From Cenococcum geophilum (taxonomy: Eukaryota): a stretch of 64,000 nucleotides of DNA. Positions within the stretch are counted from its first letter, which is position 1; each line of letters starts with the position of its first letter. Location of the stretch: the NCBI GenBank assembly GCA_050273025.1, contig CP158635.1, positions 18,972,001-19,036,000 on the forward strand, in the 5' to 3' direction. The notes under the pieces were generated by a model, which was not told where the DNA came from, made no database searches, and was given only the letters and a program-made list of their open reading frames with translations. Position numbers and translations under genes: made by a program. This document shows positions 1-64,000 of this stretch, piece by piece.

Positions 1-861
1 TAATCCCTTTATCTTTAGTTCCTTCTTAATAGTACCTAACCCATTTTCTTCTAATACTCCTATACCTTTCCTATAGCATTTTTTAAATTCTATAGTGGTT
101 TTTAGGTAGTCTTATTATAGCCTATCTACTTAACCTTATACTATATTTTATTATTAACGTCTTTATAACTAATAATCTTGAAAACTTACTATTTATCTTC
201 TTCTTATCCTCTATACGTATCTGCTTTATAAATTAGTGGCTTAATATTTCCGTATACTGGCTCTAGTATTATAATATACTATATAGGGTAGATCTTTATT
301 TTAGCTAGTAGGTTTAACTTAAATATAACTAGTAAAATTCTCTATATAATTTTAAAAGGTCCTAGTCTAACGTAGTCTAACTTCTTACTTAGTTATTAAC
401 TCTTAAAATTTTTATATAGTAGTTATACTTTATCCCCTTCCTTAAGATCTAGTCCCTTAGATCTCTTAGCGTTATAATACCTTTTTATCTTTTCTTATAC
501 TGCCTTTACTAATTTTATAAGATTTATATAAAGATTTATTAACGTCTTTATCCTTTCTTTAGCTATACTACTTATTTTCTTCGCTTATTATAGTAATAAT
601 AATATTCTTAACTTATATTTATAATTCGCCTTAAATAGTAATACGCCTATTTCTTCTTATAGTGTTATATTATATATAAGCTATATAATTAGTAATAGTA
701 ATACCTAATTATTCTATGCGTAATTAATATAATATCTTAAATACTATTCTAGCGTTTAATTTAATCTTTCCGTTTAACTGTCTGTCTATAGGTAATACGC
801 TATTAATATCACTGCGTAAACCCCTTATTTCGCTAAGAATACCTCCTAGAATGCTGCTATA

Positions 862-1044
862 TATTACGGCACCCGTAACGGATCTGGTTAGGGGCTCACT
901 TAAGACTTAGCGCATATATATAGACGTCCTTTCCTCCACCTTCTGCTTCTTAGCTTAATATCCTCATTAATAGACAATCTAATTGTACAGGCTTGCATAC
1001 GTTCTTTACGGCGCTCGTGCCTCAATTGACTGAGTCCCGTAGTA
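862..1044. mobile_element. Solo LTR (183 bp), related to 40248-40440 in opposite orientation
   Basis: 5-bp TSD CTATA at 857-861 and 1045-1049. RIP-altered ends TATTACGG..CCGTAGTA. The empty site is visible in Gypsy copy 2 near 19970. Confidence 0.85.
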
Positions 1045-2862
1045 CTATAAATCTTAGGTCTCTATCTAATATAATTTTACTTAGTACTCTATATCTTGCG
1101 AATACTTCTTTAATATAGATTCTAGCGACATCTTTTACTAAGATTTCTTCTGTATATGCTATAAAATAGCCCTATTTAGTTAACTTATCTACTATTATAA
1201 GGATTACATTATACTCCTATCTAGTAATAAGATCTCTTAACTTTAGTAACCTAATAATAAAGTCCTATAATATAACCTCCTATAGTCTTTCTAGTATTTT
1301 AATAGGTTATAGCCCTCTATATGGCCTATACCTTATTAGTTTATTTCTTTAGTAGTCTAAATACTCTCTTATTACTTTTCTAGCGATACCCTAGATTTTA
1401 TTAATAATATATTCTTTCTAAAGTCTTAACACTAAGCCTATTACTCTATTATGTTCTTAAGTTATCCCCTTATAGAAATCTTCTATAAAATACTCTGCGA
1501 TGCTTTTTAGAATATACTTTACTTTTTAATTCTTATATATATTTACCTATAGATTTTCTAGCTATGCCTCTAGAATTCTTTATACCTAAAAGCTCTTTTG
1601 TGTCTTATAGACTCTTCTTAATTTATTATCCTCTTAAGTTACTACTAGCTTAAGATAATTATATCTAATTAATCCGTCCTTATTTCTGCGTAGCATTACT
1701 TCTAATAGGTTTTTATTATTTTATAGTTTAGCCTTTCTACTAAGTACGTCTACTCTTGTATTTTTAGTTCCCTTAATATACTAAATCTTAAAATAGTATT
1801 CTATAAGCATTTCTACCTATTTAATTTATCTTTAGTTAAGTTCTTTTATTATTAAAACCCCTATTAGGTTCTTATAATCTATCTTAACTATAAATAGGTT
1901 TTTTATGCCTTATAAGAATGCTCTTTATTCTTTAAGTGCTATAACTATACCTAATAACTCCTTATTATAGATGTTATAGTTTAACTCTAGTAGTATTATC
2001 TTCCGACTATAGTATGCCACTAAATACTATGCGTTTTTATACTTTTATAGTAAATATACTCCTAGTATAAAGTTTAATATATCTATTTTTACAACCGTAT
2101 CTAGTCCTAGTTAATAAATTTTAAGGATTAGCTCCTAGGTAAATAACTCCTTAAGTTCTTTAAATAACTTTTTTTACTTATTTCCCTATACCTATAGTTT
2201 CTCTTTCTTTATAAGCCTAGTAAACGGTTTAATATTCTTTAACTACTATATTATAAACCTTATATAATAGTTATAAACCCCTAAAAATAACCTTAACTAT
2301 ATTATATTCTCTAGTTCTTACTAACTTACTATAGCTTTAATCTTCTTTAAGTCTATACTAATATGTCCTAGTTTAGTAATAAATTTAATAAAATTAGTTT
2401 TCCTAGTAAAGAACTCGCATTTCTTAATTACTACTAGTATTTATTCTTCTTATAGTCTCTTTAAAACCCATTTAATATATTCCCTATATTCTTCCTTAGT
2501 TATTAAATAAATAATAATGTTGTTAAGGTATGCTATAATAAACTTATTAAGGTATTCTCCTAATATACTATTAATTTGCTTTTAAAATGTTACTAGTATA
2601 TTTATTAACCTAAATTGCATAACTAATAGTTTATATAGTCCTTCCTTTAACCTAAAGACTGCTTTCTATTTATTTGCCTTCCTTAATTTTAATCTAGTAA
2701 TATATCTACCTTAAATCTATCTTTATAAAGATTTATATATTACCTATTCTATCTTAAATTTTACTAATTAAGGGTAAAGAATACCTATCCTTTTTAGTAA
2801 TGCTGTTTAACTGCCTATAGTTAATATATAGCCTAAGTTTTCCGTTTTTCTTTAGTATATAC

Positions 2863-5800
2863 TGTTGGTTACATAGGGTGACTTACTAATAACGACTACT
2901 CGAGTAGGGTTACAGTGATGTTGGTTGATAAAGCTTATTAATTGGAATGAGGGAGGGCGAGGAACTTAAGGCTCCTCGCTACGCTAGTACCGCGGTAACA
3001 CGTGATAGCAACTTGCCATTACGTGACAGCAGTTTGCCGTACGTGGCGGCAACTTACCTTATTCCCGACACTAGCAACTCTTCTTTTATAGTTGCTATCT
3101 ATATATAAATACTGCTTAACTATTGTAACAAATATAAACCCTCCTCGCTTACTATTGCTATTGTAGTATAAGTCTTGCTGTTCTAAAATTTGCCTCTTAG
3201 CACGCGGTGCTTTCTTACTAAGGAGTTATAGGTAGATATTGTGTTAGGGCCGTTAGGGCTGCTAAGGCGCTAGCTGTAAGCGAGCTAATAGTGATTTTCT
3301 ATTTTGGGGATGGAAAATCCTAATTAGCTGGTTTAAGTTAGGGTTTGCAGAATCTAACTAATTAGATAACTTTAACCGCTGGTTAAAGTTCCTAGATATC
3401 TTAAGGCCTTACATAACTAAGACATTTCTAGGGACTCCCTTTTTACCTAACCTTTAACTCGTATATATAGAGTATTTGTATTAACAAACGTCTCTAGTGC
3501 CTTGTTTAGGTTCGCCTTCGTCATTATATCTGCTAGGTTATCTTGGCCATTAATTTATTAAATCTTAAAGAGTTTTTAACGTTTATAGGATTAACGAAGT
3601 GCTATAATGTTAATTATAAGGTGCTTCTCCTTTATGGTACTAAGCTTAACTAAATACTTATAGAGGGAGTATGAGTTGGTATATACGATTGTAGGGATAA
3701 CGGGAAGTTCGAGTTGATCTATAATTATCTTTAGGGTAGTTCCAATTATAATTACTATGTTAACTCCGCCAACTATTCTATATATCTCTAACGCTAGAAC
3801 GCTTTGAGTAACGCGCTTACTCTTAGTTAAGCTCTAATAGATAAGGTTGCTATAGATCGTGAAGTCGTTTTCTCTAGTAGATTCGTTCGCGATAATGATC
3901 TTATATCCTAACTAGGAGCTAAAATCTTTATTATTTATAAACGATCTATTAATAAATATAAAGAGCTTAGCGGTAGGAAGACTAATAGGTATATAGAGTA
4001 GTCCCTAATTAAGATGGTTTATTTGCTAAAAAAAAAACGTTTATTTAGGGCAAGAACGTCGTCCTTAGTTGGTTCTTGGTATTAGGCGGCAACAGAGAGA
4101 TTAAATAAAGCCTTAGGTTAATAGATAGAAGCAACATAAGCTCCGTAAGCGCGTTGCTCCATATATCCTTGCTTTAGGGAATTAACATTAATAACGTTAA
4201 TCTTCTTACCTTAACCCTTTTAGCGTAAAGCAATAACATCCTTATTTAGGGAGAGGATGCATCTATTAAAAAGTAATGGTGTTATTAAATTAAGCTTTTC
4301 CTTTAGCTTTACTATAAGATTTGCCCTTACTAGCTTATCTTCTTTAAGGGCTGAGAATCGGTCGTCTCCTAAGATAATTATATTATTAGTTTATATGCTG
4401 ATAATTCCAAATAGGGTTCCCGTAGTTATAATAAGGAAGCATAGATTAAATGTAGAAGTAGTTATTAAAAGTTTCTCTTTATAGTGCTTGTTATAGGTAG
4501 CCCACTAATAGGTTCCTACCTCTGCGATTCTATATAATGGCTTAAGTATAACTATAATTGTATCCTCGGGATATTAGTAGCAAATTTGCTCTGGAAGGTA
4601 TGCTAATATTAAGCGCTAAAGGTGCGTCTCTGATTAGGTGTAGGCCTAAGTAATATCTTATAAATAAACCGCTATTCTATTCTTTATTAAGGAGGGAGCT
4701 AGCGTAATAATAACTCGTTAACTAGCTCGTTAAATTATGGGAGATTACGTAAGGATTACCTCCTTGCTATTATTGTTATAGCCTTAGATAATAAGCCTTA
4801 ATTTCTTAAATGGGGTGTTAGTAGCTTTACCCTTAATCTCGTTAACTATTTTTGATTTAAAGATGCAAACTCTATCGAACTTAGTATGGTTATACTTCTT
4901 AAATTTAAAGACTCCTCTTGTAATAAGACTATCGATCTCCTGCTTATTAGATGCTTAGAAAGGAGCTCCTAGAGTTATAATACGACCTTCCTTTTAGAGC
5001 TGTTTTGTGAGCTTAAAGTCAGTCTTCTCCTTAGTTGTTATAAAGGCTATTAATAGCTCGATTCCGTTCTTAATAGCGGTAATAAATTGCTTTTTGAAAT
5101 TAATAAAATGTTAGTAGTTTTATAATCCCTTTAGGCAACCTCTACCGCGTCGTAGTTGCGGCGTATCTACTATAATTATATTAGAATTGTTGTCGCCTTC
5201 TAGAGCACGTTAATTATGGCTCTCCTCTAAGGCATTTTCTGTGGCATCCTGCAAAGGCTTAGAACTATTATCTTTATAGTAAGGCTTAATAACAGTTAAA
5301 CGGAATTAAGTAGGTCCGTAAGGTATCTAAATAGTATAAGTCTAACTATTAATTGCAATAAGTTAATATGGGCCTAACTATCCTCCCTTTTTACGCTATA
5401 TGTATACCTTAGACTGGAGTAGTAGGTTAAGCGTAGTTAAGGTGTTTAGGCCATTTCTTATTCCTAATGCGTTGTTGACCTAGCGTATAGCGTAGAGATA
5501 TTATACCTTCTTTGTTGCCTTGTAAATAGCCTTAGCTTATTATATAATAAAGGGAGATAGTAGAGAATTGTTAGTTATTTAAGGGTAGGCGCTAAAGACT
5601 AGCAACGTGGGTATAAGTCTATTTGGGCCAGCGGAATCGTTAATGGCTTTAACAGCTATTTATAAGGTAAGTTTTTTGCTAGCGTTTTCTAGTTCTAAAG
5701 AGATAATCTTATATACGCGGCGTAATAGCACGTGATATTATTCTACTTTTCTAATACTATTATATGCCTTAATAGGGACTTCCTTAACCTTGATTGCCAT

Positions 5801-8800
5801 TGCCTTTATTTATTATTAAAACTCTATAGATAAGAAATTCTTTCCTGTGTTGTGGACGATTTAATTAGGGGGTTTTAGGTAGATATTAATTTAGCATAGT
5901 TAAAGGGTATTCTATACGTTCCTAGCTAATATATCCTTTAAGAAACGTGCGGCTTAGAAGGAGGTTAAGAAGTTGATAACTTAGAGTACTGGCTTGCCGC
6001 TAAGATATATAACGTTAACAATAATACAGAAGTTAAAGTTGTAGTTATTTTTAAGGGTAAACTTAAATCGGCCAGGGGACTTCTAGTTTATTTGGTAGTT
6101 ATAGTAGTACTTTATAAGGTGCTTAATTGCCTTAACCTTAACTTTATAGCCTACTTGCTAAAGAACTCTAAGTAATTAATAAACGGATAGGTGACTAAAA
6201 TAATGGTGTAGTTAACGTAACTCTAACTTAGTTAGGTGGCTTTAAGTAATACTCTTTTCTAGTTAATAAAGGAGCAACTAGGGGTAACCCTACTTGCATA
6301 TAATAGGCACCTAATTATCTCCCTAAATAAGTATATTCTTAAGGTTATTAAGCTTAACGCCTAATTTGTCTATATCTTTAATGCAAAATAGAAATAGGGT
6401 ATTTATAGGGATAATATGGAAAGTGATGTACCCTAGGGGGGTTTAGACCCTAATTATATTAAGAGAGATCGTAGTACCCTTGCTAAAACGAATTGTGTGT
6501 TGGCCTGCTGTTAAATAGTTAATCTAGATAGAGCTATTAAGCTACTAAAGGGCTTAAACTTAAGGTTCTCTTACTATAGATACTCCTGCGGCTCTAGTAT
6601 CTGGTATAATACCATAGAAGACGTTCGCCGAGTATTTGTTATTAAAGGAGAACGTGAAACTTTCCCTTGGCTTATTAAAGATATCTAACTTTATAATAGA
6701 ATGGAGCGTAGATTAGTCATTAAGAACAGTAACGGTTTATATGCTATTTACCTTACCATACTTAGTAAAGTATTGGTTAGGAGAGTAGTCCTTAATTTCT
6801 ATATCTATAAGGAGCTGTTCGGCCTTATTAACCTTACCCTTAAGATCTTCTACGCCTTCGTATTAAACTAGGAAGCTTTAAAAGTAAGCTATAATAGCCT
6901 TACAATTTCTAACGTTTTTTATACTCTAGCGAAACTTATTATATGCCTCCTTTTGCTTATTAAGAGAATGCCTAGTTAACTAGTAATTCGGTTTCTTATA
7001 AATATAGTACTTCTTTTGGCGATTACTTTAAAATAAACCTCTATAAGGACCTATACCTTTGCCTTATAGTTGTTAATTATACCCTCTGCCGTATTGCCCA
7101 CTATAGCTACTATATATTTAATCAGTCTAATTATAATTATATTGGCTAGGCGGGTTAATTAAAGTAGGTTGGAGTTAGGCGTTAAATTGTTGTACTTCTT
7201 AAGAGCGTAGAGCGGTGCTAATGGAAGATCTTAATTAAGCATACACTCCTTTATAAGTATTTGCAGGATTAAAGAGAGTAAGGTTGTATTCTTTAACGCC
7301 TTAGTATACGCTAATGACTTAATTATATAGGCTAAAATCCTCTTAATATAATTCAGATAAACTACGCTAAATTGTCTAAAGTTAATTGAAGAGCTTTTAA
7401 AGATAATTAAGCTGAGGGATACCTAGGTTTATAGTAATAATCCTTAGGAAGGTAGTCTCTCTCTATTCTGATATATACTGCTACTTGTTCTCTTCTGTTT
7501 TAAAGTAGTATCTTAATATATATATTATGCGGTTAAAATTATATCCTTTTTCTACTAAATAATTATAATAGAAGGTACTAGCTTGGCCCTTAAGTATAAC
7601 GGAATAGGCGTTATAGTATTAATTAGACTCTATTCTTACCTTCTAGTAACAGTTATAGAAGATATATAGTTTTAAATTAAGAACATTATATAATTTCCTA
7701 CTAAACTTCTTCTCCTAATCTAAGTAGAGCTTTGTAAGCTCTGTAAGCAATTTTAAACTACCTCCAATTTAAGATTAAGGTAGAGGAGGTGGGAGTTGTA
7801 TTGTAGGCTATAGTAGGGACGTAGGTCTAGTTGGTGGAGTCCGAAGGTTATTAAATTATAAAGTAATGGGATCCTATGCCTGCTCTTATTGGGGTGTAGT
7901 ATCTAATGTTAAGGTTATAGGTTAAATTGGATATAGAGGAGTTAAAGGCGGAGGTAGGTTTATCTCTAGAGGTATATTACTTAAGTTCTATTGTAAGTTA
8001 AGCTTCCTTATAGTGCGTAGTTGGTGCTTAATCTCTTATAGAGTCTATTTATACTCTTCTTTTGCGTTAATAACCTGCTCCTAAATGTTGTCTTTAATAG
8101 TACCCCCGTCCTTAGGGATAAATACTCTATTCTTCCGAAGGAAGTTACGGAAGTTTTATATGATATCCTTGTTTACGGGGGCCTATATTTCCTTTGTCCA
8201 TCTAATAAAGTCCTCCTTTATATATTTCTATAGCGCGGTATCGTTATATTTACTGTCCTTGTAATATACTATACGGTATAATAAAAATCCATTTAAGTCT
8301 TGTTTATTAGCGTTTGTAAGGTTAATTATGGCTTTGTTCTATATCTTTAGGTTAATATCTTCCTTATACTTCTTTAGGTAGGTTAACGTTATAGTAGGTG
8401 TAGAATTAACGGGGTGTTATACGTTGAAGGTAGGTAAGATTTTCGGTTTTATAGGATCTTGTAGGTTTGCTGTCAAGAGGTAGGCAATTTAAGATGTTGT
8501 TTAACGCGTTTTAGACGTCGTTTAACGCGTTTTGGACGTTAACTTAGGACCCTAGGTTTAGTGACACTTCTAACCTAAAGTACTTAACCAAATCTTCGTA
8601 AACGCGGTTGTTCTACGTAATAGACGCAACTTGGTATCTCCTAGTACTTAGTAATACTTCTATTACTAGTTTTCCGTAAGTCTAAGGTAGTATAGTATCG
8701 CCGGGATCCATTCCATATAAGCGCATATAGCACCCCTATATAAGACTGTCTCTTTTATTTAAAAACCTAGCTGCTTTGTGGTTAACTGTGTATTCAACTA

Positions 8801-9016
8801 TTAATTAGTGTTAGTTATATAGGGTGACTTACCAATAACAACTACTTAAGTAGGGTTATAGTAATGTTAGTTAATAAAGCTTATTGATTGGAATAAGGGA
8901 GGGCGAGGAACTTAAGGCTCCTCGCTACGCTAGTACCGCGGCGACACGTGATGGCAACTTGCCATTACGTGACGGCAGTTTGCCGTACGTGGCGGCAACT
9001 TGCCTTATTCCCGACA
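2863..9016 (-). mobile_element. Full-length RIP-degenerate Ty1/Copia element (GalEa-like)
   Basis: 208-bp LTRs at 2863-3070 and 8809-9016 (TG..CA). TSD TATAC/TATAT. Order gag-PR-INT-RT-RH on the minus strand. RIP-altered CTGATCAGT (CTAATTAAT) directly after the 5' LTR. Confidence 0.92.
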
Positions 9017-11529
9017 TATATAATACTAGATATTTTACTAATAACTATAATAGTCTAATATATCCCTTCTATAAGTTCTCCTAAATAAACTCTTTAAGTA
9101 CTCTTAACTCCTTTTAAGTAAGCTTATAGGTTAGGAAAAACCTTAGACTTATTCTTAGTTTTAACTCTATTTTATAGTTCTATACTATATACTTTAATAA
9201 CCTTTTACTTTTTAGGCTCTATAGTTTTTTGCCATACTTATAGTATCTCTTTAGTATATAACTTAAGCCTTACTTAATATCTTTATATATCGCTTTAACT
9301 TAGTACTATACTAACTTAGTTTATTATTATATTTTACAGCGTTAAGTATCTTTAATATTAACCTAACCTATAACCTAATTAATCTTTAGATTATATTTCT
9401 ATAACTAAGGTATACCTAATACTGCCTTATCTCGTTCTAATGGTAGGATATTAAAAAACATCTTAATTTATCTTCCTTTAATAGTTATCTAAATAGGTCC
9501 TATTTTAAGATTAATAATACCTCCTTTATAGGCTATTAGATCTCCTAAAATTATAACTAATAGGTAAGGTTACTCTTTTTATCTATAAGGCAATCCCATT
9601 CTCTTAACTGCTATTAGTAAGATATGGTTTCTTATTACTCCACTATCTATTAGCGCTTTAAACTGTTAATCTTACTAAGTAACTTATAAATTTAGGTGTT
9701 ATTCTTAAATTCTTTTAAGGGTTTAAGGCTTTACTACTAGCTCCCTTTAGTTTTATAGGCCTCTACTTTCCTAACTATTAGCTACTTAATCCTATTATAT
9801 TTAGCTCGCTCTTTAGCTAATATCTAGTTTGCTTTTTATCTTTAATATACTATAAATACATATTCTCTAGGTATTCCCACTACTATTATTTATCTAGGTA
9901 TTCTTTTATAAGAAATCTTTCTAGTTAAAGTATTAAGTCTTTTAACTCCTAAACTTTTACTAAATACGATTCGTGTATATACTTAGTATTTTTATACTAT
10001 TACTTATCTAGCGCCTAATATATCCTTATAAAGTATTTCCATTTTTTTTCTTTTAGATTTTTGCGTATATTATATATATTATCTATATATATAATCAATA
10101 ATAGCGTATAATATACTAGGTGCTTTAGGTTAACTCTTAACTTATCTTTATCCTTAAGTTTAAATCTTTATTATATTAATCTAAATATTATAACTTTATT
10201 TACAGGTGTAACGAGGCCTTATAGGAAATACTACGGCAGACTTATTAACGGGCTAGGTATATAGGTAAATAAGAAGTCAATAATGTAATAATAACTAGTG
10301 GAGTGGTTGCCTAATAGATTAACTCTAATTATATTCTAAGATTTATTATAAAGAAAAGAAACTATCTATAAAGACCGTATGTCCTTAAATATATAACTCC
10401 TCCCTATAGTAAAGAGTTTAGTACATTAGTACGTTAGTACGTTAGTATATCGCGTTCCCACGTTTTTATATTCCTATATTCTGAACTTATAACGTAACTA
10501 GCTATATAACTTAGCTACCTTTTATCCTATAGCTTAATTAGTTCTAGCGCCTTCTATACTATTTTAACTAACCCGTTTATATCTATTTTTAGTAGTTATA
10601 CTACTGCTGATATAAGGTCTGTAATACTATCCCCCTCCTCTTTATCTTTATCTTTAAAGATATCTCCTATCTCTAAGTTGTCTATTAGAGGTATAGCATT
10701 TCTATCTTTAATTTGGTGACCTTTATTATTCCTAATACCTCCTATTAGATCTTTTATGTTTAATTATTATAACTGGCTAGTGACGTTTATTTTATAGCTT
10801 AGTAAAGTTATACTATCCTATTCTTATTATGCGGAAAAGAAGTTAATATATATTGCGATTGTAGCTCTATTTAGTTACTAACCTTCTTTTTATACTAAGT
10901 GTATATAAGCAAATATACGATCGTTTTATAATGTTTAATCTATCTCTAACGCTAAATATACGTGTCTTATTATTCTTTATAACCGTCTAGTTCCTTATCT
11001 AATCTCCTTTAGGGTTGCGCGTATTAATAGCGGCCGAAAAACTAGAGAGTAAGCTAGCTAAGGCCCTTACTAAGGTTTAGCGTTATTCTAATAAGGCGTC
11101 TTAGGCTCTAAAAGCTTAACTAGATGCTTATACTCGCTTAAGCTATTTAGCGAAGGTATATAAAAAGGTGCGTTTAAAAGAGCTATTATGCCTAAGCTTA
11201 ACCCACTTGACCATACAAACTACTAAAAAGGTAGCAGTAGTGTCTCGCAACTGGACGGGCTGCCGGTTGGAATGCCTTATAAGCTCTCCAGCCTATACCG
11301 CAGGTATAGGTAGCGCATCGCATAATAAGAGCTTTGCTTAGTAGAGTAAGGTCTATCTAAACTTAAGGCTAATAAGGCTAAAAAGGATTTCTATTAAGAA
11401 GAGGCGGAAATAGCTTATACGCTAGTAGTGGATCCTTTAGATAATCTGGCTTGTCTATTGCCTTTAGCTAATTCCTTTATCTTTAGCTCCTTTTTAATAT
11501 TACCTAACCCGTTTTTTTAATACTCCTAT

Positions 11530-12083
11530 CCCTTCGTGTGGCAACTTTTTTATGAACTTTTCGTATATGCACGCCTCATAAGCCAATCTAGAAGCTCTAT
11601 ACCGTATAGAGCTTGGTGTTAAAGCCTCTAGTCAGTGCGGCTGTACTGGCGCCTCATTGACGCTTTTGACGCCGCGGTTAACAGCAGCAACGTGGCCAGG
11701 AAGCCTATAATATTTAATCAAAAGGCTTTAATATTGTCGCCGTCTGTTTGGTCATTAAATTGTTAGTAAAATATTATTCTTATGCTACCTAGAAAAAGTC
11801 GTGCGTCTTCAGCTCTGAAGCCTCTAAAGCTGGTTAATAAAAGGCAGAAACTTATAGTCATGACATTATATATCACGACCTTTTGCCCAACTTCCTTAAA
11901 AAAAAATATATACGTGTTTATAGTGGTGGCCTTCTGCAGTATTTCATCGGCATCGCAATATTGAACGCGTTTTGGTGAGGCTTGCTAATAAAATAACACT
12001 AGCTAGGGTGCCTGCAGCATGCTAACCTAGGCAGGAGCGCCCAAAGCGCCCAATACGAAAAGTCCGTTTTGCCACACAAAGGG
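11530..12083. mobile_element. Non-autonomous TIR element (MITE, 554 bp), CCC..GGG termini
   Basis: 15-bp TIR CCCTT(C/T)GTGTGGCAA plus a shared subterminal ACTTTTCGTAT. The insertion is absent from the homologous site in Gypsy copy 1 (~55-70). Confidence 0.88.
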
Positions 12084-15000
12084 ATACCTTTCCTATAGCA
12101 TTTTTTAAATTTAATAATAGTTCCTAGGTAGCCTTATTATAGCCTATCTACTTAACCTTATACTATATTTTATTATTAATATCCTTATAATTAACGATCT
12201 TAAAAACTTACTATTTATCTTTTTCTTGCCCTTTATACGTATCTGCTTTATATATTAGTAGCTTAATATTCTTATATACTAGCTCTAGTATTATAATATG
12301 CTATATAGGGTAGATCTTTATCTTAGCTAGTAAGTTTAACTTAAATATAACTAGTAAAATTCTCTATATAATTTTAAAAGGTCCTAGTCTAATATAGTCT
12401 AATTTCTTACTTAGTTATTAACTCTTAAAAATTTTGTATAGTAGCTATACTTTATCACCCTCCTTAAGATCTAGTCCCTTAAATCTCTTAGCGTTATAGT
12501 ACTTTTTTATTTTTTCTTATACCTTGTTTACTAATTCTATAAGGTTTATATAAAGATTTTGTATAATTACAGCACCTATTATACCAACTGCGTGCTTACG
12601 CGTTTGGTACTCCAAGTACGTGTTTACGCGTTCGGTGCACTAACCACCCGCTTACACGTCTGGTGCACTCCTAAAGCACTAACTAATTAGGGGGGAGGTC
12701 GCATTAGTATATAGACTACGTAGTCTGCTTTAATATAAGAGACAGTCACCACCATCTAAAAGAGCATACGATACTATACGTATTTCGTGCCCCTGGATAT
12801 GACTTAATTATATTATTAAGTTAATACAAACACTGATCAGTAAGCGCGTACAGATTAGCAATTACTTGACACCTCCCCCTAAGCGATATACAATAGCGAC
12901 TACCTGTTTAAATCCTAGTACGACCTGCTAGAAGGTCGGAAGTTGGGGATTACGGACTATATCACCATCTCTATATACTTATTTAAGTCTTAGTACGGTT
13001 TACTAGAAGTTTATAAACGCGAATACAGACCTTTACAGAACCCCCTCCCCTCCCACAAACCTCTACGGACCCGTTAATCGCCTTTACGGACCCGTTAATC
13101 GATTTTATAAACCGTTATAAGACCTCCTCTACCCGCTATAAGCTACTACCACCCGTTACAGCTTATATAGACATACTACGCTATATAATATGGCAGATAT
13201 AAGCAAGTAAATTAACGAAGGTCAAAAGAAGTGGAGTTAAGGAGTCGACCTCACGTCTGCAAATACTATTAATGACTATATTAATTTTAAAATCCTTAAA
13301 TACGGATACTTTAAGCTTCTAAACGACGATCTATAGGAATAATATAAGGAAGACTTTGCGGACTTTACGGAAGCTATCTTTAAGGCTTACAACCTTATAG
13401 CTACCCACAACCTATAAACCCTCTTACATTACCAAGGTGTATAGGTTAAAAAGGATAAACGAGTTACTATTGCACGGTCTCTGTATAACATACTATATAA
13501 GGAGGACTAAACGGAATAGACTAAAGAGCAGATCTTAGATCATATTAAAACTAGCAGACTCTTTACCTCTTTTAAACTTAATAGGATCTCCGGTCTTATA
13601 GACGACCTATTTAACTAAATTCGTCCTATAGACTAAAGAGATCTTAGAATTAATCTTACGGGCCAAAGTATACCTAGTACTTAAGTTACGGACCGTAATA
13701 CCCCTATAAACCAAAATATGGACTAAAACCCTTTCGTTACTTAAGTTATAGATCCGTAAACTACCTAAGTAAAGACCTACGGTAAGGAGCTAGCTAACCT
13801 AGCTAAGCTCTATACTAACGAATCTAAGTATAGTAGTAAAAACGATAACTTTAACTTTAAACTAGCTATCTTTACGGACCTCTGTTAGAAGGCTAATATT
13901 CCTAAACAGGAATTTAACTAAGCCTATTTTACTATACTGCGCGGCCTAGCCCTTAACTACTATTATACTAACCTTAAGAGCAACCCCCTTGGTGTTCCCT
14001 TTAATAAGCTATATAAAGCTATACGTAACTACTTTAAAGGGCTAGAATATAAGCGTAATATCCTAACCTAATAGAATGCGATTAAGTTACGGACTGTAAT
14101 TAATAAGAATACCGAAAATTGACTACAGAGTGCCTGCAAATTCTTATTAAAGACCTTTGGCACTTATAACACGGCCTTAATATTAAGCTTTAAATAGACG
14201 ACTTCCTGTATAATAAACTTATTACGGCTTGCTAGGAAGTAGAGCCCTATAAATATACCTATTATAAGCCTGCAGATACCTTAACTAGCCTTATTAATAA
14301 TTTACGGTCCTTTATTATAACGTATAAAGTCTTAAACCCGCTAGGTAGTACTTAAGCCTTTATTACAGACCTATAAAACTTGTAAACTAACTTAGATGCC
14401 TACTTTACGGACCGCCGCTACCGCTAGCAGTACCCGTACCGACTAAGTCCTACCTATAACCCCCGCAGCAACTCCTGTATAAAAGTATACCCCTATAGAT
14501 AAACTAGCCAGAAGTGCTTTATGTGCGGTAAGGAAGGATATTAGTTTATAAGGCATACCTAGGAAGAACATAATAAGTCTAAGAAGAGATTTAATAGCTA
14601 GATTAACCAGTTTATCTTAGATTATAAAGGAGAGAAAGTAGAGGAGTCTCTTAACGAGTTAATAGAAGCCCTTATAATCGACTTTAACTTAGATACTTAG
14701 GAATAGGAGACCTTAGAGACGTTCCTAACTACTTTTAAACCATTTACAGACGGCTAAGCCTTTAATATTACGACCGTATTAGCCGACTACTCCTTTATAT
14801 ACTTAATCGCACCCAAAAACCAACTTATAAGCACACCTATTAGACCCGTTATAGACGTTACGGACTATAAACAAGACCTATTTATATATATTACTATAAA
14901 ACGCTATACCCCTAAAGAATTCTATAGCGTTATAATTAATATAGGTGCCTCTAAGAAGTTTATTATAGGTTACGGACAGTACCTTATATATAAGACCACC

Positions 15001-16897
15001 GTAAATAATAATACGGATATTAATACTATATAAACTGGGGCCGTAAACGTCTAATTTGGCATCGGCTTAACTATATTAATTAGATTAGTAGTAGTTAAGA
15101 CCCTAATTAGCCTAGTTAACTTTTACGTAGTAAAAGCGGATACCCCTTTTCTACTCTGTCTTGCGGATATAGATAGGTTATAGGTTTACTACAATAATAT
15201 TACGGACACCGTAATTGGCCCCGTAACTGCCCTAGGAAGTAAGTATATCACCCTATTAATTATATGACGATTTAGACACCCGTTCCTTATATAGGGAGAG
15301 ACGTTATAGACCTATACTTAGAAATCTTTTAACTATAACCCGTGCTACCTTACTAGTACTGAAATTCACTACCTATACCGCTGTTTTGGCCACCTATTAG
15401 CCGAAAAGCTATATAGAGTCCTTAAACGCTCTAGACACAACGACGTTAATAGGAAGGCAATTAACTACCTAACTAAATACTACTCCTTTTGCCAGAAATA
15501 CGGACGTTCCCTAGGCTGATTTAAGTTTACCCTTTATAAGGATCTTAATTTTAACCACTTAGTGTACGTAGATATTATGTATATTAACGGCAGCCTAGTA
15601 TTATATATAATTGACGAGGCAACCCGCTACTAAGCCGCCCGTTAGTTGTAAAATATATTCGTAAAATATACTTAGGACACTTTATGGACCTACTAGATTA
15701 ATATATACGTTGGACCCCCTAAGTATATCACCCACAACGCTAGTAGGAACTTTATTAGTAAGGAATTCCAATAGTACGCTACGGCCATAGCTATTTTAAT
15801 AAAAGCCGTTCTAGTTAAGGCGTACTAGTCTATTAGGCTTATTAAGCGAGCTTACCTAGCTTTATAGAGAGCCTACTAAATTATTACGGACGAGTATAAG
15901 GATATCTAAAAGGAACTAGCTTTACAGATAGCCGTAAAAGCCGTTAATAACACCGCTGGCCCTAACGGACTAGTACCTACCCTTTTAGTTTACAGAGCCT
16001 ATTTAAGGATAGGCAACCTAAACCCTCCTGCTCCGTCTATTATAGAATAAGTAGCTATAATACGGAAGGCAATAGCCGAAATAGTTAAATTACGGGCTAA
16101 ATAAGCTATTAATAGCGCTCTATATTACCGTAACGGACTAAATATAACCTTAGTTTATAACCTCCTACTTAATTCAGAAGTCCTTATATAGCGTAAAAGC
16201 AGTAATTAGACCGGACCTTACCGTTTACTAGCTGTAGAAGACGAGATATACTGCGTATAACTTTCTAGCGGACTAACTAGCTTTAGAAGCACGTCTATAA
16301 AACCCTATTTTTGGTCCAAAAACACCTATAACGTTAAACTAGATAAACTAGAAATACCCCTGCCTTTAGATAAACTAGAAGCACCTATGCCTACTATAGA
16401 AGTCCCCTGTATACCTACTAAACCCACTAAACCTGCTGTAAAATGTGGTTAAGGATACCCCTAAAAGCACCCTATAACTAAAAACCCTATAATAGAGAAT
16501 TACCTAACCTCCGCAGGCATATCCGTAAGGCAATCTCCGCCTATAGATATATTAGTTCTAGTATAGGAATCCCCTTTTACGGACTTATAACGTAAAGAGA
16601 TTAACAGACTACTTAAAAAGGGCATCTTTACGGTTATAACGGACAGAGACGTTCCGCAAGGCGTCCGTATATTTAACTCACGCTTTATTAACAAGATTAA
16701 GCACCCTAGTACTAATAAAGCCTTTAAGAAATTAAGGCTCGTTGTATAAGCTTATAATGATAAGAGAAAGGACTTAGTCCTTATATAATCGCCTATAATT
16801 TAACGAGTTAGTTAACAAATTATACTTACACTTATACCTAGACTATAGCAAACCAAACCTATAGCCCTCTATTTATAGGATATCTTATAAGTATATA

Positions 16898-17921
16898 GTA
16901 GTAGTAGATTCTTTAATTAACGTCTAATACGGATCCTATCTAGGCCTATGCAGACTACTCCGTATACAAGGGGAAAGTAATATTGACAGGAAAAACCCCT
17001 TGCTATTGGGGGGAGGAAAAACCCTATGAGCTACCTCAGTAGGATGAAAAACCCCAAATTGCCATGCCTGCACGAGCAGCGGCCCTGCGGGCCTATAGCT
17101 CGTCCTCCTCCTTGGATGTTTCAAACTCCTTAGAAACCACTACTTCCTTCTCTAGCTTATCCAAAGCTAGGGTTCACTACGTCCTAGCTAGGCCTTGCTA
17201 ATCGATTGCTGTGTGCTTATAGTTGTGCCCCATATCTTAACCACCCCTATATGCTGTCTCTTGTTAACCATTACTATATACGCCATGCCTCCCCCCCCCC
17301 TAAGGCCTATCGAAGGCGTAAGGGGGATTCATCCGATCTACTATCCTAAAACTAAAAGATAAAAGCGGGATGTGTATGTGTGTGTGTATCTAGGTATCTT
17401 TTGTGCCTAGGCCCTAGTCACTAGGCCCTCTCTAAGGGCACCACTCCGTTGAGAGGAGACAAGGAAAACCGTATGGGGTTATCCAGCTGCCGCTTTCAGT
17501 AGTATTATAGCAGTACGGCGAGTGACCGCATACTCCGCGGGCGATCGCCCTAGGGGTTAGGAGGGGCCGTATATTTACTCGTTCGTTCGTTCGTTCGCGT
17601 TTACTTATTTGTTAATATAAGGTTGTTAATGCTTTCCACTAGGGGACGGGGGGTGATATCGAATACTGTGTATCTATGTTGGATTATATAGGTGCCCTGG
17701 ATAGGAGAATGTAGTAGTCGTTGTACTGTAGAGAGCCAACAGTAGTGGTTTTTAAGATCTCACTATCTGAAAATTTTTCACTACTGCCCTCAACGCCTAT
17801 AACCACCACAGGTCCTGTCCGCACGCTGTGCGACGTCTCTGCGTTAGCTCTGGATCTAAACTTCGAAGACCAGGTTCGTAGCCGTCACCACGTACAGGTG
17901 CAGAGTCCGATTTCGACGGCC
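16898..17921 (-). mobile_element. Non-autonomous non-LTR retroelement (SINE/SIDE-like, ~1.02 kb), copy 1
   Basis: 15-bp TSD TCTTATAAGTATATA (16883-16897, 17922-17936). Short (TAC)n tail. 3' end similar to the LINE end at ~33755-33813. Colinear with 38431-39443. Confidence 0.92.
17837..17921 (-). ncRNA. HDV-like self-cleaving ribozyme (P1.1 GU/AC variant)
   Basis: P1 GGCCGUC/GACGGCU, P2 CUCUGC/GCAGAG, P3 ACC/GGU, L3 UGUACGU, P1.1 GU/AC, P4 CUGG-UCU/AGA-U-CCAG, J4/2 GCUAAC (putative catalytic C at 17847). Confidence 0.85.
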
Positions 17922-20900
17922 TCTTATAAGTATATATATAGTCTAATACCTACCTAAGTAGAGATATCTATATACGACTACCCCTTAAGCTTAATCTGTA
18001 ACTAGGAATAATTTTATAGGTTATAAAACCTCTTTACGGAGTACTAGAAGCTAGAAACTATTAGTTTAAGATATACTACTAGCACTATATTAGTAAACTT
18101 AAAATAGAATAGTTAACCTACAACCCCTACCTCCTATATAGCCTATTAAACGGCCTTAGTATTATTAGACTCTAAATAGATAATACCCTATTCCTAGCAG
18201 ACCAGACCTTTGCGGACGCTAAAGAAACTAAACTATAAAAGGCAAAGTTCTTAGCAAAGCCGTAAGAGTAGTTAACTAAGCAGACTCTAATTAAGTTTAA
18301 TAGAGGCTTAATTATATAAAAGGGCAACCTAATTAAGCTAACTTAGGAACGCCAAGCTTAAAACCTAAAGCCTATTATAGTAAAGCCTATAAACTTTACT
18401 AGTTCCTATAAAGAGATTTATAAGACCGTAAATATAAAGAACTAATACGCTATATAGCGTGCAAGAGGCGCCTATATCGCCATAGTCTGTCAACCTAAAT
18501 CTGCCTATAATTTATCCTTTACGGCCCAGGCAACAGACCTATAAGAGGAAAATATTAAGCAGCTTAATAAGCGTATTTAGTGGCAAATTAATAATGCAGC
18601 AAGGGGACTTACTTTTATACCACTAGACCTAAACTCCCTTAGCCTACTAGTATTTACGGGTGCCTCCTTTGCTAATAATAAAGACCTATTATTACAAATT
18701 GGCTTTATAATTGTACTTACGGACCGTAATTAGGACGTAAATATACTATATTAGTCTTTAATTAAGTGTAAATAAATAACCCGCAGTGTACTAGCTTCTA
18801 AACTATATACACTAGCTTATAGATTTAATATAGTAGCCGCAATTAAATTAACGGTCCAGAAGATTCTATAACTAGAGTAGTTACCCCTAGTTTTATATAT
18901 TAATTTAAAGTCCCTCTATAACTGCCTAGTTAAACTAGGTATGATATAAGAGAAGCAGCTTATAGTCAACCTAATGTGCTTATATTAGGCCTATAAATAA
19001 CGTGAAATTATAAAGGTTAAATGAATTAGCGGCGAAAGTAACCTAGTAGACGCTATAACTAAGGCAAAGCTGTGTTAAGCCCTTAAAACCCTAATTAATA
19101 TAAATAAGCTTAATCTAAAGGTTATAGAATGGGTGGAACGAGACTAACGGAGTACTATAGTTTATTTACGGCCCGTCGGAAGGTCGTACGGTTTACTTTA
19201 CGGACCGTAAGTAGGACTTACGGCCCGCTTGGAGTACCGTTTGGAAGGTAGCCCAGAAGACACCTTGGGAGGGATCTCCTATAGATTTCTTATGTATTTC
19301 TTTTGTGTTTTACGGTTCTACTAAAGCAATTACGGAGGCTATATATAAGTGGTTCCATTTTTTAAGTACCGCCAGTGTATAATTACAGCACCTGTTATAC
19401 CAACCGCGTGCTTACGCGTTCGGTACACCAAGTACGTATTTACGCGTTCGGTGCACTAACCACCCGCTTACGCGTCTAGTGCACTCCTAAAGCACTAACT
19501 AATTAGGGGGGAGGTCGCATTAGTATATAGACTACGTAGTCTGCTTTAATATAAGAGACAGTCACCACCATCTAAAAGAGCATACGATACTATACGTATT
19601 TCGTGCCCCTGGATATGACTTAATTGTATTATTAAGTTGATATAAACAGATTTATTAACGTCTTTATTCTTTCTTTAGCTATGCTACTTATTTTCTTCGC
19701 TTATTATAGTAATAATAATATTCTTAGCTTATATCTATAATTTACCTTAAATAGTAATATACCTATTCCTTCTTATAGCGTTATATTATATATAAACTGT
19801 ATAACCAGTAATAGTAATACCTAATTATTTTATATATAATTAATATAATGCCTTAGATACTATTTTAGTATCTAATTTAATCTTTCTATCTATCTATCTG
19901 TCTGCAGATAATATATAGTAAAAATTACTACTCTAACTCCTTATTCCGCTAAGAATACCTCTTAAAATACTATTATAAATCTTAGATCTCTGTCTAATAT
20001 AATCTTACTTAGTACTCCGTATCTTATAAATACTTCTTTAACATAGATTTTAGTAACATCTTCTACTAAGATTTCTTCTATATATACTATAAAGTAGCCC
20101 TATTTAGTTAACTTATCTACTATTACTAAGATTATATTATGCTCTTATTCAGTAATAGGATTTCTTAACTTTAGTAACTTAATAATAAAGTCCTATAATA
20201 TAACCTCCTATAGTCTCTCTAATATTTTAATAGGTTATACCCCTCTATATAGCTTATATCTTATTAATTTATTCCTTTAGTAATCTAGATACTCTTTTAT
20301 TACTTTTTTTAGCTATACCCTAAATTCCATTAATAATATATCCTTCCTAAAGTCTTAACATTAAGCCTATTGCTCTATTATACCCCTAAGTTATTCCCTT
20401 ATAGAAATCTTTTATAAAATACTCTACTATGCTTTTTAGGATATACTTTACTTTTTAATTTTTATATATATCCACCTACAGATCTTCTAGCTATACTTCT
20501 AGAATTCTCTATACTTAAAAGCTCTCTAGTATCTTATAGACTCTTTTTAGTTTATTATCCTCTTAAGTTATTACTAGTTTAGGGTAATTATATCTAATTA
20601 ATCCATCCTTATCTTTGCGTAGTATTACTCCTAATAGTTTCTTATTATTCTATAATTTAGCCTTTCTACTAAGTGCGTCTGCTCTTATATTTTTAGTTCC
20701 TTTAGTATACTAAATCTTAAAATAGTATTTTATAAGTATTTCTGCCTATCTAACCTATTTTTAATTAAGTTCTTTTATCGTTAGGAACCCTATTAGGTTC
20801 TTATAATCTATCTTAACTATAAATAGTTTCTTTACGCCTTATAAGAATACTCTCTATTTTTTAAGTGCTATAACTATACCTAATAATTCCTTATTATAGA

Positions 20901-21269
20901 TGTTATAGTTTAACTCTAGTAGTATTATCTTCTAACTATAGTATACTACTAAATACTATATATTTTTATACCTCTATAGTAAATATACTCCTAGTATAAA
21001 GTTTAATATATCTATTTTTATAACTATATCTAGTCCTAGTTAGTAAATTTTAAGAATTAGCTCTTAGGTAAATAACTACTTAAGTTCCTAAAATAGTTTC
21101 TTCTACTTATCTCCCTATACCTATAGTTCCTCCTTCTTAGTAAGCCTGGTAAATAGTTTAATATTCTTTAACTACTATACTATAACCCTTCTATAGTAGT
21201 TATAAACCCCTAAAAATAACCTTAACTATATTACATTTTCTAGTTCTTACTAACTTACTATAGCTTTAA

Positions 21270-21461
21270 TGTAACCGACTACCGGACCTTGCATATTACC
21301 CTGTTTCACCTGCGTCAGTACTACCCTCGTATGTCTTAGATACGTTGGAAATGAGTCATAGGCTTTGGAGTTCGGGGTCTACTTTTATGTATTTATACCA
21401 CTTGATTTCCATAGATTTACAATTAAGTCGCTCGTTCAATACCCATACTGCAAAGCTTACA
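21270..21461. mobile_element. Solo LTR (192 bp)
   Basis: TGTAA..TTACA ends. TSD TTTAA (21265-21269, 21462-21466). Empty site in Gypsy copy 1 near 2335. Little RIP. Confidence 0.9.
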
Positions 21462-23846
21462 TTTAATCTTTTTTAGGTCTATACTAATATAACCTAATTT
21501 AATAATAAATCCTACAAAATTGGACTTCCTAGTAAAGAACTTATATTTTTTAATTACTACTAGCATCTGTTCTTCTTATAGTCTCTTTAAAACCTATTTA
21601 ATATATTCCCTGTATTCTTCCTTAGTTATTAAGTAGATAATAATAATATTAAGGTATACCATAATAAACTTATTAAGGTGTTCTCCTAATATACTATTAA
21701 TTCGTTTCTAAAATATTACTAATATATTTATTAACCCGAATTATATTACCAATAGCTTATATAGTCCTTCCTTTAACCTAAAAGCTGCCTTTTATTTATT
21801 GCCTTCCTTAATTCTAATCTAATAGTACGCCTATCTTAGATCTATCTTTATAAAGATTTATATATTACCTATTTAATCCTAGATTTCGCTAATTAAGGGT
21901 AAAGAATACCTATCCTTTTAAGTGATATTATTTAACTGTTTATAGTTAATATATAGCCTAAGTTTTTCGTTCTTCTTTAGTACGAATAATACTAGATATC
22001 CTACTAATAACTATAATAGTTTAATATATCCCTTTTATAAGTTCTCTTAGATAAACTCTTTAAGTACTCTTAACTCTTCTTAAGTAAGCTTATAGGTTAG
22101 AAAGAACCTTAAACTTATTCCTAGTTTTAACTTTATCTTATAGTCCTATACTATATAATCTGCCAGCTTTTTACTTTTTAAGCTCTATAGTTTCTTGCTA
22201 TACTTATAGTATCTCCTTAATATATAACTTAAGCCTCGCTTAGTCTCTTTATATATTACTCCAACTTAGTACTATACTAACTTAGTTTATTATTACATCT
22301 TATATTATTAAGTATCTTTAATATTAACCTAACCTATAATCTAATTAATCTTTAGATTATATTTCTATAACTAAGGTATGCCTAATACTGCCTTATTCCG
22401 TCCTAATAGTAGGATATTAAAAGATATCTTAATTTATTTTCCTTTAATGGTTATTTAAATAGGTCCTATTTTAAGGTTAATAATACCTCCTCTGTAGACT
22501 ATTAGATCTCCTAAAATTATAACTAATAGGTAAAATTACTCCTTCTGCCTATAAGATAATCCTATTCTTTTAACTACTACTAATAAAATATAGTTCTGTA
22601 TTGCTCTACTATTTATTAATACTTTAAACTGCTAATCTTACTAATTAACTTATAAATTTAGGTATTGTTCTTAAATTCCTTTAAGGGTTTAAGGCTCTAC
22701 TACTAGCTCCCTCTAGTTCTATAGGCCTCTACTTTTCCTAACTATTAGCTACTTAATCCTTATATACTTAGCTCGCTCTTTAGCCAATACCTAGTTCGCT
22801 TTTTATCCTCTATATACTATAAACACGTATTCTCTAGGTATTCCCACTACTATTATTTATTTAAGCATTTTTCCGTAAGGAATCTTTTTAGTTAAAGTAT
22901 TAAGTCTTCTAACTTTTAAACTTCTATTAAATGCAAGCTATGTATATACTTAGTATTTCTATACTATTACTTATTTAGCGCCTAATATATCCTTATAGGG
23001 TACTTTTAATTCTTTTCTTTTAGATTCTTATATATTTCGTATATATTATCTCTATATATATAATCTATACCAATATATAATACGCTAGGTACTTTAGGTT
23101 AACTCTTAGCTCGTCTTTATCCTTAAGTTTAAACCTTTACCGTGTTAATCTAAACGTTATAACTTTATTTATAGGTACTAAGATGCGCCTCTTACTTTTC
23201 TAGTACTCTAATTATTCCTCTAAATCCTTTAATATTATAAATAAGGCTCCCTTAATATAAGTTATAGCCTTTTCTATAATTAGGTAGTTTTAGGTAATTC
23301 ATTTATCTAACTATATATAAAAATCTTCCTATTTATCATTATATTATTATCTATACTACTTTTAGTATAGCTATTAGAGTATATACAGCTTATCCGTAAG
23401 GAAGTATCTTCTTATTACTATATTATAACAGCCCTTTATATATCATTCTTTAAACCTAGTAGAAATCCCTAAATCCTCTTTATTTTCTAGTTTAATAGAC
23501 TATTTAGCTCTTAGCGTACCTACCCTAGGCCTATTAGTAATTATTTATATAAGTGCTCTGTCCCTTATACGACTTAGTATACTAGATCTCTTATCTAGTT
23601 TCTATTCTTACTATACGAGAATTCTCTATCTAAATTCCTCTATATTTTCTTTTAGTTTTCGCCTTATAAATAGATTCTTAAAGTCTTCTTACTTCTTAAT
23701 CTTAGTTTATTTAATAGTCCTTATTTATATTTAAAAATCTTAGTCTCATAGAATTCTTAATTTTAAGCTTGCTTCTATCTTAAGCTTAGCTCTAGCCTTA
23801 GTTTAATTAGGCTTCTTTAGTATTCTTATTAAGTCTTAAGAGTCTT

Positions 23847-26635
23847 TGTAGGTATTACCTGGGGGTACTGCAATTGCAATATAAGGTAACTGTTTCTTAA
23901 TTCATTCGTGTTCTATCTTCGTCTACTAAAAGAGAAAGAAAGGGGTAGTAAAGGTCGGGCTATCTATCGGGCCGTAGGTGGTCAGGTGACCTACGCTACG
24001 CATACAGCCCCTGCCGCATACGCTCTACGCGTAATACGATTTATAACCTCTACTTATACAGACACTGGCGACATTTACAAAAAGGAAAGAAGGTAAGAAA
24101 GTATAAAGGAGAAGTATATAGGTCAACAGGTGCTCAGGGCAGTAATCGCGAATGTTTCGGGTATTGCGAATATTACGGATATTACAGACGTTGCGGATAT
24201 CGTTACGGATATTGCGGATATCGCTACGGATATTGCGGATATCGTAAACATTCGGATATTGCGGTAGAGACAGGTAGGCGCATATAAGGTGTTACTAAGG
24301 TGTCCCATAACAGAGCGTAGTTAAAGTCAGAACCAAAGGTATGGCGGCTTTGGAAGGTATAAGAGTTATAGAGCTATTATAGACTATAGGGTAAAATATA
24401 TGGAAGGGCTGAGTCCTATCCGTCGTCGTTGAAATAACAGTCAAGGAAGTCGATGTCAACAGTAAGGTTCTCTATATTAACGTCGTTATCGTCGTCACAG
24501 AAGTAGGTGGCGTTTTTGCCCTTATTATTGCGTCTTACTGTACCAGGTTCCGTACCACCAGGTTCTATACTACTAGGTTCTATACCACCAGGTTCCATAC
24601 TACCAGTAAGGCCGTAAACAAAGGCATTATTGTTTATAAACGTGACTATATTCTTAGCGGTTTTAATTAGTATTGGCCCATTTAAAGTCATAAAGTGCTC
24701 AACACCAGAGTCGTTATAGAAGAAATTGCCGCTAGTAGTAGTTGGAACTATGTCCTTATCAAAGTCGTTGTTAATATCGTTATCCGCAAAGTACTAGTGG
24801 ACACGTCTCTTAAAACCTTCTCTTGCTTTATTATATTCTTCTTTAGTATGCCTAGTTAACTAATAGTCTCCTTTCTTACATACGAAGTACGTCCTAGCGT
24901 TATTGCCGTAACGATTATTTAATAAGCTTGGTCGAGGCATCGGCCGGTAGTAGCGACGGTCAGTAAAAAATACGTCCGTAGGCTATTCTATAGGCTATAA
25001 GAATACATTAGCAGGTTGTCCTATAGTACCATTAATCTTCTTATAAGTGACGATTAATGATCGTAGGCTATTTATAAGGCCAGTAAGTATAGCAGGTGGG
25101 TTCAAGCAAGCTGCCTAGCAAGCAGCGACGTCTTAACAAGCGACGATAAGCTTATTATGTAGGAAATCGTCATTGCGGAGGTTAGCGTTAAGACCATACT
25201 ATAAATAACAGAGGTCGTTAAGCAGTAGCTGTAGACAGTCCCCTATAGACTTGCTTTTATTTTTCATTATTACTGTCTTAAGAGTAATAGCATTCCACTT
25301 TATTAGAATTCCACGCTTATATTCCGGTCCTTTAAAATAATTACGTACGGCATTACAGATGCTATTAAAGGTGGTATAGGTTACCTTGTTCTTATAGTAG
25401 AAGTTAAGAGCAATACCACGTAGTATTATTGGAAAGCCTTTAGTCTTTACCTCTTGTGGTATACCAACTCTATCACAAAGGTCGTTAAAAATCGTAAGCT
25501 TACGGTCGAAGTTGTTATCCTCTCCACTATATTTACTTTCCTCCGTGTATATCTTTACTAGGGTTGCTAAGTCTCTACCGTAGTTAACGGCGGCTGTGAC
25601 TTTTGTAGAAGGAGCTGTGACGTTCATAGGTAAGGGAGGCTCGGTCGTAGGGAGGTCATTTAAGACAGCTGGGGTTGGGGTAGGTGACGTTAAGGGGGTT
25701 AATAAACGTAATTTAAGACGGCGGTTGATAACATACGAATTAAAGGGTCCTTTACTATTGATGTATAGCTTAATTTCTTTATCTGACCATTCCGTAGGGT
25801 TGTCCTTATGGGCGACGTCGTACAGTGCTTGTGGTACTAACTTACTCTTCTTATTAAAGACCCATACTCCATTACGTCGGAGTAGTTGTTTAAGTTCCTT
25901 AATTACAGACCTATAAGCGTCCTTAAATGTCTATACCTCGAAATTATTAAAGTCCTCTTAGTATAATTCCCATAAGCTTTTATCCTTAAAGTTGCGCTTA
26001 GTATACTTATTAATTTTAAAGTCAATATAGTTGGTGATATCTTTTGCGGTAGTCTCATTGGTTAGGGTAATCCCGTTACCCCAGTCCGGACGTTAGATTC
26101 CTGTATTAGATATAATTAACTAGTATAGATCGTGGTGTAAGTAGGGGGTGCTACTGACACTGCTAGGTTGTGGGATGCTGCCGAAGCTGCTAGGGGTACT
26201 AGCACTCAGTAAGGAGGTTGTACTGGGTATTGATTTACATAATAGACGCGAACCAGACGAAGCCTTAGTAGGAGCCAGTTCTTTAAGTTCCCAGGGCCTT
26301 GGTAGGAAGGGTTCTTCTTAGCAAACGCGACGAGATCGACGGGCCTTGGTAGGAGCGATCGCGTGTTGTCTCTCTTCGTAATAACACCGGATTCTAATCT
26401 GTGATATTACTAATCAGTGTGGGTATCACCCAGGGGTACTGCAATTATAATATAAGGTAACTGTTTCTTAATTCATTCGTGTTCTGTCTTCGTCTACTAA
26501 AAGAGAAAGAAAGGGGTAGTAAAGGTCGGGCTATCTATCGGGCCGTAGGTGGTCAGGTGACCTACGCTACGCATACAGCCCCTGCCGCATACGCTCTACG
26601 CGTAATACGATTTACAACCTCTACTTGTACAGACA
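23847..26635 (-). mobile_element. Non-autonomous gag-only Copia (GalEa-like) LTR element, 2.8 kb
   Basis: 218-bp LTRs at 23847-24064 and 26418-26635. TSD GTCTT. CTGATTAGT after the 5' LTR. Gag-like ORF fragment 25199-25627 (KYSGEDNNFD..YFKGPEYKR) is homologous to the gag near 13800-14060. No pol is recognisable. Confidence 0.9.
24140..24265. repeat. Degenerate 9-bp tandem repeat (GATATTGCG/GATATCGYT) in the 3' internal region of the gag-only element
   Basis: Repeated gcggatatt/acggatatt/gcggatatc units are directly visible. Confidence 0.8.
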
Positions 26636-28552
26636 GTCTTAAATCTTACTTATCTCGTCTTAAGAGTCTTATACCTTTAGGAAACTTCGTCCTAAGCTTA
26701 TTTATATATTACTAAACTAAGCTATTACTCTGCTCTATTAGTTATTATCCATTATAGGTCCTTAAGCCTATCTTATCCCTTCTTAAGAATCTTAAGCGTC
26801 TTATATCCCTTCTTAAGAATCTTAAGCGTCTTATATCTCTTCTTAAAAATCTTAAGCCTTTAGCCTTTTGCCTTTATTAAGTGCTAAAGTAGTTTACTAT
26901 CCTACTTCTCTTATATCTCGTAAAGTAATAGACATTATATCTAGTAGGGTCTTAACCCCTACTAATATTCTCTATTCTATAGTGGAATTATCTTTTACCT
27001 CTTTTATAATATCTCTAAGGTCTATATACTCCTAGTAAGCTACTTTTATTACCTTATTATTATAGAATGTTTTGCCTATATTAAATTTATTGTCCTTAAT
27101 ATCCGATCTACAAACTAGTTTATTAGTTCCTCTAAACTTTAATAATTTTAGCTCCTATAGCTAATAGCTTATACTATACTTAGCGTCCTTATAAATTTAG
27201 TATATATTATTATAATAAAACGTAAAACTCTAGATTAAATATTCTTTTATTCCTTATAGTATACTATTATCCCTCTATATATATATATCTTCTACTAGTC
27301 TTATTCCTTTTACTATATAGTAACTCTACCTACTTCTATAGTCTTTAATATAATAACTTTATTTTCTACAATTTATATAAGCTCCTTCTTTAAACTATTT
27401 TTTTTATTATAGAGTCCGCCTAAATATCTTCTACTACTAAGATCCCTAGTTCGGCCTCTACTCCTTAGACCTTTAATTACTTAATCCTTATCCTCTAGGT
27501 TTCTATAGTTATTTATTTTATTTCTAGGTTTCTTTAATACTACTTAGGTCTATTAGCTCTGCGCTATACTATAGTTTTTAATTTTAACTTTACTAATATA
27601 TACCTTGCGCCTTATATAATTATAAAACTCTATTTTAACCCTTTTTAATCTACTCTCTTTAGTAGATCCTATTATTAATCTTAATTACTTAATTAATTAA
27701 ATTCCTAAGAGTATCCGTATCTTCTATTAGGATAATTACATCCTAGACTTTTACTTTAAGTCCTTACTTATACTATACTATAAGCGCTTTATTATTCCAT
27801 TTAACCTATATTACTAATATTTAGAACTATATTATATACTTAATTACTAAAGTTCTCTATACTAGGTTTTAAAGTTTTTATTCCGCTATAGTAGTTACCT
27901 TTAAGTCTCTAAATATCTGCATTAAGTATTCTATAAACCCACTCTAACTTAAGAATATATATTATACCTCCTAGTTAGTAATTATTATACTATACTCTTA
28001 TACCTCTATAAGGTAAGGCTTAAACTACTTAAGTACTTTCCCTGTTAAGAATAATCCTATATAAGTAACTTAATCTATAGGCGTTCCTAGTTTAACTCCC
28101 TCCTATATAACCTTAAAGTATATTAATATAAGGAATCCCTTAAGTTTTAACTTCTCCCCTAAGAATCGCTTAATTAAGGGTAACTTAACCTTAGCTGCTC
28201 CGATTCTATTAATCTTTTCTTTAAATATCCTATTATTATCTATTAATTAATTAACCATTTCCTATAGCTGTCTAACGGTAACTAGCTAAGAGTTAGTATT
28301 TATTATACTAGTGTTATTACCTAATCCTAATATAGTTACTGCCATTAACGCTATTATAGCTACTACTTTTAGTAGTATATTATTTAACTTTATTAATACT
28401 ATAACCTTAGTAGTAAATATATAATAAAGCCTTATAGTAGAAACTACGGTAAACTTATTAATAGGCTAGATATATAGGTAAATAAGAAGTTAATAACGTA
28501 ATAATAACTAGTAGAGTAGTTGCCTAATAGATTAACTCTAATTATATTCTAA

Positions 28553-28638
28553 GCCCGCGAAGCCCTACTGCACGCGTCCACGTCGCCGCGGGTGGAAACA
28601 TCATCTGGAATCCTATTCCTATTGATGGCCAAGTGCAG
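28553..28638 (+). ncRNA. Canonical HDV-like self-cleaving ribozyme at the LINE 5' end
   Basis: P1 GCCCGCG(28553-59)/CGCGGGU(28587-93), P2 CUGCAC(28568-73)/GUGCAG(28633-38), P3 GCG/CGC, L3 UCCACGU, P1.1 CC/GG(28594-95), P4 CAUCA..GGAAU/AUUCC..UGAUG, J4/2 GCCAA (putative catalytic C at 28629). Confidence 0.93.
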
Positions 28639-31600
28639 AGGCGATGGTAGAGAGCCGTCACAGCGCGTGCAGCGCTGTCGTTCGACTCTATAGTAATGGG
28701 CCCGCGACGCGTACAAAGCATCGCCCTCAACAACACCAGGAGCCTTACTGCCTCCGCTTAGAGCTCTTGTTCTACCATCTAGGGAGGCCTAGCAAGGGAA
28801 ACTAGGATACGAAAACCGCCCGATATACGACTACCTGGCTTATAGCCAGGCCCGAAACTGGCCTTATCCAGCCAGTCAACGTAGACGCGTCCTAGGCGTA
28901 TAACAGGACACCCTTAGGCTTGCACTAGCTCTAAGATCGCGAAGTATACGCGATAAGGGCGTAGGGATCCTCCTTTTATAAGAACTTGTTAAGGTTAACG
29001 CGTTACAGATACTTCGTACGAAACTTGTTAAGGCCCCAAGGCCACCGCGAAGAACTTGTTAAGGCCCTACCTAGAGAACTTATTAAGGCCCTTCTATAAG
29101 GGCCTATCTGGTATCTAGTACACTCAGGTGACTTAGAAGAGGGTCTTAATAGGCGTGGTGCGCGCGACCTAGTACAGCAACAGCGACGCGACGGCAACGC
29201 GACGGCGACGCGACGGCGACCAGACGGCTCAACGAGGTGGAAACACGGGCAAAGCTCTAGGCAGCGGAAACACAGGCCAGCTTCAACGGCCCCATGGCGT
29301 TCGACTCACAGTCGACTCACAGGCGACTTACTGGAGGGTCTTAATAGGCGTAGTGCACGCAACCTAATGCGCATATGCATAAGGCGACTCATAGGAGGGT
29401 CTTAATAGGCGTGGTGCTCGCAACCTGATGCATATATATAGGGGAGGCTATAGGGGAAACACAGGCCAGTCGGACGAGGACTTGACAGTTAGAGACATAG
29501 GCCAGCTTATAAAAGGGGGGGACACAAGCTTAGTTAGTAGGAGAGGGGAGAGCAGGTCGTCTGGTATGGGACCTAATATCTCTACAGCCCCTCTCCTATA
29601 AGACACGGTCGGCCTATTATAAGGAGACTTATAGGTAACGCGAAATAGGAACTGGCAGCAGTATAGGGTATTGCGCCCCTATATTACTACTAGCCTCCCA
29701 TAGGGCATAGTGCGTAATAGCTACTACTAGCTCTAAGGACCTTACCCCTTAGCTGGGCCCTAACCCTTAGTATACCTAGTAGGCAGATAGGATTACGTCC
29801 TAGCTGGAGAAACTACTACGTGGCTTAAGAGAACGGATATGCGTATTAGTATACCAATAAACAGAACCGTTCGCCCCTAGGGCGGTACGCCGGTAAGGTA
29901 TACTTAAGGAGTAAACAAGAGTTACTTAGGTAGGGGAGGCTTTTAGTCTAGGCCTTAACTATAGAAGGTACCCAAGGCTTCCATATTGCAGGATGCAGCC
30001 ACGACGCCCTCGTAGGATTACGCTAGTAGGCACGTAAGAAGGGAGTTGCGACCCCTAAAAGCGGCAGCTTATGCCTATACCGGCGGAAATAATAAAGAAA
30101 GGCGTAAAACTAGAGGCTATAGAAGGCTCCTAAGCCGTGCGAAAGTATACTAACTTTAGGAGGAGATTCTTATATAGACCGCTAGGGGGTGGTCTAGTAC
30201 TTAGGATAACCCCATTATAAAATACCTAAAAGAATAGTAAAAACCCCTATTAATTAGTAGTGGCAGCCAACTGCTTATAGAAAGCCCCCTAGGCCTTTAG
30301 GCCTAGGTAACTAGGATAAATACTAGAAAACTAGGGCAGAGGTCTGGATAAGTAGGCATATTAAACTCTACTATATAACTACCTACTAAATATATAGGGG
30401 ACTAGTACAAATTATTAATATATATAACCCTAGGGTCGAAGGGGTCCCATAAATAGAGAATATTATATTAGTAATAAGCTTACTAAAAACCGAAGGTATA
30501 GAGTCTATCCTATTAGAAGATATAAACCTCTACTACCCGCGGTGGGGGGGTATTCATATTGCTGTAGATTAACAGTTAGAGTGCCTACTAAGAGCTATAG
30601 ATATCTGGGGCCTTAAGCTAGCCACCCCCCTAGGAGTAATTATATGGTAACGAGGCACCGCCAGAAGTATAATTAACCTTATATTTATAAACGAAGGCCT
30701 ATATTAAAGACTTAAAAGGTATAACCCTAAAGAAGAATAGGCACTTACCCTAGACTATATCCCTATTTAGATACAGCTAGACCTAGATACTAAAGCGTAA
30801 CTAAATAGAAAAAGATACGCAATAAGAAAGCTTAAGATAAATAGTTTCCTTAATACAGTTAAATAACAACTCTAAAACCTAGAAGAAATCTACCTAATAC
30901 TAAACAAGCGAGGCTTATTAGCCACCCCTAAGGAAATCAACCGAAGACTAGAAAGGATCTAGGCAGCGATTAAAAATAGGCTAGAAGAGTACCGCCCGAT
31001 CTTAAAACTGGGCCCCTACGCGCGACACGCATGGTCTATATAATACGTAGTTTTAGTTACCAGCTAATGACGAGTAAGAAGAAAATATATAAGCAGCCAT
31101 AACCCTAAAGACGAGAGATGATATAAAGACATAAGAAACTAGCTAAAGAATACCCTAAAAAAAGAAGTAAGGAATAACTGGAGACGGTTTATAAACGAGC
31201 ATACTTCTAACCCGAGCCTCCCCTATAATAAGGGCCTTTAGGCTATAGCGAAATGGGTAAAGAAAAAGGTAGGGCGCCTAGTAGAAGACCTATACTTACC
31301 ACCCCTATAAAGAGTAGGAGAATTATAGGCTATAAATAACAATAATAAGAAGGCAAAGATCCTTATAGAAAAGTTCTTTCCCTAACCGGCTTTAGTAGAC
31401 CTTAGTAATATTACGGGTGAAACACTAGTAACTCGCCTATAGGTCGACAGCGATATAATAATAGAGGAAATGGCTAGAACCATTAGCCGCCTTTTAAATA
31501 ATATAGTACTAGAACTAGATAGGATTCTAAATAAGGCCCTAAAAACCTGTGGGCCACTTATAGCATCTTAGCTTATAGATATAGCTAGAGTATGCTTTGC

Positions 31601-33813
31601 TATAGGCTACTACCCGCAACTTAGAAGATCTATAACAACGGTTATCCTATAAAAAGAAGGTAAAGTAGATTACTTAATCCTAGGAAGCTACCGCCCTATT
31701 GCCTTAGAAAACACCCTTAGTAAGATCTTAGAAAGGGTAATAGCAGAATGCATAGTAGATACGGCAGAGGAATATACCCTACTACTATAAAGCTAAATAG
31801 GGGCAAGAAAGAACCGCTTAATATTATTAGCACTTACGCTACTCGCTACCACCATTAAATCTATATGGGCGATACGAAAGGACTTTATAGTATTAATACT
31901 TAGCCTAGATATTAGTGGTGCCTATAATAATATACCCCACAAGCGTCTCCTATATATCCTTAGGGTAAAGGGCTTTCTAGAATGGATTATATAATTTATC
32001 TAAGGGTTTATAGGCTAGAAAGAAATATTACTGGTTTTTAGCGGATACTAGAGCCCCCCTATTGCAGTTACAACAGGAATACTATAAGGATTACCCCTCT
32101 TACCTATACTCTTCCTTTTCTTTATAAGTAACCTACTTAACTCCTTTAAGGAAGGGGCGACCTAGGGGATAGGCTTTGTTAATAATATAAACCTAATTAT
32201 ATACGGGCTAACAGCCATAGAGAATTGTAGAATACTAGAGAAAGCCTATAATACTTATATAGAATAGGTAAGACGTTATAGAGTCCAATTCTTACTAGAG
32301 AAATACTAGCTAATCTATTTTATAAGAAAACGTAACTAATCTATAGATTTTTAGTATATAATTCGTATCTAAGGCTTTAGGGGTTAACTAGTTTAGGGCC
32401 TAAGGGTACTAGGAGTATAGGTAGATAGTAAGCTCTAGTGGAGCGTATATACGGCGTAAGCGGCCTATAAAGGCCAAGCATAGTTTATTGCTTTATTTAG
32501 GATTGTTAATTTTATATAAGGTTTATGCTTTTAGAGGTTACGCCTACTATATACAGTAGTTGTCTAGCTAACCATAATATATAGATCCAGTATTTGGGCC
32601 ATTAGAGAAACTAAGAAGGGCCCCCTAAAATTACTCCTTAAATTACTTTAAAAGGTCTAAACAGCCTACCTCTAAAGTATTATAGGCGGATATAAGCAAA
32701 CGGCTACAGCACTGCTTAAGAAGGAATCCAATATTCCCCCCCTATAGTTATATATTAAAGCCGCTGTAATATAAAGGATATAAAATAAATGTAACTCTAA
32801 TATTATAAAGTATATTAAGATACGCTTAAGTAAACTATAGAGGGACCTTAGGGTGCCCTATAGGAGAACAAACCAATAACCCTAAAGTAGGGAAGAGATA
32901 TTAAAGAAATAGGTAAAGAAAGCAGAAGAAGAATGGTGTCGCTTTAGGGCCTAGGCCTATATAGAGGAGGAAGGGAAACGCGTAAGAGGTTAGCAAAGAT
33001 AACAGTAAGATAGAGAAAGGAGCTAAAGTAGAACACGTAAGAATGCTGGGAAACTATCTACCGTAATGCAATACTAGTTGGACTAACGCTAGAGAGGCGA
33101 ATGGAAGTTAAAGGTATAAAGGCTAACTTAGGTAAGACGAACCTAAGCTATAGTATGGTTAACGCTATGGGGGGTAAATACCTAAGGGCTCCGAGAAGGC
33201 CTAATAAAGGTAGAAAATATAATAGTAATACTCTTAAGAACAGGAATAATAGGACTAAAAGATTGGCTTTACTAGGTAGGTGTCCTAGTAGGTAGCCTGA
33301 GATATAAATGTAGCTAGCTAAGATAGACACTAAAACACGTAATATTGCTATGCCCCCTATACACTAATTATAAAATAATGCTCTTAGTAGCTGGCATAGA
33401 GAACTATAATATACTGCTCTTAATATAAAAAGGCCTTAAGGCGGTTACCTAGTGGCTTATTAGTTAAAATATGCTAAATTAGTTCTAGGTTGTAAGGGAA
33501 ATGGTAATAAAAGGTAAGGGGGCGAGCAGCAGGTGCCCCCTAGTAACTCTATAGTAGTAGAGTAAAAGTTTATAATACTAGCGCGTCCGTAGGCTTGTTA
33601 CGGCAGCAGTGGTTCCTAAGGAGGTTAAATAGTAAGGTAGTAGAGCACCATAGGCAACTTATAGACGCTAAGTAGGCGAGTCCCAAAAGGCGGGGAGATG
33701 GATTACGGGGTTTTCTCATTTTTCTTAAATAGAGTTTTCTCCCTATATGTAAATAAGGAGTAGTCCGTGTAGGCCTAATAGGGATCTAAATCGGACGTTA
33801 AGCAATGAATTAT
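28553..33813 (+). mobile_element. 5'-complete Tad1-like LINE (RIP-degenerate) inserted in the Gypsy 5' LTR
   Basis: TSD TAATTATATT(C/T)TAA at 28539-28552 and 33814-33827. Decayed APE endonuclease (~30400-30780) and RT motifs (YRPIALENTL ~31690, LDISGAY ~31905, QGSPLSPILF ~32085, GFVDD ~32172). Confidence 0.92.
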
Positions 33814-36800
33814 TAATTATATTTTAAGATTTACTATAAAAAAGAGAAACTATTTATAGAGACCGTGTGTCCTTAAATATATAACTCCTCCCTATAGTAA
33901 AGGGTTTAGTATATTAGTACATTAGTATATTAATACGTCGCGTTCCTATATTCTTACATTCCTACGTTTTAAACTTATAACGTAACTAGCTATATAACTT
34001 AGCTACCCCTTATCCTATAGCTTAATCAGTTCTAGCGCCTCCTGTACTATCTTAACTAACCCACTTATATCCATTCTTAGTAGTCGCACTACTGCTAATA
34101 TAAGGTCCGTAACAAATAGAGGCAGTAGCGTTAATAGTATTAGTAGGGCTGCCCTCTATAGGCGTATCGTCATCGGCTATTAAAAGCAGTAAGTAGATAT
34201 TATAAATTAGTTAATATATTAATAAGTCTCTAACTATTTATTCTATATAGGCCTTTTTAATATCCTACGCGGATTATATAACTATTATCCTTACCGCCCT
34301 TTCTATTTGGTAATAGCTTTTTTTTAGTAAATCGCCTACCAAACAAATGCCTCCTACTAGGTGGGAACACCTCCTGCTTTAGTATTTAGAAGAGGCGCTT
34401 ATACCTTATAGATTACGCCTAAGTAGGCCGTAAAATATTAACCTAGTTACGCCTACCTAGTAGAGCCGACCTAGCTAAAAAAAGGTATTAAATATAGCCT
34501 TATACAGAGCATTAAGAACCTTATAGAAGGCGCTAATAGGGGCTAGTTATAGCGTCTTATTACCTACTAACAGGCTTACTGTAGACGTCGAGTGCTGAAA
34601 CTCCTACGCTACGAACCTTCTAGTTAGCCCACCCCTGTATCTAGCCATAAATATTATTAGCTTCTGCTCCGCTAATATACCTTCCTACGTATATAATTTG
34701 TAGTCGTTTATAAGCCAATTAAGGAGCAATTTGAACATTCGTTAATTAAGGCGTGTTAACGTTTTAAGCGCCTGCGGAGGACCGTATAATAGCTCTATCG
34801 TTCTTGCCTTACCGCGAAGAGGATTAACAAGTTGCTAGCGCCTGCCATTTAATGCTAGAAGGTTCTTTACATACTTAATAAGTACATAAAGCAGCAATAT
34901 CATCGCTAGAACGCCTATTAATACTATAGCTAATATATAAGGCTTTATTGACCTAAGGTACAAGTAGTCTATATTTTTAGGTCCTGGATTTCAAACCTCC
35001 GCCAAGCCAGCTTCTGATTGGTTAGAAAGCCAGCTTCTCATTAGTTAGAGAAAAAGTTACGCGCGGTAAGTTGTGGTAGAATCCACGTAACGAATATTAA
35101 AATATTATAAACATCAAAATATCGCCTTCCTTTTTGTTGACACCTCTATTAATACTACTATATATATTATAAATATGGTAGATCCTACTATAATTGAGCA
35201 GCAAGTGCCATATCTATAAGCCCCGCCTTAACTTTATTAAAGACGGCCCTTTAAAAAAGATTTTAAAGCTATGCCAGTTATATCGGTCAAAGGCGCGTCT
35301 TCCCTATATATTACTTCTACTTCTACTTACTTTTCTAGGCCTCTAAGTATAGTTTAAGTAAGCGAAGAGCTCTTATAGAGTTAGGTTCTACTACTAAGAA
35401 TCGTCCTGTAAGGCGCCAGCGAACTACTCTACCTAAAAATAATACCGAGAACGCCTTCCTGCCTTACGGCCAGAACAGTTAAGATACCCCTAAAATAGCT
35501 TAATAACGGAAGACAATTAGGGTAATATAACGGGAGCACCGCATTTTTAATTAGTGGGGTAAAGCTTACTTGCCTACTCCTCCGCTATATACCACAGATA
35601 AAGCTCCGTATAATAGAAGAGGCACTCTAAATAGCCTAAATACGTCCTTGCTAGAACTAGCTCCTATACCTACTCTACTACTAATACCTACCCTACCTCT
35701 AATACCTACCCTACTACTAATACCACCTTTCTTACGGCAAGCTCCCTTATAGTAAGCTCCCTCACAGTAAGCTCTGACTACGGCTACACTACTATCTGTT
35801 TCGGCTGTTAATTGGGAGCAAATTAAGAAGTTTAGGAGTATACTATAGGCTAAATATATAGAGACGTGTAGTCGTTATAAGGAGCGGTAGTTTTAAATAG
35901 GTATAGCTACGGAGGGTAATAATATGGGTGTATATAAAGCCTATATTAAGGACGCCAATAGCCTTAAATATTTAACCCTTTTTTCCCTATTTAGTAAAAG
36001 TAATGGGCTTAATCTAGGGCCTGTTCCTAGCTTCTTACCTATACTTACCACGGTAGAGGAGCTTCTAATTGCGCGCGTATACGTTTATCTACAAGTTATG
36101 CGTATATATAGCTAATAACATCGCTATACTGGCTATATCTACTACTTTGGCCAGAATACACTAAAGACTTAGAGATAGCTACTACGGCTACCTACTAAAC
36201 TTAATATACTGGTTGTAAGGCCTATAGTAGTAAAGGGTAGCAAATACCTAAGTTGGCGGTTTACTAAGCGGTATACTGTAAGGCGCTCTACTATAGTATA
36301 GTAGCTTTACTTTTTAAAGGTTAATTATCCTAATTATTGCGACGTTAAAATATATAGCACCCGGCTTACTAGCTTACCCAAAAATGGCTCTATATTAGAT
36401 TAACTACCTTATATTAACGAGTTAGAGTCTAATTCTAGTGGCCCGACGGCTTACCCTACTGCTTTTATATAACGTCCTCCTACTATTAATCCTTTGCCTA
36501 CTAAGCTTGGTAGTAATATACTAGACGGCGAATTTAATAATAATATACTAGATACTTTGGTTCCTAATCTAGTACCTAACCTTAGTAAATTAGAGCTTTT
36601 AGGTCGCGAGGTTTAACACTAATAAGACCTATAAGCGGGCTTAGAGGTTCCTACTGTATAATAGACACCTCTCTCTAAGTAATTAGCTAGTTTTATTATG
36701 CGCGGCGCCTTTCCTACCCTGTTTCCTTATGGCAAAGCCAATTTTAATATGCTGCGAAGCCGTACGGTTACCCTAGCTACGTACGCTAAGCATATGCTTA

Positions 36801-38430
36801 AGTATTAGGATGGTTAGTTTAGCCGCTACCCCTTATTTCGCTACTATGTGTTTAATCGGATTATAGGAGAGTAAGCCCTTAACGCCACCCGTTTCCTTTA
36901 CGGCTAATTAAATAAAAATAGTCTATCTTTAAATAAGCTTAGTAATATTATAAATAGTAATAGGGGTGGCTAGTTACTAAATAAGATTGTATAGTATATA
37001 CGGAGCCTTAAAGGCACTAGACTTTACTAGAGGCAGAAGAGAAATAAGCTTACGGCTTATGCTAAGAATATTAAGAGCAGGTCTCTATTTTTTACACTTA
37101 GCGCTACTAATCTATATTAGTATAATCTATACTCTTATATACCTCTATTTAATAAATATAAGGCTACTAATAAGGCTTAGTGCTACTAGATTGCTTCTTA
37201 AAATCTTAATAATAATCTATATATTGCTGCTTACTAGCTATATCGCCGCTTTGATCTGTTTAGGAAGCACGTGCTTATAGGCCTATTTAATAGCACTAAC
37301 TTTTAGTCCTAATATAAGTAGTAGGTATAAGGTAGTGGCTATATATATAGCTTTTTATAGAGTTTAACGGCCCTAAGGCCAGATCCGTTAGCTATTAAAT
37401 TAAGGGCGGCTTTTGCTAAATACTGGGCTACTTTTATATCTGTAATTAATCCTAATTAATCTAAGCCTCCTAATCTCTAATATTCTTCTACTCTAAGCTA
37501 TAAAGAATAGCTTAATACTAGTGAGCTTCTTACTGCCTACCTTAATCGATTTTAACGGCACCGTAATTGCACCAAATCTTACTGCTTAAGATTAAAGAAA
37601 GGCTCTACTAGAGCAAAGGAGTGCCGCTTCTATTTTCCACGGTCTCTCCGTAATAAGGCTGCTATATTAAAGGATTAAAATTTATATTACTGGATGTTCT
37701 GTCTATAGCGTAATAATAAGCTTCTTAATGGTTATAATGCAGCTATAATATTAGCGTAGATGGCGAATATTAATACGTCACCCGCTATAAGCATATTAGT
37801 AATAGTTAACTATATAGGCAAATATTACAGCAAGGAAGAGAAGAAGTTAACTTCCTACTAGGAGTTACTTTAATTAGTACAGCCGCACGCTAATAGCCTT
37901 TATACCTTTAGTTTAGTTGTAATTAGGTTTATAAACAATCTTATTACCAAACGCGATTAGTTAGTGTAGGAGGTATACTATCTGCTTTTTAATATTCCCC
38001 TTTATAAAGGCTCTAGGAATATAGTAACTTTAAATTACCACTAGGAGGATGATTAAAGCGCTACGTATAAGCTTAATAATAGGTAACTAAGAGGGTATGG
38101 ACTGTCTAACTATAATAAATATAAGCGCCGCCTAGATAGGGTAGAGGACGTTACTTTCCTTAATTTTCTACTCTATTTTAATTACTTTACTTATAAGCGT
38201 TGGCTAAGAGCAAAGCCTTTAGTTATATCGTACTTTCCGCAATATAACGGCGATTGTTTTTATCTGTAGTATCCTAAGTTCTGCTATATAAAGCTTATTC
38301 TTTATTACCCGTAAAGGGAGTATAAGGAAGTAGCTACTTATACTAATAGATTTGGGGCCCCTAATTATATAGCTTCCTATTAGGCTTGTGTTAACTCTTA
38401 TTAGTACCTACCTAACTACTTTTATAATTA

Positions 38431-39443
38431 ATAATAATTAATAATAATAATTCTTTAATTAACGTCTGATACGGATGCTATCTAGCCCCACGCAGACTAC
38501 TCCGTACACAAGGGAAAAGTAATATTGACGGGAAAAAAACCCTTGCTACTAGGGGGGAGGAAAAACCCTATGAGCCACCTTAGTAGGATGAAAAACCCCG
38601 TTTGCCATGTCCGCACGTAGCAGCGGCCCTGCGGGCCTACAGCTACGTCCTGTCCTCCTTGGATGTTCGAACTCCTTAGGAACTACTGCTTCCTTCTCTA
38701 GCTTATCCAAGCTAGGGTTCACTACGTCCTAGCTAGGCCTTGCTACTTAATTGCTGTCTTGCTGTTGTTTCCTATATCTTGGCCATCCCCTATATGCTAT
38801 CTCTTATTTGACCATTGCCATATACGCCATGCCTCCCCCCCCTAGGGCCTATTGAAGGCGTAAGGGGGATTCATCCGTTCCAATTACCGTAATACTAACA
38901 GCGGGATATGTTGTATTGGGTATCTTTTGTGCCTAGGCCCCAGCTAGGCCCTTTCTAAGGGTTACTACTCCGTCAAAAGGAGATAAGGAAAACCGTGGGT
39001 CGCAATCCAGGCTGCTGGGTATTTGGTACTTGTCAACGGCGAGTGACCGCATGCTCCGCGGGCGATCGCCCTGGGGGTTAGGAGGGGCCGTATATTTGCT
39101 CGTTCGTTTGCTCGTTCGCGATCGCTCGTTCGTCGATGTAAGAGGTCGTTGATGCTTTCTGTTGGGGGTCGGGGGATGCTATCGAATGCTGTATATCCAC
39201 GTTGGATCGTACAGGTGCCTTGATAGGAGAGTAGCGTAGCTGAATTGTAGAGGGCCACAGTAGTGGTTTTCGAGATCTCACCATCTGAAAACCTTTCACC
39301 ACCGCCCACAACGCTTACAACCACGACCACCAGGTCCTATCGCACGCTGTGCGACGTCTCTGCGTTGGCTCTGAGTCTGAACTTCGAAGACCCAGGTTCG
39401 TAGCCGTCACCACGTACAGGTGCAGAGTCCGTTTTCGACGGCC
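38431..39443 (-). mobile_element. Non-autonomous non-LTR retroelement (SINE/SIDE-like, ~1.01 kb), copy 2
   Basis: 14-bp TSD TACTTTTATAATTA (38417-38430, 39444-39457). (ATT)n tail. Same GGCCGTC 5' start as copy 1. Confidence 0.92.
39358..39443 (-). ncRNA. HDV-like self-cleaving ribozyme (P1.1 GU/AC variant)
   Basis: P1 GGCCGUC/GACGGCU, P2 CUCUGC/GCAGAG, P3 ACC/GGU, L3 UGUACGU, P1.1 GU/AC, P4 CUGGGUCU/AGACUCAG, J4/2 GCCAAC (putative catalytic C at 39368). Confidence 0.87.
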
Positions 39444-40247
39444 TACTTTTATAATTAGAAACTAGAGGAAGGTTGCAAAACTACTAATAATATTAATAAG
39501 TTTAAAAGCAATTTCGCAGACAACTTAGAGCTATATTAGTCCTTTAAGGCCCTATATACCCGCGTTTAAAATATTAACGGAGTTAAACTTAAGGATCCTA
39601 ACAGGCTTAGTAATAAGGAGCTTAATTATAACTACGACTAGAGTATGCATTAGGGTACGTATCCGCAGCTTAATAAGAGGACTTATTGGTAGGAAGTACG
39701 GCTATAGCCTCTATCGTAGAGCCGCCTATTCTAAATAGCAACTCCGTCCTCCTTATAACTAGGTTAGCGTTATATCTATAATATTATAGTTAATTACTAT
39801 AGGCAGATCTAAGTAGGCCTTGGCCCCCCCCTACTACGGATTAACGTTAATAGAGAGGCAGGAACTGGCAAATCGCATCTTATTACTGTCCTCTCTACTA
39901 CGCTCTATAATATGGTAAGGGCTAATAATAAGCCGTCGCCATTAGCTTAAGCTGCCCCTACTAGGGTAGCTACCTTTAGTATTAACAGCAGAACTATATA
40001 TAATCTATTAAGGTTGCTAGTAAATTATCCGTTTAAGAAATTGCCTACTACCAGTCTTATACCTCTATAATAAGCTTTTAAGGATATTTACTATTTTATC
40101 CTTAACGAGAAATCTATAATCAGGCAAGTATATCTAGCCTAGATTAATTACCGCCTCCGTTAAATTTACTCTGCGCGTAATAATAACTACTTTAAAGGCT
40201 TAAACATCTTGCTAGTAGGCGATTTCTATTAGCTTCCCCCTATAGGT

Positions 40248-40440
40248 TGTGACGGCTCGAACCATCGAACAAATGTCTCGACAGAGACTTGAACGAATGC
40301 TTGCAAGATCAAGCGAACGAATGCTGTATTACGAAGATATTAAGCTAAGGAGCAAGAGAAGGTGGTGAGGCCACGTCTATATACACACGCCAAGTCTTAA
40401 GCGAACCCCTGACTAGGTGACGCGCTCCAGCGCCGTCACA
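40248..40440. mobile_element. Solo LTR (193 bp), barely RIP-affected
   Basis: Perfect TGTGACGGC..GCCGTCACA terminal inverted repeat. TSD TAGGT (40243-40247, 40441-40445). Splits the helicase just after the QLPP motif. Confidence 0.93.
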
Positions 40441-42508
40441 TAGGTTAGGCGGCCTTATATAGCAATCTACCCGCTAGGCTGTTAGAGCTCGCTAGCTATA
40501 GAAAGGGAGCCTATAAGGCAATTAACCGAACAGCTATCCTAGATTAAGTTAAGCGGTAGGGTGGTAATAACGCTAAGAGCTCTATATTTAGGACCGCCCT
40601 TATAAAGCTACGTAGTAATTCTATAAGTAATTTAACCTAGAAGCTTCTTTTAACTAGATGTAAGTAGGGCCTATCTACTAATAAGGTTGCGGGCTTTAAT
40701 AACGCAATTTGGCTATATGGTATACGCGCTACTATAGGTAAGTATAACGCTATTCGGCTTCGCGACCTTTTATAGCCAGTAGTAGCTATTAAGTTAGTTA
40801 ACACTAGTATAGGTATATAGAAAGTTACTCCTAATTAGTGCGATACTATAGAGAATCTAGCCCTATATATTAGCGCGAAAGTAATACTAATATAGAATAT
40901 CTAGGTTAAACTAGGCTTAGTAAACGGTACTACTGGTATAATTAAAGATATTATATAGAAGGGACACGCGGATATTAAAAAGGATCAGCCTTAGTTACTA
41001 CTAATTGCGGTAGATAGGTATAACGGACCTACCCTATTTACTCGGCAGGATAGTAAGAAAGTCGTCCCTATATTTTCCGTGCTTTATAAGTAGGAAGGTA
41101 TAAAAGGCTCTTACTTACGGCGTTAATTTCTAATTACTTTAACTTTTGCTCTTACTATATATAAAAGCTAAGGCTTAATACTTAACCGGGTGGTTCTAGA
41201 TATTAAGGAAAAGGATAAGATAGCCGGGCTAACTTATATAATAATCTTATAAGTTAAGAAGCTTTTAGGGCTTATATTTAAATATAGGTTTAATATAGAA
41301 CGATTTTAGTATAAGTAAGACTAAAAAAGTATAAGAAGAAGATTTTGCATAGAGGCAGCAGCAACTACTTATAAACGACTTTTCCTAATTAGGAAATTAT
41401 ATACTAGCTTAGAGGTAAGCGGAGAATATGGTATTTATTTTAGTTTCCTAACTTTTAAATAGCTTAACCGTAAAATCCAATTTTCTAAATTTTAACCCCC
41501 CTATTTATCCTACCTTCTTACCGCTTTTAGAGCTGTTAGATATATATATAATAATATATAGGGAGAATTAGTAGTATTACCAGATTAATATTACTGCTGT
41601 CTATAGCGTTAATTAATTTTTTTTTTTTTTTTTTTTTAAAGGGCGGAAATATTACTTATATAAGGAGTTACGTAACCTCTAAGAATATATACTACTTAAG
41701 ACCGTATATTAGCAGCCACGACTTCTCTATACTATAGTTAAGATTTTATATATACTACACCTAGAGCTACTTAAAATAACTATTACCTATAGATCTGCTA
41801 ATTTATAAATTAAAATTTAGACATAGTTAGAGCTATTAGTAGGGGTTATTAATCGCGCTCCCTATAATAAAATCCAACTAATAAACAAACTAATAAATTA
41901 AATTAAAAGTTCGGAACGTCTAAATAAGGTTCTACTAAGACGCTAGCTAAACCCTAACCTAGACCCTTCCTAACCTATTAAATTTTAAAAATAATAACCT
42001 TTACTAAATTAAAAATTAACTTTATCCTTAATAAGCCATCCGATTGGATTTAATGGTTCTTTATTATCTAAGATATAGCTAAAACTAACAAGGTATAGTA
42101 GTATATTAACCTATTTAAGAAGAAAGATAATCTTCTAAAGCTAGAACTGCTAAGTTGGCCTATACTAAGGGATATACTACCTATAGTTATATTAATAGTA
42201 AAGCTAGACCTAAATTAGCTCACTGCTTATAACTAGCTCTACGCTAAATATAAGGACGATTACGCGTATACTAGAAGCAAAAATAGGCTATAAACGATAT
42301 TAATAACTATATCGTTCGCACTATATTAGTAGCCTACCTTTTACTTATTAACAGCCTTAGTAGTTAGTTATATTAAATATTTAAGGCGTCTCTACTACTG
42401 TAGTAGCTACTGCAGTGATAGAGATACCCTGTATTTTAGTAAGCAATTAAGCCTATCTTGTACGAGAATCTTATACTTATTAGTACTTACTAAATTACGT
42501 ACTTGTAG

Positions 42509-45500
42509 GGCCTCCTCCCATCTATAAATACTCCCTTCTCTATACCTTCTTTTCTTCTTTTCTTCTTCTTTATAAGAGCTAGAGGTGCTCTAATATTCCT
42601 CCCTAGTCCCCACTAAGGGATCTATTAGTTAATATAGCGATATAAATAGTATCTAATAAGGAGATGGGTAAGAGAGGAGACAGGAAGGACGGAGGGGCGT
42701 CCGGTAGGTGTTAGTTAAGCAACGTTAATGTCTATATTATGGCTACCTAATCTCCCATTTATAGGCCTCCTCCCATTTATAAATACTCCCTCTTTTATAC
42801 CTTCCTCTCTTCTTCTTTCTTCTTCTTTATAAGAGCTAGAGGTGCTCTAATACTCCTCCCTAGTCCCTACTGTTGGGAATAAAGGCAAATGGTCACCATA
42901 TAAGGCATATTGCCGTCACGTATAGCAAGTTGCCGTTATGTGCGGTAAGTTGCCATCACGTGCCGCCGCGGCACTAGCGTGGTAAGGAACCTTAAGTTTC
43001 TTACCCCTTTCTTTAAGAAGAACATAGAACAATTATTATACTATCTACGAACCATAGCTACGTAATATCCCCTTATGTAACTAATACTGATTAGTGGTTA
43101 ACTTTACTATTATACCATAGAACAGCAAGGTATTTCACTAAGAAGAGACGAGCTACTGTACTAGTGCTACTCGTGCTAGAGGAAGCTGTCTTTTGAGGTC
43201 AGAACTGGTTCTAAATCTTAAATAGAACTCTTCCACGAATCTAAGGATCTAAAGGCTAGAACTAGTCCTGAGCCTTTCTAAGATTACGGATTCTTGCGTC
43301 TATTACGCAGAATAACACGCTTTATAAGTCTTCGCGATTTAAGGCCAGAACTGGTTTTAAGCCCCATAATCGCAAATATACGTCACGAACGCGTACTAAA
43401 TGACAAATATATATCACAAACGCGTACTAAACGACAATCCCTATACTAATAACACTTCCCTCCCTCCGAAAATATGGCTACGCCTACTTTAAATAACTAG
43501 AAAGACTCCTTACCACTAGGGGTAGCTAAGTACGCGAAACTTATTAATAAAGACTAGGACGAATTTGCCTTTAATATAATAACTTATACTGTAAAACAAG
43601 TTAACGGCTTTCTCCTACACTATATTATATTCTACCAAAATAGATGCTATACCAATTTATAACTATAGGAATATTTTAGGGAGGATTTTATAGAATGGAC
43701 TGCTAATACCTAGGCACTTAGTAACGTTAATATTGTTTAGGATTTTTAAAACTTCCTCTATAGGAATAGGGTATACGTTACTAAGAACGGTAACCTAATT
43801 ACTAGTAATATTTAGGCCGTTATTACTAGTATAGATAAACTAATATGGACAGAAGCTAAGATTATACGTTAACTACGGAAACCTAAAAATAACCTATATT
43901 CTTTAGAAGGCAACTTTAATTTATATTAAAACCCCTAGAACGCCAACCCCCTACTTAGAGCTGCTCCCCCACCTAGAGGTGCTCTCCTACTTAGAGTTGC
44001 TCCGCCTCTACCTCCTCTACTCTAGCTAACTAGTAAGCCTCTATTATAAGAAGTTACGAATCTAATAAAGGTATATTTAGACGAAGAGAAGAAGTTTAGA
44101 GGAGAACTGTATAATATGCTTAGAGCAAAACTATAGGTCTTCTATAACTGTTATAATAAGGTTAGAATTTAACGCCACTAGTACCACTACGCTTTCTCTA
44201 TTATGTTAAAGGAACGGGCAGCAATATTCTATTACAACTATATTGCGGGTAAAAACTATAGCTTTAATATAACGCTTTAGCTTACTAAAGCCCACTTTAA
44301 GACTAATAAGAATCGCCAGCTTTATATGTCTGAATAGTAAAAGACTATATTTTAAAGAGTTATCGCTTCTAACCTAATAAAGACTTACTTAGAGTGCCTT
44401 TAACTACTCTTTAATAAACTTTAGAAAATCTAATATAGCCTTACTAAAACTTACCAAAACAAGAACAGCCTAAGGGACTAGGTTATTTTAGTATGCCGTA
44501 GCGTTCCTAAGTATAACTTGGCGCTATATAAACCTATAAATACGTTTAAAGGAGTATATGCTGAGCTACGCTCCGCTATAGGTACTACGATGCGAATATA
44601 AGAATCTTAATAGTTTTATACCGAAAACCCTACCTAACTAAGTATTTCTAACTAATATAATTATAACTAGACTGATTAAATATATAGTGGCCATAGTAGG
44701 GAATACGGAAGAGGGTACGATTAATGTTAACTATAAAGTAACCGTGGAGGTCCTGGTAGAGGTTTATTTTAAAGTAATTACTAAAAGAAGTGCTATATTT
44801 GTAAAAAGCTAAATTGCTAGTTAACTAGATACTCCTTTAATGAGCGAAAAGAGGTATATAATAAGTTCCGTTAAAGTATAAGAAATGTTAGAAATTATAA
44901 GGTTACTACGGCCTACTTTTAAAGCTTCCTGGTTTAATACGAAGGCGTAGAAGATCTTAAGGGTGAGGTTAATAAGACCGAATAGCTCCTTATAGATATG
45001 GAAATTAAGGACTACTTACCTAACTAATACTTTACTAAGTATAGTGAGGTAAATGGCACACAAACTATTGCTGTTCTTAATAACTAATCTATGCTTTATT
45101 TTATTACGAAGTTAGATATCTTTAACGAGCTAAAGGAGAGCTCTGCGTTTTCCTTTAACGATAGATACTTGGCAAACGTCTTCTATAATATTATGCCGGA
45201 TACTAGAGCCGCAGGAGTATCTATAGTAGGAGAACCTTAAGTTTAAGCCCTTTAGTAGCTTAATAGCTCTGTTTAGATTAACTATTTAACGGCAGGCTAA
45301 TACACGATTCGTTTTAGTAAAGGTACTACAATCTTTCTCGGCACAATTAGGGTTTAAACCCCCTTAGGGTATATTACTTTTTACATTGTTCCTATAAACA
45401 CCCCGTTTCTATTTTATATTAAAGATATAGATAAACTAGGCGTTAAGCTTAATAACCTTAAGAATTACTTGTGTAGGGAGATAATTGGGTGCCTATTGTA

Positions 45501-48500
45501 TATAAGTGGGGTTACCCTTAGCTGCTCCTTTAATAACCAGAAAAGAGTATTACTTAGAGCTATTTAACGAAGTTAGAGTTACGCCAACTACACCATTGTT
45601 TTAGTTACCTATTAGTTTACTAATTACTTAGGGTTCTTTAGCGAGTAGGCTATAAAGTTAAGGTTAAGGTAATTAAGCATCTTATAAAATACTGCTACTA
45701 CTACTAAATAAACCAGAGGTCCCCTGGCCGATTTAAGTTTACCCTTAAAGATAACTACGACTTTAACTTCTATATTATCGTCAACGTTATATATCTTAGC
45801 GGCAAGCTAGTACTTTAAGTTATTAACTTCTTAACCTCCTTCTAAGCCGCACGATTCTTAAAGAATATATTAGCTAGGAATATATAGGATACCCTTTAGT
45901 TATGCTAAATTAATGTCTACCTAGGACCCCCTAATTAAATTGTTTATAATATAGGAAAGAACTTCTTATTTATAGAGTTCTGATAATAAATAAAGGCAAT
46001 GGCAATTAAGGTTAAGGAAGTCCCTATTAAGGCATATAATAGTATTAGAAAAGTAGAGTGATATTACGCGCTATTACGCCGCGTATATAAGATTATCTCT
46101 TTAGAACTAAAGGACGCTAGCGAAGAACTTACCTTGTAAATAGCTGTTAAAGCTATTAATAATTCCGCTGGCCCGGACGGACTCGTACCTATATTGCTAG
46201 TCTTTAGCGCCTACCTATAAATAACTAACGATTCTCTACTATCTCCCTCTGTTATATAATAAGCTAAGGCGATTCGCAAGGCAATAAAGGAGGTATAATG
46301 CCTCTATGCTATACGCTAGGTTAATAACGCACTAGGAATAAGAAATGGCCTAAATACCTTAACTGCGCTCGATCTGCTACTCTAGTCTAAAGTACGCGTA
46401 TGGCGTAAAAGGGGAGGATAGTTAGGCCCATATTAACTTATTATAATTAATGGTTAAACTTATACTATTTAAATGCCTTATAAACCTACCTAATTCCATT
46501 TAACTGTTATTAAGCCTTACTATAAAGATAACAATTTTAAGCCTTTATAGGATGCCTTAGAAGATGCCCTAAAAGAGAACTATAATTAATATACTCTAAA
46601 AGGCGACTATAATCCTGATATAATTGTAGTAGATACGCTATAACTATAACGCGGTAGAGGTCGCCCAAAGGGATCACAAAATCGCCAACACCTTATTAAT
46701 TTTAAAGAATAATTTGTTGCCGCCATTAAGAATAAAGTTAAGTTATTAATGGCCTTTATAATAGCTAAAGAGAAGGCTGACTTTAAGCTCGCAAAATAGC
46801 TCTAAAAGGAAGGTCATATTATAACCCTAGGAGCTTCTTTCCAAGCATCCAATAAGCAGGAGATCGACGGTTTTATCATAAGAGGAGTCTTTAAATTTAA
46901 GAAATATAACCCTACTAAGTTTAATGGAGTTCGTATCTTTAAGTTAAGAATGGTTAACGAGATTAAGGGCAAAGCTACTAACGCCCCATTTAAGAAATTA
47001 AGGCTTATTATTTAAGGTTATAATAATAATAGTAAAGAGATAATTCTTATACAATCTCCTATAATTTAACGAGCTAGTTAGCAAGTTATTATTGCATTAG
47101 CTCCCTCCTTAATAAAGAATAAAATGGCAGTTTATTTATAAGATATTACTTAAGCCTACACCTAATTAGAGACGCACCTTTAGCGCTTAATATTAGTATA
47201 CCTTCTAGAGTAAATTCGCCACCAGTATCCTAAAGACACGATTATAGTTATGCTTAAGCCATTATATAGAATTGCAGAGGTAGGAACTTACTAGTGGGCT
47301 ACCTATAGTAAGCACCATAAAGAGAAGCTTTTAATAACTACTTCTATATTCGATCCCTACTTCCTTCTTATAACCACAGGAACCCTATTTAGAATTATCG
47401 GTATATAAACTAATAATATAATTATCTTAGGAGACGACCAATTCTTAGCTCTTAAAGAGGATAAGCTAGTAAAGGCAAATCTTATGGCAAAGCCAAAGGA
47501 AAAGCTTAACTTAATAATACTATTACTCTTTAATAGATGCATCCTCTCCCTAAATAAGGATTCTATTGCTTTACGCCAAAAGGGTTAAGGCAAGAAGATC
47601 GACGTTATTGACGTTAATTCTCTAAAGTAAGGATATATGGAGCAACGTGTTCACGAAGCTTATATTACTTTTATCTATTAACCCAAGGCTTTATTTAATC
47701 TCTCTATTATAGCTTAATACCAGGAACTAATTAAGGACGATGTCTTTGCCCTAAATAAGCGTCTTTTCTAATAAATAAACTATCTTAATTAGGGACTACT
47801 CTACGTACCTATTAATCTTCCTACTGCTAAGCTCTTTATATTTGTTAATAGATCGTTTATAAATAATAAAGATTTTAGCTCCTAGTTAGGATATAAGATT
47901 ATTATTACAAACGAATTTACTAGAGAGAATAACTTTATAATCTATAGTAATCTTATCTATTAAAGCTTAACTAAGAGCAAGCGTATTACCTAAAGTGTTT
48001 TAGTATTAGAGATATATAGAATGGTTAGCGGAGTTAATATAGCAATTACAATTGGAACTACCCTAAAGATAATTATAGATTAACTCAAACTTCCTATTAT
48101 CCCTATAATTGTATACACCGATTTATTTTCCCTCTACGAGTGTTTAGTTAAGCTTAGTACTATAAAGGAAAAGCGCCTTATAATCGATATTATGGCACTT
48201 TAGTAATCCTATAAGCGTTAAAAACTCTTTAAGATTTAATAAATTAATAGCTAAGATAACCTAGTAGATATAATAACAAAGGCGAACCTAAATAAGGCAC
48301 TAGAGACGTTTGTTAATACAAATACCCTACGTATATAAGTTAAAGGTTAGGTTAAAAGGGAGTCCTTAGAAATTTCTTAGTTACGTAAGGTCTTAAGATA
48401 TCTAGGAACTTCGACCAGTGGTTAAAGTTATCTAATTAGTTAGATTCTACAGACCCTAACTTAAACTAGCTAATTAGGATTTTCTATCCCTAGGATAGAA

Positions 48501-49330
48501 AATTATTATTAGCTCGCTTACCGCTAGCGCCTTAGCGGCCCTACTAATAAGATACCTACCTATAACTTATAAGCAAGAAAGCACTACGTGCTAAGAGGCA
48601 AATTTTAGGATAGCGAGACTTATATTACAATAGCAATAGTAAATAAAAAGGATTAATTTTTATTCCGCTAGTTAAGCGGTATATATATATAGATGGTAAC
48701 TATAAAAGAAGAGTTGCTAGTGTTAGGAATAAAGGTAAATGGTTACTATATAAGGCATATTGCCGTTACGTGTAGTAAGTTGCCGTTACGTGTAGTAAGT
48801 TGCCGTTACGTGTAGTAAGTTGCCATCACGTGCCGCCGCGGCACTAGCGTGGTGAGGAACCTTAAGTTCCTTACCCCTTTCTTTAAGAAGAATACAGAAC
48901 AATTATTATACTATCTACGAACCGTAGCTACGTGATATTCCCTTATGTAACTAACACCTACTAAGGGATCTATTAGTTAATGTAGCGATATAAATAGTAT
49001 CTAACGAGGAGATAGGTAAGAGAAAATAGGAAGGACGGAGGGGCGTCTAGTAGGTGTTAGTCGAGCAATATTAATGTCTATATTATAGCTGCCTAATCTT
49101 CTATTCGCAGGCCTCCTCCCGTTTATAAATACTTCCTCCTTTATACCTTCCTCTCTTCTTCTTTCTTCTTCCTTATAAGAGCTAGAGGCGCTTTAATATT
49201 TCTCCCTAGTCTCTACTAAGGGATCTATTGGTCGATATAGCGATAGAGATAGCATTGGACGAGGAGACGGGTAAGAGAGGAGATAGAAAGGACGGAGGAA
49301 CCTTTAGTAGGTGTTAGTTAAGCAACGTCA
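42509..49330. repeat. Three tandem ~255-bp units (GGCCTCCTCCC..GCAACGT), the middle one split by a Copia insertion
   Basis: Units begin at ~42509, ~42764 (continuing at 48962) and ~49110. Confidence 0.8.
42871..48956 (+). mobile_element. Full-length RIP-degenerate Ty1/Copia element (GalEa-like), pol closely matching 2863-9016
   Basis: LTRs at 42871-43086 (216 bp) and 48721-48956 (236 bp). TSD CCTAC. CTGATTAGT at 43087-43095. GMQTDD-like RT motif at ~47400. Confidence 0.93.
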
Positions 49331-49544
49331 ACGGCGGTTTTCGTCACCCAAAAATTGCGTCACGTGATAATAATTGGGAACGCAAGGCGCCTTAACCTTA
49401 CTACTACTTCTAAATTAAGTAAAAGCTCTATATAAGGGGGTCCTAGGGGGTCTCCCCCTGGAAAACCTTATCTCTATATATATTAATTAAAGTCTATATA
49501 ATAAAGCTCTAAATTAAAGCTTTGGGTTAATTGATTGGGGCTTA

Positions 49545-50430
49545 CAGCTTGGGGGGGTCACGGAAAAACTCGGCGGGGTCACAAAGTTCAACGGGGTCAC
49601 AACCTTTCTGACCCCGCTCAACTTCTGACCCCGCTGAGCTTTATGCATATGCAGTGCATATACAGACCAATTTTTTTATTTTATAGAATTTAAAGTATTT
49701 TATATATATAAAATAAGTTATATGCGAGGCATATGCGGGGTATATGCAGGGCATATACTAAATTAAAATAAATAACCCAAGTTGTTAAAATATGCCTGTA
49801 TACGCGTTGTATGGTCTCAGCATATGCAGAGTATATGCTCTGTATATACTCTACTGATTTTATATTTATTTTAAAGAGATTTTACTCCTTTATATACTAC
49901 CTTTTAAAGTATTACATTTATATTTTATATAAGGTAGGCTATGCTATAGTATTTACTTAGTATATATAATATAAAAAAAATTATATAATGCTTAAGGTAT
50001 ATATACTTATTATATACTTTCTATTAACTATAGCAGTAAATAAGTAAGCTAGGTTATTATAGTATAGACTATGCGTATGTATTACATATGCTAAGCATAT
50101 ACAAAGTCTATACATACACTAAATTTACATAAGGTAGGGTGCGCTATATTATCCCTGCATATGCTGAGCATATACTCAGCATATGCACCCACCAATAAAC
50201 CATTTAACGCATATATCTTGTAGTTGTATATATGCATATACTTAGCATATGCACCGCATATTTAATGCATACGGTCGCTAAAGGCAAATTGTGGCTACCG
50301 ATGCGCGTTCTGTATGGGTAAAAGTGTGACCCCGCCGACCTTTTTCCGGTGCTCCATCGGTGACCCCGTTCAACTTTCGCCGACCCCCATCGGTGACCCC
50401 TTTCAACTTTTCCGTGACCCCCCCGAGCTG
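49545..50430. mobile_element. Non-autonomous Tc1/mariner-like TIR element (~886 bp)
   Basis: 23-bp TIR CAGCT(T/C)GGGGGGGTCACGGAAAA. Subterminal GGGGTCAC/TGACCCC repeats and many internal GCATATGC motifs. Left flank TA, right flank CA (imperfect TSD). Confidence 0.75.
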
Positions 50431-52204
50431 CACCCCGGGCGTCCCACCAGGAACCCCCCCTTCAAAACGGTAGGTCCAGGTGGAATTCGCCTAGGTGGGT
50501 AGCCCAGGTGGCTCGAATTGCTGATTAAACATGCTGCTATACTAGATTCGGGAGCGCAATCGCGGCTGGTGCGAACGCCTCCACCTGGCCAGATGAAACC
50601 TCCTTTTCAGCTGCCAAGACGTCTAATCTGCCCAAAATCCACCTAGGATGTCGAACAGACCGTATCCACCAGGTGGATATCGATATCGGTGGCCCGTTCG
50701 CGGCCAAGTGGCTCCAGGTGGCCCCAGGTGGCTTTTTTAGAGAGCCCACCTGGTGGAGTTGACCTGGCCAAAAAAAGTTATCGCACATGGCCTAATAAGC
50801 CCGCTTGGACGCCGGACGGTTACTTTTCCGGTTTGAAGGTTCACTTCCAAGACGAAGCACATTGAATTTGGGTTAGTTAGTGGCTTAATCGAAAGCGCTA
50901 ACCACCGCATTTGACGAGAGGGTGTTCTTTTGGCCGATCTGACACGTTGTTATAACGCGGCTTAAGCACACTTTGAGAATTGCGGACTAAGGCTAATTGA
51001 CCTGGGACCATGTGTAAGTTTGAGACGCGAGGGACAAAAGCGGGAAAGTGCAAAGCAATCTCTCCGCAGGTCGTTCCGTACGAATCACGTTGCTTGAAAA
51101 GAGAGTTTGCTCGCAAGCACGTTTGCGGACAACAACGCGCATGAGTTCAGCAGAGGGAATTCTGGTGGCATGACCCGGCTTTACCGAAGTTTGGAGACTG
51201 TCCCTCGCGTTTAACAGGTGCCCGCTCAAGCCAAAGGTTACGAAGGTCCAGAACATATCACGGCTGAAAATATGAGGTTCCAGATCTCACCTTTGAGCAC
51301 TTTTGCCAAGCCATCCTCCAATCAGCGATGGCTTGGCGTTCCGCCCGCCAAGAAAAGGCCAGGCCGTTCTTATTATCTACCGCGCTTGATTTTCTCAGCT
51401 TCCGCCGCAACTTCTCCGAAAACGCGCGCCATTACATCCCCTGGATTGGTTAGGAAAACGTCTCGAATTGCAGCAACATATTAAGATTCAGCTGATTGCA
51501 AAAACGCCATTCACATCCTCATTGAATTACCAGTTGACTGTACACTTCGACAGCAGCCGGACGCGAAATGCCAACCACTCCTTGACTATCCCCCACCGCC
51601 CAGGTCTTAGCGTGGATTATTTCCATCAACCCACCTAACAATTATCCACTGCGGTCGACGATAGCCTCAGCACCATGTCTGGCAACCGGGAGGGCCCATT
51701 GGTCACTCGCGCGGGTAGGAAACGCCAAGGGCCTTGCACAAGCTCCAGAGTTCTTTGTCTTCACAGGTGCCTACCACCAGCACCCAGCTCGACGCTCTCA
51801 GCCATGAATCAGGCAGACGAACGAGGCACTTAAGTTCTCACCCCGCAGGCTTCAATCGCCGCTACAAAGTTCAATGGCTGCTGTCATCTGACTACTAGAT
51901 CCCGGTTCTGTGGCGAGCCTCTCGCCAGCGTGAAGCGCCTACACATCATAAAATCAAGATATAAGACTTCATGACTGTCAGCTCGGAACTTCAGCAGCAT
52001 TCAGATCTTCTGTTACGTTCATGCTTAACACCTGAAGTGCACCTTACACCTGATCAAGGCTCCGACCTAAAACATCCCTTAGTCTGACAGATTCACCTTA
52101 AATTTGAAGCTTGAGACAGATATCTCTTTTTACAATCCGCCATACGTTATATCATCAACGAGTGTAGCTCAGCGGCCATCATCATTCGCGTCTAAGCCTT
52201 CTAC

Positions 52205-55147
52205 ATGTCGCTCATCACTATCAACGGCAACTCTTTCGATCCCGAAGCACCCGCTGTACGCAGCTTCGGCCTCAATAAAGAAGATGCCGCAGACACTGAC
52301 TACATCCTCATCCAAACGGCCGGCGAGCCTTTAAAGAAAGCGCAGAAGATTAAGCTCGACGAGAAGGGTGTCAAGATCCTGGAGTATTTCGGTAATGATA
52401 CCTACTTGTGCAGCTATAAGGACAAGTCCGACTTTAATACACTCCGCGAGCTGCCTTATGTCAAGTACGCCAACGTCTATCTGCAAGAGTTTGTCGTCCA
52501 GCCAAGCCTTAAGACCGCGCTAGACCCTTCGGCAAGTGCTATCGGCTTAGCCGCAATACAGAAGACGCGTATTGCTAAAGACGTGGATATTGTCCTCCAT
52601 AACGATGTTGAAGCCTCTCAAGACATCATCAAGACAATTGCCGGGGCAGCCCACGTAGACGCCGACGAGCTGGCCATCACCCCCGGCAAGAAGCTTCGGC
52701 TAGCTGTGCAAGAGCAATACCTCGACGACCTAGCCGCTATCGACGCAGTAAAGTACGTTCAAGAAGTGCATCCGGTAAAGCTTCACAATAATGTTGCGCG
52801 CAAAATCCTGAACGCCGATGTTGACATCAACAATACGCCGTATAAAGGTAAAGGGCAGATCGTTTGTGTTGCTGATACGGGCTTTGACACTGGGAACGAC
52901 TCCAAGAGCGGCATAGGACATCATAAGGCGTTTGGCGATCGTGTCCAGGAGCTTTGGGCCCTCGGCCGTCCTGGTGAGCATCAATATGAGCACGGTTCCC
53001 GAGAGTCACTGTACTGATTAGACTCATTTTATAGGCAAAAAGGATGATCCTGATGGCCACGGTATGTCTTATTTCGATTATCGCACAGCTACTCTACGGC
53101 AGCCTTCTCTTCTCCGTTACCCTAACCCAACTATCTTCGAATTCCACCCGTGGTTTCAATCTTCAACCATGGGCTTCTACCCCTCGAGAAAAAATGCACT
53201 TCTACTAGAATGCTGCTCGCTGATACCTACTAGGCACCCATGTTTGCGGCTCCGTCCTCGGCGACGGCGACCATTCCTCCGAAGGCCACATCGAAGCTCC
53301 CGCCAGCGAAGCCACGCTCGTCATGCAGAGCCTGTTGGACTCCTCCGGTGGGCTCCGCGGTATCCCGGATGACCTGAATGAGCTTTTTCAACAGGCTTAT
53401 GATGCTGGCGCTAGAATCCACACGAACAGCTGGGGAAGCACGTCTAGATTTGGTATGCGATTACTTCATCAGACTCCTTGAGTGCCCCATGTTTGGTTAA
53501 ACTTGGCGGCAGCGCCACTGTGGCCTTTGTAATGCGCAAGCATCATTCAATGGAGCTGTGGGACAAGCTCTCACGCTTCCGGAGACTCACGATTTCTTCG
53601 CTCTCATTCGATACACGCAACCGCTTGCCCACCGCTGACTTCATTTAGGAACTCAGCTGCCTTACGACAGTACTTCCACCAACATCGACGACTTCGTCAA
53701 CAAACACCCTTCAATGGTGATCCTGTTTGCTGCCGGCAATGATGGTCAGCTTCTCCGGCCACGATTAACGCATTCCCTTCTTCGCTAACGAGATAATCTC
53801 CAGGCGCCGACAAGGACAAGAACGGGAAAATCGACGCCGCAATTATCGGGTCTCAGGCTGCCGCTAAGAACTGCATCACTGTCGGCGCGACGGAGAGTCT
53901 TCGACCAGATATCAAGTGGAAGAACCCGGGCGCAGCGAGCTTTACGTGGGGAGCGTATTGGTAAGTTCTGTATAATCCAACAGACGCTCGGTGCTATCTC
54001 GCACTGCCAGCTTGGGGCATTCGGGCACTCCCTTTCCCGGCCGGAGCTTTACGCTGATGCTGATGTCTGGGACCAGGCCTCGAAGTTTCCCGAAACTACC
54101 TTTCTTCAACGACCATATGGCTAACAATCCAGATGGCATGGCTGCGTTCTCAAGCCTGGGGCCCACGACGAACAGGAGACTTAAGCCGGACATTGTTGCA
54201 CCGGGGAGCTCGATTCTGTCAACATTGTCCAGCAAGGTCCAGAGTGTGAGTCCTAAATTTCCTTAACTCTGTCACCAGCTTACATGTCTCTACTTGCTTG
54301 CCGCGTGCGGATTCAGGCATCTAGAGTGTAAAATGGTCTCGATCTGCGTGTTACCCAGGTCATGTCACTGCATAGAATACCAGATGCAGTAGAGGTGTAA
54401 CACTTACAGCATCACCCGAACAAATCCTTCTCAGCATCCACTGACTAAACCAAACAGGTCCTCAAAGTCTTTGGCATCTCTGATGACCCCGGATGGTGGT
54501 ACTGCAGCGGCACTAGCATGGCCACCCCTCTCGTCGCCGGCTGCTGCGCCGTCCTCCGCGAAACCCTCATCAAGAACAACGGCATCGCCGAGCCGAGCGC
54601 CGCGCTCATCAAGGCTGTGCTGCTCAACGGCGCCGTGGACGTCTTGGGCCAGCACCACCCTAGCGAGGCCGGACAAGGACCGAACAGCATCTGTGGCTTC
54701 GGGCGCGTGAACGTCAAAAATTCTGTCATTCCGAAGGACAGCAAGCTCGCTGGATGCGGAGATAGCGAGAAGCCGCTAGACGACGACGACGAGTTCACGT
54801 TTACTATTGACATCCCTGAGAAGGTCGACAATAAGGAAAGAGGCTCTGCGGACGAGAAAACGACCATGGCGCCGGCTGGGGCAGCGGCACGCACGCTGAA
54901 GGTCACGCTCGCGTGGTCCGACCCGCCGGGCGAGGAGCTCCAGAACGATTTGGACCTTATTGTTAAGGCGTCTGATGGGACGGAGAGACATGGGAATATG
55001 GGGACGCGGCGCGGGTTTGATAGGCTGAATAATGTGGAGCAGGTTCTTTGGGATGGGATACCGCCGGGGGTTACGGAGGTGAAGATTAGGGCTCATCGGA
55101 TCACGGTGGAGAAGCAGAGGTTCGCTTGGGCCTGGAAGATTTATTAA
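52205..55147 (+). CDS. Subtilisin-like S8 serine peptidase, KP-43/oxidatively-stable-protease type, 708 aa, no obvious signal peptide
   Basis: Exons 52205-52973, 53035-53061, 53234-53452, 53649-53744, 53804-53960, 54077-54245, 54458-55147 (2127 nt, open frame; all GT-AG introns with CTRAY-type branch sites). Catalytic motifs VADTG, HGTHVCGS and GTSMATP; oxyanion AAGNDG; NSWG; C-terminal LKVTLAWSDPPG..LQNDLDL..NNVEQV domain. Confidence 0.95.
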
Positions 55148-55269
55148 GGGGTGTTTTGGGTTGTTTTTGTGTTGGTGTAGTTGGGGGGTTGGGTGGATAA
55201 TGTGGGTGAAAAGTAACATATTGTCTCACGCACTGGTTCAAGTCTTATAGTTAATTTCCCACCTTTACT

Positions 55270-55730
55270 AAGTTAATAAGTGCCTCCCTTTCGTCCTCCT
55301 GCCGTCGCCTCCCTTTCGTCCTCCTACGTCGTCGCTAGGGCGTCGCAGGCTATATAGCCCCTAAAGACACGTCACCAGACGCTAGCTACCGCAACCAACC
55401 ATTCCACTACAACGAGTCTACTACAGACAACCAGCCACCGCAACCATTCTACCACAACTAGTCTACCACAGACAACCAATCTACTACAGATGCACCGCAA
55501 GCTATCGCGCTGCAGACAGCTACTACACTATAGGCGCACGGCAGAGGTACCGCAGGTACGCCGCAGACGTACCGTAGACGCACCGCAGACGCAGACAACA
55601 ACCACTACCAACCACTACAATATACCACATAACCAATTCACCGCAGACGTACCGCAAGCTATCGCGCTACAGATAACTACCATAACCACCATAACTACTA
55701 TGGGTATACTGCAGATACGCCGCTAGGGTA
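55270..55730. repeat. Low-complexity degenerate direct repeats (GCCTCCCTTTCGTCCTCCT x2; CAACCA/ACCGCAGACG units), probably a TE relic
   Basis: Direct repeats are visible; RIP-like TA enrichment resumes here. Confidence 0.5.
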
Positions 55731-55902
55731 GCTATAGTAGTAGGGGGAAAGGGGCCGGCCTGTATTACTTTAGCACGTTAAATATAAGGTGTATAAGGGA
55801 ATTGGTATTTATACCCTATATAAGATAATGTAAGCTTTGCAGTGTGGGAATTAAACGAGCGACTTAATTGTAAATGTAGCTCTAAAGCGTCTATATATAC
55901 AC

Positions 55903-56127
55903 TGTAAGGGGACTTTGTAAACAGGGGGCTATAAGGACACAATCGTAGAACAGGATAGATTGGTAAGAGAGACGAATCCTTGAGGAGGTAAGGCCTCTGG
56001 GATCGTGGAGACTATATACTACGGGCACGTGCCTTCGGCACGTAACCGACAGACAGGGTGTCCGGGGGTTGTCCTAAGGGCAACCTAAGGTAACAGCAAT
56101 AATATCCCTTACATTACCCCCCCCCTT
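55903..56127 (-). mobile_element. 3' LTR (55903-56113) with adjacent polypurine tract of a truncated LTR retrotransposon
   Basis: TGTAAGGG..CCCTTACA ends, followed by TTA plus a C-run (G-run on the minus strand). No TSD and no second LTR. Confidence 0.75.
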
Positions 56128-56869
56128 CTTACGGTCGGCCCCTAATCGCCATTACCTTACGGTAGAGGGAGATTATAAGGGCTTATCCCAGAAGGGGTTT
56201 AAAGAGATATTAGTATGCCGTTATATATTATCTATCTATTTAACCCCTACTTTAAACTCCTAAAAACCTTAATAAGGAAAAAATATAACTAAAGAAAAGA
56301 TATAAGGATTACTAGGAGACCTATTAAAAGCCTATTAGAAGTATACTAGTAACTACCTAGGTTAACTTAAGGATTTTTATACAACTCTATTTCTAAGCCT
56401 TTATACTAGTCTATAATTAATTATAAGTATTATAGGCAATTTAGTATTCCTTAGTATAGTTTTATAAAACCTTTTAGTATAGGATTTAACGTATAGGGCC
56501 TTAGCTTACTTTTATCTTTAAGCTCGGACCCCCGGAACTTAGTTAACCCTACTCTACTAAATTGATTACTACCACTTTAGAAGCTAACCATACCTAACCA
56601 AATTAAAATAATTATTTACCCTTATGTGCTATTTAATATATCGGCCTTAGCCTTTCAATCTATCACCTTTAAAAGTCTCGATTTTAGCTCCTTTACCCCT
56701 ATTTTAGCCTTTTCCCCCTTTATATTCTCTATTACTTACTTGATTAAATCTATATTTATAAATTATATATTTAAATCTATAGCTACCTACCTATAAAATC
56801 TTAGGCTTTTAAGGTCCTTAATCTTTGATTATAAGTAATATATTTAAGTAATCTTATATATAGCCTTTA

Positions 56870-57293
56870 ACGTATTCTACTAGTCAGTGGGACACCCTAG
56901 TTAGTGGGACACCCCAAAAACCACTAAAAATCGGAAAAACTGCACCTTAATATCTTGACAACGGCTTAATAATAAATTCCGAAATTTTATAATTAGCCTT
57001 TTATACCTATATTAAGACTCTTAATAAAATTCTAGCGTAATAAGCCTAGCCGTTATTAAAATATTAGGTTTTGGCCCCTAATCTTAAGCTAAATTATAAT
57101 ATCTTTAGAGCTATTTAATAGAATACTTTTTAAATCTAATAAGAGGTTTAAAATAAGTATAAAAGGCTAATTATAAAATTTCGGAATTTATTATTAAGCC
57201 GTTATCAAGATATTAAGGTGCAGTTTTTCCGATTTTTGGTGGTTTTTGGGGTGTCCCACTGACTAGGGTGTCCCACTGACTGGTAGAACACGT
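56870..57293. mobile_element. Foldback MITE of Fot1/pogo type (424 bp)
   Basis: TA TSD (56868-69, 57294-95). ACGT termini. Roughly 150-bp inverted arms containing tandem AGTCAGTGGGACACCC units. Confidence 0.9.
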
Positions 57294-57511
57294 TATAGTA
57301 AGTTGCTTAAGTTATTGACTTACTTTTTATAAAAGTAGTTAAATCTTTTAATTAAGTATATACTTGTTGCAAAGGCTTTAAACTACTAAATATATATAAT
57401 AAGGCTTTTTTAGGGTATCTGTAATGTTAAGCTAATTACTATTAGCCTATTTAAGGCCTTAAGCCTTTATTAAAGCCTTATTTTTGGCCTATAAAAATAT
57501 AAAGCCCTTAT

Positions 57512-57813
57512 CCCATGCGCCGTCAAGGTGCTCCTTTTATTGTGGCCCGTGCGCGAACACCAAAACATTAACACGCGTCTCTCTATAGCTTCTTATCGTG
57601 ATTAAACCACCATAATGGGCTGTAAATGTTCTTCCAATAATGTAGACCTTGTTTAACCTAGAGTCGAATTATATATTAAATTTAAGCTTTATTACTATAA
57701 TATTGGGTTATAATTAATTAATTAAATCTAAACTTTATTTTGCCAAGACTTAATTAAATCTAGAGCCTCTAGTTGGCTTAGGAAAAGGAGCACCTTTCGT
57801 GATGGCGCATGGG
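57512..57813. mobile_element. MITE (302 bp), CCC..GGG termini
   Basis: TIR CCCATGCGCC(G/A)TCA[CGAA]AGGTGCTCCTTTT, flanked by TAT and ATA. Confidence 0.85.
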
Positions 57814-57893
57814 ATATAGATTTTACAATTATTTAAATTTAAATATTTTTGCTATTAGACTTTCTTCTTAGGCCTTATATTAATATTTAAAAA

Positions 57894-60800
57894 TAAAGGA
57901 GCCGCTACAGCAGCAGAACACGCCCACCACTTACCCAATAAAGAAATACCCACTCCCAATCAAATCTACGGCATAATATGCCCTAGAGCGAATGTACGCA
58001 TCACAGCTGGAAAGCCTGTGCGACCCAGGAGGGTCGCAGCAGACTCAAAGGTGGGTCGACACAGAAAAACGCGACACCACAATAAACCCACCAGGGGGCG
58101 ACCCAACCACAACAGCCAAAGGACAACGACCAGAAATGGCAAAAACTTATAGATATCCTAAAAGACATTGAGGAAGATCTAGGGAAGGGAGAAGATAAAT
58201 ACCCACGCATAGGGGTAGCGCGTGCGGCTTAATAGGCAGGACAAATCGTATAGGAGCTATGGACAAGGCACAATAGGAACCAGAACGCCATAGAGGATAG
58301 GCTTAGCCGCATTAAGGATGCTATAAAATCATAGGGTATACCAACAACGCACACAACAAAGCCCTTATAGGCCAACGTTGCCACCAGCGCCTAACCGGCG
58401 CCTCTCCAGCGCCTCCCTAGTATAGCACCGGTAAGGTCCACACTTAGAATCCAAATACTAGAGGCAATAGGAGCAAAGCCAAAACAGCTCCTTACATTAA
58501 TTAGAGCACATATACTAAAGGCAGTGGCAGTAAAGGTCCTGTATAGCGGCAACATAGAGGTTATACTCCCTAACTAATAGGCAAAGGACTAGGCCATTAC
58601 CTAGGGAGACACCCCTAAGTACAAGATCCTCCGCTAGGACTTCCCGGTGGAAGTAATTAGAGTACCCCTTAATATATAAGTAGAAAGCGGGTAAGGCGCT
58701 ATAAACTTATAACTTATCTAAAAGATTACAGAGGCCACTAGAAGACTAGTCCTAGGTATTATAATATCTAGAGTCGCATAGCGCTATAGAGTGCGCACTA
58801 TATATATAGGGGTATTACCAAGGTTCTAAAAAGTTAAAACACGTAGTACCCTAATAATTAACCTACCAACTTAGGAGATGTAGGCGGCAGTAGTATGCAA
58901 AGGAATAGTTATAGATAGCCTTTAGTACGAAGCCCGGCTATACTATAGCGCAGTCCAAATCCGCTAATACTTTAGATGCTAATAGTAGGGCTACACCTAG
59001 AGCGCATGCGGGAGATAGGAGAGGTATAGATGGTGCGCCAATACACACGAGATAAAGGACTGCCCTAGGAACAAGGGAGTTAGATACGTAAACTACGGTA
59101 AAGAACATAAAGTATAGCAGAAGACGGCATATAAGACCTTCTAGGTGTACTTAGAATCTACTAAGATAAGACAAACCCAACTATACTAGGTTATAGCCAC
59201 GCTACGGGGAAACGCATATAAGGAGAAGGAGCTAAGCATAATAGGCAACGGCGGCTAAATAGTCGCATAAAGAAAGAGATCTAGGGTACCCACCCCAATA
59301 GGGGCACCCTCTGCCCAACCAGCGGCAAAGCAGAGCGTGGGACGCCCGTAAGGCAGCACCAACGCCGCCAGAAACCCATCCTAGCAAAGAATCCTAATCG
59401 CAACACCCTTAACCAAGACACCCTAGAGGCGAACGGAAGACACCTATAAGCCACTAAACTAACCAACACTATAAATAGACTAATAATAGTATAATATAAC
59501 TGCGGATACTTAAACTATAGAGCAACTCGTCCCCTATTTAATAGCCTAAACCCAGAAAAGTATTAGATAATCGCCCTATAGAAACTAGTATATAATAAGT
59601 AGATACGCAAAATATACTAACTAAAAGGATACTACCTCCTATATAAACCAAACCCGGCTACTTATATATGCTTCCTAGTTAGCTAATATATTAATATATA
59701 GGCATAGAGCTACCACAATATCAGCTATAATATTAATAAATTATAACTAGCTACTAATAGGGGCTAAATTAGTATAATTAACATGTATAACCTAAGTAAC
59801 AATAAGCCCCAAATCGCTATATAGGAACTACTTCAATAGGCTATTAACACAATAGAAGGCGAGGTAATAGTCCTAGGGGACTTTAACACACACTATATAT
59901 CATAGGGCGGGCAGCAGGCTACAACTAAAGCATAGGTAGCCCACCTACTAAACGAGCTAGAAACGCGGGGCCTTACCCTAACCACCCTAACCGGCGAACC
60001 TACCTGGAAAAGAGGAACCTAAGAAAGCACAATTAACCTTACATTTATATAAGAATCACTCGTAAACCGACTAAAGTTCTGCGGACTAGAAGACATATAG
60101 GTAATTACCGCAGACTATATACCTATATAGATAGCGCTTAACGTTACCGCACTAGTATAACAAACCTACTAGAGATACGCCACTAAGAAACTTAACTAGG
60201 AAAAATATACCCAGGAAATCACTAATAGGCTAGCAGTAATACCTTAAGCATCGCTAGAAGATATCTAGAGGACTATAGGCAACTGCCTAGAAGAATACTA
60301 CCTAAAAGCCAAACCTAGCAAACACGCCCACCGCGAATAGTTGCTAGAGGTAGCCCAGCTACTTACAGGCGCAAGGAGGGTAAGGCGACAGTATACTATA
60401 ATAGGCGAAGCCCACTACTAATAAAGCTTTAAGGCCCTAAAAAATAGGCTTAAGAAGATAATACAGAAAGAGGGCAGAAATAACTGGCGCCGATTTTTAG
60501 AAGAAATTACTATAAACTCTACCAAACTATATAATAAAGGACTTTGGCGCATATTAAAGTGGAGTAGGCGAGCCGCTAAAGAGACGCTAGGGGACCCCTA
60601 CCTACCCACACTCCGCTAGTTAGGCTAGGACTAGTATACGAATAATAATAAGGAAAAAATTAAAATACTAGTAGAAAGGTTCTTCCTAGGAGCGGGTCAA
60701 GCAAACCTTAAGGATATTAGTAGCCAACTACCCCCCCCCCTCCTATAGAAATAAGCTATATAATATTAGCAAAAGAAATAAAGGACGCTATATAAAAGCT

Positions 60801-63120
60801 CTTTACCGGTAAAGCGCTAGGGCTAGATAAGATCCTAAATAAGGTAATTAAAGCTGCGGCAGAAGTGATAGCAATACTACTTACTAAGGCCGCAACCGCC
60901 TGTCTCTAGAGAGGCGAACTACCCAAATGCTTTAAAGTAATAACCACAGTTATCTTATAAAAGGCGAAGAAAAAAGACTACTCCCTCCTAGGAAGCTACC
61001 GCCCAATTACCCTAAAAAACACCCTAGGAAAGCTTTTAGAAAAGATAGTTACGGAACGTATATAAGAAGCGGCAGAAGCATAGGAGCTACTACCATAGAT
61101 ATAAATAGGCGTAAGAAAGAAATAATTAACCCTTTTAGCCCTCTCCCTAATTACCTCTAGCGTCTAAGCGGCATAGTAAGCGCACCTAGGATGCACCGTA
61201 TCTATACTAAGCCTAGACCTAAGCGGAGCCTTTAATAACATATTATATAAGAGACTCCTATAAATCCTAAGAAATAAGGGCCTACTAAACTAGATAATTA
61301 AGTTTATCTAAGCCTTCCTAACAGGACGCACTATAAAAATTATAATTAAGGGATACAAAAGCAAGTTAATACCAACACCTATAGGTATTCTATAGGGATC
61401 ACCCCTCTTACTAATCCTATTCCTCTTCTTTATATCCAAACTACTAGAGATATTTAATAATAGCCAGGATATAATAGCCCTAGGATTTATTAATAATATA
61501 AACCTAATCTTATAGGGAAATATAGCAGTAGAAAACTATACTAGGCTAAACCAGGCGCACAACAGGTGTATTATATAGGCAAAATAATATAGTGCCAAAT
61601 TTGCACCAGATAAATACTAGCTTATCCACTTTATAAGGAAAAGAAGGGTAGGTAACGACCTAGCCTTAATAGTAAATATCTAGGGCTGCGAAGCAAAACC
61701 AGAAGCTACCCTTAAGATCCTAGGGGTCTAGGTAGACTCTAAACTAAACTAGAACGAGTATATCACATAGGCGACCCATAGGGGAGCAGCTGCACTCTTG
61801 GCAGCATTATAGATTACTACCTTAATATAGGGTCCCTCTTTTAGACTTACACATCTACTATACATAGCAGTTATAAGGCTAACAATGCTATACGGCTCCT
61901 AGGTATGGGGCCTAGGATTAGGCGGCAAGGTGCTAGCAAAAAGCTCCCTAGCGCTACTAGCTAAGCTTTAAAACTAATGCCTACGTAGAACTACAGGAGC
62001 CTATAAGAGAACACCGCGCGCCGCACTAGAACGCGAAGCGGCTGTTCTACTACTAGATATATACATTAATATAACTGCTATATAGAGAGTAGTTACAGTA
62101 TAAGGCCACCTAGTAGAAGAAAAAATACGCCATACGCTAAAATGTATACGAGGAACGAGACTTATATAAGGAGTAAGGGCCCCTTAAAGGAGAGCCGCGC
62201 CTAAGCATACTAGCTAGGAAGCTCTCTACCTACGAGCGGTAGAGAGAGAAAAGGAAATACGGGAACTACTAGCCTACTAGGCTGAGACCTAGCGCCATAC
62301 CGGTAGAGCGCCATAACGGCGATAGAGGATAGGAGGCTACTAGCATAGATAGAGATCTACCACGCTAATCGTAAGATAGGCAGATCTTAAATAGAAACAA
62401 TAATAGAAGGAGGTAGCGAAAACACAAGATATAGCCACATGGAATACCCCATAGTTAATATTAACTCTCCCCCTATATAAAGGACTAACAAAGGCAGAAT
62501 CTACAGCCGCCTTCCTACTACAGATAGAGGTCCTAGGCCTAAATATATGGCTCATAAGCATCTATATTCTAAATACTATACCTTAATACACATGCGGATG
62601 GCCCGCTTAGTTAGTACGCTATATACTGCTATTCTGCAGTTACCGCTTAGTAAGGGACTAGCTACTCGCTAGCGTAAGCATAAATAATATTACCTAGATA
62701 CTCTTTATAAGTAGGGGCCTATATATAGCAGCAAAATAGCTTATAGGATAAGGAATCCTCTAGTAGTTCTAAACAGCACATAAGATCCAATAGGAGGATA
62801 CTATAGGATATACCCCTTTCCAGCCCCTTAAGGACTGGTTACCCCCCGCCTAGCCACAGGCGGCACACTAGCAAATCGCCAGACCCTCCCTCTACTCCCT
62901 CCCCCTAGATCTTCTAACATACCTAGGAAGTATGGTACGTAAGGCAGACTAAAAGACACAAGGATATACTAGCTAGGCGAAGGCGGAGCGCGTAAGACTA
63001 GCTAAGAGGAAATACCTAGGTTTTTTCCCCCTATGGGGACTTTTTTCCTATATAGATAGGTAGTAGCCTACATAGACCTAAAAAGGGACCGAATTGGGCA
63101 ATAAATAGAACAAATAATAA
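57894..63120 (+). mobile_element. Tad1-like LINE, second family (RIP-degenerate), probably slightly 5'-truncated
   Basis: TSD TAATATTTAAAAA (57881-57893, 63121-63133). ORF1 relic with three CCHC-like knuckles (~58965-59135). ORF2 relic (~59470-62840) with APE, RT and C-terminal CGW...H..LFC. (TAA)n tail. Confidence 0.9.
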
Positions 63121-64000
63121 TAATATTTAAAAAATATAATGCTTTGTAATTAAGGCTATATTATTAAAATATATATACTTTATAATCTAGTCCTAATATT
63201 TCAATTTTATAGAAGAAAAGTATACTAGATTTAAGGGTTATTATATTAAATAAAGTAGTAGAAAAATAAGTTATATATTATATTATTTATATTTTAATAC
63301 CAACTTAATTATATAGTGGCTTATATAACTATTAAAGATTAACAATTAAGCTTTATTACTAAACAATTTAGCTCTAGACAAGAATATAGTAATAAATTAC
63401 TTAAATATAATATAATAAAGTATTTTGCTCTAGCAGAACTACACTAAGTAAAGGTGCTTTTATTTAAAGACTGTAAGGAATTTAACCAATTAATTTAGAG
63501 TAAATATTATCTCTATAACAAATGCCTATTTATAATTATTTAGTAATAATATAAAAGTTTTCATTTTAAAGCCATTTAATATAGTGACTAAGTTTATATA
63601 TACGCTTAATATAACTCTAAATTAATTTATATTCTAGGTATATTTTAATTATATATTAACTTCCCTTTATGCTTTTTTATAAAGGTTATAGGATTTTAAT
63701 ATTTACTTTAGTTATACCCTATTAATTTATATACTTTCTATTACGTAAATAAAAATTTTATACAAAAATTTTATTTAAAATAGCTAATTACCTATATTTT
63801 GCTAAGGGGCTTAGCATTACTATTTTAATTAAAGATTTAGATTACAATTTTTTTTATAATTAGATATATAAGGGCATAAATCATTATAGGTCCTATTTAA
63901 GTGCCTAATTAGTAAGCAAGGCCCCCTATTTAGGAGTTAATTGCTATTTATACTAGTGTATAAATTATTATAGTAGTTTACCATTTAATTGATCGCTTAA

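What the first reader, a model, noticed from the sequence alone, without database searches (positions are those of the whole stretch)
28553..28638. Textbook HDV-like ribozyme at the precise 5' end of a fungal Tad1-like LINE
Seen: all five helices, the G1-U wobble, L3 UCCACGU and J4/2 GCCAA are present, and the fold begins immediately after the TSD (G28553 is also assignable to the target site). It is intact although the LINE ORFs are destroyed by RIP. Inference: this LINE family matures its RNA by self-cleavage, and this copy could still cut any read-through transcript.
Basis: partly seen in the sequence, partly recalled or inferred. Interest (0 to 1): 0.8.

Follow-up and report, generated by a model that had tools for sequence, protein, structure and literature searches.

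The report
Self-cutting RNA heading a fungal retroelement
A complete hepatitis-delta-type self-cutting RNA fold sits at the very first base of a fungal retroelement, but it belongs to a 1.8-kb passenger module fused to a beheaded LINE, not to the LINE family itself.

Summary
Window 28553-28638 (+) has all parts of an HDV-like double pseudoknot: P1 with a G-U wobble, P1.1, P2, P3, P4 and C28629 in J4/2. My descriptor hit only this place in the window and nothing in 12 Mb of shuffles. An empty-site paralog fixes a 15-bp target duplication, so the fold starts at the insert's first base. Two further copies in metagenome contigs start at the same G behind unrelated flanks.

The 5.26-kb insert is a chimera. 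Module A (28553-30391) carries the ribozyme and has no detectable endonuclease or RT. It is fused to a 5'-truncated APE-RT LINE, B'. All 21 full-length B copies examined start with a different sequence and have no ribozyme. Module A ends at one place in four junctions with four different partners. Two composites have their own target duplications.

Most likely the ribozyme cuts module A's RNA free at G1, and LINE reverse transcriptases copy that RNA in trans. Rfam gives no hit, cleavage is untested and covariation is modest. This is a new member of a known kind; I found no fungal report.

The parts
28539..28553 (.). 5' copy of the target-site duplication (TAATTATATTCTAAG). Its last G is also ribozyme position 1.
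28553..28638 (+). HDV-like ribozyme fold, 86 nt. The predicted cut is 5' of G28553.
28553..28559 (+). P1 5' strand. It pairs with 28587-28593. G28553-U28593 is a wobble.
28568..28573 (+). P2 5' strand. It pairs with 28633-28638 and forms the pseudoknot.
   Evidence: pair 18-84 changes on both sides in L005
28574..28586 (+). P3 (28574-28576 with 28584-28586) closing L3 UCCACGU. C28578 and C28579 pair with G28595 and G28594 to form P1.1.
   Evidence: The same P3/L3 letters occur in an unrelated HDV-like fold in L081.
28599..28627 (+). P4 hairpin: outer stem 28599-28603/28623-28627, inner stem 28607-28611/28615-28619.
   Evidence: -9.6 kcal/mol, z = -3.0. The L018 variant also folds (z = -4.3). 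The variants are seen in RNA and DNA runs.
28628..28632 (+). J4/2 GCCAA. C28629 stands in the place of the catalytic cytosine.
   Evidence: The role is inferred from the fold.
28553..30391 (+). Module A: 1.84-kb unit headed by the ribozyme. No APE or RT was detected. It is partly RIP-mutated and holds three 45-50-nt repeats at 29125-29431.
30386..30392 (+). Junction zone between module A and B', with a few shared letters.
30392..33813 (+). B': a 5'-truncated, RIP-ruined APE-RT LINE. ORF2 lies in the frame of 28554. The element ends in a short ATT-type tail.
31659..32303 (+). Reverse transcriptase domain (Pfam RVT_1, E = 1.3e-11, stops read as X).
33814..33828 (.). 3' copy of the target-site duplication (TAATTATATTTTAAG).
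10326..10340 (.). Uninterrupted target sequence in a paralogous copy of the flanking repeat (the empty site).

Best explanation
Window 28553-28638 encodes a genuine HDV-like self-cleaving ribozyme. It sets the 5' end (G1, 5'-OH) of the RNA of a 1.84-kb retro-mobile unit, module A (28553-30391).

Module A has no detectable endonuclease or reverse transcriptase. It is most likely transcribed by read-through, or from a promoter of its own. The ribozyme then cuts it free of upstream sequence, and LINE enzymes copy it in trans.

The window copy is a single-event chimera. Target-primed reverse transcription started on a B-family LINE RNA. It stopped inside ORF2, jumped to the 3' end of a module-A RNA, and ran to G1. 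That would explain why the insert begins exactly at the cleavage site.

Shown: the fold, its rarity by chance, the insert boundaries, the shared 5' end of three copies, the chimeric build, and the fixed 3' end of module A.

Inferred: cleavage itself, trans-mobilisation, and template switching.
For: 1. The fold is complete at the stated coordinates. The descriptor hits 1 place in the window and 0 in 7.7 Mb plus 4.5 Mb of shuffles.

2. The 15-bp TSD and the empty-site paralog place ribozyme position 1 at the insert's first base.

3. 3 of 3 copies that reach the 5' end (window, L005, L018) begin at the same G behind unrelated flanks. In L005 the G lies outside the TSD.

4. On these 3 copies, 95.2% of 84 pair cells are standard pairs, against 35-52% when partners are slid. 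4 pairs change on both sides, including pseudoknot pair 18-84. 5 of 500 shuffles reach this. Under a null of random RIP hits, L005 has 3 doubly hit pairs against 0.89 expected, P = 0.03.

5. P4 differs between the window and L018 and folds in both. The L018-type letters occur in RNA and DNA runs. One RNA-library contig keeps the core up to 28598 and then continues with 30 letters that I paired by hand into a 13-bp hairpin.

6. The insert is a chimera.
- The ORF2 profile aligns to the window only from node 96 of 1117, and not at all to module A.
- 35 loci share only element positions from about 1822-1849 onward.
- 21 of 21 B copies that reach their 5' end have a different 5' end.
- Module A stops at one place in 4 junctions with 4 different continuations.
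- The L005 composite, A plus a 5'-truncated A, has its own 9-bp TSD.

7. Contigs of three RNA libraries cover module A. They carry G or C where the window has A or T, so less-mutated copies exist.

8. The identical P3/L3 letters head an unrelated, complete HDV-like fold in a viral contig. Its P1 and P2 complementarity was not part of the search pattern.
Against: - Rfam gives no HDV-type match even at E up to 10. The L081 fold is missed too, so this test is weak.
- The nested MFE is not exceptional: z = -1.07, and 29 of 200 shuffles fold as well.
- Only three genomic copies carry the 5' end. Nearly all their differences are RIP-type transitions (450 of 508 across module A), so the covariation could be luck. 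For L018 alone P = 0.12.
- The descriptor was written after seeing the sequence and has no positive control. It misses the L081 fold because of my J4/2 rule.
- RNA libraries may contain DNA, and contigs cannot show RNA ends.
- Two Lindgomyces gene models that translate an A-like sequence share a few residues about 20 codons upstream of the ribozyme-like part. If real, relatives may extend upstream of the fold.
- No module A standing alone with its own TSD was seen.
Confidence: 0.7

Rival explanations
1. The 5.26-kb insert is one full-length LINE of a single family. The ribozyme is that family's native 5' end, so the RT-encoding family processes its own RNA by self-cleavage.
For: One TSD encloses the whole insert. 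Module A and ORF2 lie in the same reading frame across the junction. The total length, 5261 bp, is close to that of the full-length B contigs, 5320-5352 bp.
Against: The ORF2 profile starts at node 96, so the N-terminal part of the endonuclease is missing. 21 of 21 B copies that reach their 5' end start with another sequence, and neither the descriptor nor the covariance model finds a ribozyme there. No similarity was found between module A and the B 5' region (tblastx). Module A ends at the same place where it is joined to other partners.
Confidence: 0.08
2. Module A is not an element of its own. It is the 5' part (5' UTR plus first ORF) of an autonomous LINE that my sample missed. The A units seen here would be copies of a 3'-shortened RNA of that LINE, for example one ended at an internal termination or processing site. 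The ribozyme would still process the 5' end, but of an autonomous LINE.
For: Module A holds long, once-open stretches in one frame, and two uncharacterized Lindgomyces proteins of 333 and 379 aa align to it. My loci were chosen by likeness to family B, so another family could have been missed. The last codons of module A look faintly like the endonuclease stretch at the junction. That is my reading, and the profile does not support it.
Against: Four of four module-A 3' ends stop within about 15 bases of each other, and none continues into an ORF2. One is a 5'-truncated A' that ends there, directly before a TSD. That fits a complete template ending at that place. A profile search finds no endonuclease or RT in module A.
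Confidence: 0.2
3. The fold does not cleave in vivo. The constant 5' end reflects transcription starting at an internal promoter. The structure would be a chance or relic feature, or serve only as a structured leader.
For: No cleavage data exist, and there is no Rfam match. Internal promoters that start at +1 are known in LINEs. In L1Tc the same 77 nt act as both promoter and ribozyme (PMC3383444, passages read).
Against: A complete double pseudoknot with every core feature, starting exactly at +1, was found 0 times in 12 Mb of shuffles. Pairing is kept across copies, including pseudoknot helix P2. P4 varies in sequence and keeps its stem. The core letters recur in an independent HDV-like fold.
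Confidence: 0.1

Closest known systems
L1Tc / NARTc (and ingi / RIME) of trypanosomes: HDV-like ribozyme L1TcRz in the first 77 nt
   Same: The ribozyme occupies the first bases of the element and cuts 5' of +1, so it travels with every new copy. It heads both the autonomous LINE and a non-autonomous partner that the LINE mobilises. It keeps copies transcribed from tandems apart. (PMC3185411, PMC3383444, PMC4035085; passages read.)
   Different: The host here is a fungus. The ribozyme-headed unit is 1.84 kb, not 263 nt. It shares neither its 5' end nor its 3' end with the LINE it is fused to: B starts GGAGCTC... and ends in an (AAT)n or (ATT)n tail. No promoter function was tested.
R2 retrotransposon 5' ribozyme (R2Rz) and the HDV-like ribozymes of RTE and Baggins elements
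   Same: An HDV-like double pseudoknot at the 5' junction releases the element RNA from a co-transcript (PMC6765202 and PMC3774820; passages and abstract seen).
   Different: R2 is site-specific in rDNA and encodes its own RT behind the ribozyme. Here insertion is into dispersed repeats, and the ribozyme-bearing module has no RT.
Chimeric retrocopies made by RT template switching (U6-L1 chimeras in mammals; the MINE element of Magnaporthe). Recalled, not looked up here.
   Same: A full-length upstream RNA with a fixed 3' end is fused to variably 5'-truncated LINE copies inside one TSD. That is the pattern of the window, L005 and L061 composites.
   Different: The upstream partner here begins with a ribozyme-defined end and can itself be the primary template: the A' copy in L005 ends directly at the TSD.
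HDV / CPEB3-type ribozyme core
   Same: The order of helices, a 7-bp P1 opening with G-U, a 3-bp P3, a 7-nt L3 whose two C's form P1.1, and a C followed by N-A-A before the P2 3' strand.
   Different: No sequence-level family match in Rfam. J1/2 is 8 nt, and P4 is a two-part hairpin that varies between copies.

Membership tests
HDV-like self-cleaving ribozymes | Nested double pseudoknot with helices in the order P1-P2-P3-P3'-P1'-P1.1-P4-P2' | tested here: met
   Direct reading. Descriptor hit. 28 pairs, 95.2% of cells paired across three copies.
HDV-like self-cleaving ribozymes | P1 starts at the cleavage site with G1 in a G-U wobble | tested here: met
   G28553-U28593, kept in 3 of 3 copies.
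HDV-like self-cleaving ribozymes | Cytosine in J4/2 in the place of the catalytic C, and L3 supplying two C's for P1.1 | tested here: met
   C28629 in GCCAA. C28578 and C28579 pair with G28595 and G28594. The J4/2 letters are invariant in 3 of 3 copies.
HDV-like self-cleaving ribozymes | Match to a curated covariance model (Rfam HDV, CPEB3 and drz families) | tested here: not met
   0 matches at gathering score. No HDV-type match at E up to 10. A second clear HDV-like fold (L081) is missed as well, so the models are narrow.
HDV-like self-cleaving ribozymes | Compensatory changes in helices among relatives | tested here: inconclusive
   4 pairs changed on both sides, and 5 of 500 shuffles reach this. 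Only 3 copies were available and all changes are RIP-type transitions. Against a random-RIP null, P = 0.03 and P = 0.12.
HDV-like self-cleaving ribozymes | Self-cleavage 5' of G1, leaving a 5'-OH | not testable with these tools
   Needs in vitro transcription or RNA libraries specific for 5'-OH ends.
Ribozyme-headed non-LTR retroelements (R2, L1Tc/NARTc type) | Ribozyme +1 coincides with the 5' end of independent insertions | tested here: met
   3 of 3 copies, with flanks unrelated upstream of G1. TSDs.
Ribozyme-headed non-LTR retroelements (R2, L1Tc/NARTc type) | The unit behind the ribozyme encodes the RT (autonomous element) | tested here: not met
   The profile of 18 ORF2 proteins finds nothing in module A. 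Pfam finds nothing there. I therefore file it as a non-autonomous unit, not as a LINE.
   RVT_1 in the window. The relatives carry Exo_endo_phos and RVT_1. The window copy lacks about the first 95 profile nodes.
   No reference Tad1 sequence was available from a tool. The named relatives are only 'reverse transcriptase' or 'hypothetical protein' of Podosphaera, Lasallia and Stemphylium.
   No RNase H hit in the window read-through. None in the precomputed Pfam lists of the 44 closest proteins. It first appears in hits of 26-30% identity.

The most novel reading that the evidence does not exclude
Module A is a fungal, ribozyme-capped, RT-less retroelement. It spreads by being picked up at its fixed 3' end by the reverse transcriptases of unrelated LINE families (B, C), often through template jumps that leave A-LINE and A-A chimeras. 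The same ribozyme core is also shuffled onto other downstream sequences. One RNA-library contig keeps the core and continues with a different P4 and different downstream letters. That would make HDV-like ribozymes a portable 5'-end module in filamentous fungi, where none seems to be described.
Probability: 0.4. Interest if true: 0.65.

Novelty: new member of a known kind. Interest (0 to 1): 0.5.

Why it matters
HDV-like ribozymes are known to define the 5' ends of non-LTR retrotransposons in animals and trypanosomes. Five searches of the held literature found no description in a fungal retroelement. The only trace was a remark on unpublished folds in Penicillium (PMC3185411).

If cleavage is confirmed, the mechanism extends to filamentous fungi. 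It would also explain how an element without an evident promoter or RT keeps a precise 5' end. And it would give a clean natural example of ribozyme-ended RNA captured into LINE chimeras.

For annotation, it is a warning. A TSD-flanked 'full-length LINE' can be a fusion of two unrelated units, and a feature at its 5' end need not belong to the RT-encoding family.

Tried and rejected
- Rfam at gathering score and at E up to 10 gave nothing useful.
- No whole genome is held for the window. The metagenome records behind my loci cannot be searched as records. A genome-wide census of module A was therefore impossible.
- The strict descriptor on the 80 loci found only one unrelated A+T-rich hit, L061 6516-6581. 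It missed the two RIP-hit copies.
- Covariance model R1 on 646,874 bases found the three known copies. It also gave one weak match, L059 1842-1903 (E = 0.33), which on reading has a poor P1 and lies in ordinary-looking sequence. I dropped it.
- An exact 25-mer scan of viral contigs gave 0 matches.
- A de-RIP comparison of the few module-A copies left 26-30 stops per frame, so the ORF of module A could not be defined.
- Pfam found nothing in P0102, P0103 or the B 5' region. tblastn of P0102 and P0103 hit only module-A copies.
- I tried to read the ribozyme of the Lindgomyces copies back from the protein letters of P0102 and P0103. Third codon positions hide the informative partners, so it gives no verdict.
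- Run data. The flank has no cover in X16 and little in X19, while module A is covered. These are contig depths and holes, which cannot show RNA starts or levels, so I draw nothing from them. No 'before' loose end at 28553 is among the 24 rows shown out of 480, which says nothing either way. Runs with small shares that I did not lay (X17, X18, X20) are not used.
- Ruminski 2011, Webb 2009 and Webb and Luptak 2011 are not held. Any fungal examples in them or in their supplements remain unseen.
- I did not use structure prediction, complex prediction or the protein atlas. They do not bear on an RNA fold.

Full report
**1. The observation**

Reading the window gives the full set of helices of an HDV-like ribozyme between 28553 and 28638 on the + strand.
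- P1: 28553-28559 pairs with 28587-28593, 7 bp, opening with the wobble G28553-U28593.
- J1/2: 8 nt.
- P2: 28568-28573 pairs with 28633-28638, 6 bp. This helix makes the pseudoknot.
- P3: 28574-28576 pairs with 28584-28586, closing L3 UCCACGU.
- P1.1: the second and third letters of L3 (C28578, C28579) can pair with G28595 and G28594.
- P4: a two-part hairpin, 28599-28627.
- J4/2: GCCAA, with C28629 where the catalytic cytosine stands in this class.

The nested MFE fold recovers P1, P3 and P4. Its energy is not unusual: z = -1.07, and 29 of 200 shuffles fold as well. That method cannot see the two pseudoknots.

Rfam gives no match in the whole window at gathering score. At E up to 10 in 28400-28800 it gives two irrelevant weak matches and no HDV-type one.

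**2. Chance**

I wrote a descriptor for the class. It asks for:
- a 7-bp P1;
- a 3-bp P3;
- an L3 of 6-8 nt whose letters 2 and 3 pair with the two bases after P1;
- a P2 of 5-8 bp;
- a stem for P4;
- C-N-R-A before the 3' strand of P2.

It is post hoc and has no positive control. It hits one place on both strands of the window, 28553. It hits nothing in 60 dinucleotide shuffles of the window on both strands, and nothing in 3000 shuffles of the G+C-rich 1.5 kb behind the fold. In 582,874 bases of related fungal contigs, both strands, it gives one hit at an unrelated A+T-rich place.

**3. Where the fold sits**

A self-comparison of the window shows that 28429-28553 and 33814-34112 are two halves of a repeat that is uninterrupted at 10216-10624. 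The alignment and the sequences give three things:
- a 15-bp target duplication, TAATTATATTYTAAG, at 28539-28553 and 33814-33828;
- the empty site at 10326-10340;
- an insert of 5261 bp.

**4. The coding part**

With stops read as X, one frame (that of 28554) carries a reverse transcriptase domain at 31659-32303 (Pfam RVT_1, E = 1.3e-11). That frame runs through to a C-terminal Cys/His motif without frameshifts, but with 90 stops in 1190 codons.

RIP indices:
- In the flank, (CpA+TpG)/(ApC+GpT) is 0.13-0.21.
- In the first 250 bases of the insert it is 1.12, and TpA/ApT is 1.18.
- Further into the insert the second index is 0.22-0.97.

Against a relative (L004), 367 of 541 differences are C-to-T or G-to-A in the window.

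The closest proteins in the large collection are APE-RT proteins. P0001 is 68% identical over the RT region. The named ones come from Podosphaera, Lasallia and Stemphylium. None of the 44 closest carries RNase H.

**5. Relatives, and the surprise**

A profile of 18 such proteins brought in 80 metagenome loci. Many come from two samples that also hold the window's flanking repeat, so the organism is the same or a close relative. I call the family found in these loci B. Compared with them, the insert falls into two parts.
- From element position about 1822-1849 to the 3' end it is 82-88% identical to B in 35 loci.
- The first 1839 bases match none of those B copies.
- 21 of 21 B copies that reach their 5' end begin GGAGCTCTTGC... 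behind diverse flanks.
- Neither the descriptor nor a covariance model of the ribozyme finds anything in those B copies.
- 35 of 35 B 3' ends carry an (AAT)n or (ATT)n tail, and the window copy has a short one.
- The ORF2 profile aligns to the window only from node 96 of 1117, starting at the junction. It does not align to the first 1839 bases. In L061 it aligns from node 6.

The RT-encoding part of the window insert (B') is therefore a 5'-truncated copy that lacks the start of its endonuclease. The ribozyme belongs to something else, which I call module A (28553-30391).

**6. Module A as a unit**

Its 5' end occurs twice more, at L005 position 2436 (- strand) and L018 position 11223. In all three copies likeness starts at the same G, and the upstream flanks are unrelated.

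Its 3' end is also fixed. Likeness between copies stops within about 15 bases in four junctions, and the continuations all differ:
- B' in the window;
- a 5'-truncated second A, starting at position 1431, in L005;
- plain flank after that second A;
- a different LINE, C, in L061. C has a complete ORF2 and about 560 bases of its own upstream sequence.

The L005 composite (A plus A') is bounded by its own duplication, ATTAGTATA. There the G lies outside the duplication. A DNA run also shows a joint from near the end of A back into A (table 5c).

A full-length upstream RNA with a fixed 3' end, fused to variably 5'-truncated retro-copies inside one target duplication, is the pattern expected from template switching by the reverse transcriptase. 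That mechanism is my inference.

Module A shows no endonuclease or RT by profile or Pfam. Its only protein-level relatives are two uncharacterized gene models of Lindgomyces ingoldianus, about 30% identical and with no Pfam domain. In my loci these match only module-A copies.

**7. Is the structure conserved?**

With the full pseudoknotted structure on the three copies:
- 95.2% of 84 cells are standard pairs, against 35-52% when partners are slid by 1-3 columns.
- Four pairs change on both sides: one in P2, one in P3 and two in P4.
- 5 of 500 column shuffles reach this.

All changes are G-C to A-U, which is the kind RIP makes. I therefore asked how often random RIP hits would strike both partners of a pair. 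For L005 the answer is 3 observed against 0.89 expected (P = 0.03). For L018 it is 1 against 0.12 (P = 0.12). That is suggestive, no more.

P4 differs between the window and L018 by non-RIP changes and an indel, and both versions fold well (z = -3.0 and -4.3). The L018-type letters at 28614, 28615 and 28621 occur in contigs of RNA and DNA runs. One contig of an RNA library matches up to 28598 and then continues with 30 other letters. By hand these pair into a 13-bp hairpin with a 4-nt loop, where P4 should be (tables 3, 4, 7). This is a single contig, so it is a lead.

**8. RNA libraries**

Contigs of three RNA libraries from three studies lie on module A. They mostly read G or C where the window has A or T (A-to-G 62, T-to-C 47, against C-to-T 20, G-to-A 15 in X15; X16 and X19 are similar). 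Less-mutated copies therefore exist in those samples. The tool warns that such libraries can hold DNA and that contigs cannot show RNA ends. [quoted passage not shown]

**9. An independent look at the core**

A degenerate pattern fixed only the P3/L3 letters, three letters after P1 and five letters of J4/2. It found one place in the viral contigs. There, at L081 79-147, the unfixed positions form:
- a 7-bp P1 opening with G-U;
- P1.1;
- a 5-bp P4;
- a 5-bp P2.

This is a complete HDV-like fold with the same P3/L3 core and otherwise unrelated sequence. Rfam misses it too, which shows how little the negative Rfam result weighs.

**10. What is known**

HDV-like ribozymes at the first bases of non-LTR retrotransposons are established for R2, L1Tc/NARTc, ingi/RIME, RTE and Baggins. 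They release the element RNA from co-transcripts and cut 5' of +1, so that the ribozyme is inherited. In trypanosomes they head both the LINE and its non-autonomous partner. (PMC6765202, PMC3185411, PMC3383444, PMC4035085; passages read.)

Five full-text searches found no paper that describes one in a fungal retroelement. PMC3185411 mentions, as unpublished laboratory data, a compatible fold in Penicillium chrysogenum. The 2009 and 2011 survey papers and their supplements could not be read, so earlier fungal hits may exist there.

**11. Verdict**

The fold is very likely a real HDV-like ribozyme that defines the 5' end of a retro-mobile RNA.

The ribozyme heads a 1.84-kb RT-less module. In this window that module was captured, in one insertion event, in front of a beheaded LINE.

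It is a new member of a known kind, in a host group where I found none described. Cleavage, the RNA ends and a genome-wide census remain to be done.

Noticed in passing
L081 79-147 (+), near the start of a 96.7-kb viral contig: A complete HDV-like fold with the same P3/L3 letters as the window ribozyme and otherwise unrelated sequence: 7-bp P1 opening with G-U, P1.1, 5-bp P4, 5-bp P2. Rfam does not match it. It probably belongs with the phage HDV-like or theta ribozymes that earlier notes of this scan describe.
   Followed up: partly
window 59944-62787 (+): A second RIP-mutated APE-RT LINE, co-linear with B' at about 40-60% amino-acid identity by tblastx. It is related to the LINE in L061. Neither the descriptor nor the covariance model found a ribozyme upstream of it.
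   Followed up: partly
window 35987-36367 (+): Pfam DUF6570 (E = 8.4e-19, stops read as X) about 2 kb behind the insert. From recall, this domain accompanies Helitron-type helicase proteins. It is likely another degraded transposon.
   Followed up: no
window 10216-10624, 28429-28553 and 33814-34112; also L027, L031, L038, L040, L045, L073: The target of the insertion is itself a dispersed, RIP-mutated repeat found in many contigs. It is the most abundant sequence on the stretch in the DNA run.
   Followed up: no
35 loci, e.g. L005, L017, L069: Family B ends in a variable (AAT)n or (ATT)n microsatellite tail instead of poly(A). The two tail types go with two subfamilies of the last bases (GAATAAT... 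and GAATTATT...).
   Followed up: no
window 29125-29171, 29320-29370, 29382-29431: Three 45-50-nt repeats inside module A (85-88% alike). DNA-run contigs show many joints that skip or repeat these units (table 5), so their number varies between copies. In one frame they read GD(L/S)EEGLNRRGARDL, which also occurs in the Lindgomyces gene model P0102.
   Followed up: no
L018 11950 onward: The module-A copy in L018 breaks off after 735 bases. Sequence of ordinary composition, not RIP-like, follows. It may be a later insertion.
   Followed up: no

What the first reader, a model, noticed from the sequence alone, without database searches (positions are those of the whole stretch)
39358..39443. HDV-like ribozyme with a compensatory, non-canonical P1.1 helix (GU/AC instead of CC/GG)
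Seen: L3 is U-GU-ACGU and the two bases after P1 are AC. The LINE ribozyme in the same window has U-CC-ACGU and GG. Both positions co-vary so the 2-bp P1.1 pseudoknot is preserved. Established: the HDV-like consensus has YC in L3 pairing with G(G). Inference: a natural structural variant that motif descriptors fixing the L3 UYC sequence would miss.
Basis: partly seen in the sequence, partly recalled or inferred. Interest (0 to 1): 0.85.

Follow-up and report, generated by a model that had tools for sequence, protein, structure and literature searches.

The report
Self-cutting RNA heading a fungal SINE
A hepatitis-delta-type self-cutting RNA sits at the exact first base of an abundant, expressed 1-kb mobile element; two pairs of its core pseudoknot are swapped but still paired, which makes it an unusual member of a well-known class.

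Summary
On the minus strand, 39443-39358 folds as a complete HDV-like double pseudoknot. It has a 7-bp P1 with G1.U, P2, a 3-bp P3, L3 U-GU-A-CG-U, P4 and J4/2 C-C-A-A. The two bases after P1 (AC) pair with the GU of L3.

A descriptor that asks only for pairing finds 3 sites in the window, against 0.01 per shuffle. All three are the first base of a retroelement flanked by target-site duplications:
- Two copies of a 1.0-kb non-coding element.
- One 5.3-kb LINE, whose homologous ribozyme has the usual CC/GG.

A metagenome scan with P1.1 left open gave 121 more copies: GU/AC in 98, AU/AC in 23 (RIP-type decay), CC/GG in none. In 98 aligned copies column identity rises from 0.49 at -1 to 0.95 at G1. 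Of 62 testable copies, 42 show duplications a full element length apart. P4 varies with compensation. Stranded RNA covers the element in sense and stops within about 10 nt of G1.

Cleavage itself is untested. Within the family P1.1 never co-varies, so the covariation rests on one LINE-versus-SINE comparison. Active HDV-family ribozymes with non-G:C P1.1 are already published, as are ribozyme-headed non-autonomous elements. This is a new member of a known kind, of modest interest.

The parts
39358..39443 (-). HDV-like ribozyme, copy A (86 nt). G1 = 39443, catalytic C76 = 39368. P1.1 = G27 (39417)-C44 (39400) and U28 (39416)-A43 (39401).
   Evidence: Sequence read; descriptor hit; pair counts.
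38431..39443 (-). Non-autonomous non-LTR element, copy A (1013 nt). It has the ribozyme at its 5' end and ends in a GACGTTAATTAAAGAAT box plus a (TAT/TAC)n tail.
   Evidence: 82% identical to copy B over 1033 columns; alignment A1; bounds.
39444..39457 (-). 5' target-site duplication of copy A (TAATTATAAAAGTA), abutting G1.
   Evidence: Exact repeat at 38430-38417.
38417..38430 (-). 3' target-site duplication of copy A.
17837..17921 (-). HDV-like ribozyme, copy B. It has the same L3 (UGUACGU) and AC. P4 has one G deleted and CU changed to UC, with pairing kept. C77 is changed to U.
16897..17921 (-). Non-autonomous element, copy B (1025 nt). Its 14-nt duplications (ATATACTTATAAGA) lie at 17935-17922 and 16896-16883.
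28553..28644 (+). Canonical HDV-like ribozyme at the 5' end of the LINE: P1 GCCCGCG/CGCGGGU, P3 GCG/CGC, L3 UCCACGU, P1.1 CC/GG, J4/2 CCAA, P2 CUGCAC/GUGCAG.
   Evidence: in-register alignment with the SINE ribozyme.
28553..33813 (+). LINE degraded in a RIP-like way (about 5.26 kb). ORF2 stays in one frame with 106 in-frame stops. It is the likely autonomous partner.
   Evidence: RVT_1 at E 5e-12; intact 1026-aa relative at 69% identity with endonuclease and RT domains; duplications at 28539-28552 and 33814-33827 with 1 mismatch.
33754..33813 (+). 3' end of the LINE that resembles the 3' end of the 1-kb element.
   Evidence: 74% over 89 nt (33754-33841), E 1.6e-7; alignment A2; 79-82% to the tails of copies in L035 and L039.

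Best explanation
The 86 nt form a working HDV-like self-cleaving ribozyme. It is the first module of a 1.0-kb non-coding, non-LTR retrotransposon, SINE-like or SIDE-like, in what looks like a fungal genome affected by RIP.

Proposed mechanism:
1. The element is transcribed in sense, either from an internal promoter or as part of a longer transcript.
2. The ribozyme folds: P1-P1.1-P4 stacked beside P2-P3, with U26 and G31 of L3 and C76 of J4/2 at the active site. It cuts just 5' of G1.
3. The RNA therefore begins at G1.
4. The reverse transcriptase and endonuclease of a partner LINE recognise the shared 3' end and (TAC)n tail, and copy the RNA to its 5' end by target-primed reverse transcription. 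The window holds a degraded copy of such a LINE, which carries the homologous ribozyme with a canonical core.
5. Every full-length insertion then starts at G1, between 10-15-bp target-site duplications.

In this family the two-pair pseudoknot P1.1 is G27-C44 plus U28-A43, not the usual two C-G pairs.

Shown here: the fold, the boundaries, the partner relation, sense expression, and conservation of the core between subfamilies. Inferred: cleavage itself, that P1.1 forms as drawn, and which LINE supplies the proteins.
For: 1. Fold. The strict pairing-only descriptor gave 3 hits in the window against 0.01 per shuffle, and each hit is at the first base of a duplication-flanked retroelement.

2. 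Conserved residues. U26, C30 and G31 are present, though they lie in letters the search pattern fixed. G1.U42 occurs in 84 of 89 distinct rows. C76 is kept in 119 of the 120 copies that could be parsed, out of 123.

3. Boundary. In 98 aligned copies, column identity is 0.35 at -2, 0.49 at -1, 0.95 at G1 and 1.0 at +2.

4. Duplications. Of 62 testable copies, 45 repeat the 10-14 nt just upstream of G1. In 42 of these the repeat lies 937-1032 nt downstream, right after the tail. Control words taken 30 nt further upstream hit 6 times.

5. DNA contigs of run X1. Their unmatched ends begin at 39443 in 13 contigs and at 39444 in 12, with unlike sequence beyond.

6. Selection on RNA structure:
- P4 has 3 pairs with changes on both sides (33 cells) and several length variants that still pair.
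- Between the four subfamily consensuses, positions 1-21 differ by 3.2% and positions 74-86 by 0%. P4 differs by 29%, and the next 244 nt by 14-18%.

7. Homology with the LINE ribozyme. The two align in register. The unpaired core letters are shared (U..ACGU, AAC, CCAA). P1, P3 and P1.1 all differ but still pair.

8. Shared 3' end with the LINE.

9. RNA, raw reads of X24:
- First-mate-on-plus depth far exceeds first-mate-on-minus depth (about 26-fold in the bin at the ribozyme), which by the tool's note means minus-strand RNA, the element's sense.
- Depth is 1439 in 39394-39432, 57.8 in 39433-39471 and 0 beyond.

10. Precedent for activity with a non-G:C P1.1: PMC13635239.
Against: - No cleavage assay exists.
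- The RNA molecule ends pile up at 39433 and 39434 (240 and 317 molecules). That is 9-10 nt inside G1, not at G1. Loss of the last bases in library preparation would explain this, but that is my inference.
- A precise 5' end can also come from an internal promoter. The strong sense bias across many copies suggests such a promoter exists.
- P1.1 never co-varies within the family. Its pairing alone could be chance at roughly 6-14%.
- The copies were chosen by an exact match to 20 letters of positions 22-45, so conservation of P3, L3 and the 3' strand of P1 is built in. Only positions 27, 28, 43, 44, 1-21 and 46-86 were free.
- Nested folding energy is not exceptional.
- Only the 40 best-supported of 322 variant rows from the read lay were shown. 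The absence of rows inside the ribozyme is therefore soft evidence.
Confidence: 0.75

Rival explanations
1. The fold is a relic. The change of P1.1 (or other drift) has killed cleavage, and the RNA 5' end at G1 is set by an internal promoter in the first about 90 nt, whose DNA sequence is what is conserved.
For: - The strong sense-strand bias of RNA from a dispersed repeat points to an element-borne promoter.
- In L1Tc the same 77 nt are both promoter and ribozyme (PMC3383444, abstract in the listing).
- The RNA ends seen lie at 39433 and 39434, not at G1.
Against: - P4 changes in a compensated way and by length while staying paired. The core is invariant between subfamilies that differ by 14-18% downstream. 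A DNA promoter does not need base pairing.
- All the residues the descriptor treats as catalytic are kept.
- Non-G:C P1.1 helices are compatible with fast cleavage (PMC13635239).
Confidence: 0.12
2. The ribozyme is active but P1.1 does not form as G27-C44/U28-A43. It works with one pair, none, or a different register, and the GU/AC complementarity is coincidence.
For: - There is no covariation at these four positions in 121 copies found with them left open.
- Chance complementarity is about 6-14%.
- L1TcRz works with a single P1.1 pair (PMC3185411).
- The C. briggsae and phage ribozymes tolerate a non-Watson-Crick second pair (PMC13635239).
Against: - The four positions sit in the same columns as CC/GG of the homologous LINE ribozyme, and both pairs are Watson-Crick.
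- U28, A43 and C44 are invariant in 121 of 121 copies although they were left open.
- The only change, G27>A, matches neutral RIP-type decay.
Confidence: 0.1
3. It is a chance match to a loose motif, with no RNA function.
For: - My first, permissive descriptor gave hundreds of hits in this AT-rich window.
- A relaxed descriptor gave 6 hits against 3.5 per shuffle.
- Rfam finds nothing.
Against: - The strict descriptor gave 3 hits against 0.01 per shuffle.
- All three hits lie at element 5' ends bounded by duplications.
- 97.3% of cells are paired in register on 119 copies, against 27-46% when slid.
Confidence: 0.02

Closest known systems
HDV-like ribozymes at the 5' ends of non-LTR retrotransposons and their short derivatives: R2 and R2 SIDEs (PMC3774820; PMC3414825), L1Tc/NARTc/SIDER (PMC3185411; PMC4035085)
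   Same: - Double-pseudoknot ribozyme whose cleavage site is the element's first base.
- A non-coding derivative keeps the 5' ribozyme and the LINE's 3' end.
- Copies are flanked by target-site duplications.
   Different: - The host appears to be a fungus with RIP-like decay.
- The partner is an APE-type LINE without an RNase H domain in its intact relative, not R2 or ingi.
- The derivative's ribozyme has diverged from the LINE's in P1, P3 and P1.1.
- The tail is (TAC)n.
Natural HDV-family ribozymes with a non-G:C P1.1: C. briggsae (U:A + C:U), Ackermannviridae/theta (U:A + U:U), CPEB3 and L1TcRz (PMC13635239; PMC3185411)
   Same: P1.1 departs from two C-G pairs while the fold and the L3 and J4/2 core are kept. 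In the published cases cleavage is fast.
   Different: Here both pairs are Watson-Crick, and the first has its purine on the L3 side (G in L3, C after P1). I found no report of that arrangement in searches. Activity is untested here.
Variant HDV ribozymes of fungi (Li and Breaker 2017, PMC5640933): 230 examples in 26 species, two shown to cleave
   Same: Fungal HDV-class ribozymes that escaped the standard descriptor. A C lies between P2 and P3, and C22 here could be read that way.
   Different: - That class typically has a C-G pair at the cleavage site and an E-loop in P4. Here the pair is G.U, and I saw no E-loop motif.
- That paper does not mention retrotransposons (0 occurrences of the word).
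- Its alignments (.sto files) could not be read, so I cannot say whether a GU/AC P1.1 occurs among them.

Membership tests
HDV-like (delta) self-cleaving ribozymes | Nested double pseudoknot in the order P1-P2-P3-L3-P3'-P1'-P1.1-P4-J4/2-P2', with a 7-bp P1 and a 3-bp P3 | tested here: met
   Strict descriptor hit. 97.3% of 2254 pair cells are standard pairs on 119 copies, against 27-46% when slid. P3 and the 3' strand of P1 were fixed by the search pattern.
HDV-like (delta) self-cleaving ribozymes | G1 paired with a pyrimidine (G.U or G-C) at the cleavage site | tested here: met
   G1.U42 in 84 of 89 distinct rows, A-U in 4, unpaired in 1.
HDV-like (delta) self-cleaving ribozymes | L3 with a conserved U and CG (U-G reverse wobble), as fixed in the descriptor of PMC6326823 | tested here: met
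   L3 = U26-G-U-A-C30-G31-U. These letters were fixed in the metagenome pattern, so their constancy there is uninformative.
HDV-like (delta) self-cleaving ribozymes | Catalytic C opening J4/2 (C-N-R-A or C-R-R-A) | tested here: met
   C76-C-A-A. CCAAC occurs in 109, CUAAC in 8, CCAAU in 2 and UCAAC in 1 of the 120 parsed copies, out of 123. The second letter is C or U, which fits CNRA but not CRRA.
HDV-like (delta) self-cleaving ribozymes | P1.1 made of two C-G pairs (CC in L3, GG after P1) | tested here: not met
   GU/AC in 98 and AU/AC in 23 of 121 copies, CC/GG in none. Pairing is kept (G-C, U-A) but the letters differ. Published active members also break this rule (PMC13635239), so I do not treat it as excluding membership.
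HDV-like (delta) self-cleaving ribozymes | Site-specific self-cleavage 5' of G1, giving a 5'-OH and a 2',3'-cyclic phosphate | not testable with these tools
   Indirect evidence only: element copies start at G1, and RNA depth collapses within about 10 nt of G1.
HDV-like (delta) self-cleaving ribozymes | Match to an Rfam HDV-family covariance model | tested here: inconclusive
   No hit at the gathering score over the window, nor at E up to 10 locally. The canonical LINE ribozyme is missed too, so the models are not sensitive here.
Fungal variant HDV ribozymes (Li and Breaker 2017) | C-G pair at the cleavage site | tested here: not met
   G1.U42. The feature is as described in section 7 of PMC5640933.
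Fungal variant HDV ribozymes (Li and Breaker 2017) | Extra nucleotide (usually C) between P2 and P3, and an E-loop replacing part of P4 | tested here: inconclusive
   C22 can be that extra C or a sixth P2 pair with G81 (C-G in 86 of 89 rows with no covariation). I did not recognise an E-loop at the base of P4. The family alignment could not be read.
Ribozyme-headed non-autonomous non-LTR retrotransposons (SIDE/NARTc type) | 5' ribozyme homologous to that of a LINE, 3' end shared with that LINE, target-site duplications, and no conserved ORF | tested here: met
   - 5' ends align in register.
- 3' ends are 74% identical, E 1.6e-7.
- Duplications occur in 45 of 62 testable copies.
- The only ORF of 120 aa or more is in copy A (38965-39330) and is absent from copy B.
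- No tRNA, 5S or 7SL match at the gathering score.

The most novel reading that the evidence does not exclude
The purine-in-L3 P1.1 (G-C plus U-A) may be the functional core of a hugely amplified, expressed fungal element. If so, HDV-like ribozymes accept any Watson-Crick P1.1, and descriptors that fix CC/GG hide a sizeable class of ribozyme-headed LINE/SINE pairs in fungi. The first 90 nt might also double as promoter and ribozyme, as in L1Tc.
Probability: 0.25. Interest if true: 0.55.

Novelty: new member of a known kind. Interest (0 to 1): 0.35.

Why it matters
If it cleaves, this is a natural HDV-class ribozyme in which both P1.1 pairs are replaced and the first is flipped, carried by a family with very many copies and clear expression.

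- It gives a ready-made set of natural mutants: subfamilies with different P4, and decayed A27 copies. These can test how much the identity of P1.1 matters.
- It argues for defining P1.1 by pairing, not by letters, in genome searches.
- It links fungal HDV-class ribozymes to a LINE and its non-autonomous partner. The main fungal survey I read (PMC5640933) does not discuss that setting.

The kind of system and the tolerance of P1.1 to change are already known, so the gain is incremental.

Tried and rejected
- **Descriptors.** My first descriptor was far too loose (259 hits on the plus strand alone) and was dropped. A relaxed descriptor looking for further ribozyme types gave 6 window hits against 3.5 per shuffle (maximum 10). 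It gave nothing credible beyond the three known sites and the A27 copies.
- **Rfam.** No HDV family matched at either ribozyme.
- **Whole genome.** None is held. The records behind the metagenome loci cannot be searched, so I found no further copies of the LINE's ribozyme. BLAST of the LINE's first 300 nt against the 121 loci matched only the window itself.
- **Second LINE.** A diverged LINE lies at about 57.9-63 kb. I saw no HDV-like fold at its apparent start.
- **Earlier notes of this scan.** There was nothing for this sequence or genome.
- **Papers not held.** PMC1369799, PMC3256349 and PMC3159031 were unavailable. What I recall of the original P1.1 mutagenesis and the 2009 descriptor is therefore unverified and not used as evidence.
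- **Theta-ribozyme paper.** PMC10879173 has no text on P1.1.
- **RNA ends.** The pile-up at 39433 and 39434 does not pin the 5' end to G1, and I do not count it as proof of cleavage. I could not see whether any X24 reads bridge G1, because 657 loose-end rows were not shown. One low-depth contig of the RNA run X5 (depth 2.9) spans 39416-39520 exactly, but it may be DNA carry-over.

Full report
**What is there**

Read on the minus strand, 39443-39358 is an 86-nt sequence that fits the HDV-like double pseudoknot position by position:
- P1 is GGCCGUC (1-7) with GACGGCU (36-42), opening with a G1.U42 wobble.
- J1/2 is 9 nt.
- P2 is CUCUGC (17-22) with GCAGAG (81-86).
- P3 is ACC with GGU.
- L3 is U-GU-A-CG-U (26-32).
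- The two bases after P1 are A43 and C44.
- P4 is an 8-bp stem (49-56 with 66-73).
- J4/2 reads A-G-C76-C-A-A-C.

G27-C44 and U28-A43 would make the two-pair P1.1. A second copy lies at 17921-17837 on the same strand. A ribozyme with the usual L3 (U-CC-A-CG-U) and GG after P1 starts at 28553 on the plus strand.

**Is it more than chance?**

A permissive descriptor was useless in this 63% A+T window. I then used a strict descriptor that fixes only the letters treated as conserved in a published descriptor. These are U and CG in L3 and C-N-R-A in J4/2 (PMC6326823, passages). P1.1 was defined by pairing alone.
- It finds exactly three sites on both strands of the window.
- 100 block shuffles give a mean of 0.01.
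- On an alignment of 119 copies, 97.3% of 2254 pair cells are standard pairs in register. When the 3' partners are slid by one to three columns the figure is 27-46%.

Three results are not supportive:
- Nested-only folding is unremarkable: -28.4 kcal/mol, z -1.25, and 25 of 200 shuffles fold as well.
- Rfam has no match at either threshold. It also misses the canonical LINE ribozyme, so that says nothing about P1.1.
- The P1.1 complementarity taken alone has a chance probability of roughly 6-14% (my arithmetic).

**What the ribozyme belongs to**

The two minus-strand copies are the first 86 nt of a 1.0-kb element.
- Copy A runs 39443-38431 and copy B runs 17921-16897. They are 82% identical over 1033 columns.
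- Similarity begins at G1.
- Each copy ends in a conserved box followed by (TAC)n or (TAT)n, and each is flanked by a perfect 14-nt target-site duplication that abuts G1.
- There is no conserved ORF and no tRNA, 5S or 7SL head.

The plus-strand ribozyme opens a 5.26-kb LINE at 28553-33813.
- Its duplications lie at 28539-28552 and 33814-33827, with one mismatch.
- Its ORF2 stays in a single frame with 106 stops, nearly all TAA or TAG. That pattern is expected of RIP.
- The frame matches RVT_1 at E 5e-12.
- It also matches an intact 1026-aa protein at 69% identity, with endonuclease and reverse-transcriptase domains and no RNase H.
- The last roughly 90 nt of the LINE resemble the 3' end of the 1-kb element (74%, E 1.6e-7). 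Some subfamilies of the element carry the LINE's own version of the terminal box.
- The two 5' ends align in register. They share the unpaired core letters (U..ACGU, AAC after P1.1, CCAA) and a stretch just past the ribozyme. P1, P3 and P1.1 all differ but still pair.

The 1-kb element is therefore a non-autonomous partner of this LINE family. It is of the kind known as SIDEs for R2 (PMC3414825, abstract in the listing) and as NARTc/SIDER for L1Tc (PMC4035085, passages).

**More copies**

No genome is held. I scanned metagenome contigs with a 24-letter pattern covering positions 22-45, with the four P1.1 positions left open.

P1.1:
- GU/AC in 98 of 121.
- AU/AC in 23 of 121.
- CC/GG in none.
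- U28, A43 and C44 never vary.

Boundary and duplications:
- In 98 copies with enough flank, column identity is 0.35 at -2, 0.49 at -1, 0.95 at G1 and 1.0 at +2.
- Of 62 copies that could be tested, 45 repeat the 10-14 nt immediately upstream of G1.
- In 42 of those the repeat lies 937-1032 nt downstream, directly after the tail. Control words from 30 nt further upstream hit 6 times.

Conservation:
- C76 is kept in 119 of the 120 copies that could be parsed, out of 123.
- P4 exists in at least six forms of different length and sequence that still pair. Three of its pairs change on both sides, in 33 cells.
- Between the consensus sequences of four subfamilies, positions 1-21 differ by 3.2% and positions 74-86 by 0%. 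P4 differs by 29%, and the following 244 nt by 14-18%.

One caution applies. Positions 22-26, 29-42 and 45 were fixed by my pattern, so their constancy means nothing.

**The G27>A copies**

I read them as decay, for three reasons:
- The change is TpG>TpA, the RIP type.
- Its frequency (0.23 in the 98 aligned copies) lies within the range for other TpG/CpA sites of the element (mean 0.20 downstream, range 0.02-0.47).
- It appears in every P4 subfamily. The A27 copies carry more C>T/G>A changes elsewhere (median 18 against 15, one-sided Mann-Whitney p = 0.011).

The family's founding form is therefore GU/AC. Within the family there is no covariation at P1.1. The covariation claim rests on the single comparison with the LINE ribozyme.

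**RNA**

The run search listed 24 runs. Twenty hold at least part of the stretch, across 12 studies, and seven are on record as RNA. I laid one raw RNA run (X24), one RNA contig set (X5) and two DNA contig sets (X1, X4) on 38380-39520 at 85% likeness.
- The element is highly repeated: 5663 contig pieces were laid in X1 and 4099 in X4.
- In X24, first-mate-on-plus depth far exceeds first-mate-on-minus depth (about 26-fold in the bin at the ribozyme). By the tool's note this means minus-strand RNA, the element's sense.
- Depth is 1439 in 39394-39432, 57.8 in 39433-39471 and 0 beyond.
- Molecule ends pile up at 39433 (240) and 39434 (317), which is 9-10 nt inside G1. Loss of the terminal bases during library preparation would explain this, but that is my inference. 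The data place the RNA 5' end near G1, not at it.
- In X1 DNA contigs, unmatched ends begin at 39443 in 13 contigs and at 39444 in 12, with unlike AT-rich sequence beyond. That is the same boundary as in the metagenome copies.
- None of the 40 best-supported variant rows falls in 39326-39443, but 282 rows were not shown.
- The strong sense bias suggests that the element also carries a promoter. This keeps open the rival reading that the 5' end is set by transcription start.

**Comparison with what is known**
- HDV-like ribozymes at the first base of non-LTR elements, and of their short derivatives, are established (PMC3774820, PMC3185411, PMC4035085, passages; PMC3414825, abstract).
- Fungal HDV-class variants were described and shown to cleave by Li and Breaker (PMC5640933; abstract, section 7 and passages read). 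Their class has a C-G pair at the cleavage site, an E-loop in P4 and an extra C between P2 and P3. The present ribozyme has G.U and no E-loop that I could recognise. That paper never mentions retrotransposons. Its alignments could not be read, and they may bear on whether GU/AC has been seen before.
- P1.1 need not be two C-G pairs. The C. briggsae ribozyme has U:A plus C:U and a phage ribozyme has U:A plus U:U, and both are fast and crystallised (PMC13635239, passages). L1TcRz has a single pair (PMC3185411). The trypanosomatid study states that the 2009 descriptor was too restrictive (PMC4035085).
- In my searches, in a library that lacks most subscription papers, I found no report of a P1.1 with G on the L3 side plus a U-A pair. 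I also found no report of a fungal LINE/SINE pair headed by HDV-like ribozymes.

**Verdict**

The altered P1.1 is the family's founding state and is fully paired. That it forms, and that the RNA cleaves, remain inferences. It is a new member of a known kind with an unusual P1.1. It is worth a cleavage assay but is not a surprise to the field.

Noticed in passing
window 28553-33813 (+): A LINE whose ORF2 keeps a single reading frame over 1367 codons but carries 106 in-frame stops, nearly all TAA or TAG. This is the signature of RIP-type C>T mutation, not of frameshift decay.
   Followed up: partly
window about 57900-63000 (+): A second, diverged LINE: 60940-61641 is 66% identical to 31632-32330 of the first. 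It starts abruptly after AT-rich flank near 57900. I recognised no HDV-like fold at that start, so it may be 5'-truncated or headed differently.
   Followed up: partly
window 39208-39218 (-), about 225 nt into the element: An exact 11-nt repeat of the ribozyme's GCACCUGUACG (the end of P2, P3 and L3) recurs inside the element and is present in the family consensus. It may be a partial duplication or a competing segment.
   Followed up: no
window 39429-39441 (-): The nested minimum-energy fold pairs CCGU of the 5' strand of P1 with ACGG in J1/2. This alternative hairpin could compete with P1. The A12 partner is U or C in other subfamilies, so it is not kept by covariation.
   Followed up: no
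Flanks of 98 copies (loci L001-L121 and the window): The 15 nt upstream of G1 are A+T-rich with a weak TTAATTAATATAATA consensus. This suggests a TA-rich target preference of the endonuclease, or simply insertion into RIP-degraded DNA.
   Followed up: no
window 33814-34112 and 10326-10624: A 299-bp repeat, 87% identical, begins right at the LINE's 3' duplication. It is another repeat family into which the LINE inserted.
   Followed up: no
window 38808-39226 (read lay): Hundreds to thousands of raw RNA reads leave the copy-A sequence at fixed points (38808, 38876, 39038, 39219), with consistent unlike sequence beyond. Expressed relatives therefore carry replaced internal segments.
   Followed up: no
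window about 50000-56000: The only G+C-rich island (0.48-0.56), and it holds most of the long ORFs (52205-53017, 54445-55219). It is presumably host genes between RIP-degraded repeat blocks.
   Followed up: no
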